Of a stretch of DNA of 64,000 nucleotides, positions 1 to 64,000 are shown piece after piece (position 1 is the first letter of the stretch; every line of letters starts with the position of its first letter). The notes under the pieces were generated by a model. That model searched no databases. It was given only the letters and a program-made list of their open reading frames with translations, and was not told where the DNA came from. The stretch covers positions 28,083 through 92,082 of the forward strand of contig CAMDTO010000001.1 of NCBI GenBank assembly GCA_945907765.1, written 5' to 3'. The DNA comes from Thermoflexus hugenholtzii JAD2 (lineage in GTDB: Bacteria; Chloroflexota; UBA11872; UBA12225). The position numbers and the translations under genes are program-made.

Positions 1-900
1 TTTGCCTCAATCGTGAAGGCAAAGGGCGCGGACGTGTTCGACTACTTCGCCTTGAACCTCTATCGCAATCCCCACGATTTGTGGGACCGCTATCACGGTG
101 GCGTCCCGGTCGCGGCGGAAGAGGCGGACCGGGTTGGGTTTCGTGCGCGGCTCGATGCCATGGGCGCGGTTGGGAAGCCAATCTGGCTTACTGAGATCAA
201 CGCGATGCCTTACGACGACCCATTGCCCGGATGGGTTCCGTCTGATCGCAACGATGGGTTCAGGATCACGATGGCCGAGCAGGCGGATTATGTGCTGCAG
301 GCCCACGCGCTCGCGTTTGCCGCTGGCTACGAGAAGGTCTTCTTCCAAGCGCTGCAGGACGATCCATATCCGGTCCCCGATGAGTTGTGGGGGCTCGTGC
401 GCTATTCAGATGACCCCGAATGCGACCAGGATGCGTCACGGGCACGCCCGGCCTACCACGCTTACCGGATTGTCGCGAGGTTCGTCGCCGATGCCAACCG
501 TGCGGAACTCCATGTCCGGAAACGAAATGATCCGTCCCGACTTTCCAAGTTCGCATCGCGCTTCGAATGGGCGCAACATCTCGCGGTATTTCACAAGGGG
601 ACCGTGCGTGCGTCTGTCATCTGGAACGGAACCGGCCTGGAGGCGAGTATCTCGCTCAAGGCATCGGGCACGAGTGCCATCTTGATCGACAATGCTGGGT
701 CGGAAATGGCGCTTGAACCGGGACCCGATGGCCGGTTGACGTGGGTATTACCAGCCGCCTATCGACACTTCGATCAGTTCGGTGGTGACCCGCCCGGCTA
801 CTTCTATATTGGCGGCCGGACATTTGTCATCGTCGAACAGGGTGTGCCCCCTTCGGCGTCCGTCGATGCCCAAGGCTTCGTGAGGCAAGACGGTCAGTAA
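1..900 (+). CDS. glycoside hydrolase family protein (TIM-barrel, GH5/GH39-like), 5' partial
   Basis: The ORF runs off the window start in frame. It contains an 'IWLTEINAMP' catalytic-nucleophile-like motif, and its codon bias matches neighbouring genes. Confidence 0.5.
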   Translation, partial: FASIVKAKGADVFDYFALNLYRNPHDLWDRYHGGVPVAAEEADRVGFRARLDAMGAVGKPIWLTEINAMPYDDPLPGWVPSDRNDGFRITMAEQADYVLQAHALAFAAGYEKVFFQALQDDPYPVPDELWGLVRYSDDPECDQDASRARPAYHAYRIVARFVADANRAELHVRKRNDPSRLSKFASRFEWAQHLAVFHKGTVRASVIWNGTGLEASISLKASGTSAILIDNAGSEMALEPGPDGRLTWVLPAAYRHFDQFGGDPPGYFYIGGRTFVIVEQGVPPSASVDAQGFVRQDGQ

Positions 901-1008
901 CCCCACGGCCGCACGCACGGCGGTAGAAGTTGATCTCAACGCAGTGACAACACAGGCCGCCGACGCCTTGCGCAAGCGTCACGCCTTCGCAGCGGCTCTG
1001 ATTCCCGA

Positions 1009-1452
1009 TCAGGCTTTCATGTCGCAAATCATGCCGTTGATCTGGCCGACTTTTTCGGCAAGTTCGAGCAACGGCTTTTCCTTTGCGATCAGGCCGTCGG
1101 CCATCGACAGGAGTTCCTCATCGATCTTGTCGATGATCTGGTGCAGTTCCCGTTGCGCAATCGCAGATCGCAACTTCAGGCCATTCTTGACCACGTAGGA
1201 GATGAAGTTCCGGATCGATGAACGGTATCGGGTCAATCCATCTGGAGACGGATCTTCCAGAAGCTGCCGTCCCTGTTCCTCGACGTCCATGTAGAGACGA
1301 TCGAGATCCTGTTGGGCAACGGTCCGCTGAACGGTTGTCAGCGCTTCGGCGAAGCTTGCCGGCGCACCGGCCGCACGCGTTGCCGGTTGCCCGGGTGTGC
1401 GTGAACGGGTGATCTGTCCGGCGGTCGAACGGTCGCGAATCCGCAGTGGCAT
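1009..1452 (-). CDS. YaaR/DUF327 family protein
   Basis: The C-terminal half aligns by eye to B. subtilis YaaR: 'IIDKIDEELLSMADGLI...LLELAEKVGQINGMI' against 'IVETIDEKLLELTDELI...LLNRIGEIKGLL'. The start was chosen at MPLRIR; the ORF extends to 1488. Confidence 0.5.
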   Translation of the reverse strand: MPLRIRDRSTAGQITRSRTPGQPATRAAGAPASFAEALTTVQRTVAQQDLDRLYMDVEEQGRQLLEDPSPDGLTRYRSSIRNFISYVVKNGLKLRSAIAQRELHQIIDKIDEELLSMADGLIAKEKPLLELAEKVGQINGMICDMKA

Positions 1453-1552
1453 GCGGGCATTGTGACAGGTTCGGCGCTGAACGTCCACCAGTCACTATGG
1501 ATCGTGATGACGCAACGCTGTCTGGTCCGAGACGGTGGCGATTCGTCGGATT

Positions 1553-2482
1553 TCAGAAACCCGGAAGGCGCAGCGCTTGCGATTCCGGCACGGGTGGCGA
1601 TGGCCCGTCCGCTTCGGAGTCGAACTGTACCGGGGGTAGGTCGAGGAGTTGGCGCAAGGCAGAGGCCGACCGCGGACTGCTTCCGGAGTAGTGATTGTTC
1701 AAAAGGACGAAGACGTCACTGGTCCGACCGTTTTTCGTCTGCTCCTCGCGCCACTTCGAGATGAGCGACGCCCAACGCCGAAGGTCAGCCCCGCGGTCGA
1801 TGGTGATCGTCTGGTAGTCAATCGTGTTGTCGTGATCACCGGTGAGCCGCACGTACGCGAAGTCGGCTGTCTCACGGAAGGCTCGTGGTTCGTCAATTGC
1901 CCGGGGCATCGATGCCCATGGATTTGGACCCGGGTCCCAGTCGTTCCATACCCACGCGACGTGTGCTTCACGAAGGCGAGCCTCGATGTCCGGGGCTTCA
2001 ATCCACGATGGGTGGCGGAATTCGACGGCCACGCGCAAGGACTGGGGTGCAATCGACGGAAGCAGGTGCAGGGCGGATGACAAGCTATCCACGTCGCGTG
2101 GAAACTGGAAGCCCGGACCGAGTTGCAGGACTACGGCGCCAAGGCGGTCGCCAAGCCTGGAAATCGTTTTGAGAAATTCCTCAAGTTGCCGAAGTGAATC
2201 TGGACCTTGCAGACGTGCATCGTGAGTGATCTGCCGGGGCACCTTTGCCGTGAACCGGAATGTATCCGGGGTCTGCGAAATCCACCTGTCAACTTCCGAG
2301 GCGCGTGGAGGCCCGTAGAAAGTGCGGTCGATCTCGACGAGCGGGAAGGCGCGTGCATACCTGGCCAGTCGATCGGCAGGTCGCGTACCGGGTGGGTAGA
2401 GAAGGCCATTCCACCCGTCGTAGGAGAAGCCTTGGGACCCGATGAGCAGGACGCCCGGTGTGGGTTCGGCCGGATCATTCAT
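1553..2482 (-). CDS. DUF72 (UPF0759/YecE-like) family protein
   Basis: The N-terminus 'LLIGSQGFSYDGWNGLLYP...FPLVEIDRTFYGPP' is the characteristic DUF72 signature. It is a 309 aa ORF. Confidence 0.7.
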   Translation of the reverse strand: MNDPAEPTPGVLLIGSQGFSYDGWNGLLYPPGTRPADRLARYARAFPLVEIDRTFYGPPRASEVDRWISQTPDTFRFTAKVPRQITHDARLQGPDSLRQLEEFLKTISRLGDRLGAVVLQLGPGFQFPRDVDSLSSALHLLPSIAPQSLRVAVEFRHPSWIEAPDIEARLREAHVAWVWNDWDPGPNPWASMPRAIDEPRAFRETADFAYVRLTGDHDNTIDYQTITIDRGADLRRWASLISKWREEQTKNGRTSDVFVLLNNHYSGSSPRSASALRQLLDLPPVQFDSEADGPSPPVPESQALRLPGF

Positions 2483-2555
2483 CGCCGGTCACCGATATCG
2501 GGACAGACCCACCGGATGTGTGTGGCCTGGTCATGCCTGTGATCTTGAGTGCGGG

Positions 2556-2632
<77 letters not shown>

Positions 2633-2696
2633 ATACGACAGCCAGTGTAGCAAGAACTGGGTTCGGAACCCCGTAACCCGGGATGCACATCGACGC

Positions 2697-3488
2697 TCAC
2701 GCTGTTTGGTAACGAAGATAGAGTTCGCTTTCATGCGTATAGACACTTTTCAATGAAAGATGCGCAAGAGCGTCGGCTGGAAAGGCGACACCCTCGAACA
2801 TGGTCACCCCGCCCCGCCCATTCTGGATTTTCGGGGCGATTGTCACGTAGACCTCATCGACCAGGCTGAGTGCAAGCATGCGTGCGTTCAGCGCGGCACC
2901 GCCTAGGCAACAGAGGGTCCTGACCCCGAGCTCGTGACGGAAGACGTGAAGCATCTCGTCAAGTGGCACTTCGTGTTCGCCCCGCGTGATGACCGTAGTT
3001 TGCGATGCGAATGCTTCCACGGTCTCGGGAGGCGTGGCGTTGCTGACGAAGAGGGCTGTTCGGTCTGGCCCCCCCTCGAACATGCGTGGTGGGGTTGGAA
3101 ATGCGCCCACCGTGCTGACGGCCGCCCAGAGTGGTTCGGCGCGCACACCACGGGCAAGACGGCGTGCCTGCCTTGCTTCGTCGTGCCATGGATAGCCCGG
3201 GTTGTCCTCGCGCACCAGGGTCGCCCCGAAGAGGACCGCATCGCACTGCGCCTCGATGCGGGTCATCAGATAGTGATCCATCCTGCTGCCGATGAGGCGG
3301 GTAGTCCCCGGTCCGCCGATCACCACCTTGCCGTCAAGCGTCATGACCATGTTGACCACGACATACGGGCGGGTGTCCGGGGTCTGGGTTGCGAACCCGA
3401 GGTCGGTGTAGACCTCTTCACGGGCGATTTCGCCTGATGGCGTACTGGCGGTGGCGGTCGTGATGGTTTGGTCTAGGAGGCGCTGCAT
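2697..3488 (-). CDS. RibD C-terminal domain / dihydrofolate reductase-family reductase
   Basis: It carries the 'PYVVVNMVMTLDGKV' nucleotide-binding motif typical of the RibG/RibD reductase domain. It is 263 aa. Confidence 0.6.
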   Translation of the reverse strand: MQRLLDQTITTATASTPSGEIAREEVYTDLGFATQTPDTRPYVVVNMVMTLDGKVVIGGPGTTRLIGSRMDHYLMTRIEAQCDAVLFGATLVREDNPGYPWHDEARQARRLARGVRAEPLWAAVSTVGAFPTPPRMFEGGPDRTALFVSNATPPETVEAFASQTTVITRGEHEVPLDEMLHVFRHELGVRTLCCLGGAALNARMLALSLVDEVYVTIAPKIQNGRGGVTMFEGVAFPADALAHLSLKSVYTHESELYLRYQTA

Positions 3489-3657
3489 CAGTCAAGAGGC
3501 CTTTCTGTTGAAAGAAACCGTACCCGAGTGACTGCGAGTTCGGGTCCACGGTGGGTCACTGGGGGTACCCTCAACCCGTTCCGGCCGTCTCGCGTTCGGC
3601 GCCCATTGCACGCGTTGTCACGCTTGACGAGGGTCGAATCGACGTCGGCCGGGAACC

Positions 3658-5313
3658 TTGTTGGATCGAGGCGATATCGTGCGGGCATTGCTAAGCGTGT
3701 GGGACAAGAACGGTCTGGTGGAGTTTGCGCAGGGTTTGCATGATCTGGGTTGGGAACTTGTCAGTACCGGGCAGACGCACGCAACCCTGACCAAGGCCGG
3801 TATTCCGGCGATTTCGGTCGCCGGTGTAACCGGATTTCCAGAAATCCTTGGAGGACGGGTCAAGACCCTCCATCCGGCAATTCATGCCGGCATCCTTGCC
3901 CGGCGCGACGTTCCCGGCGACCTCTCAACACTTGCGGATCACGGGATTGTGGCGGTCGACATGGTGGTCACGAACCTGTACCCGTTTGTCTCGACGATTT
4001 CCGGAAACGATGCCCCGGCCATGGTCGATGGTGACCTGACGGATGCCATCCGTGGGGCAGTGGAACAGATTGACATTGGCGGACCCGCGATGACCCGGGC
4101 GGCAGCAAAGAACTTCGCCCACGTCGCGGTGGTGACGGACCCGCGGGACTACCCGGGCACATTAGAACATCTGCGGGCCGGCAGTTTGACCATGGCGGAA
4201 CGCGTGAGGCTTGCGCAGGTGGCTTTCGCGCATACCGCCCAGTACGACGCGTACGTCGCGGCCTATTTCTCGGCCATGGCCGGTCAGAAGTTTCCGGACG
4301 CCGTTTCCCTCCCGCTGACCCGTTCCTCCTTGCTCACCTACGGCGAGAACCCTCACCAGTCGGCGTCCCTCTACCGGTTAGCCGATTCGCGGTTGACCCG
4401 GCCAGGCCTTGCGGACCTGGTGCACCTTTCGGGAGATGACCCGTCGTACAACAACCTTCTGGACCTTGATTGCGCCTATGCGATCGTCGCGGACTTCATG
4501 GAAGTTGCCGTAAGTATCGTCAAGCACAACAACCCCTGCGGTGTCGGGGTTGGTTCCACGCCTGCGGAGGCGTACCGGCGGGCGTATGCCGGCGACCCGC
4601 TGTCAGCATTTGGTGGTGTCGTGGCATGCAACAGGATAGTCGACGGCGACATGGCACGGGCGATGAGTGGAGTTCTCTACTGGGTCCTCGTGGCACCCGG
4701 ATATACCGATGAGGCACTGAGGATCCTTGGCCGCCGCCAGACCAGGGTCTTCTCACTGCCCGTCCCGGCCACCTCCGGGATGCTGTCAGCATTCGATTGG
4801 CAATACCGGCCAGTGACGGGTGGGTTCCTGGCCCAGTCGCACGACACCGTCAATGCGGACACTGTGAGCTTCACACCTGCATCGGTCCGGGAACTTACCG
4901 TCGCCGAGGAGGCTGATCTCCGGATGGCCTGGCGGATTGTCAGGCACGTGCGTTCGAATGCGAGCGTGTTCGTGCGCGACGGCGCAGTGCGTGCCGTTGG
5001 CGCTGGGCAGATGAGCCGCCTTGACAGTGTGGTTGCGGCGACCCGGATTGCTTCACGCAGTGCGCAGGATGCACGGACTGGTGATGCCCCGCTGATGCAG
5101 GGGGAAAAGGGACTCTCGTCACCGCTTATCGGATCGGTGATGGCCACCGACGGCTTCTTCGCCGATCCGGATGCCGTTGAGGCGGCGTGTGAGGCTGGTG
5201 CAACCGCGATTGCCCATCCCGGCGGGGGACGGAAGGACGCCGACGCGTCAGCGATGGCTGACCGCTATGGCATCGCGCTGGTCACCACCGGATTCCGACA
5301 CTTCCGCCACTGA
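3658..5313 (+). CDS. purH: bifunctional AICAR transformylase / IMP cyclohydrolase
   Basis: It has an MGS-like N-terminus 'RALLSVWDKNGLVEFAQ...STGQT...GRVKTLHP', an AICARFT domain, and a C-terminal '...TTGFRHFRH'. Confidence 0.9.
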   Translation: MLDRGDIVRALLSVWDKNGLVEFAQGLHDLGWELVSTGQTHATLTKAGIPAISVAGVTGFPEILGGRVKTLHPAIHAGILARRDVPGDLSTLADHGIVAVDMVVTNLYPFVSTISGNDAPAMVDGDLTDAIRGAVEQIDIGGPAMTRAAAKNFAHVAVVTDPRDYPGTLEHLRAGSLTMAERVRLAQVAFAHTAQYDAYVAAYFSAMAGQKFPDAVSLPLTRSSLLTYGENPHQSASLYRLADSRLTRPGLADLVHLSGDDPSYNNLLDLDCAYAIVADFMEVAVSIVKHNNPCGVGVGSTPAEAYRRAYAGDPLSAFGGVVACNRIVDGDMARAMSGVLYWVLVAPGYTDEALRILGRRQTRVFSLPVPATSGMLSAFDWQYRPVTGGFLAQSHDTVNADTVSFTPASVRELTVAEEADLRMAWRIVRHVRSNASVFVRDGAVRAVGAGQMSRLDSVVAATRIASRSAQDARTGDAPLMQGEKGLSSPLIGSVMATDGFFADPDAVEAACEAGATAIAHPGGGRKDADASAMADRYGIALVTTGFRHFRH

Positions 5314-5426
5314 CGGGCGCGAAGTCCGGATTGGGTTCTCCCGAACAGCGTCGCTCCCGCTCCGGTTCCCTCCCCCGAAGTCGGGAGAGGGGTGTTCGGA
5401 AGGAGTTTACGGAGAGGGCGGTTGGA

Positions 5427-6401
5427 CTACTTGCGGACAGTGATCCCCAATTCCCGGGTGCGTTCTCCAACCGCCGCGATTTCGGTGGCGTCGGCAGTGT
5501 GGAGGGGCGATGACATCGTCGGGTGCGTGATGACGCCCAGCGTAACGAGGGACGCCTTCATGCCCCCGAAACTGCGGGCATGCCGTCCCCCCGCGGTCAT
5601 GTCGAGAAGGCCCATCGCCGCATCAACCAGGTGTTGCGCGGTCCGTGCGGCGTCGAGGTTGCCTCGTTCGGATTGTTCCCAAGCGTCCACACAGGCGCGG
5701 GGCACGACATTGGCGATGCCGGGAATGCATCCGTGGAGGCCCGGGATCAAGGCGACCTCGGTCATGGCCTTCGACCCGAGGAAGATGCGCAGTGGAACTC
5801 CGGCCTCCGCGACGGCGGACGCGAGTTCACGTGCCCATGGGAGATCACCTTGGCTGTCCTTTATCCCGGCCACGGTTCCCTCCCGGGCGAGCTCGATGAT
5901 GGTCGGGATTTCCACGCGTGTCTTGACCGTTGACGGAATGTTGTACATGTAAAGGGGCACGTCAACAGCATCGCGCACTTCGCGATACATGTGAAGGAGC
6001 TCTTCCTGACTGTTGGCATAGTAGTACGGCGGGGTCACGGCGATCGCGTCGGCCCCAACGGCGACGGCGCGTCGGGCGTGACCGATGGTGAGGCGCGTGC
6101 TGCAATCGGAAACGTTGGCAATCACGGGCAGTTTTCCGTCAACGGTCTCGACGATGGTGGCGGTGACGTGTTCGCGCTCCTCCGCGTCGATGCAGGCGAA
6201 CTCGCCGGTGGTCCCACACGCCCATATCCCGTGCACCCCATTGATCAAGAGATATCTGGTGAGGCGCATGAGAGACCGAAGATCAACCTGACCGTCGGGC
6301 ATCAGAGGGGTCAGGATTGGCGGCACGATTCCACTAAGTGCGGTCAGGTCGGTCAATTGCGTGTTCCTTAAGCAAGGGTTTGGTGTACCGGCAGGTCTCA
6401 C
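5427..6401 (-). CDS. dihydrodipicolinate synthase family lyase (DapA-like)
   Basis: 'PPILTPLMPDG...GVHGIWACGTTGEFACIDAEER...IAVTPPYYY' is the DHDPS/NAL family signature. The true start is possibly downstream of 6401. Confidence 0.75.
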   Translation of the reverse strand: MRPAGTPNPCLRNTQLTDLTALSGIVPPILTPLMPDGQVDLRSLMRLTRYLLINGVHGIWACGTTGEFACIDAEEREHVTATIVETVDGKLPVIANVSDCSTRLTIGHARRAVAVGADAIAVTPPYYYANSQEELLHMYREVRDAVDVPLYMYNIPSTVKTRVEIPTIIELAREGTVAGIKDSQGDLPWARELASAVAEAGVPLRIFLGSKAMTEVALIPGLHGCIPGIANVVPRACVDAWEQSERGNLDAARTAQHLVDAAMGLLDMTAGGRHARSFGGMKASLVTLGVITHPTMSSPLHTADATEIAAVGERTRELGITVRK

Positions 6402-6430
6402 GGTTGTAGCACAGTCGGGTTCGAGGGAGG

Positions 6431-7765
6431 TCAGCCAGGCCGGAAGGGGTCGAGGCGCGCAACGTGGCGTGTGGCGCTACCGAGGACGCCCGTTGTTGTT
6501 GCTTCCAAGGTGCCGATTGCCACCGACGGCGCGAAGTACGGCGAGTCCCATGAAACGGCGTCGCCGGCGTGAGTGCCAGGTACGGGGAAGAGGCGAGCCG
6601 ACAGTGGTTTGTCAAGTCGCACGGCCAAGGTGGCCATATCGAGGATGATTGCGCCAAGGGTTCCAGCGGATGTGTCCCCAGCCAGGGGCACGGTGTCGAG
6701 TCCGAGACCGCAGACCGCACTCGCGAGCAACAATTGATCGATGCCGATGTGGCCCGATGACGCGCGTTGCGCAAGGACGCTGTCTTCGAGGACGGGCATC
6801 ATGAGGCCTGAGAAGGCGAACGGTCGCTGTCTCCCCCCAGGAGTCGTTCCGGTCATGCCCGTCCTTGTTGCGACCTCATGCAGGCACTCGGTGAGGAATG
6901 ACGCGACGAAGACTGTGCCGTGACCGCCAAACGCGGGCAATCCAAGGTGTTCAAATGCACTCCCGATGCTCGTGCTATCGCCTGGCAATGGGGCAGGTGA
7001 GAAGTCGACACCGTTGAACCGGACTCCTCCCAGACTGTCGACAACGGTGCGAACGATCTTCGCGACACGGTTGACGGCATGGGAAAGGGATTCGACGAGA
7101 CGGATCCGGGCGTCCTCAAGGTTTGACGCACCGGCAAAGGCGTCTGTGACCAAGTTTGCGCATTGCAAGCCAATCCCGACTGCGGGAGTGTCCTCACCAT
7201 CGTGATAGGCGGCCGGGAAGAACGGGATGTTTGGTCCGCAGTTGGCGAGGGCGGCGAACCGGAAATTGCCGTAGCCGTCATTCCCACCGCGCGCGATGCG
7301 GGCCACGGCACTCCCGGCACTTCGGCACGCCTCTATGTTTATCTCCGCGAGACCGGATGGCTTGCGTGTCGCGACGGACGCGGTCACTGACATGAGTGAG
7401 GTCGTCGCGATGATTTCGGGAACGAGGTCAAGGAGTGGTGCCCAGACGGAATCCGGTGTGCCGACGGTGTCGATTGTGCCGAATGACACGTGACCGAAAT
7501 CGCTCAGGCGAGACGCCTCGTCCAGGAACGCCGCCTGTTCCAGGACGTCTCGCGACGTCCTGGCATCGCTGCCCGTAAACCGGTTGGTGACCGGTGGCAA
7601 GGCGAGGCGAACGGTCTGGGTTTCGATGCCGGCCCGGTCCAACGCCTCGCGGATGCCGGACGCGATGGTTCCCGCCCGACACACCAGAGGGGATTGTGTC
7701 CCGGGGGTCACGGGAATACCGACGGTGACCGGTATGCCAACGGTGATGGCGCGGACTTTCATGTG
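6431..7765 (-). CDS. DUF711 / UPF0210 family protein
   Basis: The start is MKVRAITVGI (DUF711 N-terminus). It also has 'PFFPAAYH' and 'GLMMPVLEDSVLA' motifs. The ORF extends to 7834. Confidence 0.7.
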   Translation of the reverse strand, partial: HMKVRAITVGIPVTVGIPVTPGTQSPLVCRAGTIASGIREALDRAGIETQTVRLALPPVTNRFTGSDARTSRDVLEQAAFLDEASRLSDFGHVSFGTIDTVGTPDSVWAPLLDLVPEIIATTSLMSVTASVATRKPSGLAEINIEACRSAGSAVARIARGGNDGYGNFRFAALANCGPNIPFFPAAYHDGEDTPAVGIGLQCANLVTDAFAGASNLEDARIRLVESLSHAVNRVAKIVRTVVDSLGGVRFNGVDFSPAPLPGDSTSIGSAFEHLGLPAFGGHGTVFVASFLTECLHEVATRTGMTGTTPGGRQRPFAFSGLMMPVLEDSVLAQRASSGHIGIDQLLLASAVCGLGLDTVPLAGDTSAGTLGAIILDMATLAVRLDKPLSARLFPVPGTHAGDAVSWDSPYFAPSVAIGTLEATTTGVLGSATRHVARLDPFRPG

Positions 7766-7863
7766 ATTGCGATCAATTGACCGTTCTGATGTTCGCCACT
7801 CGCCGACCCCCGCGGGCGTCGTGCCGTCGATCACTACACTCTATACGAACTGAAACGACGTGA

Positions 7864-10800
7864 ATGACGACCCGCGACACAGATAGTGACCACAACATCC
7901 CTGCCCCGTCGCCGTTGACCGATGAACCCTTCGACATTCCCGGACCGGCTACGGTGGATTTGCCTGAAGAAATTGCTGGTGACGGCGAAACAAGTCCGGT
8001 GGTCGTGGCACCAGTCCGTCGCCGTCGCACTGCGCGGGTCGCGGCTGCGGTGCGAAGTGACCTTGTCGATGGGTTTGCCCGGAGGTACCCATTCCCGCTG
8101 GACCAGTTCCAGTTGGAGGCAATGCAGGCACTGAGTGCGGATCGGTCGGTCCTGGTTGCCGCCCCGACTGGCACGGGCAAGACGGTGATTGCCGAGTTTG
8201 GCGTCGAACTTGCGCGAAGCAAGGGGATGCGGGCCATCTACACCGCGCCAATCAAGGCGTTGTCGAACCAGAAGTTCCACGACTGGCGGGCAACCTACGG
8301 GGATGCCGTCGGACTCCTGACCGGCGATGTCACCGAGAATGCCTCAGGTGACGTCCTAGTCATGACTACCGAGGTTCTCCGCAATATGGTGTTGCGGAGC
8401 CCGGAGGCATTCGGCGACACGGCCGTGGTGATCTTTGACGAAGTCCACTTCCTTGCCGACCCCGACCGGGGCACGACATGGGAAGAAGCAATCCTGAATT
8501 GTCCGCCGCACGTCCAGTTGGTATGCCTCTCGGCCACCGTTTCGAATGCAGCCGAGATTGCCCGTTGGATCGGGCGTGTCCATCGGGAGACCATCCTTGT
8601 CGAACATTCGACGCGGGCGGTTCCGATTGATCACCTGTACATCCATGATGATCGGATCTGGCCGCTCGTGGACGCGACAGGAAGGCTTCACGAACCCTTG
8701 CGTGTCGGTGGCGAGACGCGGACGCCTCGGCCAATGGGTATGGGGCGTGGAGCCCGACCGAAGGAGTTGCCACGCCCGCGGGATGTTCTCGCAATCCTCG
8801 GCGAGAACCAGATGTTGCCGGTGATCTATTTCCTGTTTGGGCGACGGGCATGTGAGGTGGCCGGTGCCAGTTGTGATCGTCTCGACCTTGGTGGCGATGC
8901 CGTCACACGACGGCGGCGTACCGAACGTGTGCGCCAGACCATGGAGGCCCTTGGCCCTGAAGACCGGACGCTTGCCCAGGTGCGCGATCTGACCCACCTC
9001 CTCGAACGAGGCATGGCGTTTCATCATGCCGGCGTCCTTCCCGTCTTGAAGCAGCTCGTTGAGGGCCTTTTTTCAGAGGGGCTCCTCGGTGCGGTCTTTG
9101 CAACTGAGACCCTCGCGCTTGGTGTGAACATGCCAGCACGGAGCGTCGTGATCGCCGAACACACGAAATACGACGGAGTTTCCAGGCGAGTGCTGTTGCC
9201 GAACGAGTACTCGCAACTCTCCGGACGCGCTGGTCGCCGTGGTAAGGATGAGCGAGGGTTCGCGGTATCGCTTTACAGTCCCTGGACCACCTGCGCCGAA
9301 GTGCAGGAACTGATCGGGGCCGATCTCCTGCCGGTTCGCAGTGCATTCACACCGCGGTATCACACGGTCGTCTCGCTGTGGGATGGCACCAGAACGGGGC
9401 GTGAACGGCTGCAGCGGCTGTTCGCGTCCAGTCTCCGGCAATTCCAGACGGATGATGCCTTGCAGGAGGCGATGGCCGAAGTTGAGGACCTGCGTGCCGA
9501 GGCGGACGAGAGGCACTACGTGTGCCCGGTTCCTGACGTGGACGATGACGCGATCGTCGATTACACGGCACTCCGGCGTGACGTCGCAGAGGCCCATCGT
9601 CAGGTGGAACGTGCGCGGATCACGGTTGCGGGGGCCGCGCGTGATGCCGGTCACCTTCCGTGGAACCCGCCATCGCCGGTCGCGGTCAAGCGTGCAGTCC
9701 AGGGGTTCACCGGCGGCGAGGTCGTCTACCTTTCAAACTGGCGCGCGACTGTTGCACGGGACGCCTCATCCGACGGTGAACCGGTACCGGCGACAACTGC
9801 TGGCGGTGCGTGGTCGGTCTTCCTGCGGCGCGATGGCTCGGGCCCGGGGATATTCGTGGCTGAAGGGCAAGTGGTCCAGGTCCGTCAGTGGTCTGTGGTT
9901 ACCCGCCTCGCATCGGGTCGAGACGGCATTTCGCGAGTGGTGGTTCCACCGGATCTGGTGGATGCGCAACCCCAGACCGATGCGCGGACTGTCGTGGACC
10001 CGATGGGATGGGCGAGGTTCGAGGCGAGCATTGCGGCCCTCGAGCTTCCCGATCTAGCCCGGTTCGAGGCTGATCGGCGTGCAAGGCAACAGGACCTTAC
10101 TGAACGCCTTGTGACGCCTCATGTCACGCGTGAGGAGTCTCTACAGAGGCGCATGGGAGGTCATCCGTGCCACAAGTGCCCGCACCGTTCGGCACATGAC
10201 CGTGCATGGCGCCGCGAACGTGAGGCGCTCCGATCGGTCATCGAGGCTGAGGCCCACGCGGCCCTGATCGAGACCGAGGCGTCGACCCAGGCGACCAGGA
10301 CACTCGATGCGATCGTGTCAGTCCTCGGACGATTTGGCGCATTGACACCGGCACGGGCGGGTCTGGCGCAACCGACGGACATCGCGGTCGGATTGCGGTC
10401 ACTCTACGACCCGAATGGATTGCTGCTGTTGAATGCCGCTCGTCGCGGATGGCTTGACGCCCTGACGCCGACGGATCTGATGGAGTTGATCTCGTGGTTC
10501 TGTTACGACCGTGACACCGTTCGCTACAACCGCTACTGGCTCTCGGCCGTGATGTCCGAGGTGCGAAACCGTCTCGATGAGCTCGGTGCCGAGATGGTGC
10601 AGGCTGAACAACGTGTGGGCCTGGCGATCACCTCCGGACTGAATCGCAGTTTCCACGGTGTCCTGACGGCGTGGTGCCGTGGTGAAACCTTTGGTGAGCT
10701 TCTCGATAGTGTCGGCGTGAGTGAGGGTGACTTGCTCCTCACGATGAACAAGACATTGGATCTTGCATCACAGATGCGTGAGGCGCTCCGTTCACTGACC

Positions 10801-11115
10801 GAGGCGCCTGGTAGTGCCGGGGCTGATGCCGATGGTGGTTCGGAATCTCGTCCGGGTCGGCGTGCCCGCCGAAGTAGCGCGGTAGCAGACGACTCGCTTG
10901 TTGGACGCCTCGAAAGTGGTGACCGGCTGGTCCGGCGCGGCCTCGTTGCCCAGTCGCTCAAAATGATCGTGAACACGCCGGGAACCGATGCCTCGATTGT
11001 GGCTGACGTCCCCGTCGTCATTGACCTGACGCCACCACGGACTGCCCGGGGACGCCGCCGGGCCATCATCCCGGTGCGTCGGCGAGACCGCCCACCCGGA
11101 GCTCCCCGTGCCTAG
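7864..11115 (+). CDS. helY: Ski2-family DEAD/DEAH-box RNA helicase (HelY-like)
   Basis: Walker A 'AAPTGTGKT', 'FDEVHF', 'CLSATVSN', a helicase C domain 'SGRAGRRGKD', a CHKC zinc motif and a DSHCT-like C-terminal domain. The tail is Arg-rich and low-complexity. Confidence 0.8.
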   Translation: MTTRDTDSDHNIPAPSPLTDEPFDIPGPATVDLPEEIAGDGETSPVVVAPVRRRRTARVAAAVRSDLVDGFARRYPFPLDQFQLEAMQALSADRSVLVAAPTGTGKTVIAEFGVELARSKGMRAIYTAPIKALSNQKFHDWRATYGDAVGLLTGDVTENASGDVLVMTTEVLRNMVLRSPEAFGDTAVVIFDEVHFLADPDRGTTWEEAILNCPPHVQLVCLSATVSNAAEIARWIGRVHRETILVEHSTRAVPIDHLYIHDDRIWPLVDATGRLHEPLRVGGETRTPRPMGMGRGARPKELPRPRDVLAILGENQMLPVIYFLFGRRACEVAGASCDRLDLGGDAVTRRRRTERVRQTMEALGPEDRTLAQVRDLTHLLERGMAFHHAGVLPVLKQLVEGLFSEGLLGAVFATETLALGVNMPARSVVIAEHTKYDGVSRRVLLPNEYSQLSGRAGRRGKDERGFAVSLYSPWTTCAEVQELIGADLLPVRSAFTPRYHTVVSLWDGTRTGRERLQRLFASSLRQFQTDDALQEAMAEVEDLRAEADERHYVCPVPDVDDDAIVDYTALRRDVAEAHRQVERARITVAGAARDAGHLPWNPPSPVAVKRAVQGFTGGEVVYLSNWRATVARDASSDGEPVPATTAGGAWSVFLRRDGSGPGIFVAEGQVVQVRQWSVVTRLASGRDGISRVVVPPDLVDAQPQTDARTVVDPMGWARFEASIAALELPDLARFEADRRARQQDLTERLVTPHVTREESLQRRMGGHPCHKCPHRSAHDRAWRREREALRSVIEAEAHAALIETEASTQATRTLDAIVSVLGRFGALTPARAGLAQPTDIAVGLRSLYDPNGLLLLNAARRGWLDALTPTDLMELISWFCYDRDTVRYNRYWLSAVMSEVRNRLDELGAEMVQAEQRVGLAITSGLNRSFHGVLTAWCRGETFGELLDSVGVSEGDLLLTMNKTLDLASQMREALRSLTEAPGSAGADADGGSESRPGRRARRSSAVADDSLVGRLESGDRLVRRGLVAQSLKMIVNTPGTDASIVADVPVVIDLTPPRTARGRRRAIIPVRRRDRPPGAPRA

Positions 11116-11129
11116 CCCCCATGCAGGTC

Positions 11130-12653
11130 CTACTGGCTTGCCGTCACCCCGTTGATCGCGGGATAGAGGCCGATATAACGCCGGAACAGTTCGTCGTAGA
11201 TTTCGCGGCTGGCAGGGTCGGGGTGGACGGTTTGCCCAAGGTGGACCATTGCGTCACCTGCGACAGACAGGTCCGGGAAGTCGCCAACCCCGACGGCACC
11301 GAGCATGGCGCTGCCAAGCACGCCATTCTCAGTCGTTGCGCATGGGCGGAAGTCGAGGCCTGTCAGGTCGGCCTTTATCTGGTTCCATAGGTGGGCACGT
11401 GCCCCGCCCCCGGCTACCCGGACCTCTCGGATTGGTGTGTGCCCGTATTGGACCGCGTACTCCAGAATGTGTCGCACTGAACAAGCGACACCTTCAAGGA
11501 CCGCCCGAATGAGGTGCCCGGGTTCGCTACTGATCGAGAGACCAGTGAACGCACCACGGGCATGGGGGTTCCAGATGGGTGCGCGCTCACCCTCGAGATA
11601 GGGAAGGAAGGTCAGTCCTCCGGCGCCGGGCTCAACCGTTGCCGCCAGGGCGAGGGCGGCCGCTTGCCGTGCGTCCGGAGAGGTGTCTTCCACAGGAACG
11701 TTCACGGTGCGCATGATCCAGCCAAGGGATGCGCCACTTGCTTGGGTCGGCCCGTACAGGATCCATCGGCCGGTATCGACAATTCGGGCCGTCATCAGGG
11801 GGCCGGTATCTTGCGCCTCGGATGGGACCGTGACCCCAGTCACCTCGGATGTGCCGGAGACGTCACACGCCGTTCCGGGATGACCGAAGGCGCCGGATCC
11901 AAGCATGGCGGCCATCGCATCGGACCACCCGCACACGACCCGTAGCCCCGTTGGCAGTCCGGTGGCACGTGCGACGTCGGCGGTGATCGTCCCGACGACG
12001 TCGCGTGGTGTGCCGGCGACCGGGACAGACTCTGGAGGGAGATCCCCCAGATCACGCATCCCGCTGATCGGATGCAGGGTTCCTTGGTGGACCAGACCCT
12101 TTGCCGACCAGGCATCGGTGCGCATTGTTCCGGTCAGGACGAAGTGCACGTAGTCCTTGGGCAGAAGGATGTGCGCCAAGCGGGCAATCGTGTCGGGTTC
12201 GTGCCGTGCAAGCCACCGGCCTCGGGCGAGCGGCCACGACGCATCGACCGGCCACCGCATGCCGAGGAGGTCATCCAGTGCGACCGATCCCGCAGCTTTC
12301 GACAACGCGGCGGCTTCGGCCGCGGCCCTGGTGTCCTGCCAAAGGATTGCCGGCCGGATTGGCTTGTGGTCGCGGTCCAGAAGGACGAGTGTTGGTGCCT
12401 GACCTGAACTGCACAGGGACGCAATCCGCGATGGGTCAGCGTGGGGCGAAGCGACGAGTTCACGGATGCACTGGATGGCCGCTGATGCGTAGTCTGCGGG
12501 ATCTTGTTCCGACCACCCTGGACGGGGCCTCGACACGCCATACGACACGCTCGCAGTCGCGAGGAATGTGCCGGTTGCATCGATTAACGCACCCTTCAGG
12601 GAGGTCGTGCCGACGTCCAGACCAATGTACTGAGGGGTGGTATTTGCGCTCAC
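11130..12653 (-). CDS. FGGY-family carbohydrate kinase (xylulokinase-like)
   Basis: The N-terminus 'YIGLDVGTTSLKGALID...GWSEQDP' and FGGY C-terminal motifs are present. It is 507 aa. Confidence 0.8.
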   Translation of the reverse strand: MSANTTPQYIGLDVGTTSLKGALIDATGTFLATASVSYGVSRPRPGWSEQDPADYASAAIQCIRELVASPHADPSRIASLCSSGQAPTLVLLDRDHKPIRPAILWQDTRAAAEAAALSKAAGSVALDDLLGMRWPVDASWPLARGRWLARHEPDTIARLAHILLPKDYVHFVLTGTMRTDAWSAKGLVHQGTLHPISGMRDLGDLPPESVPVAGTPRDVVGTITADVARATGLPTGLRVVCGWSDAMAAMLGSGAFGHPGTACDVSGTSEVTGVTVPSEAQDTGPLMTARIVDTGRWILYGPTQASGASLGWIMRTVNVPVEDTSPDARQAAALALAATVEPGAGGLTFLPYLEGERAPIWNPHARGAFTGLSISSEPGHLIRAVLEGVACSVRHILEYAVQYGHTPIREVRVAGGGARAHLWNQIKADLTGLDFRPCATTENGVLGSAMLGAVGVGDFPDLSVAGDAMVHLGQTVHPDPASREIYDELFRRYIGLYPAINGVTASQ

Positions 12654-12787
12654 GGCCGCAGGATACCGTGACCCGCCCGCCGCAACACCTCAGAGTGGGA
12701 GGTCACAGCTGCGAGATTCCCGGGATTCCAAAGGGACACGCGGGTTCAAAGCGAGGCGCGTTGAACCCTAACCGTCATGGGCAGGGG

Positions 12788-14134
12788 TCAGACGGTAAGA
12801 AGCTGCTCGCGTTCGGCGTTGCTTACCTGACGCTGTGAGCGGATCATGTCCATCAGTTGTCGTCGAATCCGGATATCGCCGATGAGTGCAGCCCCGGCGA
12901 GGCGTCCTTCGTGGAAGAACAGGCGACGGTAGACGCCTCGTTCCTCGTTCATGCGTCCCAGCGCTTCCATCGTCGGAACCGACTCGGGCATGATGCCAAT
13001 GGCGGCCATCTGGCTGTCGAACATCGTGCTGGTGTAGTAGGGCACCTCACGGTACTCCTGACGCGCGCCCAGCATGTTCGCGCCGGCGGTCTTGCCGTGT
13101 GAACCGGCGTTGTTCCACGTTCCCATCTGGTTATGGGTCCCGATTGAGACGTCGAAGAACTCGGCAACGTCGCCAGCGGCATAGATGTTCGGCACCGAAG
13201 TTTCAAGGAACTCGTTCGTGACAATCCCACGATTGACCTTCACGCCGGTGTCCCGCAGGCACTCGGTCCGCATGCGAAGACCGAGGCCCGCACCGAGGAG
13301 GTCGCAATCCATGGTTACACCTGAACTGCAGTTGACAGACGTGATTTCGCCATCTTCGCCGGCATTCACGCCAGTGATTTCGTCGCCGTAGACTGTTTCG
13401 ACGCCGACTGCCTTGGCAAGCTTGTCTACGAAGGCGCCACCTTCGGCATCAAGGATCCGGTGCAGGAACCGTGTGCCTCTGATCATCCAGGTAGTGCGTA
13501 CACCGTGGTGACGGAAGCCTTCAGTCAGTTCGTAGGCGATGAAACTGCCTCCGGTGACAATCGCATGCTTCGACTTCCGGATGCGGCCGAGGATTGTCGT
13601 GGTGTCGTCAAGGGTCTGGAAGTGATAAATCCCCTTGGTGTGATGCGCGCCATCGACATCCAGGAGGTTTGGCGTTCCACCCGTCGCCACAAGGAGGCGG
13701 TCGTAGGTGAATTCGCCGTGGGTATCGGTTTCGATGAGCTGTCGCTCGGGGTCGATCCGCACCACCGTCGTATTCAGGAGCAGTTCGACGTTGTTCTCTG
13801 AGTGCCAAGCGACCGACTTGATGAACGTGCGCTCAGGGGCGGTGATGCCCTTGAGTACTTTTGGAAGGGCGACCCGGTTGTACAGGGGGTGGGGTTCATC
13901 GCCGATCAGAATGATGCGCGCGGTGGCATCGCCCTTGCGGATCGTGTCCGCCGCGGTCGTTCCGGCGACACCGTTGCCGATGATCACGAAGTTCCGGGGT
14001 GCGTCGGTCTCTCCCACTTCGACAAGGATACCGCAGTGCCGGACGGTTTCAGCCGGGTGGTGCGTCCGGGGGCAGGCGTCGAGAAGCGGACATCGAGGTC
14101 TCCGGACCGCCCAAGGCTGCTCCTTAGTACCCAT
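12788..14134 (-). CDS. FAD-dependent pyridine nucleotide-disulfide oxidoreductase
   Basis: 'NFVIIGNGVAGTTAA' is a Rossmann FAD site. There is a second NAD(P) site 'HAIVTGGSFIAYE' and a C-terminal dimerisation domain. The start is uncertain; the ORF extends to 14272, but that start would collide with a divergent small ORF. Confidence 0.7.
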   Translation of the reverse strand: MGTKEQPWAVRRPRCPLLDACPRTHHPAETVRHCGILVEVGETDAPRNFVIIGNGVAGTTAADTIRKGDATARIILIGDEPHPLYNRVALPKVLKGITAPERTFIKSVAWHSENNVELLLNTTVVRIDPERQLIETDTHGEFTYDRLLVATGGTPNLLDVDGAHHTKGIYHFQTLDDTTTILGRIRKSKHAIVTGGSFIAYELTEGFRHHGVRTTWMIRGTRFLHRILDAEGGAFVDKLAKAVGVETVYGDEITGVNAGEDGEITSVNCSSGVTMDCDLLGAGLGLRMRTECLRDTGVKVNRGIVTNEFLETSVPNIYAAGDVAEFFDVSIGTHNQMGTWNNAGSHGKTAGANMLGARQEYREVPYYTSTMFDSQMAAIGIMPESVPTMEALGRMNEERGVYRRLFFHEGRLAGAALIGDIRIRRQLMDMIRSQRQVSNAEREQLLTV

Positions 14135-14294
14135 TGCGCCGGTTCCGAGGCTTTGCGTGGACGGCCGCGCGATTCCGGCCATGGCTTTGGTGCAATCCCC
14201 TTTCTTCACTGACTGTGCGACTGATGAGTTGGGTGACCTCGGGAGTTCGTTACACTCAGGCAGGCGCATCAAGCATGCGGAGAGGCGGTGATTG

Positions 14295-14519
14295 ATGGAG
14301 AAGGAACACGGGCCCGCTCACTCGCGGGAGATTGCCATGGAGGCACTCGCTCACGTGACGGAACGTCTCGATCACGCGATCACCCTCCTTGCCGATTCAG
14401 ATGTGGAGCAGGTTCAACGGGCCTACGAAGTCACCAAGGAGTGCACCGAGCAATTGGCGCGTTCGATGTGGTTTCTTCGTCGGTCGGCACGGGTGGACCA
14501 AGACGCATCGGCGTCTTGA
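14295..14519 (+). CDS. hypothetical small helical protein
   Basis: A 74 aa ORF with a GGAGAGG motif 10 nt upstream of the ATG and codon bias typical of the window. No motif was recognised. Confidence 0.25.
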   Translation: MEKEHGPAHSREIAMEALAHVTERLDHAITLLADSDVEQVQRAYEVTKECTEQLARSMWFLRRSARVDQDASAS

Positions 14520-14545
14520 CGGCCGCGACCCCGTAGCGTCGCCCG

Positions 14546-15253
14546 ATGTCAAACACGTTCTCGTCCCGGTTGGACGCTACCGCTGTGCCACCCCTGTCGG
14601 CGCGCGTTGCCTCGGTTCTAGGGTTTGTGGACGCCCCCGGCACGGCGCCGACCGCGATGTTCCGGGCCCTAGTCTCATTGGCAGGATTGCCCGGTTCGGG
14701 CAAGTCGCACCTCGCGCGTGAGCTTCATGATGAAACGCAGGCTGTCGTGGTCCGGACCGATGAAGTCAGGAAGGTGCTCTTCCCTGTCCCAACCTATTCC
14801 CGTGACGAAAGCATTGCGGTGTACCAGACCTGTTTCGCGGTGGTGAGGGCGCTCCTTCGCGATGGGTATGCAGTGATATTCGACGGTACGAATGGTCGCA
14901 GGACGGGCCGGCGGAGGCTCTCGACGATTGCGCGCGAGACCGGCGCCACGCACCTGCTGGTACGCGTCATGGCTGATGATGAGGTGATCCGGCGTCGGAT
15001 GATCGAGCGCCAAGCCGGGCGCGCACCGTCATTTTCTTCCGAGGCAGGTTGGGACATCCATCAATTGATGGCCGCTTCGGAGGATTACGGTGGGCATTTC
15101 GACGTGGTGGTTGATACCGGATCGGACGCCTCGCGCGCGGTCAACGCGATTAGCCGTTTCCTCAGGGGTGATCGAGGTGGTCTTGATGGTGTTGGAACGC
15201 CGGACGGTGGACGGATGTCCGGAACTGGAATGCGGGGAAGGAAGTTGACATGA
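14546..15253 (+). CDS. P-loop NTPase, AAA_33-like kinase family
   Basis: Walker A 'LAGLPGSGKSHLAREL'. The stop overlaps the pyrF start (ATGA). An alternative start is at 14657. Confidence 0.55.
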   Translation: MSNTFSSRLDATAVPPLSARVASVLGFVDAPGTAPTAMFRALVSLAGLPGSGKSHLARELHDETQAVVVRTDEVRKVLFPVPTYSRDESIAVYQTCFAVVRALLRDGYAVIFDGTNGRRTGRRRLSTIARETGATHLLVRVMADDEVIRRRMIERQAGRAPSFSSEAGWDIHQLMAASEDYGGHFDVVVDTGSDASRAVNAISRFLRGDRGGLDGVGTPDGGRMSGTGMRGRKLT

Positions 15254-16095
15254 CGACATACATGGAGCGTCTGGCGCAGGCGTCGCGGGAGAATGAAAGT
15301 CTCCTGTGTGTCGGTCTTGATCCGGAACCGCACCGGATCCCCGACCACTTCCGAGGCTTGCCGGCACATGAGGCGATTCTGGCATTCAACAAGGAACTGA
15401 TTGATGCCACCTGCGATCTGGTGGCGGCGTACAAGCCGAACCTTGCCTTCTATGAGGCGCTCGGTCCGGAAGGCATGGAAACCCTTCGGGCGACGGTGCG
15501 ACACGTGCCGAATGGTGTGCCGGTGATCGCTGATGCGAAGCGTGGTGACATCGACCACACAATGCGCCTGTACGCGACGGCGGTGTTTGACGTGTACGGT
15601 TTCGATGCGGTGACTGCCAGCCCGTATCTTGGACGAGACGCATTGCTTCCGTTCCTTGACCGGGCTGACCGGGGAACGTACATACTTTGCAGGACCTCCA
15701 ACCCCGGTGCCTCGGACATTGCCGAACTGGACGTTGGAGGAGATCCACTCTATCTGCGTGTGGCCGAACGGGTACCGACATGGACATCGCACGCGAACAT
15801 TGGACTGGTCGTCGGGGCGACGGCTCCGACACAACTGGCGCGGGTTCGCGCGGTGGCGCCGGGCGTACCGATCCTGCTGCCGGGCGTGGGCGCGCAGGGC
15901 GGCGATCTGGAGGCATCGGTAGCGGCGGGTCTGGACCTGACGGGGGACGGGCTGTTGGTAGTGGTCGCCAGACAGGTCATGTACGCCTCAAGCGGGTTGC
16001 GGTTCGCGGAGGACGCGCGGACAGCGGCGCGGGAAATCCGGGATCGGATCAACGTCGCCCGGTTGACCGCGATCGACGCTCGTCGCGGGAGATAG
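15250..16095 (+). CDS. pyrF: orotidine 5'-phosphate decarboxylase (type 2)
   Basis: 'LLCVGLDPE', 'VIADAKRGDI' and 'LLPGVGAQGG' are type-2 OMPDC motifs. It is 281 aa. Confidence 0.9.
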   Translation: MTTYMERLAQASRENESLLCVGLDPEPHRIPDHFRGLPAHEAILAFNKELIDATCDLVAAYKPNLAFYEALGPEGMETLRATVRHVPNGVPVIADAKRGDIDHTMRLYATAVFDVYGFDAVTASPYLGRDALLPFLDRADRGTYILCRTSNPGASDIAELDVGGDPLYLRVAERVPTWTSHANIGLVVGATAPTQLARVRAVAPGVPILLPGVGAQGGDLEASVAAGLDLTGDGLLVVVARQVMYASSGLRFAEDARTAAREIRDRINVARLTAIDARRGR

Positions 16096-16169
16096 TCCCG
16101 GTACCGGTGATTGATGCGGCAGCACTTGATGCAACGCCTCGCGCGCCTCGGTATGACCCGTCGGTGCCA

Positions 16170-16370
16170 ATGGCATTCCAGTTGGATGATCTGGTGCGCC
16201 TGAAGAAGGCTCATCCGTGCGGCGGGACCGATTGGGTTGTATTCCGCCTAGGGGCGGACATTGGTCTGCGGTGCGGCACATGCGGCCATCGCGTCCTGGT
16301 TCCCCGACGCGAACTGGAACGGCGGGTCGTACGTCTTCTCAGGCCGGGAGACGCCGGGTCAAACGCTTGA
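16170..16370 (+). CDS. DUF951 family protein
   Basis: A 66 aa protein with 'KKAHPCGGTDWVVFRLGADIGLRCGTCGHRVLVPRRELE', typical of DUF951. It lies in frame inside a longer spurious ORF. Confidence 0.6.
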   Translation: MAFQLDDLVRLKKAHPCGGTDWVVFRLGADIGLRCGTCGHRVLVPRRELERRVVRLLRPGDAGSNA

Positions 16371-17276
16371 TCAGATGGTTCGGGGCATCAGCCCAAGAAA
16401 CGCGATCAAGAGAAGCCCGGCCAGGGTGATCACCCCGTATTCCAGAGTGACCCGCATGCGTAGCCTTGCGTGCAACGCATACGTGAGGATGCCGGTGACA
16501 AAGTAGTAGACGGCGAGGAGAAATGCCCCTCCCTGCAGGCCGTTGAGCGGCCAGTAGTTCAGCGCCCATGTCACTTCGCCGACACCGATCCCCGTCACGG
16601 ACGCATAGAGGATTGTCCGACGCCACGACGGTGCAAGGGTCCTGAAGCGGCCGCTCGCGGTCAGATCCGGGGCCCTCACGACCGGGAACCGCCCACTCAT
16701 GCGAAGGCGTTCGGGCACGCTCAGGGTAGTGATGTCCACCGTTGGTGTCGGTTCCGGCGTACGGTCGGGGAACGCCACCTGGGTCAATCGGAGGTGACGT
16801 GCGCTCAGAAGGATCGTGACCGCAACGATTGCGGTCGCCGAAAACAGGCTGCGTGTTCGCGTCTGGTAAATCGCGCCGTACAAGACGAAGGCGGCGATGT
16901 ACCCGGCGAGGGCGAGAACTGTCTCGCCGTAGTCTCGCCGGAGGACCTGCCTCGTGAGCGCCCACTCAGTCCAGAGGACCGCGAACGTCAAGGCGCCGAA
17001 CCCGCCGAGGCCGAAGACAAACTGGGCGCCCGTCGGAAGCAGTGGCAGGAAGAAGAGGGCGCCGAAGACTAACGCGCTTGGCAGGATGAACTGCTCTACC
17101 GTGGATCCCCGCCGTGCCTCACCGCGAAGGATCAGGTCCAACCCGGCAGATACCGTGATGACGATGGCGAACGCGAGGCCGAGCAGTGGCAAACCGGTTG
17201 CGCCGACGCTCAGCGCAACGCCAAGGACAACCACGGCAACGACGACGGTGATCTTTTCAAGCGTCTGGATCGACAT
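16371..17276 (-). CDS. integral membrane protein, uncharacterised
   Basis: Multiple hydrophobic helices. The start was chosen at MSIQTLEK. Its stop abuts the DUF951 stop with zero gap. Confidence 0.45.
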   Translation of the reverse strand: MSIQTLEKITVVVAVVVLGVALSVGATGLPLLGLAFAIVITVSAGLDLILRGEARRGSTVEQFILPSALVFGALFFLPLLPTGAQFVFGLGGFGALTFAVLWTEWALTRQVLRRDYGETVLALAGYIAAFVLYGAIYQTRTRSLFSATAIVAVTILLSARHLRLTQVAFPDRTPEPTPTVDITTLSVPERLRMSGRFPVVRAPDLTASGRFRTLAPSWRRTILYASVTGIGVGEVTWALNYWPLNGLQGGAFLLAVYYFVTGILTYALHARLRMRVTLEYGVITLAGLLLIAFLGLMPRTI

Positions 17277-17460
17277 CGTGATCCATGGAAGGGTATCTGG
17301 CAGATGCGTGCGTTGTCCGTCACGACGCTTCACGTGGCGGTGCTACACTCGCGACGGTCGGGGGGATGCACCTCGATCATGCTGCAGTCGGACCGGATGT
17401 GACCCGCCAGCCAGCTGCGTGTGGCCGTCATGCCAGGTGATTCCGGCGAGGGGTTCGCGC

Positions 17461-17991
17461 GTGAGTAACGTGGTTCTCGTCCTGAACCTGAACTACGAGC
17501 CTTTGAATATCTGTGGTCTGGGCCGTGCAGTTGCCCTCGTTGGTGCGGGGAAGGCCGAGATCCTTGCTTCAGGAATGGAGGACATCCGGACGTCGCGCGC
17601 AGTGTTCCCGCGCCCCAGAGTGATCAAGTTGCAGTATTTGGTCCGGCGACCTCGGGCGCAGGTGAGGCTGACCCGCCGCGAGGTCTTCATCCGTGATGAC
17701 TACACCTGCCAGTACTGCGGCCTGAGAGGTCGGGAACTGACCTTGGACCATGTGGTTCCCCGCCATCTTGGCGGTCGCCACGTCTGGGACAACCTGGTAA
17801 GTGCCTGTCGGCCCTGCAATCATCGCAAGGGTGGAAAGCGTCTTGATGAGACGCGGATGCGCCTGGCGCGCCCTCCACGACGTCCTCCGGCCACGCAGTA
17901 TTTCACCGGCGTGCAGCGGCAGAACCGTGAAGAGGCTGAAGCGTGGGCGCCGTACCTGCCCGCGCTTGAGGTCACGCTGCCTGGCATGTAG
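17461..17991 (+). CDS. HNH endonuclease family protein
   Basis: 'CQYCG...LTLDHVVPRHLGGRHVWDNLVSACRPCNHRK' is an HNH motif. A GTG start lies in frame inside a longer ORF. Confidence 0.75.
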   Translation: MSNVVLVLNLNYEPLNICGLGRAVALVGAGKAEILASGMEDIRTSRAVFPRPRVIKLQYLVRRPRAQVRLTRREVFIRDDYTCQYCGLRGRELTLDHVVPRHLGGRHVWDNLVSACRPCNHRKGGKRLDETRMRLARPPRRPPATQYFTGVQRQNREEAEAWAPYLPALEVTLPGM

Positions 17992-18007
17992 TCCCATCGC
18001 GCAGCCT

Positions 18008-18655
18008 TCATGAGCGCAAGGTTCCGGCGGACACCAATGACGACGGGTCAGCGTACCGGTCACGGGTTGCTGCAACGACACCTGAAACATGGTTGGCGGT
18101 GAACCGCTTGAGGAACCTCGCGCCAAACCAGAAGCAGAGGCCCAAGACGCAAATCACCCACCATGCCGGTGCGAAGTCGCGCGTCCATGCCCACCCCCCA
18201 AGGGCAAGCAGGAACATTGCAAACCACCGGACCAGTCCGGTCGCGAATCCCAGGATCATCGACATGCGGTCGCTTGCCCGTATCGACCATTCGATCACAC
18301 GGGTGGCGAGCACGGTGATGATGGTTGGCTTCTCGCCTGCCGTGGATTCAGCAGCCGCAATCCACTCCAGCCATTGCCTTATCGGCCGGCCGTCAAACAC
18401 GAACCGGTCCCTGAGCGCGGCATAGAAGAGGTACCGGCGTGCCTTGACGCGCTCGAACGCGAGGTCTCCACCGTCCGTGTCTTCAGCGATCCGGTCAAGG
18501 GCGCGTTCCTCGTCGGACGAAAGGAAGACGCGTTGCACGGTCAATTCGTCCTTGAGGATCTCGATCAGCGGTGACGTCACGCCATGTCCCTCCCGCAAAG
18601 TGTATGCCGCATCACCGCGGGAAGGTTCCCTGCGTTCCCCTCCGGTGGATACCAC
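18008..18655 (-). CDS. hypothetical protein with C-terminal transmembrane helices
   Basis: A 215 aa ORF with a hydrophobic C-terminus. No recognisable domain. Confidence 0.4.
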   Translation of the reverse strand: MVSTGGERREPSRGDAAYTLREGHGVTSPLIEILKDELTVQRVFLSSDEERALDRIAEDTDGGDLAFERVKARRYLFYAALRDRFVFDGRPIRQWLEWIAAAESTAGEKPTIITVLATRVIEWSIRASDRMSMILGFATGLVRWFAMFLLALGGWAWTRDFAPAWWVICVLGLCFWFGARFLKRFTANHVSGVVAATRDRYADPSSLVSAGTLRS

Positions 18656-18704
18656 CGGGTGCTAACCTTTGCTAGGATATCGCCAGTTACTTGGGAGATC
18701 AGGC

Positions 18705-19088
18705 ATGACTACGACCGCTACCGAACAACCGTTGGTGACGCTCAGTGAAAAGGCGACCAGTGAACTGCGTCGGCTCATTGTGGCTGAGGAACGCGACGAC
18801 ATTGGCTTGAGGGTCTTTGTGTCTCCAGGCGGCTGTTCCGGTCTTTCCTACGGAATGGCGCTGGAGGAACAGTCTGATGACGGTGACTTCGTCGTCAACT
18901 ATGCTGGCATGCAGGTCTTCGTTGACGAGTTCAGCGCGAGTTTCGTCAAGGGTTCCCAGATCGACTTCGTAGCGGGTCTGATGGGTGCAGGCTTTACTGT
19001 TCAAAATCCTAATGCGAAGAAGAGTTGCGCCTGCGGCCAGTCGTTTGACACCGGCGAGAATGCCGAGACGGCCCAGAAGTGCAGTTAG
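18705..19088 (+). CDS. erpA: HesB/IscA-family iron-sulfur cluster insertion protein
   Basis: 'VSPGGCSGLSYGM' and a C-terminal 'SCACGQSF' form the A-type carrier Cys triad. Confidence 0.75.
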   Translation: MTTTATEQPLVTLSEKATSELRRLIVAEERDDIGLRVFVSPGGCSGLSYGMALEEQSDDGDFVVNYAGMQVFVDEFSASFVKGSQIDFVAGLMGAGFTVQNPNAKKSCACGQSFDTGENAETAQKCS

Positions 19089-19108
19089 GCGCCCGAAGGG
19101 CGCCTGAC

Positions 19109-20161
19109 ATGCCATCCCAGTCTGACCGGCGCGATGCCCCGGTATCCATAGATGTCCGCGACCTGTCCAAGCACTATGAGGTCCACCGCAAGTCCCCCGG
19201 GGTCTTGGGGTCGCTTCGAGGTCTTGTTTCAAGGACGAACGACACGGTCCGGGCCGTCGATGGGGTCTCGTTCCAGATTGCCGAGGGAGAGATCGTTGGT
19301 TTCCTAGGCCCGAATGGGGCAGGCAAGACGACGACCCTGAAACTCCTGTCCGGACTCCTCCACCCGACTGCCGGCCAGGCGACTGTGCTTGGCTTTGATC
19401 CTTGGAAACGGGACCACGCATTCCTGCGTCAACTTTCACTGGTCATGGGACAGAAAAACCAGTTGTGGTGGGATATCCCGGCGATGGAGACATTCCTCTT
19501 GAACCGCGAAATCTATGAGATCCCCGAACCGGTCTTTCGGGAAACGTTGACCGAGCTCATCGATCTTCTGGATTTGGGCCGCATCCTTCATGTGCAGGTC
19601 AGGAGGCTTTCGCTTGGCGAGCGCATGAAGTGCGAACTCGCGGCCGCGCTCCTGCACCGCCCTCGTGTCCTCTTCCTAGACGAGCCCACGATCGGTCTGG
19701 ATGTCGTGATGCAGAAGGCCATCCGGCAATTTGTTGACCACTACCGCCGTCGGTTCGGCGCCACGATTGTCCTGACATCGCACTACATGGATGACGTCAA
19801 GGAATTGTGTGAACGGATCATCATCATTGATCGAGGTCGGGTGATCTACGATGGCGCTCTGGCCGAAGTTTCTGCGGTGTATGCCGCCTACCGGGTGATT
19901 ACCGTGCGGTTTGAGCGAGAGGTGGGCAACGCCGACCTTGACGGCTTTGGCACCGTCGCGTCATTCGACGGTTTCACGGCAACCCTGCACATTCCCCGGA
20001 CCGAGGTCTCGACCCAGGCTGCTCGCCTGCTCGCGTCGTTGCCAGTCGCCGATGTCACTATTGAGGAACCGGCAATCGACGATGTCATCAGGCACGTATT
20101 CTCGGCGAGTGAACGCGAGCGCGACGCGAAATCCCGGGAGACCACGCCGGTTGGCTCGTAG
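19109..20161 (+). CDS. ABC transporter ATP-binding protein (ABC-2/DrrA-like)
   Basis: Walker A 'GPNGAGKTT', signature 'LSLGERMKC' and Walker B 'LFLDEPT'. There is no adjacent permease gene. Confidence 0.8.
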   Translation: MPSQSDRRDAPVSIDVRDLSKHYEVHRKSPGVLGSLRGLVSRTNDTVRAVDGVSFQIAEGEIVGFLGPNGAGKTTTLKLLSGLLHPTAGQATVLGFDPWKRDHAFLRQLSLVMGQKNQLWWDIPAMETFLLNREIYEIPEPVFRETLTELIDLLDLGRILHVQVRRLSLGERMKCELAAALLHRPRVLFLDEPTIGLDVVMQKAIRQFVDHYRRRFGATIVLTSHYMDDVKELCERIIIIDRGRVIYDGALAEVSAVYAAYRVITVRFEREVGNADLDGFGTVASFDGFTATLHIPRTEVSTQAARLLASLPVADVTIEEPAIDDVIRHVFSASERERDAKSRETTPVGS

Positions 20162-20218
20162 ACTTTAACGAGAACGTACACCCCGATTGCGAATGCGCGG
20201 GGCCGTTCAACTCGGGGC

Positions 20219-20938
20219 GTGCTGGACGCCATGGAGGTTCAGGCGATGTTTTTTGACCCGATGTACTTCGTTTTCGCGATGCCCGCGTTCCTGTTCGCGA
20301 TGTACGCCCAATGGAAGGTGAATTCCACTTTCCGGAAGTACCAGAACGTCAACAGTTCGGGTGGGTTCACTGGTGAACAGATTGCCCGTCGATTGTTGGA
20401 CGCCGAGGGCCTGTATGGGGTGACCATCGAGGCGACACCGGGGGAACTCACTGACCATTACGACCCGAGTGCCAAGGTCGTGCGCCTGTCCGAGTCAACG
20501 ATGTACCGCACTTCTGTGGCGGCGGTCGGTGTGGTGGCACATGAAGTGGGGCACGCCATTCAGGATGCGACAGGCTATGCGCCGATGCGCCTGAGGACGA
20601 ACCTTGTGCCAGTCGCCGGCCTTGGCAGTTCACTGGGGTACATCCTGTTCTTCGCTGGAATGTTTCTCAATTTCTTCAATTTGTCGCTCATCGGATTGCT
20701 GCTCTTCAGCGGGGCTGCAGTCTTCGCGGCGGTCACGCTGCCGGTCGAGTTCAACGCGAGCAACCGGGCTATGCGCCTTCTGGTTGACAATGGCCTGGTG
20801 ACTTCCCAAGACGCCGACCTTGCACGGAAGGTACTTGACGCCGCCGCGCTCACGTATGTGGCCGGACTGGCACAAGCCCTGTCCCAGGTGCTGTACTACG
20901 CGATGATGCTTTCGGGAATGCGGCGACGCGACGACTGA
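20219..20938 (+). CDS. YugP-family zinc metallopeptidase (membrane)
   Basis: 'HEVGHAIQ' and an N-terminus that aligns to B. subtilis YugP: 'YAQWKV...VTIEATPGELTDHYDP...VVRLSE'. Confidence 0.8.
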   Translation: MLDAMEVQAMFFDPMYFVFAMPAFLFAMYAQWKVNSTFRKYQNVNSSGGFTGEQIARRLLDAEGLYGVTIEATPGELTDHYDPSAKVVRLSESTMYRTSVAAVGVVAHEVGHAIQDATGYAPMRLRTNLVPVAGLGSSLGYILFFAGMFLNFFNLSLIGLLLFSGAAVFAAVTLPVEFNASNRAMRLLVDNGLVTSQDADLARKVLDAAALTYVAGLAQALSQVLYYAMMLSGMRRRDD

Positions 20939-20942
20939 CCTA

Positions 20943-22079
20943 ATGATTGCCCCAACCACTTCGACGCCTACACCGGCGGCCACGCCAGTGGCACTTGCCC
21001 CAATCACTGACCTCACGTTGACCTCCCTGCGGCAGGTTGTGACTGAGCTGGGCTACCCTGAATATCGTGGCGACCAGATTGCGGCTTGGGTCTATCGGTC
21101 CCAGATTGGTTCATTCGGCGAGATGTCGAACTTGCCGAAGTCCCTCAGGCAGGCGCTGGCTGATCGGTTCAGGTTCGGAGCGCTTGCTCTTGAGGCCGAA
21201 TTCGTCTCCTCCGATGGGGAGACGAGAAAAGCCGCCTTGAGGCTTGTCGATGGCGACCTGATCGAAAGCGTTCTCATGCGCTACCCGACCCGGGATGACG
21301 GAACCGGTGCCGAGAGGTCGACCGTCTGCGTGAGTACGCAGGTTGGATGCCCGGTCAAGTGCGCCTTCTGTGCGACCGGCCTGATGGGTTTCACGCGGAA
21401 CCTAGGCACTGGCGAGATCATGGATCAGGCACTGCACTTTCTCCGCTGGAGCCGCGCCGTGCCCCCGACCGTCCGCAATGTGGTGTTCATGGGAATGGGC
21501 GAACCATTGATCAACTACGACGCAACGATGGGCGCCGTGGCATTACTCGTGGATGCGGTGGGCCTCGGAGTGCACCGCCTTACGGTTTCGACGGCTGGTT
21601 GGCTGCCCGGCATGTCCCGTCTCATCGAGGACAAGTACGCGGTTCGATTGGCCGTCTCACTGCATTCGCCCGATGATGCGTTGCGCACGACCTTGGTGCC
21701 GCTGAACAAGCGGTTTCCCTTGGCAACGCTGCTTGAAGCGTGCTGGGAGTACCAGGCACGGACGGGACGCCGGGTGACGTTCGAGTACACGCTCCTCGAT
21801 GGCGTAAATGACACGCCTGCCCTTGCGCGCGACCTTGTTGCACTCGTGCGCCGTCATGACGTTCACATCAATCTCATCCCGATGAACCCGGTTGCGTACC
21901 TGCCTTTTGGAGCGTCGAGGCCGGAAGCGGTCGAGGAGTTCCACCGCATCGTTCGTGAATCGGGTGTCATTTGCACCGTCCGGCGTGAGATGGGGCGTGA
22001 CATCCGGGCGGCGTGCGGACAATTGCGAACCGAACTGCAGGGACGCGAACCGGTGCGTGCCAGTACCGTGACCGCCTGA
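20943..22079 (+). CDS. rlmN: 23S rRNA m2A2503 methyltransferase, radical SAM
   Basis: 'STQVGCPVKCAFCATG' is a CxxxCxxC radical SAM motif. The RlmN length and C-terminus fit. Confidence 0.85.
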   Translation: MIAPTTSTPTPAATPVALAPITDLTLTSLRQVVTELGYPEYRGDQIAAWVYRSQIGSFGEMSNLPKSLRQALADRFRFGALALEAEFVSSDGETRKAALRLVDGDLIESVLMRYPTRDDGTGAERSTVCVSTQVGCPVKCAFCATGLMGFTRNLGTGEIMDQALHFLRWSRAVPPTVRNVVFMGMGEPLINYDATMGAVALLVDAVGLGVHRLTVSTAGWLPGMSRLIEDKYAVRLAVSLHSPDDALRTTLVPLNKRFPLATLLEACWEYQARTGRRVTFEYTLLDGVNDTPALARDLVALVRRHDVHINLIPMNPVAYLPFGASRPEAVEEFHRIVRESGVICTVRREMGRDIRAACGQLRTELQGREPVRASTVTA

Positions 22080-22085
22080 CAAGCC

Positions 22086-22766
22086 GTGCGTGTCCAGATA
22101 GCGCCATCGGTCTACGCTTCACCGCTTCTGCGTGTTGGCGAGGCGCTCGATGCGGTTGAGGCGGCCGGTGTGGACGCATTGCATCTGGACGTGATGGACG
22201 GGCACTTCGTGCCGGCAATATCGTTCGGGGTGCTGTTTGTGCGGGAAATCAGGGCGCGAACATCCCTACCGCTCGACGTGCACCTGATGGTGGCGCAACC
22301 CGAGAACCTTCTGGATGAACTGGCTGCCATCGGTGTCCGTGGTGTGACAGTTCACGCCGAGGCCTTTGCTGCGCGCCCGGATGGGTCCCGGGAACTCGGG
22401 GAGGTCTTGCGAACAATCCGTGGCGCCGGGATGCGTGCCGGTATCGCGCTACAGCCAGGCACATCGGACACGGTATTCGATGTGTTCGAGGCCGACATCG
22501 ACGATTTGCTGGTCATGACTGTCGAACCGGGCGCGTCGGGCCAGTCGTTCCGTTTGGATCAGATAGAAAAGATTCGGCGGGTCAGCGCGCGGGCAAGGAT
22601 ATCCGGGATCCAAGTGGCAGTTGACGGTGGGATAAATCCCGAAACTGGTGCGGCCTGCGTCGCTGCCGGTGCAAGGTACCTCGTGGTCGGCAGCGCGCTG
22701 TTCTCCGGTGGGCTCGACGGTATCGCGTCAGCCGTGTCGCGAATGCGGGGAGCGGTTCAAACCTGA
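22086..22766 (+). CDS. rpe: ribulose-phosphate 3-epimerase
   Basis: 'LHLDVMDGHFVP' and 'VDGGI' motifs. GTG start. Confidence 0.85.
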   Translation: MRVQIAPSVYASPLLRVGEALDAVEAAGVDALHLDVMDGHFVPAISFGVLFVREIRARTSLPLDVHLMVAQPENLLDELAAIGVRGVTVHAEAFAARPDGSRELGEVLRTIRGAGMRAGIALQPGTSDTVFDVFEADIDDLLVMTVEPGASGQSFRLDQIEKIRRVSARARISGIQVAVDGGINPETGAACVAAGARYLVVGSALFSGGLDGIASAVSRMRGAVQT

Positions 22767-22799
22767 GTAAGGCCCGCTCAGGGTGTGGCAACACAGTTC

Positions 22800-22855
22800 C
22801 AAAAGAGAAACCCCGCTGACGCTCCACGCTCAGAGCCCAAGTTGCCGGCGGGGCC
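22800..22855 (-). terminator. putative rho-independent terminator of rpmB
   Basis: The minus RNA reads GGCCCCGC...GCGGGGUUUCUCUUUU: an 8 bp stem including 2 GU pairs, a ~31 nt loop and a U-rich tail. Confidence 0.3.
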
Positions 22856-22886
22856 TCGTTTCTGGCGAGAAACGGCGCAATTCAGG

Positions 22887-23096
22887 TCAGGACGTCTTGG
22901 CGAGGGTCCGCAGGCAACGCGTGCAGATATCCAGGCGGATGGCATGCCCGGCGAGTGTGATCGTGGCGCGTCGCACATTTGCCTTGAAGGTGCGGTTCTT
23001 CTTTGGGGCGCGCTTGGCCCACGCGGCGGAAACGTTGCTCGAGATGGTGCGTCCGTGGGAAGTACCCTTGTTGCACACGTCACATGTAGTAGCCAC
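22887..23096 (-). CDS. rpmB: 50S ribosomal protein L28 (zinc-ribbon C+ form)
   Basis: A 69 aa protein 'CDVCNKGTSHGRTISS...KKNRTFKANV...ICTRCLRT' with four Cys. Confidence 0.7.
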   Translation of the reverse strand: MATTCDVCNKGTSHGRTISSNVSAAWAKRAPKKNRTFKANVRRATITLAGHAIRLDICTRCLRTLAKTS

Positions 23097-23349
23097 TGCT
23101 TGACCTCAATCCTGCGAGTTCTGTCAGCACTTCGCCGTGGGACGACCGGGTCAATCCGCTGACTGTGCTATCCTGACCGCCCGTCGTCCTAGGCCATTTG
23201 AGGCGCAGGTTTACTGATCGGGAAGGGCATCCGGCACGAAATCAGCGGACGCCGGCAATCCGGGGTGCCTGATCTATTTCCTTGAACTGTAGCATTCCAA
23301 TGGGGTCCGGCACGTCGGACACACGCCGGAAGATCCAGGGGTCACCACA

Positions 23350-25122
23350 ATGGCCGATTCCACACAACAGCCTGTGCCGTCGGTCGATGGCCACGATGGT
23401 GAGAATGATGGCGAGCGCTCACGGATTGACGGGGCGACTGTGCGTCACATGCTCGAGTTGGCTACCACGTGGCTTGAGCGGCACGTAAGCGTCGTAAACG
23501 CCCTGAATGTGTTCCCGGTTCCCGATGGGGATACCGGAACGAACATGCACCTGACGATGCGGGCGGCCGTCGAGGCGGTTCGCCGGGTCGCGGATGAGGG
23601 CGCAGGTGCGGTAGTCCGGGCGGCGGCCCAAGGGGCAGTGTTTGGCGCCCGTGGTAATTCCGGGGTGATCCTTTCGCAAATCGTGGCCGGGCTCTCACGC
23701 GGCGTAGGGGACACCCGGTCGATTTCAAGTGCCGAGCTTGCCCGGGCACTAGCCGAGGGTGCGTCGAACGCCTACCGGGCAGTGACCCGACCGGTCGAAG
23801 GCACAATCCTGACGGTCGCGCGGGCTGCGGGCGATGCTGCGATCGAGTGCGTGACCCAGGCGAGAGAGAACGTATCGACCGTGTTGGGCGCAGCGATGGC
23901 GGGAGCACACCGCGCCGTGCAGGCAACCCCACTCCAGTTACCGATATTGAAGCAGGCTGGGGTGGTGGATGCCGGAGGGGAGGGATACCGCCTGATCCTT
24001 GAGGGGATGGGGTTTGCCCTGCGCGGTGAGGCCTTGCCTGCGGCAGGTGAAATGCCCCTGCCCCTACATGCGGTCCAGATGGAGGCGGATGACGGGACGA
24101 TTTCGCCCGAGGATGATCCGCTTGCGGGCGAGTGGGGGTATTGCACGCAATTCGTGATCGTGGCCAACGATGGTGAGGACCTCTCAGTCCAGACGGTGCG
24201 TGACGACTTGCAAGTCCTTGCCGTGTCGACGATGGTGGTGGGCGGTGACGGGTTCGTCAGAATTCACGGTCACACCGAGGATCCAGGTTCACTTCTCACG
24301 CGAGCGGTTCAGTACGGGCGCGTTCAGCGGATCTCGATCGAGGACATGGATGCTCAAGCCGAACGGTGGCGCATGGCTGCCGGTAGGGTGGGCGATCGAT
24401 CCAAGGGGGAGATGTCCGGGGAAACGGCTGATTTGGACGCACCGCTGGCAGATGTGGCAATCATCGCGATTGCGCCCGGGGAAGGGTTCGCGTCGGTATT
24501 CCGTAGTCTCGGGGCATCCGAGGTCGTTCTGGGTGGCCAGACGATGAACCCCAGCGCGCAGGAAATCCTTGACGCCGCACGCCGCGCACACGCCCGCACC
24601 GTCATTGTGCTTCCGAACAACGGGAACGTCGTCTTGACGGCGAAGCAAGCTTCGTCGGTGGCGGCGGGATCCCTCGGGGCCGACCGAAGCATCTTGGTTG
24701 TCGGGTCACGGACGGTCCCCCAAGGCATCGGGGCGATGATGGCGATGACCTTCGGCGCTGACCCTGAGGCGATAGTCTCTGCGATGACCGGTGCGCTGAC
24801 ATCCGTAAGGACCGTTGAGGTCACCCGCGCCACTCGGGATGTCTTGCTCAATGGAGTGGATGTCCGGGTTGGTGACGTGCTTGGCCTTGTTGATGATGAC
24901 GTCGTGGCTGCCGGCACCGACATTGACGATGTGGCAACCCGTTCCCTTGAACAGGCCGGGGCGCAGACCGCGGAACTGCTGACCATATACCGGGGTGCAG
25001 AGGTCAGTGACACCGATGCGTCGCGCTTCGCGGCTGCGGTGCAGTCGCGTTTCCCAGGGTTGGCTGTTGAATCGATGATGGGGGGGCAACCCCACTACGA
25101 CTTCATCATTTCGGTGGAGTGA
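23350..25122 (+). CDS. yloV: DAK2 domain fusion protein YloV
   Basis: 'FPVPDGDTGTNMHLTM' is the Dak2 motif. Its length (~590 aa) and its position divergent from rpmB and upstream of recG are as in Firmicutes. Confidence 0.8.
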   Translation: MADSTQQPVPSVDGHDGENDGERSRIDGATVRHMLELATTWLERHVSVVNALNVFPVPDGDTGTNMHLTMRAAVEAVRRVADEGAGAVVRAAAQGAVFGARGNSGVILSQIVAGLSRGVGDTRSISSAELARALAEGASNAYRAVTRPVEGTILTVARAAGDAAIECVTQARENVSTVLGAAMAGAHRAVQATPLQLPILKQAGVVDAGGEGYRLILEGMGFALRGEALPAAGEMPLPLHAVQMEADDGTISPEDDPLAGEWGYCTQFVIVANDGEDLSVQTVRDDLQVLAVSTMVVGGDGFVRIHGHTEDPGSLLTRAVQYGRVQRISIEDMDAQAERWRMAAGRVGDRSKGEMSGETADLDAPLADVAIIAIAPGEGFASVFRSLGASEVVLGGQTMNPSAQEILDAARRAHARTVIVLPNNGNVVLTAKQASSVAAGSLGADRSILVVGSRTVPQGIGAMMAMTFGADPEAIVSAMTGALTSVRTVEVTRATRDVLLNGVDVRVGDVLGLVDDDVVAAGTDIDDVATRSLEQAGAQTAELLTIYRGAEVSDTDASRFAAAVQSRFPGLAVESMMGGQPHYDFIISVE

Positions 25123-25123
25123 C

Positions 25124-27583
25124 GTGGTCCGGGCTACGGCCGGTGCGACTCGGGCGCAACGTATTTTCATGTACGAGCGGGAACTTGGGTTCACCAATCG
25201 GGCGGTAGTCGGTGGTCTCGAGGTATTCACTTCACGAGTTGAGCCGGGGGTTGCCTGGGCGGACGAGGTGCGCCGGATCCTGTCCGGGTACGCGCGCGGT
25301 GATGTCCGGGCGCGTCAAGCGATGATCGAACAGGCCTTGGCCGTGGTTTCCGGGGCGTCAAGTGAGACCGTGCCGGTGTGGGTGCCGTCGCTCCCCGGGC
25401 GACTGGCCCCGTCTCCAAGAGGGGGCAGGGATGCCCGCGGACCAGCCAACGCCGTGCCGGAGAGGGCGCCGGCGCTTCCGGGACCACGCAACCGTCCGGT
25501 CGTGACCGAAGGGTCGGGTGCCGGAACACCACTTTTGCCGCTTTCGCCGGTTTCGGCCTTGCCCGGAGTTGGAGCGAAAACCGTGGAGGGGTTTGCCCGC
25601 CTCGGCATCAATTCGGTTCTGGACCTTCTCTATCACCTGCCCCGCCGCCATCTTGACCGACGCAGTCTGACGCCGTTGGCAAATCTCCAGTCGGGCCAGA
25701 TCGCAACCGCGATGGTGACGGTCGTGTCGGTGAATGTCAAGAACCCCGCACGGCGTGGCCTTACGATCACCGAGGCGCTGGTGAGGGACGAGACCGGGTA
25801 CGCGCATGCGGTCTGGTTCAACCAGCAGTACATGTTGCGGCGGTTGGGAAACCCTGGTCAGTTCTTGCTGAGCGGCCGGGTCGAGCAACAGGCGGGCGGC
25901 GCGATGCAGTTCACGTCCCCGGAATTGGAGACCGATCTCGAGGACTCGTTGCACGCGGGTCGCCTCGTTCCGTTCTACGCGAAGACCGAGGGGATCACCG
26001 ACAAGCAGCTACGTACGGTAGTCCGCAAGGCCCTTGACCTCACCGGTCCGGCGTTGCGCGATGCCTTGCCCGTGCAAGTCCGAACGCAGGAGAACCTGCT
26101 GCCGTTCGTGACTGCGCTTGAGAGTGCGCACTTTCCCGACAGTTGGGAGCGCCACGCCGAGGCGGTCCGGCGCCTTGCGTTCGATGAGTTCCTCATCATC
26201 CAGTTGGGAGTTCTGCGCCGGAAGCACGATTGGCAGACTTCGAACCCGGGCCTGGCGTTCGTCATTCCTGAAGCGACGATTGATGAGTTCGCAAGCGGGC
26301 TGCCCTACACGTTGACTGGCGCGCAGTCGCGCGTCACTGCAGAAATATACGGTGACCTGGTGCGTCCGGTCGCGATGAGCCGGTTGTTGCAGGGTGAGGT
26401 CGGGTCGGGGAAGACCGCGGTGGCGGCCGCCGCGTGCCTGGCGGCGGTGCGGGCGGGCTACCAGGTTGCGTTCATGGCACCCACCGACATCCTGGCTCAT
26501 CAGCATGAGCGAAGCGTGGCCGCGACACTTGGTCCGCTAGGTGTCCGGGTGGCGAGGATGACCGGCAGCCAGAAGCGCAAGGAGAAGCGGGAGATCTGGA
26601 CGGCGTGCGCGTCTGGCGAGATTGACGTGTTGATCGGCACCCATGCGCTTCTGGACGAGGACGAAGGGTTCCACCGTCTTGGCTTGGCAATTGTCGATGA
26701 ACAGCACCGCTTCGGGGTGCGTCAGCGGAGTGCATTGTTGGCGAAGGGCGCAAATCCACACCTTCTGGTGATGACTGCAACGCCGATTCCGAGGACTCTT
26801 GCGCTGTCTGTGTACGGAGACCTGGATCTTTCAATCATCAATGAGTTGCCTCCCGGACGCCAACCGATCAAGACCGCGATGATCCCGCCGGAGAAGCGGA
26901 TGGAGGCCTACACCTTCCTGCGCAAGCAGGTAAGGCAAGGTCGCCAGGGGTTCATCATCTTCCCGCTGGTCGAGGAGTCGGAGCGGATTGAGGCACGTGC
27001 CGCAACGGCAGAACATGAGCGCTTGCAACGCCAGTTCCCCGACTTGCGCTTGGCATTGGTGCATGGTCGCCTGTCCCCGCGCGAGAAGGATGACGTGATG
27101 TCGCGGTTCCGTGACGGGCACGCTGATGTGCTCGTCGCGACGGCCGTCGTCGAAGTGGGCATTGACGTGCCGAACGCTTCGACGATCCTGATCGAAGGTG
27201 CTGACCGGTTCGGACTAGCGCAATTGCACCAATTCCGTGGGCGGGTCGGCCGCGGTCCCCACGCGAGTTTCTGTCTTCTCCTCACGGAAACAGCCGCAGA
27301 ACCGACACTGGCGCGCCTGCGGGCGCTCGAGCGGACAAGTGACGGGTTCGTCCTCGCCGAGGAGGACCTGAAAATGCGTGGCCCCGGGGAGTTTTTCGGC
27401 ACCAGGCAAAGCGGGGTGCCCGACCTCAAGGTGGCGCGGTTGTCGGACGTGCATGTTCTTGAGGCGGCGCGCAGGCAGGCGGGATTGATACTTGGGCGCG
27501 ACCAGACGCTCTCGTTGCCCGAACACGCCCGCTTGCGAGGCCAGGTTGAGGCCTATTGGAACCGGTCCGTCGCTGCCGGATAG
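25124..27583 (+). CDS. recG: ATP-dependent DNA helicase RecG
   Basis: A wedge domain and helicase motifs 'GEVGSGKTAVAA', 'IVDEQHRFG' and 'TATPIPRT'. Confidence 0.85.
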   Translation: MVRATAGATRAQRIFMYERELGFTNRAVVGGLEVFTSRVEPGVAWADEVRRILSGYARGDVRARQAMIEQALAVVSGASSETVPVWVPSLPGRLAPSPRGGRDARGPANAVPERAPALPGPRNRPVVTEGSGAGTPLLPLSPVSALPGVGAKTVEGFARLGINSVLDLLYHLPRRHLDRRSLTPLANLQSGQIATAMVTVVSVNVKNPARRGLTITEALVRDETGYAHAVWFNQQYMLRRLGNPGQFLLSGRVEQQAGGAMQFTSPELETDLEDSLHAGRLVPFYAKTEGITDKQLRTVVRKALDLTGPALRDALPVQVRTQENLLPFVTALESAHFPDSWERHAEAVRRLAFDEFLIIQLGVLRRKHDWQTSNPGLAFVIPEATIDEFASGLPYTLTGAQSRVTAEIYGDLVRPVAMSRLLQGEVGSGKTAVAAAACLAAVRAGYQVAFMAPTDILAHQHERSVAATLGPLGVRVARMTGSQKRKEKREIWTACASGEIDVLIGTHALLDEDEGFHRLGLAIVDEQHRFGVRQRSALLAKGANPHLLVMTATPIPRTLALSVYGDLDLSIINELPPGRQPIKTAMIPPEKRMEAYTFLRKQVRQGRQGFIIFPLVEESERIEARAATAEHERLQRQFPDLRLALVHGRLSPREKDDVMSRFRDGHADVLVATAVVEVGIDVPNASTILIEGADRFGLAQLHQFRGRVGRGPHASFCLLLTETAAEPTLARLRALERTSDGFVLAEEDLKMRGPGEFFGTRQSGVPDLKVARLSDVHVLEAARRQAGLILGRDQTLSLPEHARLRGQVEAYWNRSVAAG

Positions 27584-27634
27584 GTTTTCCCGAACGGAGA
27601 TGCGGGCAGGGATTCCCGCAGACCAGGAGCGGCG

Positions 27635-28204
27635 ATGCGGGTGATTGCGGGTGAATGTGGTGGCCTTGCGTTGGTTGCCCCCCGGAGTTCGCAGACACGT
27701 CCCACCACTGACAAGGTGAAAGGGGCGATTTTCGGGATGCTTGGCGACCGGGGTGCGTTCGGTCGCGTCCTCGATATATTTGCTGGTTGCGGTGGCCTCG
27801 GGATTGAGGCGCTCAGCCGTGGTGCCGACTGGTGCGACTTTGTTGACCGCGCGCCAGATGCGGTGGAGGCAATTTTGAAGAACCTTGCCCACACAAGGCT
27901 GGCTTCCCAGGCACGCGTCCACCGTTCAGAGGTCGCCCGATTTCTTTCGTTGGTGCGCGAGCCTTTCGACCTGATCCTCTGTGACCCACCCTATGGGCTG
28001 GAAGAGTTACCCGGCATTTTGGCGCGCGTCGCGCATCCGGCCATCACCCGCGATGGGGCGACCGTTGTTGTTGAATATGGCCGACGGGACGAGGTCCCCG
28101 TGGTCATCGGACGATTGCGTCGCGACCGGGTTCGCGTCCATGGTGATACGGCGGTAGCAATCTACGACGTGGTTGATGGGCCACTGCCGGACCGAGCGGA
28201 GTAG
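27635..28204 (+). CDS. rsmD: 16S rRNA m2G966 methyltransferase
   Basis: 'VLDIFAGCGGLGIEALSRGA' and 'LILCDPPY' motifs. Confidence 0.85.
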   Translation: MRVIAGECGGLALVAPRSSQTRPTTDKVKGAIFGMLGDRGAFGRVLDIFAGCGGLGIEALSRGADWCDFVDRAPDAVEAILKNLAHTRLASQARVHRSEVARFLSLVREPFDLILCDPPYGLEELPGILARVAHPAITRDGATVVVEYGRRDEVPVVIGRLRRDRVRVHGDTAVAIYDVVDGPLPDRAE

Positions 28205-28402
28205 GTCGGGGCGGTTTCCACGGCAGTGTGGAGGATATTGCGAAGTCTCACGAAATGCACCAACGATCCGTTCCACCCTCCATCATGGCGGGCTGGCCAA
28301 GCCAGTCGTGCAACGTCGCCATCCCATTTGCGTTCGGTTATTGGGTGACCATAAAGCGGCCGCGCCTTTTCCGGGCATTTTCGTCCGGTTGGAGGAGTGT
28401 GG

Positions 28403-31117
28403 TTGAGACCCACCCTGGCGAAGGGACACTCGGTGAGCGATTCGACCTCCTGGGCATACGCGCTGCTCGTGGTGCTGCTTGCTGCACCCGTGTTGGCTGC
28501 CGTTGTCGTGCTTGTGACGATGGTCGGACAGTCGGAGACGAACCGTGTGCCAGTGCAGGCGAGTGGAAGTGGTGGGCAGTCGGTTGCTCAGGACGTCCGC
28601 CCGGTAATCGTGATGCAACGCGTCTCCCGAGCGTCGGCGCGAAGGCCCGGTTCCGCGGCTGATCCGGTTGGCAGGCAGGTCACATCGCCTGCAACCCTCC
28701 ATGAACGGATTGACCGATTCACTTCACGGCGACGCGAGCCGACGCGTAGACGCCGTGGTGATTCACCTGCTGGCGATACGGACCCGGTGCCGTACCCGAG
28801 TTCCTCGTGGCCGGCGGTCGCGCCGCCACTGATCGAAACCCCTGGGGTCACCCGGCCGGATTCCCACGCGTCCGGTGACCTCGGGCGTGACGCATCGACC
28901 CCGAGGTCCTGGGGTCAGTGGGTCCGCGCCCTTGTTGAGCTGACCATCCCGCCACGTCAGGTAAGGCCACCAGTTGGTGCGAGACAGGTGGCAGTGCGGG
29001 CAATTGTGGCGGAGACCCCGGAGATACCGGCTCGGGCCGAGGGCGGGTATGTGCTCCCACCAGTCCGTGTACGGGCCGGACTTGCAGGAATTGATGGGTC
29101 GCCACGCCTCCCGCTCATGGTCTCTGCGATTGCGGAAATCGAGGCTGGTCCCGACGTATCGCGTCACGACGGGGCAGGTCCAATGCCATCTAAAGCGGAG
29201 ATTGTTGCTCCCGACGTGGACGGGTTCGAATTGGGTTTAATTCCAGCGGTGATCGATCAGTCGACTCAGATCCAAATGTCGTTCCTGCTGGCCGAGCCTG
29301 ACGGTGGCGACGGGTTCGTGATTTCAGAGCCTTCTCTTCACGACCTAACTCGCTTGGCGCCGGTTTCGGAGGTGGCGGCGTCTTTCGAGTGGGATGTGGC
29401 TCAGGACGTGGAATCCACCGGTTTCGAGGCGGAACCAGTTGCAGATGGCCCAGATATTGTGATCGCGGTTCCATCTGAACTGGTGTTAGGGGCACCGGTT
29501 GTCGCGTTTGAACTGGTCGAAGTTGAACCGGCCAACGCGGTACCGGCGCCAGATTTGGCCTTCGAACCCGTCATGGCCGACGTCGAGATAGCACTGGTCT
29601 CCGAGGATGACCTGGTGGAGGTGGACACGACGGTCGCCATGCCCGAACCAGTGTTGGAAATCGAACCCGTCTTGGCCGAAGTAAAGATAGCACTGGTCGC
29701 CGAGGGGGACCCGGTTCAAGTGGAACCCGACGTAGGGATTGCAGAGCCTGAGATGGCGATTGAGCCCGTCACGGCGTACGTGGTGGAGATACCGATAGAC
29801 GTGGTGGAGGTGGTCGTGGCGGAGACCAACGTCGCAATGGCACTGACAGACATGACCATCTCACCGGTCATGGCTGATGTTGACGAAGCACTGTTATCCG
29901 AGGGTGACCCGGTTCAAGTGGAGCTTGTCTACGCGGTGCCGATGCCTGTAATGGCAAAAGCACCAGTCATGGCCGACTTCGAGGAAGCACCGGTTGTCGC
30001 GTCTGAACTGGTCGAAGTTGAACCGGTTAACGCGATGCCGGCGCCAGTCATGGCAAATGAACCCGTCATGGCTGATGTTGAGGAAGCACTGTTAGCCAAG
30101 GGTGGCCCGGTTCAAGTGGAGCTTGTCTACGCGATGCCGATGCCTGTGATGGCAAACGATCCAGTCATGGCCGAAGTCGAGGAAGCACCGGTTGTCGCGT
30201 CTGGACTGGTCGAAGTTGAACCGGTCCACGCGATGCCGGCGCCAGTCATGGCAATCGAACCCGTCACGGTTGACGTCGAGGACGCACTGGTAGCCCAGGC
30301 TGACCCATTCGAAATGGAACCTGGCGTAGCGATTCCGGAGCCAGAGATGGCGATTCGGCCCGTCACGACGTACCTGGTGGAGATACCGATGGACGTAGTG
30401 GAGGTGGTCGTGGCGGAAACCAACGTCGCGATGGCACTGCCAGACATGGCTATCTCACCAATCATGGCTGACGTCGGCGAAGCACCGGCTGTCGATTCAG
30501 CTTCGGAGGAGGAGGAACCCGTTTACGCGACGCCGGTGCAAGTGTTGCCGGTCGAACCCGTCGTGGCCGAAGTCGCGGAAGTTTCTGCGTCCGACCAAGA
30601 GATTGGTGAGGATCACGTCGCGCTTGGTTTTGAGAACCAACATGTCGTGGATGCCTGGGCCGCGATGACGCAGATTGAAACGGTCGATGTGGCGACGCCG
30701 TCAGTGGAGGGACTCGAACTTGAACCGTTCGTGGATGTTCCTGTCGCGGCCCTCGCCTCCGAGGTGGACGGCATCGGGACGGAAGCACTGGTGAAACCCG
30801 CAGAGGACGTGTCTCCAGTGGCAACAGGTCCAGCTGATCAGTCTGGCTCCGAACAAAGCCATATGGGGACTGGCGTGCTCGGGACAGGGCAGTCAGCCAT
30901 CGATGAACCTGACCTCGCGATTAATGGGTTGGACTGCGACGAGGAAGTTGGGCCCGCGATGGCGGAGGCAACGTTCACTCTACCTCCGGCACCTCCAGTC
31001 GAGGAACCTCAGCCAGCGTGGATGCCCCTGCCACGGTCTCCAAAGTTCCGCTGGGTTCGGGTTGCGATGCAGGCGACTGAGGTAACCGTACCTCGCGATG
31101 TCTTTGCTGGACAGTAG
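28403..31117 (+). CDS. membrane-anchored, highly acidic tandem-repeat protein (E/V/P/A/M-rich), unknown function
   Basis: A ~905 aa ORF with GC3-rich codons. GGAGGA lies at 28391-28396, with a TTG start at 28403 (a GTG at 28397 is also possible). There is an N-terminal hydrophobic anchor 'WAYALLVVLLAAPVLAAVVVLVTMV'. A ~1 kb internal region consists of 66 aa repeats. Confidence 0.6.
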   Translation: MRPTLAKGHSVSDSTSWAYALLVVLLAAPVLAAVVVLVTMVGQSETNRVPVQASGSGGQSVAQDVRPVIVMQRVSRASARRPGSAADPVGRQVTSPATLHERIDRFTSRRREPTRRRRGDSPAGDTDPVPYPSSSWPAVAPPLIETPGVTRPDSHASGDLGRDASTPRSWGQWVRALVELTIPPRQVRPPVGARQVAVRAIVAETPEIPARAEGGYVLPPVRVRAGLAGIDGSPRLPLMVSAIAEIEAGPDVSRHDGAGPMPSKAEIVAPDVDGFELGLIPAVIDQSTQIQMSFLLAEPDGGDGFVISEPSLHDLTRLAPVSEVAASFEWDVAQDVESTGFEAEPVADGPDIVIAVPSELVLGAPVVAFELVEVEPANAVPAPDLAFEPVMADVEIALVSEDDLVEVDTTVAMPEPVLEIEPVLAEVKIALVAEGDPVQVEPDVGIAEPEMAIEPVTAYVVEIPIDVVEVVVAETNVAMALTDMTISPVMADVDEALLSEGDPVQVELVYAVPMPVMAKAPVMADFEEAPVVASELVEVEPVNAMPAPVMANEPVMADVEEALLAKGGPVQVELVYAMPMPVMANDPVMAEVEEAPVVASGLVEVEPVHAMPAPVMAIEPVTVDVEDALVAQADPFEMEPGVAIPEPEMAIRPVTTYLVEIPMDVVEVVVAETNVAMALPDMAISPIMADVGEAPAVDSASEEEEPVYATPVQVLPVEPVVAEVAEVSASDQEIGEDHVALGFENQHVVDAWAAMTQIETVDVATPSVEGLELEPFVDVPVAALASEVDGIGTEALVKPAEDVSPVATGPADQSGSEQSHMGTGVLGTGQSAIDEPDLAINGLDCDEEVGPAMAEATFTLPPAPPVEEPQPAWMPLPRSPKFRWVRVAMQATEVTVPRDVFAGQ
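29490..30490 (+). repeat. nested in-frame tandem repeats: 198 bp unit and 600 bp higher-order unit
   Basis: 'gcaccggttgtcgcg(t/c)(t/c)tg(a/g)actggtcgaagttgaaccgg' recurs at 29492, 29987 and 30185. A ~110 bp block 'gtggtggagataccgat(a/g)gacgt(g/a)gtggaggtggtcgtggcgga' occurs at ~29773 and ~30373. Confidence 0.75.
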
Positions 31118-31165
31118 TCTCATCCCCAACGCCCGTGCTGGGGGACTGAAGGTGACGGTTCCGCA

Positions 31166-31195
31166 TTCCGAGTAATAGATTTTGCGGCGTATAAT
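31166..31195 (+). promoter_or_regulatory. putative sigma70-type promoter for coaD (-35 TTCCGA, 18 nt spacer, -10 TATAAT)
   Basis: Read directly: ttccga-gtaatagattttgcggcg-tataat, ending 9 nt before the coaD GTG. Confidence 0.3.
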
Positions 31196-31203
31196 CCACG
31201 CTT

Positions 31204-31806
31204 GTGATCGATGGTCTGCCATCCCGACGCATCGCGCTGTTTCCGGCCACATTCGACCCGCCGACCCACGGGCACATGGAAACGGTGTTGCGGGGTGCAA
31301 GGCTTTTCGATGAGGTTGTGGTTGCGGTGTATGCCGAACCGTCAAAGCAAACGCTGTTCAGCGCGACTGAGCGGCTCGAGCTTGTTCAGGAAGCCGTTCG
31401 TGATCTGGGTGTGACAAATGTCCGTGTCAGGTCATACAACCGAAGACTGACGGCAGATCTGGCACGTGAAGAGGGGGCTTGCGCGCTTATTCGCGGATTG
31501 CGTGCCGTTTCGGATTTCGACTATGAACTTCAGCTCGCGCACATGAACAAGGCGCTTGCGCCGGACGTCGAAACGGTGGTTCTTCTGGCGAGTGCTCGGT
31601 ACAGCTTTCTGAGTTCGACCATAGTCCGCGAAGTTGCGCGGCTCGGTGGCGATGTGGCGCCATGGGTGCCAAGGATTGTGGCCGAACGGCTCGGCGAACG
31701 GTTTGGGCATCCTCATTCACCCGTGAACCTCCCGGAGGTCCTGGATGCGGAGGTAGGTTCAGACCGGATTGCCGGGTTCATGTCCACTGATGATCGTGTG
31801 CGTTAG
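31204..31806 (+). CDS. coaD: phosphopantetheine adenylyltransferase
   Basis: 'IALFPATFDPPTHGH' is the (H/T)xGH motif and '...SSTIVRE' is present. There is a ~40 aa C-terminal extension. Confidence 0.85.
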   Translation: MIDGLPSRRIALFPATFDPPTHGHMETVLRGARLFDEVVVAVYAEPSKQTLFSATERLELVQEAVRDLGVTNVRVRSYNRRLTADLAREEGACALIRGLRAVSDFDYELQLAHMNKALAPDVETVVLLASARYSFLSSTIVREVARLGGDVAPWVPRIVAERLGERFGHPHSPVNLPEVLDAEVGSDRIAGFMSTDDRVR

Positions 31807-31937
31807 TACTGGGGATAACATGGTCTATCGGGTCACCGTTTTTCATGCAGTCGGTGACTGCATGAATGATGACGTGGCTTGGTAGGAGCGGCGACCGTTG
31901 TTCGTGCCAATGGGTGCGAGTGGCCGGACGCCAGGAG

Positions 31938-32405
31938 GTGACTTCGATCGATATTCTATTTCTGGTTGATCGTTTGGAGGCCGTCCTGCAGAATGGCCAA
32001 CGTGTGCCGTTCACGCACAAGGTCATGATCGACGAGACAGAGTGCTACGACATCATTGACCAAATGCGCCTCGTTGTGCCCGAAGAGGTCAAGGCAGCGA
32101 AGAAGCTGAGCCAGGACCGCGATCGCGTGCAGGGTGAGGCCGAAGCCCAGGCAGAACGCATCATCCAGGAAGCAATCGATCAGCGCGAGGAGATGCTGGC
32201 TGAGTACGCGATTGTCGCAGCAGCTGAAGAGCGTCGCGTAGAAATCTTGGACGACGCGACTCAGGAGGCCGAGGAGATCAAGGCACAGGCGGACCGCTAC
32301 GCACTTGATGTTCTCGAGGCACTGAGTACACGTCTTGGAACCTTCCTGCGTGAGGTTGACAATGGCATCAATGCCTTGCAACCACCTGCTGATGACGGTG
32401 ACTAG
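31938..32405 (+). CDS. hypothetical coiled-coil protein (DivIVA-/ATP-synthase-b-like)
   Basis: Charged E/A/Q-rich heptad-like sequence with GC lower than its neighbours. The start is ambiguous because an AGGAGG abuts the GTG; the ORF begins at 31866. Confidence 0.4.
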   Translation: MTSIDILFLVDRLEAVLQNGQRVPFTHKVMIDETECYDIIDQMRLVVPEEVKAAKKLSQDRDRVQGEAEAQAERIIQEAIDQREEMLAEYAIVAAAEERRVEILDDATQEAEEIKAQADRYALDVLEALSTRLGTFLREVDNGINALQPPADDGD

Positions 32406-32499
32406 TCCCGGCGGGTTTCCAGTAGTCCGGGAGCGTGCCCGGAGAGTCCGTGGCCTCGAGCGGGCAAGGTAATCGAATGCCCCTCCGGGAGACTGAGCG

Positions 32500-33063
32500 A
32501 TGCAGACACTACGGATAAACGTTGTCGGGCTGCTCAAGGAGCCCGCGGGCGGCGTGCGCGATCATGTGATCCAGGTTGCTGGTGCCACGGTAGCGTTGAT
32601 GGCCGAAGAGGCTAGGCCACTTCGAGACCTCACTGGGGAAGTGCGCCTGTTGCGTAGCCCGCGCAGCATCTTTGCGAGGGTGCGCCTGGCCACCGACTTC
32701 GCGTTGGATTGCAGACGCTGTCTGGAGGACGCGATCTCACCGGTCAAGCTGGAGTTTGATGCGGAGTTCTTCCCGTCAGTGGATGTCGTTACCGGGTTGG
32801 CGGTGGTCATTCCGGACGATGACCTTGCATTCCTGATTGATCACAATCACGAACTTGACCTCGCTGAGGCGGTGCGTCAGGAACTGCTGTTGGCGTTGCC
32901 CATGTACCCGCTGTGCGATCCGGATTGTGAAGGATTGTGTCCAACTTGCGGGGCGAACCGGAATGCCGACCCGTGCGACTGTGATGACAGCGAACCCGAT
33001 CCACGCATGGCGTCCCTCAAGGGGCTATTCGGTGCGAGTGCCGCGACAGACCGCCCATCCTGA
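32500..33063 (+). CDS. yceD: YceD/DUF177 family protein (ribosomal large subunit accumulation)
   Basis: The C-terminus 'CDPDCEGLCPTCGANRN' is the DUF177 Cys cluster. It sits immediately upstream of rpmF, as is typical. Confidence 0.75.
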   Translation: MQTLRINVVGLLKEPAGGVRDHVIQVAGATVALMAEEARPLRDLTGEVRLLRSPRSIFARVRLATDFALDCRRCLEDAISPVKLEFDAEFFPSVDVVTGLAVVIPDDDLAFLIDHNHELDLAEAVRQELLLALPMYPLCDPDCEGLCPTCGANRNADPCDCDDSEPDPRMASLKGLFGASAATDRPS

Positions 33064-33127
33064 CATGGCTAGCGATATCGGAGCCAGAACCGGTATGATT
33101 AGTAGTCGTTGACCGGAGTTGTAAGAC

Positions 33128-33325
33128 GTGGGCGCACACCCGAAACGCAAGATCAGCAAAATGCGGCGAGACAGTCGTCGTGGGCACCATGCTTTGGAGT
33201 TTCCGCAGTTCATCACCTGCCCGAGTTGTCGTCAGCTCACGTTGCCCCATCAGGCATGCCACCGATGCGGCGTATATCGCGGTCGGCAGGTCGTTGAGAT
33301 GACCAACGACAGAGCCGCGCAGTAG
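33128..33325 (+). CDS. rpmF: 50S ribosomal protein L32 (C+ zinc form)
   Basis: 'AHPKRKISKMRRDSRRGH' followed by CPSC...CHRC. Confidence 0.8.
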   Translation: MGAHPKRKISKMRRDSRRGHHALEFPQFITCPSCRQLTLPHQACHRCGVYRGRQVVEMTNDRAAQ

Positions 33326-33445
33326 CGGCCGCGGGTTCGCCCTGAACCCGCTTGCCTGACGGAAGCCATGGCGGTGGGACTGTTCCAGAGGGGCGCCGAA
33401 AGGCGCCTCTTTTTGTTGCCTGAACGACGTCAGGTGGAGGACGAG

Positions 33446-34447
33446 ATGAGCGCCGCAACAGCTTGGCTGTTCCCGGGCCAGGGTTCCCAGGCGGTTGGGA
33501 TGGGGCATTCGTTGTACCGGGACTCGGCGGCGGCGCGGGACGTATTCGTGGTTGCGGATGCGGTCTGGGGCGGTTCACTCACGGGCGCGATGTTCGATGG
33601 CCCGGCCGAAGGGTTGCAGGCAACGGTTGTCACGCAACCGGCAATCGTCTCGGTAAGTCTGGCAGCGCTTGCAGCGGTTCGAGAGGCGTGGGAAGCACGG
33701 CAAGGAACACCGCTCCCAGAACCGTCGTTCGTTGCGGGGCACAGTGTCGGTGAATTCGCCGCGGTAGTGGCTAGTGGTGCAACAGATGTTGCGACCGGAC
33801 TTCGGCTAGTGTGCGAGCGAGCGCGGCTGATGCAGTGGGCGGCCGAGACGAACCCCGGAAGCATGGTTGCCGTCCTAGGCTTGGCACGTGACCTCGTTGA
33901 GGAGTCTTGTTTATCCGCGCGGGAGGCGGTGACTGGAAGTTACGTGTCGGTGGCCAATGACAACGCGCACACTCCGGCCCAGATCGTCATCGCAGGTGAC
34001 TTGGCCGGGCTCGAGGCTGCAAGTGCGGAGTGCCGGGCACGTGGTGCGCGCCGGTGTGTCCCATTGACGGTAGGTGGTGCATTCCACTCAGCTGCGATGG
34101 CGCCCGCTCAGGAAGGTCTCGCACGTGCCATCTCGATGGCGCCCTTCGGCGATCCTCGTGTGCCAGTTATCGCAAATGTCACGGCAACCGCATTGCGTCG
34201 CGCCCGCGAAATCCGGACAGAACTTGCAACGCAGGTGGTCAGCCCCGTTCGCTGGGCGGACACGGTCGCTCTGCTTGCCGAAGCCGGTTGCCGCCGGTTT
34301 GTGGAGTTCGGGCACGGCACGGTTCTCGGAAATCTCGTGCAGCGCGCGATACCGGATGCTGCGGTCCAGAGCGTCGGTGATGCCGACGGCGTGGCACGGG
34401 TAGCGGAGTGGCTCGGTCGTGACGTGGGTGGGCATGCCAATGCCTGA
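33446..34447 (+). CDS. fabD: malonyl CoA-ACP transacylase
   Basis: 'WLFPGQGSQAVGMG' and 'GHSVGEFAA' place the active-site Ser in the GHSxG motif. Confidence 0.85.
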   Translation: MSAATAWLFPGQGSQAVGMGHSLYRDSAAARDVFVVADAVWGGSLTGAMFDGPAEGLQATVVTQPAIVSVSLAALAAVREAWEARQGTPLPEPSFVAGHSVGEFAAVVASGATDVATGLRLVCERARLMQWAAETNPGSMVAVLGLARDLVEESCLSAREAVTGSYVSVANDNAHTPAQIVIAGDLAGLEAASAECRARGARRCVPLTVGGAFHSAAMAPAQEGLARAISMAPFGDPRVPVIANVTATALRRAREIRTELATQVVSPVRWADTVALLAEAGCRRFVEFGHGTVLGNLVQRAIPDAAVQSVGDADGVARVAEWLGRDVGGHANA

Positions 34448-34536
34448 AGCGACGCGTCGTCAACTGGAAGCGCGCTTCAGGATCTGGATGGTGCCGGGTG
34501 GTTCAGGATGGCTTGAGGCCGGACTGTAGGCAAGTG

Positions 34537-35292
34537 ATGTCTGATCGTGGGGTTTCGGGCATGATCGCGTTGGTCACTGGAGCATCCGGTGCCCTTGGAA
34601 GGGCAATAGCTGTCCGTCTAGGCACGGGTGGGGCGTTGGTAGCGTGCCACTACGGATCCAATCCGACGGGCGCACAGGTGACCCTTGATGCCATCCGTGC
34701 TGGCGGTGGCGATGGCGTGACGGTCGGCGGCAACGTGACGTTGCGTGCGGACGTCGATGCGATGGTCTCGTCAGTCCTTGATGCGTATGGTCGCATCGAC
34801 ATACTCGTGAATTGCGCCGGGATCACTCGCGACGGATTGCTGGTCCGGATGGACGATGCCGACTGGGATGATGTGATTGCGACGAATCTGCGATCAGCCT
34901 TTCTTGGGACGCGTGCCGTGATGCGTTCGATGATGAAGCAACGATCTGGGCGCATCCTCAATGTGACCTCGGTGATCGGGGTTTCAGGCAATGCTGGCCA
35001 AGCAAACTATGCGGCTGCCAAAGCAGGGATGATTGGGCTGACCCGGAGTACTGCGAGGGAAGTTGCAAGCCGGGGAATTACCTGTAACGCGTTGGCACCG
35101 GGATACATCGACGCGGGGATTGCCGCTACCCTCACCGTGGAACAGAGTTCCAAAGCGCTTGCCACCGTTCCGATGGGTGCAATGGGCACGGCAGACGACA
35201 TCGGCGAGGCGGCAGCGTTTCTGTGTTCTAGGGAGGCCCGGTACATCACCGGCCAGGTCCTCCACGTCGACGGCGGCATGGTGATGGGATAG
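34537..35292 (+). CDS. fabG: 3-oxoacyl-ACP reductase
   Basis: SDR motifs 'ALVTGASGALG', 'NAG' and 'YAAAKAG'. Confidence 0.85.
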   Translation: MSDRGVSGMIALVTGASGALGRAIAVRLGTGGALVACHYGSNPTGAQVTLDAIRAGGGDGVTVGGNVTLRADVDAMVSSVLDAYGRIDILVNCAGITRDGLLVRMDDADWDDVIATNLRSAFLGTRAVMRSMMKQRSGRILNVTSVIGVSGNAGQANYAAAKAGMIGLTRSTAREVASRGITCNALAPGYIDAGIAATLTVEQSSKALATVPMGAMGTADDIGEAAAFLCSREARYITGQVLHVDGGMVMG

Positions 35293-35308
35293 GGCAAGAA
35301 AGCATCAG

Positions 35309-36661
35309 ATGTTTGCAAAGGTGCTGATTGCCAACCGAGGTGAGGCCTCGGTTCGGGTCATCCGTGCATGTCGGGAACTCGGCATACGGACCGTGGCCGT
35401 ATTTTCGGAAGCGGACCGCACATGCCAGCATGTCCGCCTTGCCGACGAAGCCATCTGCATTGGTCCCGCGCCAACAGGCCGGTCCTACCTCAATGTGCCC
35501 AACATCATTCAGGCCGCGCTGATGACCGGTGCCGAGGCCATTCACCCCGGTACGGGTTTCCTCTCTGAGAGTTCGGCATTTGCGGAGATCTGTGCCGGGT
35601 ATGGGATCACGTTTGTGGGGCCAACCCCGGAAACCATTGCCAAACTTGGCGACAAGGCACGGGCACGCTCGGTGATGCGCGACGCAGGTCTCCCGGTCAT
35701 GCCAGGTGCCGATGCGCCGGTGCGAACGCTGGATGAGGCCAAGGACTTTGCGCAGTCGCTTGGATATCCCGTGATGCTCAAGGCCGTCGGTGGCGGTGGA
35801 GGCAAGGGGATTCGTCGCCTGACGTCAGTGCAGGACCTGATTGCTGCGTTCCCGGTTGCACAGGCCGAGGCTTCAAGTGCGTTTGGAAACCCTGAAATCT
35901 ATCTCGAGAAATGCATCGAGGATGCTCGCCATATCGAGGTGCAGATCCTCGGGGACATGCATGGTTCGGTCGTCCATCTCGGCGAACGTGATTGTTCGTT
36001 GCAACGCCGGGCACAGAAGGTCCTCGAAGAGGCGCCCGCTACCTGTATCCCGGATGCCATCCGGGCAAAGTTGTGCGCGGCGGCTGTCGCCGGTGCCCGT
36101 GCCGTGGGGTACGTCAACGCTGGAACATGGGAGTTCCTGGTTGACCGGAACCATGACTTCTACTTCATGGAGGCAAATGCGCGTCTCCAGGTCGAACATC
36201 CCGTGACTGAGGCGATTACCGGGGTGGACATGGTCAAGACGCAACTCGCGATTGCGTCCGGGGCACACCTGCCATGGACACAGGATGAGATCCGGTTGCA
36301 GGGCCATGCAATCGAGGTGCGCGTCACGGCCGACGATCCGCGACGGAACTTTGCGCCGGACGCGGGTCTGGTGGGTCGGTTTGACATGCCCGGGGGCCCG
36401 GGGGTCCGGGTTGACACGCATGTTGTCGCGGGCTATGAGGTTCCACCCTTCTACGACTCACTTTTGGCGAAATTGATTACGTACGGTTCTACACGGGAGG
36501 AGGCTCGCGTACGCCTCCTCCGGGCGCTGGCTGAGTTCCGCATCGAAGGTCTCGCGACCACGGTAGGGTTCCACGAGCGCTTGGTAAGCGATCCGTCGTT
36601 CATCACCCAGGATCTCACAACCACTTTCGTGGAACGATGGCTGCCCGGTGTGGAATGGTGA
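35309..36661 (+). CDS. accC: acetyl-CoA carboxylase biotin carboxylase subunit
   Basis: 'KVLIANRGEA' and an ATP-grasp domain with 'EMNARLQVEHPVTE'. It is 450 aa. Confidence 0.9.
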   Translation: MFAKVLIANRGEASVRVIRACRELGIRTVAVFSEADRTCQHVRLADEAICIGPAPTGRSYLNVPNIIQAALMTGAEAIHPGTGFLSESSAFAEICAGYGITFVGPTPETIAKLGDKARARSVMRDAGLPVMPGADAPVRTLDEAKDFAQSLGYPVMLKAVGGGGGKGIRRLTSVQDLIAAFPVAQAEASSAFGNPEIYLEKCIEDARHIEVQILGDMHGSVVHLGERDCSLQRRAQKVLEEAPATCIPDAIRAKLCAAAVAGARAVGYVNAGTWEFLVDRNHDFYFMEANARLQVEHPVTEAITGVDMVKTQLAIASGAHLPWTQDEIRLQGHAIEVRVTADDPRRNFAPDAGLVGRFDMPGGPGVRVDTHVVAGYEVPPFYDSLLAKLITYGSTREEARVRLLRALAEFRIEGLATTVGFHERLVSDPSFITQDLTTTFVERWLPGVEW

Positions 36662-36707
36662 GTGGAGTCGGGTCATGCTCCCGCCCGCCCGGCATGGATC
36701 ATCAGTC

Positions 36708-37346
36708 ATGACCGCACCGCCATCCGGACTTGATGTGCGCCCTGCCGATTCGGAAGCGGATTTGCCGGTTATCCGAATTGGTGATCGTGAACGGGTGTCG
36801 AGCATTCCTGGTGGTCCGAAGGCGCTCAAGTCCGATGATGTCTTCGCAACTGACGAGGATGAGTGGCCTGAAGGTGTCGGCGTCGAACGAAGGCGTGCGC
36901 GGGCGGTTGTGATCCAGGTCCTATACGAAGTCGATGTCACGGGTCACGTGCCGTCAGCGGTGCTTGAGCGTCGGCTCCTGGATGATCGCACCCCCCACGA
37001 AGCCTCGGCGTACGCCAGGAGGCTACTCCCCGGGGTCATAGCCAATCTTGGGTCGATCGATGAGACATTGACCAAGGGCGCTCCCGGATGGCCCGTCGAC
37101 CGGATGGACGTGGTGGAACGCGCGATCCTGCGTCTTGCCGTTCATGAACTTTCGGCGACGGTTGGGGTGCCTGTCCGAGTGGCAATCAACGAGGCGGTCG
37201 AGCTGGCGAAGGTGTTCGGGCACGAACCGTCTGCGAAGTTTGTCAACGGGGTACTCGGTGCGGTTGCCCGGGCAATCACGGGTCTTCCGGGATCATCGGA
37301 TGAGGGGTTGGCCGCTAGTGGTGCTGAGGAAGCACACGATGAATGA
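36708..37346 (+). CDS. nusB: transcription antitermination factor NusB (with N-terminal extension)
   Basis: 'RRARAVVIQVLYEVD' and 'VPVRVAINEAVELAKVFG' are the NusB core. About 60 aa of non-conserved N-terminus precede the core. Confidence 0.8.
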   Translation: MTAPPSGLDVRPADSEADLPVIRIGDRERVSSIPGGPKALKSDDVFATDEDEWPEGVGVERRRARAVVIQVLYEVDVTGHVPSAVLERRLLDDRTPHEASAYARRLLPGVIANLGSIDETLTKGAPGWPVDRMDVVERAILRLAVHELSATVGVPVRVAINEAVELAKVFGHEPSAKFVNGVLGAVARAITGLPGSSDEGLAASGAEEAHDE

Positions 37347-37385
37347 CCGACCATTCTCCATCCGGCATGCTGGTGGCGGTAGCCT

Positions 37386-38306
37386 TTGCGGGGGAACGCA
37401 CGCGTGACGACTGACCAATTCGCCATCGCCCTGCAGTCCGCGGTTGACTGGGTTTGGAGCCCAGTTCCGGGGTCGGAGTATCCGTGGGCTGCTGTGGTGT
37501 CCCTTTTGGTCGCCGTGGTTGCTGGTGTGGCGACCTACGTCTTTGCCGTGCCCCGAATTCGTGAGTGGTGGAACGACGACACGGTTCGGCCAGACGAGGA
37601 TGAACGAGGCGTCTCAACCGTCGAACTCTCGCTCATGGAACACCTTCTCGAGTTGCGCAACCGGTTCGTCATCATGGCGGCGGCGCTCGGTCTCGGGACG
37701 ATCGTGGCATTTGTCTTCTACCGTACGTGGATGGAGATTGCGTTGTGGCCGCTGAATGGCCACGAACTCCAGGCAATCACGCCGACTGAGAAGGTTGTGG
37801 CGTACTTCAAGGTCTCACTTGTTGTCGCCCTCGTCTTCGTGATGCCGATCATTCTCTACCAGGTGTGGATGTACGTTGCGCCTGGACTGACACGCCGGGA
37901 GCGTCGCTACATCGTTGCATTTGTTCCGGGTGCGACGTTCTCATTCGTCTGTGGCGTTGCGTTCGCCTACTTTGCCCTGATGCCGGCGGCACTGACGTTC
38001 CTGCTTGGGTTCGGTGACGACTCGATCAAGGTCGTGCCGACCGTGGCGAGTTACATCGACTTCGTGACCCGATTGCTCGTGGCCGTCGGTGGGGTCTTCC
38101 AGTTGCCGCTGATCATGTTCATCCTCACCAAGGTTGGCGTAGTTAACCCCGGCATGTTCGGCAAGTGGAGGCGGTACGTGATTGTCCTGGCGTTCATTGT
38201 CGGCGCGATTGTCACGCCGACGCCGGATCCCTTCAACCAGTTGCTTGTCGCGATTCCGGTAATGATGCTCTACGAGTTCGGCGCACTCCTCGCCCGGTTC
38301 GCTTAG
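37386..38306 (+). CDS. tatC: Sec-independent protein translocase TatC (possible N-terminal extension)
   Basis: 'LSLMEHLLELRNRF' is the TatC N-terminal signature, followed by 6 TM segments. Alternative starts are GTG 37404 or ATG 37635. Confidence 0.8.
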   Translation: MRGNARVTTDQFAIALQSAVDWVWSPVPGSEYPWAAVVSLLVAVVAGVATYVFAVPRIREWWNDDTVRPDEDERGVSTVELSLMEHLLELRNRFVIMAAALGLGTIVAFVFYRTWMEIALWPLNGHELQAITPTEKVVAYFKVSLVVALVFVMPIILYQVWMYVAPGLTRRERRYIVAFVPGATFSFVCGVAFAYFALMPAALTFLLGFGDDSIKVVPTVASYIDFVTRLLVAVGGVFQLPLIMFILTKVGVVNPGMFGKWRRYVIVLAFIVGAIVTPTPDPFNQLLVAIPVMMLYEFGALLARFA

Positions 38307-38322
38307 GCGAGACCCCAGCGCT

Positions 38323-39381
38323 TTAGTGTCTCGCCTGATTCAGGGCTTCCTGCAAATCGGCAGGCAGCGGCGATTCGCAGACCATGTCCAGGCCGTCGGG
38401 GCGACGGAACGCCAGATGAGCGGCGTGCAGGAACTGACGCCCGACCGCGATGGTTGGTTGCGGACGCCCGTACACCGTGTCACCAGTGACCGGAATGCTG
38501 ATTGATGCAAGGTGCACACGGATCTGGTGCGTGCGTCCGGTAACAATCTTGCATTCGATCAAGGTGTGCTTGGCGAACTGTTCGACGGTCCTGAAGTACG
38601 TGAGGGCGTTGCGACCTCCCCGTGGAATGCTCACGAGGGCCATTTCGTCGGGTCGGTCGGGTCGCCTGCCGATTGGTGCGTCAATTGCTCCGCGGTCGGT
38701 GCGGGGGTGACCGTCCACCAGTGCGAGGTACCGCTTCTCAACGGTTCGGTCACGGAACTGCGCCTGCAGGAGGGCCAATGCGCGCTCGTGCTTTGCGACG
38801 ACGATCAGTCCGGATGTGTCGCGGTCGAGGCGGTGGACGATGCCGGGACGGATCGTGCCGTTGATGGCCTGCAGGTCAGGAAGCCGCGCCAGCAAGGCAT
38901 TCACGAGCGTTCCACGTGGATGTCCGGGCGCCGGATGGACCACCATGCCAGCGGCCTTGTTCACAATCACGATATCCGCATCTTCGTAGACGACATCAAT
39001 CGGGATCGCTTCGGCGATGAGATGGGTTTCGACGACGGCGGGGACAATGACCGTCACGGTCTGGCCGAGTCGGACCTTCGTTGCGGCATCGGCCTGCATG
39101 CCATTCACGCGCACCTCGCCGGAACTGATGAGGGCCTGTACACGCATCCTGGAGAGGCCGGGGCCGTGGGTCACCACAAAGCGATCAAGGCGATGCCCCT
39201 GATCCGGTTCGTGGACGGGGAGGTTCCACGTCGTTGGTGCTTCTGGGTCTAGGGCAAGATCCAGAGCATTTTCATCGAACGCCAAGTTGGCCGGTGGGTC
39301 GCTTGCACTTCCATCAGGGAAGCCGGCAGCCAAGTGCGGGGTGGGGTGATCATTGATGGGTAGTGATTGCGCGATGGTCAT
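38323..39381 (-). CDS. rluD: RluA/RluD-family 23S rRNA pseudouridine synthase
   Basis: An S4 domain, then 'HRLDRDTSGLIVVAK' and 'GRTHQIRVH' motifs. Confidence 0.85.
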   Translation of the reverse strand: MTIAQSLPINDHPTPHLAAGFPDGSASDPPANLAFDENALDLALDPEAPTTWNLPVHEPDQGHRLDRFVVTHGPGLSRMRVQALISSGEVRVNGMQADAATKVRLGQTVTVIVPAVVETHLIAEAIPIDVVYEDADIVIVNKAAGMVVHPAPGHPRGTLVNALLARLPDLQAINGTIRPGIVHRLDRDTSGLIVVAKHERALALLQAQFRDRTVEKRYLALVDGHPRTDRGAIDAPIGRRPDRPDEMALVSIPRGGRNALTYFRTVEQFAKHTLIECKIVTGRTHQIRVHLASISIPVTGDTVYGRPQPTIAVGRQFLHAAHLAFRRPDGLDMVCESPLPADLQEALNQARH

Positions 39382-39968
39382 CCCTCATTCTGGATTAGGA
39401 GTGCGGCGACGAGCACAACGACACCCACACAAATGGCACTGTCGGCAACATTGAAAATCGCGAAATGAAACTGCAGCTCGTCGATGTGAAACTCGATGAA
39501 GTCGACGACCGCGCCAAGTCGCACCCGGTCAATGATGTTTCCGATTGCGCCTCCAACTTGAAGGGCAAGCGCAATCCGAACCCATAGGCGTCTGGTCTCG
39601 ACTGTCCGGTAGACGTAGACGATCACGCTGCAAATTGCGAGTGAGAGAGGCAGCAAGACGTCACCGAATTGACGGAACATCCCAAATGCGACCCCACGGT
39701 TCGTGATGTAATGCAGGGCGACCCACGGCATCACCGGGATGGTTTCCCCGAGGCTCATCGACGAAACCACCAGGAACTTCGTCACCTGATCGACAGTCAC
39801 AATCACGCTTGCGACAACGGCAAGCATTCCCCAACGCACGAGGGGAGTGGCCCACGGCACACGTGCCGTGGCTTGTCCACCATCCACGGATTGCTGTTGG
39901 GGTGCGGGTGAGGCCGAAAGGGCCGATGCCGTTTCGGCCTCCGAGGCAACCGGACCGCGTGTTGTCAT
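39378..39968 (-). CDS. lspA: lipoprotein signal peptidase II
   Basis: 'NRGVAFGM' and 'FNVADSAI' motifs. It overlaps rluD by 4 nt. Confidence 0.8.
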   Translation of the reverse strand: MTTRGPVASEAETASALSASPAPQQQSVDGGQATARVPWATPLVRWGMLAVVASVIVTVDQVTKFLVVSSMSLGETIPVMPWVALHYITNRGVAFGMFRQFGDVLLPLSLAICSVIVYVYRTVETRRLWVRIALALQVGGAIGNIIDRVRLGAVVDFIEFHIDELQFHFAIFNVADSAICVGVVVLVAALLIQNEG

Positions 39969-40080
39969 GCCAAGAAAAGGATACCGGTATCGCGCCCTAC
40001 GACAGTCGGCGGGCCACTATGGTGGCGCGTGTGCAGTCAGTGTCGCTTCGGGCCGATTTGGTGAGGGCTGCCTTGAAGTC

Positions 40081-40113
40081 GGCCCCTGAGGGTGGGTAAC
40101 CACCCCCAGGGGC
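40081..40113 (-). terminator. stable 14 bp stem-loop immediately downstream of the DHDPS-like gene (putative terminator, weak U-tract)
   Basis: gcccctgagggtgg-gtaa-ccacccccaggggc with one mismatch. It is followed on the plus strand by tggtttcttgtc. Confidence 0.3.
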
Positions 40114-40123
40114 TGGTTTCTTG

Positions 40124-41089
40124 TCAGGGGCGGGTCACTGGGGTGCGCACGGTGAAGTGGGGCGAAAGTGCGTTCAGGATCAGTTCGAGTTCTTCATGGT
40201 CATGTGCATCGAGCGTCAGGCCAGCAAGACGCTTGTACGGTGAGGCGATGATGCGTCGTCGGTACAGGACTTCCTTGTAGATGGCCGTTCCGAATGCTGC
40301 CTCGATGTTGAGCAGCGGAAGCAGGTCATTGAAAAGGGCGCGTGCCTCGTTCAGGTCGCCGCCGTCGATCAGGTTCCACACTTGGGAATGGACATCAGCA
40401 CTTTCGCAAGCTGGCATCGTGCCACAGGCGCCGCGTCGAACCTCGTCGAAGAGATAGCGTCCGGCCTTGCCCCCCATGATCCCCTTGCAGTGTTCTCCGG
40501 CGTTCGCGATGGTGTGCGAGATCTTGAACCCCGTGTTCTGGGATTCCTCCTTGATGTACTGGACCAGCCCGATCTCGCGGCACAGGCGAACGATGAAGTC
40601 GGCGGACATGGGGTGACCAATGCCGTTCGTCTTGTCGTGGTTCTGGATGTAGATCGGGAGGCCAGCACCTTCGGCGAGGGACGCATAGAAGTCGAAAATG
40701 TGCGCCTCGTCAGTAGGTTCCTGGTAGGCGGGCATGGAGATCACGGCATCGGCGCCGGTGTCACGGGCATGGCGGGCGTAGGCAACGGCTTCGGCAGTCG
40801 TCTCGGCGCAGACCCCGATGACCGCTGGGACGACGCCTTTCTTGCCCGCGCGCGCGATCTCTTCAACCGTTGCGCGGTTGACCGTGTGACGCTCCTCGAT
40901 GGTGAGGGTGCTGAACTCACTGGCGTTGACCGGGGTCACGATGCCGTGCGTGCCGGCTTCCAGGCAGAACGCGAGGGTGCTTCGCAGGGACGCCTCGTCA
41001 AATGCGCCAGTATCAGTGAACGGGGTGACAGGAATTGCAAAGAGGCCACGGTGCTGGGTTGTCATTGGTGTCATTCCTCCAATCGGCAC
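40124..41089 (-). CDS. dihydrodipicolinate synthase family lyase (second paralog)
   Basis: 'FAIPVTPFTD' and 'GTHGIVTPVNASEFSTLTIEER' are DHDPS-family motifs. Confidence 0.75.
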   Translation of the reverse strand: MPIGGMTPMTTQHRGLFAIPVTPFTDTGAFDEASLRSTLAFCLEAGTHGIVTPVNASEFSTLTIEERHTVNRATVEEIARAGKKGVVPAVIGVCAETTAEAVAYARHARDTGADAVISMPAYQEPTDEAHIFDFYASLAEGAGLPIYIQNHDKTNGIGHPMSADFIVRLCREIGLVQYIKEESQNTGFKISHTIANAGEHCKGIMGGKAGRYLFDEVRRGACGTMPACESADVHSQVWNLIDGGDLNEARALFNDLLPLLNIEAAFGTAIYKEVLYRRRIIASPYKRLAGLTLDAHDHEELELILNALSPHFTVRTPVTRP

Positions 41090-41099
41090 TTCGCCTCAA

Positions 41100-41915
41100 T
41101 CAGGCGCCCTGGTTCCAGTCGGACCCTGCAAGGAAGCCTCCGTCGACCGCAATGACCTGGCCAGTCACGAAGTCTGAAGCACCGCCCGCCAGGAATACCG
41201 CCGTTGGCGATACATCCGCTGGTGCACCGAACCGACCGGCCGGAATGCGTGAAAGCACCCACGTCTTTCGAGGTTCAACCCCGATGAAGTTGCGGTTGAG
41301 ATCGGTGAGGATGAAGCCGGGCGCGATGCAGTTTGCCTGGATGTTTGTTGGCGCAAGCTCGACGGCAAGCGCCTTGGTGAGCAGGGCGACACCACCCTTG
41401 CTGGCGGCGTAGGCGGACATTCCGGGGGCGACACCCTGGACCGATGCGAGCGAACCGACCGTGATGATCTTGCCGCTGACTGTTCGCGCACTTCCGTCGG
41501 CGGGGGTCATCGCCTTGGTTGCCGCCTGGCACCCGAAGTACAGACCGCGAAGGTTCGTTCCGACAACGACGTCGTAGTCATCTTCGGTCACGTCAACGAT
41601 CTTCTTGCGGCGGTTCGTGCCGGCGACAGGAACGTAGATGTCCAGGTGTCCGAAGTGGGCGACGGTTTCGGCGACGGCACGCTCGTTATCGGCGCGGCTG
41701 TTCACGTCACCGCAGATGGCGATCGTGTGTCCAGGTCCGATCTCGGCCACGAGCGTTTCGAGATCTGAAGTGGTCCTGGACATCGCGGCAATCGATGCAC
41801 CTGCGTGGGCAAGGGCGATCGCGATGGCGCGCCCGATGCCACGGCTGGCACCCGTGATGAGGGCGACCCGTCCGGTAAGGTCGAACGGCCCGACGCCGGT
41901 TGATGGGGTAGTCAT
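41100..41915 (-). CDS. SDR-family oxidoreductase
   Basis: 'ALITGASRGIGRAIA' and 'YAASKGGV' motifs. Confidence 0.8.
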   Translation of the reverse strand: MTTPSTGVGPFDLTGRVALITGASRGIGRAIAIALAHAGASIAAMSRTTSDLETLVAEIGPGHTIAICGDVNSRADNERAVAETVAHFGHLDIYVPVAGTNRRKKIVDVTEDDYDVVVGTNLRGLYFGCQAATKAMTPADGSARTVSGKIITVGSLASVQGVAPGMSAYAASKGGVALLTKALAVELAPTNIQANCIAPGFILTDLNRNFIGVEPRKTWVLSRIPAGRFGAPADVSPTAVFLAGGASDFVTGQVIAVDGGFLAGSDWNQGA

Positions 41916-42031
41916 GGTTCTCTCTCCTTGGACGCCGGTCAGCGTGCCATCGTCGCCCGATCATCCGGGCAATCGCTTGGACATTCGCACCCCGGCGCTG
42001 GCCGACACGTGCCGTGCCGCGCGTCATCGTA

Positions 42032-42991
42032 CTACGTCCGCGACGGTTCCCAGACAACGATCAGGATGCCCGCCAGGATCACCCCTGCCCCGGCAATGGA
42101 CGTGTATGTCGGCATTTCGCCGAACAGCCACGCCGTCAAGATGACACCACCGATCACTTCCAACATCGCGATGATGTTCGCAGCCGTCGCCGGGATGCGT
42201 CGCAGGGCTGCGTTGTACAAGGTGTGCCCGGTCCCGAGTGGGGCCACACCGAGGGCAACGATCGCCAACCCTGATGGAACATCGTAGGTTGACCCGCCCA
42301 TGGTCCAGATCGCGGCGGGTAGAAGCCAGATCGCACCCCACAGGTAGACCCCGAACGTGTACTCGAACAGCGAGTGCTGGTTGCGGGCCTGGCGCCCAAT
42401 GATCGAGTAGATGCCGAATGTGACGGCAGTGAACAGGGCCATTCCGTCACCGATGAGGCTGCGTGCGTTCAAGGTCGGTTCGAACCCAGTCAGGAATACT
42501 GCGCCGGCCACAGCAATCCCGATCCCGATCCATGCCTGTGGGCGGATCGATTCGTGCAGGAAGACGTGGGCGAATATTGCGACGAAGACCGGTGCCGTGT
42601 ACGTGATCGCGAGTGAATGTGCGGTGCTGGTGAACCCAAGTGACGCGATGTATGAACCGAAGTGGACGGCGACAAGCAGTCCGTACATGGCGAACTTTGG
42701 GGTAGCGATGGCACGGAAATTGATACCGATGCCCGCCTCAGCAGTCTTGGTGGTTGCTCGGGTCGCAATTGACGAGACGATCAGGATCGTCGCTGCACCA
42801 GTCAGCAGTCGCCAGAACGTGATCTCGATTGGGCCGACAAGCGGTGCATACCGAACTAGCGCGGGCGAGGTGCTGAAGAGTGACACTGCGATCACCGCGA
42901 AGAGGTAGCCAAGGCGCCGGGAACCCGCTTCACTGGCGCTCGCAGGTGTCTGAACGTCATAGGTGCGATGCGAGGCGGTGGGTTCTGACAC
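42032..42991 (-). CDS. DMT-superfamily (EamA-like) transporter
   Basis: Ten hydrophobic segments with two EamA-like halves. Confidence 0.7.
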   Translation of the reverse strand: MSEPTASHRTYDVQTPASASEAGSRRLGYLFAVIAVSLFSTSPALVRYAPLVGPIEITFWRLLTGAATILIVSSIATRATTKTAEAGIGINFRAIATPKFAMYGLLVAVHFGSYIASLGFTSTAHSLAITYTAPVFVAIFAHVFLHESIRPQAWIGIGIAVAGAVFLTGFEPTLNARSLIGDGMALFTAVTFGIYSIIGRQARNQHSLFEYTFGVYLWGAIWLLPAAIWTMGGSTYDVPSGLAIVALGVAPLGTGHTLYNAALRRIPATAANIIAMLEVIGGVILTAWLFGEMPTYTSIAGAGVILAGILIVVWEPSRT

Positions 42992-43283
42992 GCCTTGTTG
43001 GCCTTTGCGCGCTCAACGTTTGGGGGATGGCGCGTGACCCCACGCGCCCCGAATGGTCTCACATGATAGGAAGGGGTGTCGCACTCCACGGTTTCAGGGC
43101 CATCCTGATTCACCCTGGGCCGGCCGGGCTGGTTAGTTTCCCGCACGCGTCCGGTCTCACCTGAAGCTCATCCTGAGGCTGCTCAGGTCATGCAGCCCTC
43201 AGGGATCAGATCAGCCGGGCACCGCGCAGTCCGATCCGCATGAGTGGATGCTGGAACGGACGGCGAAGATGAGGAAGAGTGGC

Positions 43284-46544
<3,261 letters not shown>

Positions 46545-46605
46545 GGCGGACAGGGATGGGTGGATCCCGGTATTGGGGGTGTCATCGGTCACGTCGTGAT
46601 CTTCC

Positions 46606-47850
46606 TCAGCCAATGGTTTCGAGCGAGTCGACGAAGCGGTCGAAAAGGTACTGGTTGTCTTGGGGCCCTGGGCTTGCCTCAGGGTGGTACTGCACGGTGA
46701 AGACTGGAAGTTCGCGATGGGCGAGGCCTTCGACCGATCCGTCGTTGACGTTGACGTGGCTGACGGTGAAGCCGCTGGCGTCCGGGATGGTGGTCGCGTC
46801 GACCTGGAAGCCGTGGTTCTGGGAGGTGATGTAGACCCGTCCGGTGGTGACGTCGCGCACGGGATGGTTCGCCCCGCGGTGCCCGAAGCGGAGGCGTGAG
46901 GTCTGGGCGCCGATCGCCAATCCCATTACCTGGTGACCCAGACAGACGGCGGTCAGGGCCATGCGACCACTTGCGACAGGGCCGTCGAGGAGGGTTCGAA
47001 GCGTCTGGACAGTGGTGGCAAGGGCAGCGGCGCTTGGGTCGCCCGGACCATTGCCTATGACGACGCCGGCCGGTTCGAGGGCCAGGATTTCTTCGGCACT
47101 GGTGTGGTAGGGAACGATCACGGTATCCAGGCCCCGACGTGCTAGAGACCGTGCGATGTTGTGTTTGACGCCGCAGTCGATGAGGACAACCCGGTGGGCG
47201 TGCCGGGACCGTGGCGGTGCAGCGAATGGCGCCCAAGTGTCGTGGTCTACAAGACCCAATGCTGAGGTACTGACGCCTTCGACAAGTTCCTGGTCCTCAA
47301 GGACGGGGAGACCTCTCGCGATACCGGAAAGGTACTCAGCTTCGGTCCTGGCTCCGGGTGTCCGGCCATTGATCCATGCACCGGCGTCGTCATCATCGGC
47401 GATCGTTCCGGTCCGCGGGGGGGCGAGGCAGGCCCGCATGGCACCGTGCATGCGGAGATGGCGGGTGAGCGACCGGGTGTCGATTCCTTCCACGATGGGA
47501 ATGCCGTGTTGGCCCAGCCATGTGGACAGCGATCCGTTGGTGCGCCAATTGCTCGGACCAGTGCAGTATTCCCTCACGACAAGGGCATTGATCCACGGGC
47601 GCGCACTCTCGAAGTCGTCGGCATTGATCCCGTAGTTGTCGATGAGTGGATAGGTGAGGGTGGTGATCTGACCCCGGAACGATGGATCCGTGCAGATCTC
47701 CTGGTAGCCAGTCATGGCCGTGCAAAAGACGGCTTCCCCACCGGTTCCGGAAGCGGCGTCATCATGGGCAGACTGGCCGGGGTCGAGGGCGCGGAAGCCG
47801 AAAAATGACCGTCCGTCTTCAAGGGCGAGGATGAACCTGGGTGCCGACAT
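46606..47850 (-). CDS. carA: carbamoyl-phosphate synthase small subunit
   Basis: '[12 protein letters not shown]' and a GATase 'CLGHQ' motif. Confidence 0.9.
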
Positions 47851-47988
47851 GATTACCGCTGTCCTTTCGCGAGAAGAGCCCGGCCGATCAGGGCCGGCTC
47901 TCCCAACAAGGGCCCTGATGCGACGGGCGAGGGTGAGACCCCTAACCCCAACTTCTCCACCGTTGCCTGGTGAGAGGGGAGAAGCTTG

Positions 47989-49476
47989 CTACGCGCTTCG
48001 ATCACAGATGACCTCCCCTCCGACGATGGTTTGAATGACCTGGCCACGCAGGATGTGACCGGCCAGTGGGGTGTTGCGACCCTTTGACCGGAACTGAGTC
48101 GGGTCGACGCACCATTCGCGGTCTGGGTCGAAGATGGTCACGTCGCCAGCCATACCGGGAAGCAGGGTGCCGGACGCCAATCCAAAGACGCGGGCGGGCC
48201 GGATGGTCAAGGCCGCGATGGCTTCCACAAGCGTGAGACCACCGGCATGGACGACGGCGAGGACACTCCCCAATGCCGTTTCCAGGTTCGAGATGCCGGA
48301 CGCAGCGGCCTGGTATTCGCAATGCTTGTCAGTGGTGGCGTGGGGTGCGTGGTCGGTGGCGATGCAGTCGATGACTCCATCGCGCAGACCAGCTGCCATT
48401 GCGAGGCTGTCGGGCGTCTCGCGCAGGGGAGGGTTGACCTTGGTGCTGGTGTCGTACGCGGGCAGGGACGCCGTGGCTGACCACCAGTGGCCTCCAACGA
48501 GCGTGTCGGTGAGCGTGAGATGGTGCGGGGTCACCTCCGCGGTGACGTGGACGCCGCGGGACCGTGCCCGCCGGATGAAATCGAGGGTCCCCGCGGAAGA
48601 GACGTGGGCGACGTGCAAGTGGGCGCCGGTCAGGGCAGCGAGTTCGCAGTCCCGCGCGACGATGATTTCCTCGGCGGCTCGGGGCCACCCGGCGAGGCCA
48701 AGCCGTGCCGAGACTGACCCCTCATGCATCTGGGCGCCGGTGGTAAGTGCGCGGTCTTCGGCATGCTGGACAACCGGGCGACCGGTTGTGCGACTGTACG
48801 CAAGGGCATTGCGCATCAGGGCGCTGTCGGTCACGCAGTCGCCGTCATCCGAGTACGCCACGACCCCGGCGGTTGCGAGTTCAATCAGGTCGGCGAGTGC
48901 CTTGCCCTTGCGTCCCCGGGTGATCGCGCCGATGACGTAGACCCGTACGGACCCCTGGCGTCGGGCGGTGTCGCGGATGAAGTCGACGACGGCTGTGGTG
49001 TCGATGGCGGGTTCGGTGTTTGGCATGGCGCAGACGGTCGTGAACCCCCCGGCGGCGGCGGCGGCTGTGCCGGTTGCGATCGTTTCACGATATTCGAAAC
49101 CCGGTTCACGGAGGTGGGTGTGCAAGTCAACGAAGCCGGGCGTGACGATAAGCCCCCGGGCGTCGATGACCTGTGCTCCGGGCGGCGCATCGATTCCGAT
49201 GCCCACGGAGTCAACGAACCCGTCGCGAACGGCAATGTCCGTGATGGCGTCGATACCCTGTCCCGGGTCGATCACACGCCCGCCTCGGATCACCACGCTT
49301 CCAAGGAACCGCCCGTGCGCGGTGGCGAGTCGGATCGGATCGTTGTTCTGATTGCTCACTACCTGAGGCCTTTCATGCTGCGTTCCCGATCCCCCATCAT
49401 TGAAGGGGCGGGCAGCGATGCCCGCGGACCGACTGGGGAAGTCCCTAGACCGCCGGGCCGGCACGTCCGCCGGCAA
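47989..49476 (-). CDS. pyrC: dihydroorotase
   Basis: 'GFVDLHTHLREPG' is the metal-binding motif. The true start is probably downstream, around the GTG near 49362. Confidence 0.8.
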   Translation of the reverse strand: MPADVPARRSRDFPSRSAGIAARPFNDGGSGTQHERPQVVSNQNNDPIRLATAHGRFLGSVVIRGGRVIDPGQGIDAITDIAVRDGFVDSVGIGIDAPPGAQVIDARGLIVTPGFVDLHTHLREPGFEYRETIATGTAAAAAGGFTTVCAMPNTEPAIDTTAVVDFIRDTARRQGSVRVYVIGAITRGRKGKALADLIELATAGVVAYSDDGDCVTDSALMRNALAYSRTTGRPVVQHAEDRALTTGAQMHEGSVSARLGLAGWPRAAEEIIVARDCELAALTGAHLHVAHVSSAGTLDFIRRARSRGVHVTAEVTPHHLTLTDTLVGGHWWSATASLPAYDTSTKVNPPLRETPDSLAMAAGLRDGVIDCIATDHAPHATTDKHCEYQAAASGISNLETALGSVLAVVHAGGLTLVEAIAALTIRPARVFGLASGTLLPGMAGDVTIFDPDREWCVDPTQFRSKGRNTPLAGHILRGQVIQTIVGGEVICDRSA

Positions 49477-50416
49477 GGAGATACATAACGGCCATCCTGA
49501 CGGCGACCCCGTTCGTGACCTGGGCCTCGATAACGCTTTGTGGCCCGTATGCGACCTCGGGGCTGATCTCGACCCCTTCGTTCATTGGGCCGGGATGCAT
49601 CACAAGTGCTCCGAAGCGCGCTTTTGCGATCCGCTCGCGCGTAATTCCCCACTCGCGTGAGTACTCGCGCAGGCTAGGCAAGAGACCGGCGTCCATGCGT
49701 TCCCGCTGGACACGAAGTGCCATGACCACGTCGGCATCTCGCAAGGCCTCGTCGACATCGTGCGTCATGGTGACTGGACATGGCGTGGATATTCCTTTGG
49801 CGCGAAGCCCGGTGCTCACGGCGTCGGCAAAGCCGATTGGGAGCAACGTTGGCGGTGCACACAGGACAACCTGGGCCCCAAGCGTCGTGAACCCCCATGT
49901 GGCCGATCGTGCCACCCGGCTATGGAGGATGTCGCCGACAATCGCGACGCGACGACCCTCGATGGATCCGAGGCGGGACTGGACAGTGAAGAGGTCCAGG
50001 AGTGCCTGCGTGGGGTGGGCGTGCCATCCATCCCCCGCATTTATTATCGAGGCATCGAGTTCGCGTGCGACGAGATACGGTGCCCCTGATGCGCCATGGC
50101 GCATGATCACCATGTCGGCACCGAGGGCCTGCAGGGTGCGGGTCGTGTCGATGAGGGTCTCGCCCTTCTCGACGCTTGATCCACTGGCGGTGATGTTCAC
50201 GACATCGGCTGAGAGGTTCTTGGCGGCGAGTTCGAAGCTGACGCGCGTGCGCGTGCTGGCCTCGTAAAAGCAGTTGACAATGGTCTTGCCCCGGAGTGGA
50301 GGTACTCGCCGGATGGGCCGGGCGAGCACTTCCTTCATGGCCGCCGTAGTTTCTAGGACTTCGCGGAGTTCATCCGGCGTGAAGTCGTCGAGGTCGAGAA
50401 CGTCCTTGCGTCGCAT
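49445..50416 (-). CDS. pyrB: aspartate carbamoyltransferase catalytic subunit
   Basis: 'STRTRVSFE' and 'HPTQ' motifs. The start was chosen at MRRKDVLDL. Confidence 0.85.
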   Translation of the reverse strand: MRRKDVLDLDDFTPDELREVLETTAAMKEVLARPIRRVPPLRGKTIVNCFYEASTRTRVSFELAAKNLSADVVNITASGSSVEKGETLIDTTRTLQALGADMVIMRHGASGAPYLVARELDASIINAGDGWHAHPTQALLDLFTVQSRLGSIEGRRVAIVGDILHSRVARSATWGFTTLGAQVVLCAPPTLLPIGFADAVSTGLRAKGISTPCPVTMTHDVDEALRDADVVMALRVQRERMDAGLLPSLREYSREWGITRERIAKARFGALVMHPGPMNEGVEISPEVAYGPQSVIEAQVTNGVAVRMAVMYLLAGGRAGPAV

Positions 50417-50467
50417 GGGCTGTCCTTGAAGGCGCGGGGGCGGGGGCACGGATGCCCGCGGACCGAC

Positions 50468-51190
<723 letters not shown>

Positions 51191-51323
51191 AACTGAGTCG
51201 GTATGTTAGCAGGAAGTCTCGGGCGGCCGGCCGAATTCCGTCGCCTGTCGGTGGTGACAGTTCTCGCAAACTTTCGGCTTGAACCTTGGCTCTGACAATC
51301 ATGGATGCGCAGGTTCGGTTCGG

Positions 51324-52043
51324 TCAGTCGCCCAGATAGAGGCGTCGGGTGTCCGGATTCGCGAGGAGTTCGGCACCTGTGCCTTCGAGTCGGTTACGCC
51401 CGAGTTCGAGCAAGTAGGCGTGGTCGGCGAGTGCGAGTGCCTTGGCGGCATTCTGTTCGACGACGAGCATTGAGAGTCCCTCGGACTTCAGCATTGCCAG
51501 CGTTTCTAAGACGACCCTGACGAACCGCGGCGCAAGGCCGAGCGAAGGTTCATCGAGGAGGATCAGACGGGGTTGGATCATCAGGCCACGGGCAATCGCT
51601 ACCGTTTGCTGTTCGCCTCAGGACATGGTCCCGGCAAGTTGGGTGCGTCGTTCGGCGAGGCGCGGGAACAAGTCGTACACCCGCGCGAAGGCTTTTGCGC
51701 GGGTGGCTGCGTCACTTACGGTGAACGCGCCCATTTCCAAGTTGTCATGTACTGGCATCTGACCGAAGACAATCCGTCCTTGGGGAATGTAGGCGAGGCC
51801 AAGGGGCACCAGTCGGTCGGAACGCATTCCGCTAATCGCCTGTCCGTCGAAGGTGACGGTTCCAGAAGTCAGGCGTGCAAAGCCGGTGATCGCCTTGAAA
51901 ACGGTTGATTTGCCCGCCCCATTCGGGCCAATCAGGCTGACAAACTGGCCAGGACGCACGACCATGCGTATCCCACGCAGGACCGGGACGCGCCCGTACC
52001 CCGCGTGAAGGTCCGTGCAATTCAGGAGGATTTCGTCGTTCAT
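51324..52043 (-). pseudogene. livF: livF-like ABC ATPase, interrupted by in-frame TGA within the LSGGE signature
   Basis: The N-terminal half ORF ends '...LAGTMS*' and the downstream ORF continues 'GEQQTVAIARGLMIQPRLILLDEPS' in the same frame. The TGA at 51618-51620 replaces the GGA (Gly) codon. Confidence 0.7.
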
Positions 52044-52065
52044 GGTGGGGCAATGGTCGACCGGG

Positions 52066-52799
52066 TCAGGTGCCGAAATAGGCGTCGATGACGCGCGGGT
52101 CGGCACGGATCACCGAGGGGTCTCCGTCGGCGAGCAATTCACCGTGGTCGAGGACAATCAGCCGGGAACACAGTGCCATGATGAGTTTGATTTCATGGTA
52201 GGTAATCAGGAAAGTCTTGCCTCGTTCCCGAAGGGCAAGGATATGGGTGCACAGGCGCTCCTCCATAACGGGGTTCACCCCGGCATATGGTTCGTCGAGG
52301 AGGATGACGTCGGGATCGTTCACCAGCACGCGTGCGAACTCGAGAAGCTTCTGCTGCCCATACGACAGGTTGGCGGCGAATTCGTCGGCAACGGGGGAGA
52401 GCCCGACAAAGGCGAGTGAGTCGCCTGCCCGGGCGGATGCCTCACGCGCAGGGGCTCGTGTGACGGCGACGAGGTTTTCCATGGCGGTCATTTGCGGATA
52501 GAGGCGCGAAAGCTGGAAGGTACGGCTGAGGCCAAGGCGGTTTCTGACGCTCGCCGGCTTGTGGGTGATTGCCGTGCCTCGCAATCGGATTTCGCCGGTG
52601 TTGGTCGGTATCTCACCGGAATCAGGCGAAACAGGGTGCTCTTGCCCGACCCGTTCGGGCCGTTCGGGCCGATCAGTCCGGTCACTGTTCCGGCCGCGAT
52701 GCCGAATGAGACGCCATCCACGGCAATCACTCCGCCGAACCGTCGGGTTACACGGTCGACGGAGAGGATCGGATCGACTGGGTGGTCGGGTTCCATCAT
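52066..52799 (-). pseudogene. livG: livG-like ABC ATPase, with a 1 nt frameshift and a 9 bp duplication at the P-loop
   Basis: The N-terminal ORF '...GLIGPNGPNGSGKSTLFRLI' shifts frame at ~52641-52652. The shifted frame reads the canonical 'SGEI...RLRGTAITHK' and joins the C-terminal ORF. Confidence 0.7.
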
Positions 52800-52812
52800 C
52801 TGGTTTCCGGGA

Positions 52813-53760
52813 TCACAGACGACGCGACCGGGGGATCCAACCCCGGTCCTGGAGGATCTGGGTGATGCCTCCGGGCAAGAAGAGGACGATGGCAGTGATG
52901 AGTACGCCTGATAGGGCGGTGTGAAGGAACGGAAACTTCGCCCAGAGTGCCTCGCTGATGCCCGAAAGTAACACGCTGCCAAGCACCGGCACAAAGACCG
53001 TCCCCTGCCCGCCAAGCATGGTCATCGCGATTGCCCTGACGGTCAAGGACCCGGCAAAGACGGTCCCAGGATCGATGTAACTCATCTGCCAGGCGTAGAT
53101 GCCTCCCGCAAGACCTGCAAAGAGTGCACTGACCGCAAAGGCACCGATCTTCAACCGAGTTGTCTGGAGGCCATTGAGTTCAGCCGCAACCTCATCCTCG
53201 CGGGTGGCGAGGAGACGGAGGCCGACCGGTAGGGTCGCAACCCGGTAGGTCACCAGGACCGTTGCAGTCGCCACCGTGAACATTGCGTAGTACGCGACGG
53301 TGAGGACGTCCTCGGGGATCAGTACAAGTCCGTTGCCTCCGCTGGTTAGCGGTTCGGCGACGGTCACGCCAATCCTGATGGCCTCGGCCACGCCAAGCAT
53401 GCCGACCGAAAATTAGGGGGCTCGTAGTCGAAGGGCTGGATACCCGAAGAGGGGACGGGCTGACGCGGCGGCGATACCCGCCACGACAATGGCAATTGGT
53501 GCGGGCATCCCTCCCCGGACGATTGCGATGCCGGTGGCGCATGCCCGGATGCCGCAGAATGCCGAATGCCCGAAACTGACATACCCCGTGAAGCCTGAGA
53601 TCAGGTTCCACGAGGAGGCGAGCGCACACGCCATCAGTGCCTGCATGACGAACGTCTTGGTGTAGTTCGACCCGAAGACTGGCACCAAGGCGATGGTCAT
53701 GGTCACTGCCCCGATGATCCCTGGGTAGATCCGTATGCCGCGCGTACCGGTCGCCGGCAT
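52813..53760 (-). pseudogene. livM: livM-like branched-chain amino acid ABC permease, interrupted by in-frame TAA
   Basis: '...YPALRLRAP*FSVGMLGVAEAIRI': the TAA at 53413-53415 sits where the conserved Tyr of 'GPYFAIATLG' is expected. Confidence 0.65.
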
Positions 53761-53831
53761 GTTCGTTGGGGATTCCTCGTCGGACGGTTCGTCGGCGTGC
53801 GGGGCGTAGCGGTGGACGCAGGCATTGGTGG

Positions 53832-54692
53832 TCAGGCCTCCTTGAGGACAAAGAAGCCTTGGGGACGCAAGAGGAGCATTGCAAGCAGGGTGATGTAGAC
53901 GACCGCTTCGGCGATCTGGGCGGTCGTGACGTAACTTGCGGTGGATTCGATGACGCCGAGGACGATCGCACCGAGGAACGCGCCTGGAAAACTCCCCATG
54001 GCGCCCAAGACCATCACGGCGAATGCCTTGAGCATGAAAGTCTTCCCCATTTCCGGGTAGACCGTGTAGAGAAACCTGGTGAGCGTGCCGGCGGCCCCGG
54101 CAAGGGCAGTTGCGATCCCGAACGCGATCATGCGGGCGCGGTCAATGTCGATGCCGCACGCGAGGGCGACGTCGGCACTCTGGGCGGTCGCACGCAATGC
54201 TTTGCCCCATCTGGTTCTCGCGAGGAAGAACTGCGCGGCGCCGGTGAGCACGAGGGCAGTGACACATGCCACCAGTCGTGGGACTGAGAAGGCAAGTTCA
54301 CCGATGTTGAGTGCCCCGCTCAGGAATGGGACCGAACGGAAGTCGTTGGTGAAAGTTGCTTGGGCGCCTCCGGTGAGTGCGAGTGAGACCCCGTAGGTTA
54401 GGAGGAGCGAAGTAAGGAGTGGTGCACGCACCACGCGCGAAATCAGCAACCGTTGTGCAATCCATCCGACTCCGAACATCAATGGCATGGATATGAGCAG
54501 CGAAAGGATGGGGTTTAGTCCGATGAGAACGAACAGGAAGAATGATGCGTAGGCGCCGAGCATCAGGAACTCGCCGTGGGCGAGGTTGATTACCCGCATC
54601 ACACCGAAGATGAGGGTCAAGCCCCCTGCGAGACGCGCGTGGACGTCGCCGAGTGGAAGGCCACTCACCACCACCTGCACCAGTGTGACCAA
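53832..54692 (-). CDS. livH: branched-chain amino acid ABC transporter permease
   Basis: 'GLPLGDVHARLAGGLTLIFGVMRVINLAHGE' is the LivH N-terminal signature. The reading frame is intact. Confidence 0.8.
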   Translation of the reverse strand: MVTLVQVVVSGLPLGDVHARLAGGLTLIFGVMRVINLAHGEFLMLGAYASFFLFVLIGLNPILSLLISMPLMFGVGWIAQRLLISRVVRAPLLTSLLLTYGVSLALTGGAQATFTNDFRSVPFLSGALNIGELAFSVPRLVACVTALVLTGAAQFFLARTRWGKALRATAQSADVALACGIDIDRARMIAFGIATALAGAAGTLTRFLYTVYPEMGKTFMLKAFAVMVLGAMGSFPGAFLGAIVLGVIESTASYVTTAQIAEAVVYITLLAMLLLRPQGFFVLKEA

Positions 54693-54761
54693 CTCCCCTC
54701 ATCTTCCTCCGCCGAAACTTCCCCGTCAAGGCTGGCCTGCGCCGGCGATCACCGAGCAGGC

Positions 54762-56009
54762 CTAGCGTGACTTCCACTCCGGCATCGGGAACTTTGGTTT
54801 GGCGGTTGCCATTGCGTCGGGGCCGATCACTGGCTTGTCCTTGCCTTGCCACTGGATAACGACCGGGATGTGTGACAACTGGATACCCGTGTCGTCAACC
54901 TTGTACTTGCCTGGAAGGACGGTCTCGATCTCCAGGGTCGAGAGGGCCTCGCGAATCTTCTCCCGGTCAAGGCTTTTCGCCTTGAGCACCGCAGCTTCGA
55001 GGATCTGGCCTCCGGCGAAACCCGTTGCGGAATGATAGTCCGGTTCCCGGTTCCACTTCTTCTTGTATGACGCCTCGAACTCGCTGTTGCCTTTGGTCTT
55101 GAGGCTTGGCTCCCACATCGACGGACCGAAGATGAAGTCTGCGTCCTTGCCGAGGCCCTCGCCGAACTCGGGCATCGCGGCGCCGACCGAGAACGCAAGC
55201 ATCTTGACATTCAGGTCGAGTTCCTTGGCCTGCCGGGTGATCAGGACCGAGTCGGGTTGGTAGGAACCGCCGACGAGGACTTCAGGTTTCGCAGCCTTCA
55301 ACTTGGTGATGAGGGATGACAGGTCCGTCACCTTGGTGGGGTATTGCTCTTGAAAGACGATCCGGAAGCCTTCCTTGCGGGCATATTCGGCGGTTCCGGC
55401 GGCGGTTGCCTTCGCAAAGGCGGTGTCTTCTGTGATGATCGCGATCGTCTTGAGGCCATTCTTCTTGGCGAGGTCAATCACGCCATAGAAGTAGGACTCG
55501 GCGACCGAATAGACACCGAAGACGTACTTGTAGTTGCGCTTCCAGATGTCTGAAGCCGACGCTCCGGCGGACAGCATCGGGTACTTGTATTTTTCGGTGA
55601 CGGTCGATACCGCTTGGGTGACGCCACTTGAGTACGGTCCGAGGACGAGGTCGACCTTGTCCTCATTGATGAGCTTCTCGTAGAGCTTCGTGCCGACGGT
55701 TGGGTCGGACTGGTCGTCAAGGATGACCATTTCCACCTGGCGTCCAAGAAGCCCACCACGGGCGTTGAGCTGTTCGGCCCACAACTGGTAGGCCTCCACC
55801 TGGTACTGCCCGGTCTTGCCGTTGCTGCCGGTGGTGGATACGGATGCCCCGATCTTGACCGGTGCGCCCTTTGGTGCCCCGCCGGTTGCCGGTGCCGCGG
55901 GCGCGGCGCTTTCACCCGCATCGCCACCGCAAGCGGACAGGATGAGGCCCGCGAGTCCGAGGGCGGCCGGGGTTCCCGCCAGAATTGATCTTCTCGTGCG
56001 AGTGGTCAT
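54762..56009 (-). CDS. livK: ABC transporter substrate-binding lipoprotein (branched-chain amino acid, LivK-type)
   Basis: A signal sequence 'MTTRTRRSILAG...LILSAC' with a Tat-like RR and a lipobox Cys, followed by a periplasmic binding fold. Its GC is lower than the flanking genes. Confidence 0.8.
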   Translation of the reverse strand: MTTRTRRSILAGTPAALGLAGLILSACGGDAGESAAPAAPATGGAPKGAPVKIGASVSTTGSNGKTGQYQVEAYQLWAEQLNARGGLLGRQVEMVILDDQSDPTVGTKLYEKLINEDKVDLVLGPYSSGVTQAVSTVTEKYKYPMLSAGASASDIWKRNYKYVFGVYSVAESYFYGVIDLAKKNGLKTIAIITEDTAFAKATAAGTAEYARKEGFRIVFQEQYPTKVTDLSSLITKLKAAKPEVLVGGSYQPDSVLITRQAKELDLNVKMLAFSVGAAMPEFGEGLGKDADFIFGPSMWEPSLKTKGNSEFEASYKKKWNREPDYHSATGFAGGQILEAAVLKAKSLDREKIREALSTLEIETVLPGKYKVDDTGIQLSHIPVVIQWQGKDKPVIGPDAMATAKPKFPMPEWKSR

Positions 56010-56253
56010 GCCTTTTTACCCCTCTTCGTCAGTTGTTATTCCGCAAGTGTATCCAGAACTCCTTAATCAGTATCCGGGATCTCTCGAGCGCATCTGCGAC
56101 AGGCCCCAGAGTGGCTCCGCGGGAACGTTACGGGTAGGCCTTGAGAGTCAAAATCGGAGATTGACGGAATACCGCCGGTACACTCCGCTGCTCATGGTTC
56201 GCCCCAAATCGTCCCAGGCAGTCAGGCGCCGATCACCCGTCGCATCGGGTTGG

Positions 56254-57240
56254 ATGCAACTTTCGTTCGATGTTCCGGTGATGCCTTTCCGGTACGAACG
56301 TGGCATGTATCTCGAGGATGCGGGGATGTGGCTTGATCCGCATACCCGACGCCCGGTTGCGTACGTGTCCCACGGGCATTCAGACCACTGTCGTCCGCAC
56401 GGTCATGCATTCGTGACCCCGGAGACTGCGGACTTCTACCGGCTCCGAACGGGGCGCACGGCACTCACCGTGATGAACATCGGAGAGACGCTAACCAGAG
56501 GACTGCAAGAGGTCGATGTCTTTCCTGCGGGACACGTCCTGGGTTCGTCGCAGGTCCGTGTGCGTGACCTCGCGACTGGGCATCGGCTGGTCTATACCGG
56601 CGACTTCAAGTTGCGCCCCTCGCTCACGTCCCCGAGTGCGCCCGTTCTCGAGTGCGAAACCCTGGTCATGGAATGCACCTACGGCGCACCGCGGTTCACC
56701 TTTCCGCCAACTCAACAGGTCGTGGCGGAGTTGATTGCTTGGGTCGCGGCGGTTATTGCATCGGGGAACATACCGGTGGTCTGTGGTTATGCGCTTGGGA
56801 AGGCCCAGGAGGCGATGGCAATCCTGCACCAAGCCGGCCACCTGGTCGCGGTTCATCCAAGCATCCAACCCTACGCGGAAATCTACACGCGACATGGTGT
56901 GGAACTCGGGCCGTACGTGGTCATGTCAGCCGATCCGGGTTCGCCGTCAGGTTCAGAGGGCCGGGTCATCGTCTGCCCGCCCCACCATGCCCGTTCAATC
57001 CGGGAGACGATGCCCCTCACCCGAATGATGATCCTGACCGGGTGGGCGATTGATGGCGGTGCGCCCGGGCGGCTGCCGATGGGCACGGCACTCCCTCTCT
57101 CGGACCATGCTGGGTTCGATGACTTGGTCGAATACGTTGAGCGCGCCCGCCCGAAGGTCGTCTACACCGTCCACGGCAATGGCGGGTTTGCGCAACACCT
57201 TCGCCGGCAAGGCATCGAGGCCCACCATTTGGGTGCGTGA
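56254..57240 (+). CDS. MBL-fold metallo-hydrolase (beta-CASP-like, putative nuclease)
   Basis: 'VSHGHSDH' is an HxHxDH motif, with later 'DHAG' and 'TVHGN' motifs. The ATG at 56254 is in frame within a longer ORF that overlaps livK on the other strand. Confidence 0.65.
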   Translation: MQLSFDVPVMPFRYERGMYLEDAGMWLDPHTRRPVAYVSHGHSDHCRPHGHAFVTPETADFYRLRTGRTALTVMNIGETLTRGLQEVDVFPAGHVLGSSQVRVRDLATGHRLVYTGDFKLRPSLTSPSAPVLECETLVMECTYGAPRFTFPPTQQVVAELIAWVAAVIASGNIPVVCGYALGKAQEAMAILHQAGHLVAVHPSIQPYAEIYTRHGVELGPYVVMSADPGSPSGSEGRVIVCPPHHARSIRETMPLTRMMILTGWAIDGGAPGRLPMGTALPLSDHAGFDDLVEYVERARPKVVYTVHGNGGFAQHLRRQGIEAHHLGA

Positions 57241-57288
57241 CCGGGAGGTGCGAAAAAGAATTAGGGTAGGTGCGGAACTGATCCTTGA

Positions 57289-57966
57289 TCAGTCGGACTG
57301 TTCGATCCGATCTCTCAGGAGCTCCAGGGCAACCAGGGCCGCGCCTCGCTTGTAGGCGTGTCGGTCCGGTGACGGCACGAGATGCTCCTGCCACTGGACA
57401 CCCTCGCCTTCGGCAGCCGTTGCGTGCTCGCCCTTCCCGATGATGGAGATGATTGTGGCACCGGCGATTGGATCCGCGATCTCGCCATCCACCTTCAGGA
57501 CACCCGCAGGATTTGCCCCTGGGGCCCCTGGGGCGGGGTCGGCGCTCGTGGCAGGGTGCCGGTTGTCGGCATAGCCAGTGATGGCGATTGACCAGTCAGT
57601 GTTGAACAGGCGTCGCGTGAGACGCGCCATCTGGACGGTTGCCTCGACACTGATCGAACCGTGGTCCTCGATTGTTTCCGAGGCGACGCGCAGGAGCAGT
57701 TGCTTGGCGTAATCCGTGTAACTGACAATCCCGGCCCGGAACCACGCGGAAGCACCCGTTTGCTGGGTCAGGACGTGTGCAAGGTAACCGCCCGTCGAGC
57801 CTTCGGCTACGGCGAGCGTCTCGCCGCGCCGGACGAGCGCCTGGGCAATGGCCTGCGCTGCCTGGTCGATTGCCTCCTCGGTTGGTGGATCAATGTCATC
57901 AGGCATTGGCCTGATCGGAATGATATTGGTGCTTGCCACGGCGTCATCCGACCTCGGTGACGGCAA
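57289..57966 (-). CDS. CinA C-terminal domain protein (NMN amidohydrolase PncC-like)
   Basis: 'TLAVAEGSTGGYLA...GASAWFRAGIVSYTDYAK' is the CinA_C signature. Confidence 0.7.
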   Translation of the reverse strand: MPSPRSDDAVASTNIIPIRPMPDDIDPPTEEAIDQAAQAIAQALVRRGETLAVAEGSTGGYLAHVLTQQTGASAWFRAGIVSYTDYAKQLLLRVASETIEDHGSISVEATVQMARLTRRLFNTDWSIAITGYADNRHPATSADPAPGAPGANPAGVLKVDGEIADPIAGATIISIIGKGEHATAAEGEGVQWQEHLVPSPDRHAYKRGAALVALELLRDRIEQSD

Positions 57967-57989
57967 TGGTTCAGGCGCCCGTCACACCT

Positions 57990-60662
57990 CTAGGATGATA
58001 CGTGCGGGGTGCGCGCCCCAACCTCCACTTCCTTGTCTAGCGGGAGGGCGGGATCATCACCGGTCGTGACGCGGTAACTCTTTCCCGTGGCCTCGTCGAG
58101 TTCGACATATCCGGCATCTTCGAGGTCGTCCATGAGTTTTGCGGCTTTCGGGTACCCGATGCCGAGTTTCCGTTGCAGGAAACTGACGCTGACGTGGTTG
58201 CTGGTACGCAAGACCTCGACTGCACGGTCAAGCAGGGCCGATGCCCGGTCCTGCTTCTCGGAGGCTGCTTCCTCGTCGCGCAGGCAGAGGGCGTCGATTT
58301 CACCCTTGCTCACGTAGTTGGGGCGCCCCTGATCCTTCCAGAACTGGACAATCTTGGAGAGTTCCTCGTCGGAGACCCACGCACCCTGAACGCGGACGGG
58401 GCGGCCTTGATCGTAAGGCAGGTAGAGCATGTCCCCGCGCCCCAGTAGGGCCTCGGCACCGCCGGTATCCAGAATGACGCGCGAGTCGGTCTGGCTGGCA
58501 ACTGCGAAGGCGATGCGGCTGGGGATGTTCGCCTTGATGAGTCCGGTCACGACGTTGACGCTTGGCCTTTGCGTTGCCACGACCAGGTGAATCCCGACGG
58601 CCCGTGCCTTGGCGGTGAGGCGGCAGATGGCCGGCTCGACGTCGTCCGGGGCGAACATCATCAAGTCGGCAAGTTCGTCAATGATCAGGACGATGTAGGG
58701 CAATGGCTTAGGCCGGGTCAACGCGGTCCAGGCCTCATGTCGCCCATTGCCGGCCGGTGGCGTCGAGTCCTCGGCGTTTGCCTCGATCGCACGGTTATAG
58801 GCATCCAGATGGCGATACCCGGCTTTTGACAAGAGGGTGTAACGACGTTCCATTTCCTCGCACGCCCACAACAGCACTTTCCCGGCTTCGGCAAGGTCGG
58901 TGACAACCGGGTACCGGAGGTGGGGAATGCCCTCGTATTCGGCAAGTTCGACCTGTTTGGGGTCGATCATGAGGAGGTTCAGTTCGTCGGGACGGCAGTG
59001 TGAGAGCAGCGAGGCGATGATCGTGTTGACGCACACGGACTTGCCGGCGCCCGTCTGGCCGGCAATCAGGAGGTGGGGCATTCTTGCGAGGTCACCGACA
59101 CGAGGCCGCCCGTCGACATCGCGCCCAAGTGCAACCCGTAGGCGACCCTTGCTTTCGGTGAACTCGCGGGTCTCGAGAACCTCGCGCAGGCCGACCGAAG
59201 CCGCCCGGTCGTTCGGGATCTCTATCCCCACGAAGGGTCGTCCGGGAACCGGGAGTTCGATTCGCAAAGTCTTGGCAGCGAGACGCAACTGGAGGTCGTA
59301 CTCGTACCGCTTGATGGTCTTGACGGGTACGCCCTCCCCGGGAACAAGCGAGAACTGGGTGACTGTCGGGCCAACTCGCGCTTCCCGCACCGTGACCGGG
59401 ATGTTGAAGCTCAGAAGGGTCTTTTCGATCGTGGCGGCCTTCTCGGCAATTTCGTTGTCGCCCATCTGTTGCGCGACAGAGACGGAAAGCAGGGAGAGTG
59501 GCGGAAGTTGCCATCGTTCCGGCCACGGTGCCGGTTCTAACGATGACCGGGTCGGGGGCTCTGACGGGGTGGTCTGGCCAGAGGCATCGGGACGCCCCGA
59601 TTGGTTGCCAGTTTGGATGATCAGGGTTCGCGTTCCGGAGTCTCCAACTGAATCTGGACTGGCTGGTGGATTGCGACGTCCACGGGGTGAAACGGTGGGC
59701 TCATCATGGTCTTGAGTGCGAGTTCGGGAGGGGCGCTTTCCGGCATCCTGGTCAAGTTCGGACTCGTCCGTCCCGAGAGGGGGCGGGGGATTGAGGTTCG
59801 CGACCATGGTGGAGATCGTGCGGAAGGTGCTCATGACCAGCGCCACGAAGGCGCGACCGAAGTGTGTCGTGGCCCAGACGAGCGCCGTGGCGGTGCAGCG
59901 TCCGGTGGCGATGATTCCAACGAGGAGGTTCCTGCCAAGTGATTCCCAGTACGGACGCGGGATTCCAAGGAGGAGGACTGCACTGGCCGTTGAGAGGACG
60001 AGTGCAGTCGCGATTGCACCTGCACTTCCGACCGATAGGTTCAGAATGGACCACGTGACGTTTCCGAGTGCTCCGGATCCATCGGCAGTGGTCGAACTTG
60101 AGCCGATGCCGACGGGTCCGGACGCGCCGAGTGTGCCTACACCAAGGAGGAACCCGAAGCCTCCGAGCAGGCGCATCATGACCTGACGGCGCCACGCGAT
60201 CTCACCGAGGGCGATGGTGGCGCCGACTGCTCCAATCAGGGCGCACCAGGGCACGGTCAACCAGCCCCCAGCTTGCTCGAGTGCGTGAGCAAGTGCCCCG
60301 GTCGCGGCGCCATCGGGAGACAGGATTGCCAATGATCCGTAGATGGCGATGAGCAACAAGGCTCCGCCACTGACGCGCAGGGCCGTCGCCGGGCTGACGG
60401 TGAATGATGGGATGGAACCGGGGCGTGCCTTGGGGGGCGCGTCGCGTCTCGCGGTGGCACGGGTGCTTGGCGTGATGGTGGACGTTCGGCCCGACACGAT
60501 CCTGGGTCCCTCCCGTTGCGGCTCGTCCCTCGAACCCCACCCCATGCGAGCACCCAAGTGGGGTGCGGCGATGGGAATAGCTTTCCGGCACATGCGGGGA
60601 GCAGACGCGTGACCGTGCCGATTGCCCGAGCACAATCCGTCCCAACGCAAGAACGGATGCAA
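57990..60662 (-). CDS. ftsK: DNA translocase FtsK/SpoIIIE
   Basis: N-terminal TM helices, 'IAGQTGAGKSVCVN' Walker A, 'LVVATQRPS', and a C-terminal gamma wHTH 'SVSFLQRKLGIGYPKAAKLMD'. Confidence 0.85.
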   Translation of the reverse strand: MHPFLRWDGLCSGNRHGHASAPRMCRKAIPIAAPHLGARMGWGSRDEPQREGPRIVSGRTSTITPSTRATARRDAPPKARPGSIPSFTVSPATALRVSGGALLLIAIYGSLAILSPDGAATGALAHALEQAGGWLTVPWCALIGAVGATIALGEIAWRRQVMMRLLGGFGFLLGVGTLGASGPVGIGSSSTTADGSGALGNVTWSILNLSVGSAGAIATALVLSTASAVLLLGIPRPYWESLGRNLLVGIIATGRCTATALVWATTHFGRAFVALVMSTFRTISTMVANLNPPPPLGTDESELDQDAGKRPSRTRTQDHDEPTVSPRGRRNPPASPDSVGDSGTRTLIIQTGNQSGRPDASGQTTPSEPPTRSSLEPAPWPERWQLPPLSLLSVSVAQQMGDNEIAEKAATIEKTLLSFNIPVTVREARVGPTVTQFSLVPGEGVPVKTIKRYEYDLQLRLAAKTLRIELPVPGRPFVGIEIPNDRAASVGLREVLETREFTESKGRLRVALGRDVDGRPRVGDLARMPHLLIAGQTGAGKSVCVNTIIASLLSHCRPDELNLLMIDPKQVELAEYEGIPHLRYPVVTDLAEAGKVLLWACEEMERRYTLLSKAGYRHLDAYNRAIEANAEDSTPPAGNGRHEAWTALTRPKPLPYIVLIIDELADLMMFAPDDVEPAICRLTAKARAVGIHLVVATQRPSVNVVTGLIKANIPSRIAFAVASQTDSRVILDTGGAEALLGRGDMLYLPYDQGRPVRVQGAWVSDEELSKIVQFWKDQGRPNYVSKGEIDALCLRDEEAASEKQDRASALLDRAVEVLRTSNHVSVSFLQRKLGIGYPKAAKLMDDLEDAGYVELDEATGKSYRVTTGDDPALPLDKEVEVGARTPHVSS

Positions 60663-60779
60663 GGTCTTGATGTCTCAGAACCAGTGGGACCCCGAACGGG
60701 CAGGCAGGTGACCGCCGGTGTTCGACCCGAACGGGGTCGAGTGGGTCCCGTTGTGACGGGTGAGGGGAGGCACGCCTGG

Positions 60780-62492
60780 CTAGATTTCCACGATCAGAGG
60801 GAGGATCATCGGGCGCCGGCGCGTCTGGTCGTAGACGTACTTCGACAATGCGTCACGAATACGGTTGCGGACGTCGGCCCAGTTAACTGAGGGCACCACA
60901 TCCACGCCATCATCATCGGATGACGCGAATGGTGATGCTCGGCGGGTGGCTTCGATGGCGGTGATCACCTGGGCACGGGCCTGTTCCACCAGTTCCTCGG
61001 ATTCACGCATGTAGACGAATCCACGTGTCACGATTTCCGGCCCAGCGATCAGCCGTCCGGATGCACGTTCGACGGTCAGCGAGACGATGAGTACGCCATC
61101 CTGGGCGAGGACGCGCCGGTCGCGCAAGACCACCTGACCGACGTCGCCAACCCCGAGGCCGTCGACGAACACGTATCCCGCTGACACGTGCTCGGCAACC
61201 TCCGCATGGTCGGGGCCAATTTCGAGGACATCCCCGTCCTCGATGACGAAGATGTTCTCGGCCGGCAGTCCCATGGTCTGGGCAAGCCTGGCGTGCAGGA
61301 TCAGGTGCCGGTACTCACCGTGAACCGGCACGAAGTACTTCGGCTTGATCAGGGAGATCATGAGCTTCAGTTCTTCCTGGCTCGCATGTCCGGACACGTG
61401 AACGAGTTGGTCATGCCCCCAGACGACATTGGCGCCGAGCCGGAACAGATTGTCGATCGTGCGGCTGACGAGCTCCTCGTTGCCTGGGATGGGGGCGGCT
61501 GAAACGACAACCGTGTCACCTGGTGCGATCTGGACCTGGCGATGGTCGCGGTTTGCGATCCGGGCAAGTGCGGACGTTGGCTCACCCTGGCTGCCGGTCG
61601 TGATGAGGACAATGTCCTTGCCCGGCATCGAGTTGACCGTCGCCAGTTCGTCAGGGCGCAAAAGGACACCGGCGGGTGCGGTCAGGTAGCCGAGTTCCTG
61701 GGCGATCGCAACGTTCTGCACCATGCTTCGCCCCACAATGCCAACCCGACGGTTGTGCCTGACGGCAGCGTCGATAACCTGCTGGACGCGCGAGATCAGC
61801 GACGCAAAGGTGGCGATGATGATGCGCCCCTTGGCGCTCGCGAAAATCTGTTCGAAGGCGGTGTCAATCACCCGCTCAGAAGGGGTGTGGCCCGGCCTGT
61901 CAGCGTGAGTGCTGTCGGAAAAGAGGCAGAGGACACCCTTCTTTCCGACCTCAGCAAGCTTTCCGAAGTCCGTCGGACGGCCATCGACCGGAGTGTGGTC
62001 GAACTTGAAGTCGCCGGTGTGGACGATTGTCCCCGCAGGTGTCTCAAGTGCGACGCCTACACCATCCGGGATGCTGTGGCAGACATGAAAGAACTCGGCG
62101 ATGAAATGACCGAACCTGACGGCCTCACCTGGCACGATCCGGTTCAGGGTGACGCGGTCGGTCTGTCGATGTTCCTTGAGTTTTCCGGCAATCAGGCCGG
62201 CAGTGAGCGGAGTTGCCCACAGAGGAGGGAAATTCAACTGGGGAAGGATGTAGGGAAGGGCGCCGACGTGGTCTTCGTGCCCGTGGGTGAGGATGATGCC
62301 TCGTATTCGGTCCAGCCTGGTCGAGAGGTACGAGACATCCGGGATAACCAAGTCGACCCCGAGCATCTCGTTCTCAGGAAACATTACCCCGCAGTCGATG
62401 ATGACAATATCGTGATCGTCTTCGACGACCAGCATGTTCCTGCCGATTTCACCAAGTCCGCCAAGGGGAGTGCAACGAATTCGGTCGCTCAT
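60780..62492 (-). CDS. rnj: ribonuclease J
   Basis: 'RCTPLGGLGEIGRNM', 'ILTHGHEDHVGALP', and beta-CASP and C-terminal domains. It is 570 aa. Confidence 0.9.
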   Translation of the reverse strand: MSDRIRCTPLGGLGEIGRNMLVVEDDHDIVIIDCGVMFPENEMLGVDLVIPDVSYLSTRLDRIRGIILTHGHEDHVGALPYILPQLNFPPLWATPLTAGLIAGKLKEHRQTDRVTLNRIVPGEAVRFGHFIAEFFHVCHSIPDGVGVALETPAGTIVHTGDFKFDHTPVDGRPTDFGKLAEVGKKGVLCLFSDSTHADRPGHTPSERVIDTAFEQIFASAKGRIIIATFASLISRVQQVIDAAVRHNRRVGIVGRSMVQNVAIAQELGYLTAPAGVLLRPDELATVNSMPGKDIVLITTGSQGEPTSALARIANRDHRQVQIAPGDTVVVSAAPIPGNEELVSRTIDNLFRLGANVVWGHDQLVHVSGHASQEELKLMISLIKPKYFVPVHGEYRHLILHARLAQTMGLPAENIFVIEDGDVLEIGPDHAEVAEHVSAGYVFVDGLGVGDVGQVVLRDRRVLAQDGVLIVSLTVERASGRLIAGPEIVTRGFVYMRESEELVEQARAQVITAIEATRRASPFASSDDDGVDVVPSVNWADVRNRIRDALSKYVYDQTRRRPMILPLIVEI

Positions 62493-62734
62493 GTTGTTTC
62501 AGGCATTGCCGTGATTATAGGCCGTGGATCCACGGACCTCTCGGGTCGGGGATGGATGACCAGGGTGGATCCGGGCATGATCGCACGGTGGTGGTTGCGG
62601 TCCCTTGCGTGTCTCGTATGGCGGATACCATCGGCCATGCGTGCTGAGGGTTTGGCACGCTCGCGGGTCGTGCCATGACGGCGCGACAGCCCTGCATTAG
62701 GGAGCGAAGTGATCCATCGGGAAGGCCGGACGCG

Positions 62735-63877
62735 ATGAAAATCGATCGTATTGAGACGTTTCTCGCCCATGTGGGACGACGAAACCTGTGCTTCGTCAAG
62801 GTATCGACGGATGAAGGCTTGCATGGGATTGGCGAGGCCTATTCGGTCGGGCCTGACCTTGCGACCGTTGCGGCGATTGATGACTTTGCGTCGTGGCTTA
62901 TCGGGCAGGATCCAATGCGGATCGAACACCTCTGGGCGCTGATGTATAACGGCACCCGCTTCCCGCCCGGTCCGACGATCCTGTCGGCGCTTTCGGGTAT
63001 CGAACACGCCTTGTGGGACATCAAGGGCAAGGCGCTCGGCGTCCCAGTGTGGCAGTTGCTGGGGGGTGCGGTGCGAGACCGGATCCGCGTCTACCAGAAC
63101 CCTGGTGGAGGGTCACCAGAGGAGACCGCAGAACGCGCACTTGCGCTGATAGCCAAGTATGGGTACACGGCCCTGAAGATCGGACCGCATCCCGCTGGGT
63201 CAGACCGCATGCCGTGGCCGGCGGTCGTGCGCGGGGCCGCGGCCCGCATGAAGGCGCTTCGCGATGCGGTCGGCGACGACATCGAGATCGGCCTCGATCC
63301 CCATGCAAAGATCTGGGAGCCGGTCCGCGCCCTCCAGATGGCGCATGCGGTGGCGGAGTACAACCCGTACTTCTTTGAGGAGCCAATCCGACCGGAGAAC
63401 ATCGACGCGATGGCGTCGTTCAAGCGTCAGTGCCCGATCCCGGTTGCGACCGGGGAGTGCCTCTACACCAAGTTCGAGTTCCGGGAACTGCTCGCACGCG
63501 AGGCGGCTGACATCATTCAGCCGGACGTGTGCCTAATGGGAGGCTTGTTGGAAATGAAGAAGGTTGCCGCGATGGCCGAGGCGCATTACGTGATGGTCGC
63601 GCCCCACAATCCGATGGGCCCGATTGCCACTGCGGTAAATGTGCATTTCTGTGTGAGCACGCCAAACGTCGCCGTGCTTGAATACACACCAGATGACGAA
63701 GGGCCCCGACGGGATATTGTGAAGGAACCCATGCGCGTCAAGGATGGGTACATCGAACTTCCTACCGCCCCCGGTCTCGGGATCGAGATTGATGAGGCGG
63801 CGTGCCAGCGGTATCCGTACAAGCCTTGGCGTCGTACCAACGCGGTTCGTCCAGATGGATCAATCGGGTTCAACTGA
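62735..63877 (+). CDS. enolase-superfamily mandelate racemase/muconate lactonising enzyme family dehydratase (galactonate dehydratase-like)
   Basis: 'MKIDRIETF...VKVSTDEGLHGIGEA' plus the MR/MLE metal-ligand region. Confidence 0.8.
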   Translation: MKIDRIETFLAHVGRRNLCFVKVSTDEGLHGIGEAYSVGPDLATVAAIDDFASWLIGQDPMRIEHLWALMYNGTRFPPGPTILSALSGIEHALWDIKGKALGVPVWQLLGGAVRDRIRVYQNPGGGSPEETAERALALIAKYGYTALKIGPHPAGSDRMPWPAVVRGAAARMKALRDAVGDDIEIGLDPHAKIWEPVRALQMAHAVAEYNPYFFEEPIRPENIDAMASFKRQCPIPVATGECLYTKFEFRELLAREAADIIQPDVCLMGGLLEMKKVAAMAEAHYVMVAPHNPMGPIATAVNVHFCVSTPNVAVLEYTPDDEGPRRDIVKEPMRVKDGYIELPTAPGLGIEIDEAACQRYPYKPWRRTNAVRPDGSIGFN

Positions 63878-64000
63878 TCGGGCAGAGGATGCGGATTGTG
63901 ATTGGTGGTGGCCGATCGGGGCATTGGGTATGGCGCGTCACGCGCGTGCTGCTCGTGGCGGGCATCACCTTTCATACGTCGCTCCCCGTCGCCACATTTC

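Follow-up and report, generated by a model that had tools for sequence, protein, structure and literature searches.

An orphan gene between rsmD and coaD in TK10 Chloroflexota predicted to encode a membrane-anchored protein with a variable acidic repeat array

The genes rsmD and coaD normally stand side by side, and the locus considered here raises the question of how a long open reading frame (ORF) predicted to encode a strongly acidic repeat protein came to lie between them, and of what that protein might do. Examination of the window, i.e., the entire 64,000-nucleotide stretch of DNA analyzed, revealed the gene order yloV-like (DAK2/FakA), recG, rsmD, the orphan ORF, coaD, yceD, and rpmF, in agreement with the synteny originally proposed. 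The orphan gene is co-directional with its housekeeping cluster, and no paralogs of it were found within the window. In 70 of 74 loci from outside the TK10 lineage, coaD starts less than 300 nt after rsmD, with the distance being 333 nt in one more, such that the prediction that this junction is normally uninterrupted holds for 70-71 of the 74 loci.

The ORF spans positions 28397/28403 to 31117 of the forward strand (906/904 residues). The ~905-residue ORF first described thus corresponds to a product of 904 residues, read from the TTG at 28403 (Table 1). The homologous alignment column in relatives contains TTG, GTG, or ATG, each a valid start codon. In an alignment of eight loci, the first ~90 nt past the rsmD stop codon are highly variable, unlike the nearly invariant non-coding block that precedes the Shine-Dalgarno sequence. 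No Rfam match, sigma-70 consensus, or covariation was detected in this block, and none of four possible assignments was supported, whether to an Rfam family, to a sigma-70 promoter, to an RNA with covarying structure, or to a conserved upstream ORF.

Table 1. Features of the rsmD-coaD interval, in window coordinates.
Feature	Position	Strand	Basis
rsmD, 16S rRNA m2G966 methyltransferase; upstream flank	27635..28204	+	PF03602, E 1.4e-42
Nearly invariant non-coding block; candidate promoter, operator, or leader	28303..28380	+	8-locus alignment
Shine-Dalgarno sequence GGAGGA	28391..28396	+	Read from sequence, 6 nt upstream of TTG 28403
Orphan CDS, 904 aa plus stop	28403..31117	+	ORF list; start column across relatives; 38 intact homologs; dN/dS 0.36-0.41
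Single TM helix, residues 17-40, WAYALLVVLLAAPVLAAVVVLVTM	28451..28522	+	Hydropathy; AF2 helix
Basic Arg/Pro-rich juxtamembrane segment, residues 41-215	28523..29047	+	pI 11.5; 25 K+R in 175 aa
Conserved acidic module, residues 216-345 (LPPVRVRAGL...IAEIEAG...FELxLxP...SFLxA)	29048..29437	+	Alignment
11-12 x 33-aa acidic Val/Ala/Glu/Pro-rich repeats, consensus vAMP.PVMAIEPVMADVeEAlv...dpVEVEpv	29438..30622	+	TRF; repeat families; protein register
Conserved acidic C-terminal region, residues 741-904 (DAWxAMTQxETV, LELEPFVDVP)	30623..31114	+	Invariant/near-invariant columns
Near-invariant C-terminal motif EEPQPAWMPLPRSPKFRWVRVAMQATEV, residues 867-894, with cationic amphipathic segment	31001..31084	+	At least 90% conserved, 38 sequences
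coaD, phosphopantetheine adenylyltransferase; downstream flank	31204..31806	+	PF01467, E 3.7e-22

Anchor, conserved modules, and repeat array

The predicted protein, with a pI of 4.05 and a net charge of ~-115, opens with the membrane anchor and Pro/Arg-rich linker that had been recognized at the outset. The TM helix (Kyte-Doolittle 19-mer maximum of 3.1; AF2 helix at residues 14-42) is near-identical in the ortholog from a sister lineage, and a degenerate DNA pattern describing it matched only this orphan family in JGI metagenomes. The basic segment that follows is 14.3% Arg and 12.6% Pro and contains the conserved motifs LHERIDRFTSRRR, VPYPSSSWPA, and RSWxQWVRALVE, with LH[ED]RI and VPYPSxSW being common to the sister lineage (L008/L010). 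An RGDS sequence at residue 118 was judged incidental.

The acidic part of the protein amounts in total to ~690 residues, with Asp and Glu outnumbering Lys and Arg by 22 to 6 in residues 216-345, 78 to 4 in residues 346-730, and 31 to 6 in residues 731-904. Most of the invariant columns in an alignment of 38 sequences fall in the module spanning residues 216-345. In the C-terminal region, which includes the sole Cys (residue 845), AF2 places short helices at residues 744-756 and 880-892, and the motif at residues 867-894 is the only region besides the TM helix with a pLDDT above 50. The signature of the family was found to comprise the TM sequence SWxYALLVVLLAxPVLAAVVVLV, VPYPSSSWPA, the mid module, the 33-residue repeats, PQPAWMPLPRSPKFRWVRVAMQATEV, and the position between rsmD and coaD.

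The repeats themselves are in perfect register (residues ~345/378-740). In the DNA, TRF and repeat families revealed a period of 99 nt (11 copies at 29437-30581) and a super-period of 198 nt (89% identity), while super-periods of 66 and 198 residues are seen in the protein. The repeats are indeed strongly acidic, as originally stated, but extend over ~385 residues and not ~600, with the 66-residue consensus then given corresponding to units 510+543 and 576+609. Pro accounts for ~12% of the array and occupies fixed positions, four to five per unit; Val accounts for 21% and Ala for 15%, and the net charge is ~-0.19 per residue. Repeat number, suggested earlier as a point of comparison among relatives, was found to vary by whole units. 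The array measures 243-448 residues in homologs with the 33-residue period kept, the genes differ in length by exact multiples of 99 nt, and the near-identical genes of the window and of locus L085 differ in length by exactly 198 nt. Six GTDB representative contigs stop within the array. Short-read assemblies are systematically broken by these repeats; awareness of this should aid the finishing of MAGs, and the array can be used as a marker for resolving strains.

Proposed role and topology

It is tentatively proposed, at somewhat less than even confidence, that the protein serves as a membrane-anchored polyanionic spacer or tether of variable length that ends in a conserved C-terminal motif, with an envelope-facing topology being preferred. 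The TM helix and basic Arg/Pro-rich module (residues 1-215) would represent the constrained functional core, docking the protein to the membrane and probably also to a membrane partner. The Pro-punctuated, Val/Glu-rich 33-residue repeats would make up a polyanionic spacer or brush, extended and non-globular, the length of which would shift by unequal recombination in whole units. At its far end, the near-invariant PQPAWMPLPRSPKFRWVRVAMQATEV motif would provide a site for interaction, at a distance from the membrane that can vary. In the preferred N-in/C-out orientation, the protein would project as a stalk toward the envelope of a monoderm cell, its layout resembling that of TolA/TonB in the absence of homology. 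The extended or disordered state, the role as tether or spacer, the orientation in the membrane, and the presence of any partner are all points that we infer.

In support of the N-in orientation, the N-tail of the window-type protein contains R2 and K7, and the first 15-25 residues past the TM helix are Gly/Ser-rich and neutral or acidic in all three lineages. Bacterial proteins with a single N-terminal span are mostly N-in/C-out, with N-out examples being rare, and exposed proteins typically present repeat polymorphism at the population level and evolve rapidly. By contrast, the 175-residue segment past the TM helix is very Arg-rich (pI 11.5), broadly in keeping with a cytoplasmic location under the positive-inside rule, and the L008/L010 orthologs seem to possess a six-residue acidic N-tail devoid of Lys and Arg, which suits an N-out orientation.

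These last observations could be accommodated by a cytoplasmic tether with a ZipA-like N-out/C-in layout, in which the short N-tail would be translocated, the Arg-rich segment would lie on the inner membrane face, the acidic repeats would act as a flexible cytoplasmic linker, and the C-terminal cationic amphipathic segment would bind either the membrane or a partner in the cytoplasm, cytoskeletal or otherwise. Such an arrangement draws on the 25 Lys and Arg residues of the Arg-rich segment, on that same segment being under the strongest purifying selection, on the sister-lineage N-tail (M[AG]DAGSW) carrying no positive charge, and on the gene being co-directional in a housekeeping cluster. Moreover, the helical hydrophobic moment of FRWVRVAMQATE, 0.59-0.68, is comparable to those of the MinD, FtsA, and MreB membrane-targeting helices. 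Nonetheless, given the neutral or acidic, not basic, character of the first 15-30 residues past the TM helix in all three lineages, the R2 and K7 of the window-type N-tail, the rarity of N-out single-span proteins in bacteria, and the failure to detect a ZipA_C or other known binding domain, a cytoplasmic location is considered rather unlikely.

As to the state of the spacer, no confident fold is predicted for the orphan protein. The AF2 model of the whole protein has a mean pLDDT of 29, with the repeats modeled as coil, and the mid module modeled alone reached a pLDDT of 40 with only weak strands. The intrinsic disorder raised as a possibility in the original prediction is consistent with the pLDDT of 29, but the hydrophobicity of the repeats (Val 21%, Ala 15%) puts them on the ordered side of the charge-hydropathy plot. 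The low pLDDT may, moreover, stem from the shallow alignment available for an orphan rather than from disorder. The repeats might instead form a regular beta-rich fiber or solenoid, yielding a structured surface fibril or a stalk resembling an adhesin, which AlphaFold would be unable to model without homologs. The alternating hydrophobic and acidic runs (VEVEPV, VQVELVYA, VVEVVVAE) in an array that is 21% Val, the strict retention of the 33-residue register over 11 units and across species, and the charge-hydropathy position are in line with such a structure. Yet residues 346-730 contain no predicted secondary structure in the AF2 model, not even of low confidence, strands would be interrupted by the four to five Pro of each unit, and a net charge of ~-0.19 per residue disfavors packing unless cations are bound. 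The sister lineage uses a helical-type EEARLA repeat instead, an argument against the need for any specific fold. An ordered fiber is deemed improbable, and the extended polyanionic spacer is retained as the preferred description.

Distribution, age, and selection

Searches with the orphan protein returned no Pfam (strict and lenient), NCBIfam, or PDB profile match, and an exhaustive HMMER profile search covering 1.84 billion representative proteins recovered nothing beyond the family except two spurious repeat matches, namely, a coiled-coil protein and a TPR protein. Since this was the case, the protein is considered, on the basis of sequence comparison, to be an orphan belonging to the freshwater lineage TK10 ('Ca. 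Umbricyclops'), in keeping with its earlier description as lineage-specific, as belonging to no described family, and, with motif scans also taken into account, as having no catalytic or sorting motif. The TPR match was marginal (E 8e-4), involving 'VELEPANA', with no Pfam TPR being detected at E<=10; AF2 shows no helices in the orphan repeats, as opposed to the 34-residue helix-turn-helix units of TPRs. The TK10 Chloroflexota branch deeply, have not been cultured, and occur worldwide in the hypolimnion of lakes (PMC6169038). The host of the orphan gene is reported to be monoderm (PMC6169038), and the organisms carrying the gene are uncultured (PMC6169038; PMC12381374).

In the sister lineage (L008/L010; CAMBEO01, CAILQO01), in which RsmD is 66% and RecG 60% identical, the gene after rsmD encodes a product that matches the orphan protein in its TM helix and in the motifs of its linker (134 residues at 40% identity, E 1e-4) and then continues into an unrelated (EEARLA)n array with an 18-nt period rather than into 33-residue repeats. 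Both contigs end inside this repeat. Efforts at obtaining a full-length ortholog of this type by a word-indexed protein search and from metagenome contigs yielded 578-nt chimeric fragments (P0041, P0042) or window-type genes. The comparison shows the predicted repeat module to be swapped in the sister lineage; because the EEARLA array replaces the 33-residue array while the TM helix and linker are kept, the repeat sequence seems replaceable and the anchor not.

The orphan gene was found at the same position in every TK10 relative examined, where rsmD and coaD are 87-97% and 94-95% identical, respectively, with the context being seen in L001-L004, L085, L088, and two further contigs without DNA. 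The 'insertion' of the gene into the junction, as first described, therefore stands relative to other bacteria but not relative to its relatives. Since all TK10 relatives examined carry the gene at the same place and the sister lineage carries a divergent ortholog, its presence is best judged to be an old, fixed gain at the level of the lineage. A recent horizontal or mobile-element insertion, suggested by the 70-71 of 74 other loci in which the junction is uninterrupted, is highly improbable and already effectively refuted. Apart from the shared position and the divergent sister form, the base composition and codon-position GC (GC1/2/3) of the gene match those of neighboring genes, no flanking repeats of note were seen, and the HMMER profile search offered no homolog elsewhere as a possible donor.

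Finally, at least 38 homologs are intact over ~900 codons, at only 42-55% identity. When the window gene was compared with those of L003 and L004, dN/dS was 0.36-0.41 for the whole gene, 0.10-0.26 for the TM helix, 0.09-0.16 for the basic linker, the lowest in the gene, and 0.51-0.56 for the repeats, with neighboring genes at 0.06-0.09. These comparisons show the predicted gene to be real, translated, and under purifying selection. The notion that the ORF is spurious or decaying and non-functional, an expansion of GC-rich, repetitive intergenic DNA that stays open by chance, as might be argued from the lack of a known domain, a dN/dS far above that of the neighbors, and the many long ORFs that GC-rich DNA yields on both strands, is scarcely credible and effectively refuted by these intact variants, by a dN/dS below 1 in every region, by indels in multiples of 99 nt, by the retained start codon and the Shine-Dalgarno sequence in the window, and by GC1/2/3 values like those of neighboring genes.

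The gene is conserved and probably constitutively co-expressed. Being conserved and without a homolog in about 15 billion predicted proteins, it represents a lineage-defining piece of TK10 cell biology. It also illustrates clearly how, in nature, a constrained membrane anchor can be joined to a freely exchangeable, length-polymorphic repeat spacer. In a bolder and quite doubtful version of the proposed role, a gene born and fixed within a housekeeping junction that ranks among the most conserved in bacteria would encode a modular 'molecular ruler'. Conservation would be limited to the anchor and basic module, with selection there matching in strength that on the neighbors, while the spacer, swapped between sister lineages (33-residue acidic Pro/Val units versus EEARLA hexads) and shifting in length within populations, would define a spacing in the cell cortex or envelope of these abundant, uncultured deep-lake Chloroflexota.

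Comparison with known systems

As in TolA and TonB, the energy-transducing envelope spanners of diderm bacteria, a single TM helix (residues ~15-40) is followed in the orphan protein by a long spacer, here proposed to be extended, and by a conserved C-terminal end, giving an order of anchor, spacer, and distal site. The TonB spacer is Pro-rich, while that of TolA is a long Ala/Glu/Lys helix resembling the EEARLA array of the sister lineage. Still, TonB_C (PF03544) was not matched in Pfam, even at E<=10 with the C-terminal 200 residues, nor in NCBIfam or PDB profiles, and neither TolA domain III nor the TolA family was matched in Pfam or NCBIfam. The TM helix presents no TonB-type Ser/His (SHLS) face, with no His in residues 17-40, and no exbB or exbD, nor any ExbBD/TolQR link, was seen among the annotated neighbors. 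The linker and repeats are 11-13% Pro and contain no (EP)n or (KP)n tracts. Unlike TolA and TonB, moreover, the spacer is strongly acidic and built of 33-residue units, and the host is reported to be monoderm rather than diderm (PMC6169038).

ZipA, which tethers FtsZ to the membrane in gamma-proteobacteria, likewise has an N-terminal TM helix, a charged segment, a long Pro-rich flexible linker, and a C-terminal binding element, although no FtsZ-binding ZipA_C domain was matched in Pfam, NCBIfam, or PDB. In the orphan protein, the basic cluster begins ~30 residues past the TM helix and not immediately, and the linker is repetitive and acidic and not P/Q-rich. The gas-vesicle protein GvpC, with the same period of 33 residues, was rejected, as there was no Pfam match to the orphan protein; the Pro-rich units would be incompatible with the helical repeats of GvpC.

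With alpha-C/Rib and SD-repeat surface proteins, the orphan protein shares fast-evolving tandem repeats and repeat-number polymorphism between near-identical strains. Unlike these Gram-positive proteins, it is anchored by an N-terminal TM helix and has no folded Ig-like repeat or cell-wall-binding domain; regular-expression scans of the protein found no LPXTG, lipobox, Tat, PEP-CTERM, or GlyGly-CTERM motif. The titin PEVK region and PopZ-type Pro-Glu-rich linkers are entropic springs and acidic disordered spacers. Although the orphan protein, being almost devoid of Lys and membrane-anchored, differs from these, and although the organisms and sequences are unrelated, it is, like them, rich above all in P, E, V, and A arranged in short repeated modules, predicted to be non-globular, and variable in length by whole modules.

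Position, start and age of ORF X

ORF X, the 904-aa orphan reading frame that separates rsmD from coaD, is found in the gene order DAK2/FakA-like (yloV-like)-recG-rsmD-X-coaD-coiled-coil ORF (155-179 aa)-yceD-rpmF-fabD-fabG. Judging from the DNA, the TTG is most likely its start codon, given the GGAGGA Shine-Dalgarno sequence 6 nt upstream, the MRPTLAKG with which X homologs open and the aligned column, which across relatives reads TTG, GTG or ATG, each a valid start.

Features of ORF X, its product and its surroundings (window positions unless another locus or residues are named)
Feature	Position	Strand	Basis	dN/dS
ORF X	28397 (GTG) or 28403 (TTG) to stop 31117	+	ORF listing	0.36-0.41 (whole gene)
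rsmD, upstream of X	27635-28204		PF03602	
coaD, downstream of X	31204-31806		PF01467	
recG, rsmD, coaD, yceD (neighbours)				0.06-0.09
Conserved block 5' of X	28303-28380			
Coiled-coil ORF	31866/31938-32405; L001 9616-10083; L011 ~11252-11683			
Single very hydrophobic (TM) helix	residues 17-40		KD maximum 3.1; AF2 helix 14-42	0.10-0.26
Basic Arg/Pro-rich segment (linker), pI 11.5	residues 41-215		composition	0.09-0.16
RGDS tetrapeptide	28754-28765; residues 118-121			
Conserved acidic (mid) module	residues 216-345		alignment	0.25-0.42
33-aa repeat array, 11-12 units in perfect register	residues ~345/378-740		repeat analysis, DNA and protein	0.51-0.56
Conserved acidic tail (C-terminal region)	residues 741-904		alignment	0.43-0.48
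(EEARLA)n array, sister lineage	L008 11262-11536; L010 11657-11838			

When GTDB species representatives were scanned with an rsmD alignment, coaD was found no more than 300 nt after rsmD in 70 of the 74 loci outside the X lineage (mostly Bacillota, some Chloroflexota), and 333 nt after it in one more, bearing out the conserved junction of the original prediction; locus L011, for instance, reads rsmD-coaD-o179-yceD. X occupies the same junction in loci L001-L004, L085 and L088, in two further contigs, and in L005 (CH-Oct18-156), L006 (a Lake Biwa hypolimnion 'TK10' bin), L007 (Baikal-deep-G104) and L009 (UBA2235). Because relatives share this position, and because its base composition and codon-position GC are like those of its neighbours, X is an old, fixed, lineage-level gain. 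The insertion originally proposed stood as the interruption of a junction conserved elsewhere; every relative of the window organism carries X there, and a recent mobile insertion is effectively excluded. The lineage that carries X is the freshwater TK10 cluster, 'Ca. Umbricyclops', a deep-branching group of uncultured Chloroflexota that is specific to the hypolimnion, ovoid and reportedly monoderm (PMC6169038); the TK10 group is still uncultured (PMC12381374).

Upstream of X, a non-coding block of ~78 nt (CAAGCCAGTCGTGCAACGTCGCCATCCCATTTGCGTTCGGTTATTGGGTGACCATAAAGCGGCCGCGCCTTTTCC) is almost invariant in eight loci, unlike the first ~90 nt past the rsmD stop, which are highly variable. No Rfam match, sigma-70 consensus, covariation or conserved reading frame was found for the block, a candidate promoter, operator or leader specific to the lineage. 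Downstream, the charged coiled-coil ORF is kept between coaD and yceD. It has no Pfam match, and a counterpart occurs in a distant Chloroflexota genome at 37% identity; its one NCBIfam similarity, to DivIVA/Wag31, is weak and below threshold (E 4.8e-5; 23 bits vs a cut-off of 260).

Anatomy, homologs and selection

The X product is acidic (pI 4.05) and rich in V (16%), A (13.5%), P (11%), E (10%) and D (6%). Its architecture had been described accurately, one length aside: the repeats, put at ~600 aa, form an array of ~385 aa within an acidic portion of ~690 aa. The array shows a 99-nt period together with 66-aa and 198-aa super-periods, some pairs of units being identical at 27 of 33 residues, and follows the consensus vAMP.PVMAIEPVMADVeEAlv...dpVEVEpv. 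A near-invariant motif, EEPQPAWMPLPRSPKFRWVRVAMQATEV, closes the acidic tail. A motif scan of X revealed no LPXTG, lipobox, Tat or PEP-CTERM motif, and only one Cys is present. The Arg-rich segment contains RGDS (RRRRGDSPAG), with RGD present in 31 of 38 homologs; this is probably incidental, the host being a free-living lake bacterium.

No known family was found for X in Pfam (strict and E<=10), NCBIfam or a PDB profile search. When 1.84 billion representative proteins were searched in full with a HMMER profile, 10 matches came back, namely the X family, sister-lineage N-terminal fragments, one frameshifted fragment and two outsiders (a coiled coil, and a TPR protein matched via 'VELEPANA') rejected as spurious repeat matches. 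Among 5.8 billion protein clusters, 38 homologs were found (651-970 aa, 42-100% identity), all unnamed or 'hypothetical protein [Chloroflexi bacterium]'. The initial reading of X as lineage-specific, unrecognised and of no described family was thereby upheld.

Where the neighbouring proteins of two genomes are 86-97% identical, X is just 53-60% identical. Nei-Gojobori dN/dS values, calculated for the window against two relatives, mark X as a real, selected gene, quick to evolve yet constrained, the membrane-adjacent 'linker' being its most constrained part. No frame-disrupted allele was seen, and the spurious-ORF reading is effectively excluded. Repeat number, the variation of which had been raised as a question, does vary, arrays spanning 243-448 aa with the 33-aa period kept. 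The X of L085 is nearly identical to that of the window (pN 0.002, pS 0.004), yet their lengths are two units, exactly 198 nt, apart, pointing to repeat-number polymorphism among near-identical strains.

The sister lineage and assembly breaks

In L008 and L010, loci of a more distant sister lineage (rsmD 66%, recG 60% identical to the window), the gene directly 3' of rsmD has an N-terminus homologous to X (BLASTP: 40% identity over 134 aa, E 1e-4), sharing the helix SWxxALLxxLLAAPVxAAVxVLVxMVxQ and the motifs LH[DE]RI and VPYPSxSW[PQ]A. This is followed by an 18-nt tandem array of at least 10-15 copies, running to the contig end and encoding (EEARLA)n. The sister lineage thus keeps the X anchor, the 33-aa acidic repeat being replaced by an unrelated one. 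A degenerate DNA pattern for the TM helix matched only the X family in 241 million metagenome records, and conservation of this helix far exceeds the need of a passive anchor. L008 (CAMBEO010000005.1) is labelled 'MAG: Thermoflexus hugenholtzii JAD2 isolate TH-11nov19-82', with recG/rsmD 60-66% identical to the TK10 window and a TK10-type gene after rsmD; the organism name looks like a mislabel.

Contigs stop inside the repeat array 1.3-1.7 kb past rsmD in L005, L006, L007 and L009, and 1.0-1.3 kb past it in L008 and L010, these six being all GTDB representatives of the X and sister lineages. Short-read MAG assemblies systematically break off at the repeats, and the gene is therefore under-represented and often annotated 'partial'. 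Several database fragments of the family also look chimeric or frameshifted, for example P0043 (a 'PHHHHPIAPLSIRSYVASS' insert), P0041 and P0045 (unrelated tails) and P0042 (unrelated head); most likely they stem from misassembly in or close to the repeats and not from biological variation.

Topology, proposed working and known systems

The membrane anchor and basic module of X are under strong constraint; the spacer is replaceable and variable in length, and the distal motif is conserved. X may be a polyanionic spacer, tether or brush anchored in the membrane, docked by its TM helix and basic module, probably to a membrane partner, with the Pro-punctuated acidic repeats keeping the C-terminal motif away from the membrane by a distance that varies.

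A C-out topology, facing the envelope, is tentatively preferred, given R2 and K7 in the N-tail, the neutral or acidic, Gly/Ser-rich 15-30 residues past the helix in all three lineages, and the fast-evolving, polymorphic repeats; N-out single-span proteins are, moreover, rare in bacteria. A ZipA-like cytoplasmic tether (C-in), to which the Arg-rich 175-aa segment, the short, acidic sister-lineage N-tail and a cationic amphipathic C-terminal segment (hydrophobic moment 0.59-0.68) point, is rather unlikely. A folded beta-fibre is improbable. AF2, given the 38-sequence alignment, modelled the repeats as coil, and they may be disordered, with the caveat that a charge-hydropathy plot places these Val/Ala-rich repeats in its 'ordered' region. 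The TM helix aside, the only structure in the AF2 model (mean pLDDT 29, pTM 0.18) is four short helices (99-109, 170-181, 744-756, 880-892) plus weak strands at 222-320, and the mid module alone reached pLDDT 40; both models were judged too poor for fold searches. The original interpretation is supported in part, the disorder and surface location that it also offered being putative.

X is notable for having become fixed, although an orphan, in a junction that is highly conserved, for an anchor constrained at housekeeping level and for repeats that can be swapped as a module; on the other hand, repeat proteins without relatives are common, and computation assigns X no function. In layout (anchor, extended spacer, distal site) X resembles TolA/TonB and ZipA, in composition the Pro/Glu linkers of PEVK or PopZ type, and in repeat dynamics Gram-positive surface proteins. 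Membership in each of these families failed on every testable point, and X represents a new family, unrelated to these systems and of a general kind already known.

Follow-up and report, generated by a model that had tools for sequence, protein, structure and literature searches.

Among the described importers of the HAAT family (TC 3.A.1.4), LivJ/K-LivHMGF of Escherichia coli and UrtABCDE of cyanobacteria and actinobacteria share their five-gene architecture and domain content with the operon analyzed here. Operon decay and the formation of unitary pseudogenes after relaxed selection are known from Mycobacterium leprae, Salmonella Typhi, Shigella and insect endosymbionts. In the present study a 64-kb stretch of DNA (the window) was investigated, and the livK-H-M-G-F operon on its minus strand has, very probably, undergone recent, locus-specific pseudogenisation in one freshwater Chloroflexi population. 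This is ordinary biology, resting on solid evidence and involving no new mechanism. The genes and their lesions are the following:

54762..56009, minus strand: livK-like substrate-binding lipoprotein gene, 415 aa, open ORF; Pfam Peripla_BP_6
53832..54692, minus strand: livH-like permease gene, 286-codon ORF, open; Pfam BPD_transp_2, E=3e-37
52813..53760, minus strand: livM-like permease pseudogene, split into a 115-aa and a 195-aa ORF
53413..53415, minus strand: premature TAA in livM, in frame ('LRLRAP*FSVGM'); ancestral codon Tyr TAC
52066..52799, minus strand: livG-like ATPase pseudogene, matching ABC_tran and BCA_ABC_TP_C after repair
52653..52670, minus strand: tandem 9-bp duplication (GGCCCGAAC twice) in the Walker A / P-loop of livG, yielding GPNGPNGSGKS
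52620..52621, minus strand: 1-nt deletion in a T-run of livG (TTT to TT; ATT-TCC minus one T), frameshift after the P-loop
51324..52043, minus strand: livF-like ATPase pseudogene, split into a 141-aa and an 85-aa ORF
51618..51620, minus strand: premature TGA in livF at the first Gly of the ABC signature SGGEQQ ('AGTMS*GEQQ'); ancestral codon GGA

The product of livK has a lipobox (LILSAC) in its signal peptide and in a Pfam profile search covered 339 of the 343 positions of Peripla_BP_6 (PF13458; E=1.1e-69); its relatives in a PDB comparison were Leu/Ile/Val-binding proteins, the best solved one being 8wch, a 'probable Leu/Ile/Val-binding protein'. BPD_transp_2 (PF02653) was matched by livH and, once repaired, by livM (E=3e-29), while ABC_tran in both ATPases and PF12399 (BCA_ABC_TP_C) in livG became visible only once the lesions had been repaired in silico. 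The HAAT-family (Liv/Urt type) parts list of binding protein, two permeases and two ATPases is complete, for the ATPases only after repair and with livM interrupted as found, and judged by this domain content the operon is a HAAT-family ABC importer of Liv/Urt type. An earlier reading of the sequence alone had called it a branched-chain amino acid transporter, which stands with regard to family architecture but not to substrate: since no NCBIfam equivalog cut-off was reached, neither for LivH, LivM, LivG and LivF (93/379, 95/366, 188/362 and 232/441 bits, score/cut-off) nor for UrtABCDE (TIGR03407-03411; 91/493, 185/250, 63/296, 155/304 and 196/286 bits), 'BCAA' is a family label only. All five window proteins differ from the Liv and Urt systems in lying far under these cut-offs, and disruption affects three genes of the window operon. 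Rfam and tRNA scans returned nothing inside or close to the operon; their sole find was a tRNA-Val at 2556-2632.

All four lesions are confined to 2.4 kb of the 64-kb window, and the nonsense changes in livM and livF are both of the G:C>T:A type. The ancestral state can be read from the relatives, the closest intact one of which, L007, shows 96.5% nucleotide identity to the window. The operon is intact in L007, L009, L010, L011, L012, L014, L015, L021 and L023 as well as in the covered parts of L008, L013 and L020, so that every relative whose contig covers it has it intact, one clade (L017-L019) excepted. At the lesion sites orthologues, compared at codon level in L007 and L009-L012, possess TAC/TAT in livM, GGN in livF and ATT/ATC/GTG followed by TCN in livG, and the duplication is absent. 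The sequence-only reading had forecast GGA, TAY and an additional T in livG as ancestral, and the alignment agreed exactly, returning GGA, TAC and ATT-TCC; the TAA at the conserved Tyr codon, the P-loop duplication and the TGA on the first signature Gly were likewise present where it had placed them. Its livG deletion is real but lies at 52620-52621 instead of ~52645, about 25 nt away.

Outside the operon the 64 kb yielded no clearly broken gene, and ~45 other genes there have full-length Pfam coverage. Genome-wide decay and a low-quality assembly had also been considered, and both were ruled out by this full-length domain coverage. As in M. leprae, Salmonella Typhi, Shigella and the endosymbionts, several independent lesions of different kinds (nonsense, frameshift, in-frame duplication) have gathered in one unit, dN/dS is raised, decay has continued beyond the first hit and deletions come later (in clade C, see below). 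Unlike in those organisms, decay seems here to be limited to a single locus, the bacterium being free-living and planktonic, and because ~45 neighbouring genes are intact, it does not represent genome-wide reductive evolution.

Selection on the operon was compared between the window and the L007 branch in a relative-rate test with L009 as outgroup, based on parsimony counting and not on a likelihood model. The liv genes accumulated 57 nonsynonymous changes on the window branch but 10 on that of L007 (p=4e-9), at 43 versus 46 synonymous ones, which corresponds to an omega of 0.46 versus 0.08, whereas eight flanking genes were symmetric (31 versus 26 nonsynonymous, 53 versus 57 synonymous). With L010 as outgroup the outcome was the same (58 versus 11 nonsynonymous). 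The gene decay proposed from the sequence alone is borne out by this roughly 6-fold nonsynonymous excess, which concerns the liv genes only. At sites invariant in 9-12 orthologues, 25 replacements are unique to the window and none to L007. In livM, with a branch omega of 1.25, 11 replacements hit invariant sites (e.g., FFGIGAY>FCGIRAC); livF shows 11 nonsynonymous changes versus one in L007, and the window-unique changes of livG include F169Y and D198Y, the latter adjoining the H-loop His. The omega values of livG (0.42) and livF (0.49) are both below 1, as expected where part of the branch predates inactivation, and are not proof of full neutrality.

The substrate-binding protein and LivH had been described as intact, which is correct in so far as both ORFs are open; constraint on livH is relaxed, however, and livK shows a trend only. 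On the window lineage the start codon of livH changed from ATG to TTG, 13 nonsynonymous changes stand against one on the L007 branch, and eight replacements fall on invariant sites (including LLLGGVYALLAGG>LPLGDVHARLAGG), with four replacements clustered over eight residues (13-20) in an N-terminal motif that is otherwise invariant. By this record of substitutions livH is decaying despite its open ORF. For livK the ratio of seven to two nonsynonymous changes is not significant alone; four window-unique replacements (P91Q, N193T, V197A, P199A) occur at sites invariant in 12 orthologues, where lineages with an intact operon show 0-1. It bears no disrupting lesion and no polymorphism over ~7 contigs, and while it is possibly decaying too, it may still be under some selection. 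For annotation this is a warning, as metabolic inventories based on MAGs would infer a working transporter from livK and livH.

A second loss was detected in the neighbouring clade C (L017-L019), in which livH, livM, livG and the 5' part of livF are deleted and livK is kept, the first deletion beginning no more than ~3 bp from the livK stop codon. There livK evolves with an omega of 0.29 versus 0.05-0.06, and 12 replacements unique to it, Y126N and Y175H among them, lie at invariant positions. Going by the sequences compared, this loss is independent of that in the window lineage. Two of the three sub-clades hold the operon under strong purifying selection (omega 0.04-0.13), and differences in niche regarding the use of organic nitrogen are hinted at among near-identical hypolimnion populations.

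For the window population, the course of pseudogenisation would be as follows. Three disrupting hits, the nonsense changes in livM and livF and the 1-nt deletion in livG, would have left a non-functional transporter, with LivF lacking its signature motif, LivG frameshifted just past Walker A and LivM cut in two. After divergence from the 96.5%-identical relative, about the final 40% of the branch was probably free of selection; livH would by now be drifting, and possibly livK, neither having been struck yet by a stop or indel. The substrate presumably became dispensable for this population, an assumption supported by the second, independent loss of the operon in the neighbouring clade.

Two readings would leave the operon functional. 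That the lesions are sequencing or assembly errors might be suspected, as the livG deletion lies within a short T-run, a classic error context, and the window is a single consensus sequence. Yet the TAA, the frameshift and the TGA show the derived state in each tested near-identical contig that spans their sites, and these contigs belong to no fewer than 10 assemblies made independently from as many samples (ENA ERZ27280213/-234/-329, NCBI GCA_029981895.1/-815.1/-975.1 and several Logan runs, with differing pipelines; all assembled consensus contigs, not raw reads). The 141-aa truncated LivF product was encoded on 13 contigs, with the 10 places shown being 10 different samples, and a protein identical to the window LivK on eight contigs. 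Contigs sharing the lesions moreover differ from the window at other SNPs, and errors would not produce the excess of missense changes at invariant sites that accompanies the lesions. The base errors which the sequence-only reading had offered as an alternative are therefore excluded by lesions common to at least 10 independent assemblies, and to an intact operon behind them we assign a negligible probability. It is also highly improbable that functional products are still made, be it by recoding or readthrough (TGA as Gly, readthrough of TAA), by programmed +1/-1 frameshifting or as split polypeptides, even though the TGA sits exactly on a Gly codon, codes with TGA=Gly occur in some bacteria, and an ATG four codons past the livM stop would in principle permit two half-permeases. 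Two different stops and a frameshift would demand three separate mechanisms, L007 has plain GGA, TAC and TTT at these sites, and livM with its omega of 1.25 has lost invariant motifs; the P-loop of LivG contains a 3-residue insertion in most strains, and LivF restarted from the next ATG would be without the signature motif. That recoding is unlikely had been claimed before and is confirmed by the relaxed selection on the liv genes and by TGA being the commonest terminator in the window, where it ends 27 of 50 predicted genes; of the two examples given at the time, purH does end with TGA, but pyrF ends with TAG.

Other readings accept the loss and differ in its cause or in the fate of livK. Loss of the translocator could have been positively selected, for instance by keeping out a toxic analogue, by removing a surface-exposed target or by saving cost in an oligotrophic hypolimnion. 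Clade C has lost the operon independently by deletions, and the window population is fixed for three knock-outs, with no intermediate haplotype (some but not all of TAA, frameshift and TGA) among 15 near-identical contigs; JGI metagenome contigs, scanned for exact patterns of haplotypes carrying or lacking duplication and frameshift, gave no match, and the haplotype search was afterwards run at protein level. Nothing, however, sets such an adaptive loss apart from neutral decay under relaxed selection, and the strong constraint given above persists in two of three sub-clades, for which reason we consider it rather unlikely. Somewhat less unlikely, though still doubtful, is that livK was kept on purpose as an orphan binding protein for another transporter or sensor while its cognate translocator was discarded. 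It is the sole gene left intact in both independent losses, the first deletion of clade C starts almost at its stop codon, and in the broken population it has no polymorphic site compared to 14 SNPs and one indel in livG and livM. Like orphan genes for substrate-binding proteins, livK of clade C stands alone beside degenerate remnants, and in the window it is the best-preserved gene; unlike them, it gives no sign of working with another partner, and its constraint is relaxed in both lineages, by omega in clade C and by the four replacements at invariant sites in the window. Calculated from gene lengths, the probability that, once a first lesion had inactivated the operon, the remaining three would all spare livK and livH is ~0.15. 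Low SNP density as a sign of constraint on livK was rejected, since zero SNPs in 1.25 kb are not significantly under the ~2 per kb of flanking functional genes. A generalization, namely that freshwater Chloroflexi of this type repeatedly shed the membrane and ATPase parts of the importer and keep LivK, appears improbable to us; if true, it would imply an adaptive loss of the translocator and a second role for LivK that does not need it, in another ABC system, as sensor input or in surface binding.

Read as recent pseudogenisation, the locus, now evolving as a unitary pseudogene, shows the early decay of an operon for nutrient uptake in a lake bacterium that is uncultivated and globally distributed. 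It offers a natural time series of operon erosion, from point lesions over missense drift to deletions, because an intact sister is only 3.5% away, mutations that followed inactivation are still segregating and an older, independent case at the deletion stage exists in the neighbouring clade. Decay is ongoing past inactivation. Of TAA, frameshift, TGA and duplication, only the last is polymorphic, being absent from L002/L027 and L030, all of which are still frameshifted; the 9 bp were duplicated later, after inactivation, and the duplication still varies between strains. The SNPs of the broken population comprise eight nonsynonymous and five synonymous ones, at three of which other strains have gone back to the ancestral invariant residue, and several radical missense changes that replace invariant residues (G>R, I>T, D>Y) are still segregating.

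On the minus strand of the window, 51324-56009 holds five collinear liv genes, followed on the same strand by pyrR-pyrB-pyrC-carA-carB:

56009-54762, minus strand: livK, 415 aa, Peripla_BP_6, signal peptide and lipobox LILSAC
54692-53832, minus strand: livH, 286 codons, BPD_transp_2
53760-52813, minus strand: livM, BPD_transp_2
52799-52066, minus strand: livG, ABC_tran and BCA_ABC_TP_C
52043-51324, minus strand: livF, ABC_tran

The operon conforms to the standard HAAT type of ABC importer. All five proteins stayed below the equivalog cut-offs set in NCBIfam for both the E. coli Liv and the Urt (urea) systems, so the locus is classed from its sequence as a HAAT-family importer, and the liv names serve as family labels only. 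Direct translation revealed the following lesions:

53413-53415, minus strand: premature TAA in livM
52653-52670, minus strand: tandem 9-bp duplication (GGCCCGAAC x2) in the Walker A loop of livG
52620-52621, minus strand: loss of one T from ATT-TCC in livG
51618-51620, minus strand: TGA in livF where SGGEQQ has its first Gly

All of these had been listed by the sequence-only reading and were confirmed, the livG deletion lying ~25 nt from the ~52645 at which it had been placed. Through the duplication the Walker A loop GPNGSGKST becomes GPNGPNGSGKST.

Exact-protein look-ups recovered the same LivK gene on eight contigs of independent assemblies, the truncated LivF (141 aa) on 13 contigs and the LivM N-fragment (115 aa) on four. 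The lesion-sharing contigs were drawn from three ENA, three NCBI metagenome and several Logan run assemblies, and their scattered SNP differences from the window rule out that one assembly had simply been copied. Wherever a lesion site was covered, the derived TAA, frameshift and TGA were present in all of them, so error as an explanation is effectively excluded. Recoding of TGA is likewise effectively excluded and not credible, because TGA terminates 27 of the 50 predicted genes in the window; of the two examples cited earlier for TGA as a stop, purH (3658-5313) holds, and pyrF (15250-16095) ends in TAG. The 9-bp duplication is missing in L002/L027 and L030, near-identical contigs that both carry the frameshift; it is thus the younger lesion and still polymorphic.

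Six related freshwater Chloroflexi MAGs were recovered in a scan with one genome per species, and eleven further related loci in a metagenome scan. One relative is labelled TK10, a hypolimnion cluster named Ca. Umbricyclops (Mehrshad et al., 2018, PMC6169038), and the assignment of the window to TK10 derives solely from that label. L007, the closest relative with an intact operon, shares 96.5% identity with the window over 19 kb; the operon is also intact in L009, L010, L011, L012, L014, L015, L021 and L023, as well as across the portions present on the contigs of L008, L013 and L020. L007 has TAC, ATT-TCC and GGA where the window has its lesions, exactly the ancestral codons predicted from sequence alone, with GGCCCGAAC in single copy. 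Both nonsense mutations, in livM and livF, are G:C>T:A transversions.

When window-L007 differences were polarised by the outgroup L009, the five liv genes showed 57 nonsynonymous and 43 synonymous changes on the window branch (omega 0.46) vs 10 and 46 on the L007 branch (omega 0.08), a nonsynonymous asymmetry with binomial p = 4e-9; with L010 as outgroup the nonsynonymous counts were 58 vs 11. The control set of eight flanking genes (carA, pyrC, pyrB, pyrR, RMMBL-domain gene, cinA, 3' end of ftsK) was symmetric, with 31/53 (omega 0.20) on the window branch and 26/57 (omega 0.16) on that of L007. Window-branch omega reached 1.25 in livM, and nonsynonymous changes numbered 13 vs 1 in livH, 11 vs 1 in livF and 7 vs 2 in livK, the last alone not significant. 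The window carries 25 unique replacements, and L007 none, at alignment columns that do not vary among 9-12 orthologues; the 25 include LLLGGVYALLAGG > LPLGDVHARLAGG in livH, FFGIGAY > FCGIRAC in livM, D198Y adjoining the H-loop His in livG, and P91Q, N193T, V197A and P199A in livK. In addition, livH has exchanged its ATG start for TTG. If omega switched once from ~0.08 to 1, the mean of 0.46 would, by rough calculation, date the loss of constraint to 40% of the branch length before the present.

Two irregularities were seen in the flanking genes. In the RMMBL-domain gene, five window-only substitutions fall within 33 bp (56755-56787) in comparison with four otherwise near-identical contigs; a short tract of recombination and a quirk of the local assembly are both conceivable causes. 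L001 is virtually identical to the window from 44.7 to 59 kb and ~20% divergent in the 5' third of ftsK, where (59000-60775) L007 differs by only ~5%; this suggests either import by recombination or hypervariability in the linker region of FtsK.

Within the broken population, the near-identical contigs sharing the lesions, livG and livM hold 14 SNPs and the 9-bp duplication in 1.7 kb, and eight of 13 coding SNPs were nonsynonymous in the first four-contig comparison. Radical derived residues occur in the window at invariant sites (G>R 53457, I>T 53204, D>Y 52200), where other broken strains retain the ancestral residue; these three replacements arose after inactivation.

A second loss was found in clade C, three contigs (L017-L019) from three other metagenome assemblies whose LivK is 90% identical to that of the window. 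Here an intact livK is immediately followed by degenerate remnants of the deleted operon:

L017, 6001-7465
L018, 5065-7419
L019, 501-2863

Of livH an internal segment of 246 bp is left, together with 355 bp across the livH/livM junction and livF from codon 67 onward. Three deletions removed the remainder, the first beginning ~3 bp or less from the livK stop codon. In neighbour-joining trees, of livK as well as of flanking genes, clade C falls outside clade A (window/L007/L009), and intact operons are present in both clade A and clade B (L010, L008, L013-15, L023), so the two losses are independent. In L016, a 1.8-kb clade B contig, codon 84 of livK (291-1535) reads TGA for CGA; seen on this single contig, the change may reflect either an error of sequencing or a third inactivation.

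The decay proposed by the sequence-only reading is thus borne out by lesions in independent assemblies, excess nonsynonymous change and continuing decay. The observations are most simply explained by selection on the importer having relaxed in some populations, with ordinary mutational erosion to follow: point lesions and missense drift would come first, the stage of the window lineage, and deletions later, the stage of clade C. That livK keeps some other role is unlikely. It shows no polymorphic site in ~7 contigs of the broken population, but against a background of only ~2 per kb in functional genes of the flanks, this absence does not point significantly to constraint. On the clade C branch livK has an omega of 0.29 vs 0.05-0.06 elsewhere, and 12 of its replacements at invariant positions are unique, Y126N and Y175H among them, so that constraint is relaxed there too, though perhaps not absent. 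Still less probable is that loss of the importer was favoured rather than neutral. Relaxed selection followed by erosion conforms to the standard unitary-pseudogene process, and only the instance is new: the freshwater Chloroflexi lineage concerned is uncultivated, and the comparative series for it is unusually complete.

Elsewhere in the window, ~45 other predicted genes have full-length Pfam matches and none of them is split, so the decay appears locus-specific rather than genome-wide. Two ORFs of 906 aa (28397-31117) and 295 aa (13-900) have good coding-type GC3 and no Pfam match at E<=1e-3. A stretch of 580 bp (33508-34088) holds no selected ORF and no Rfam or tRNA match, and its flanking small ORFs lack Pfam matches. 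Within 16095-17991, ~860 bp without a convincing gene, with short overlapping ORFs and atypical codon-position GC, precede a 345-aa ORF whose sole Pfam match is a C-terminal HNH endonuclease domain; the region may represent an HNH element, either degraded or mobile.
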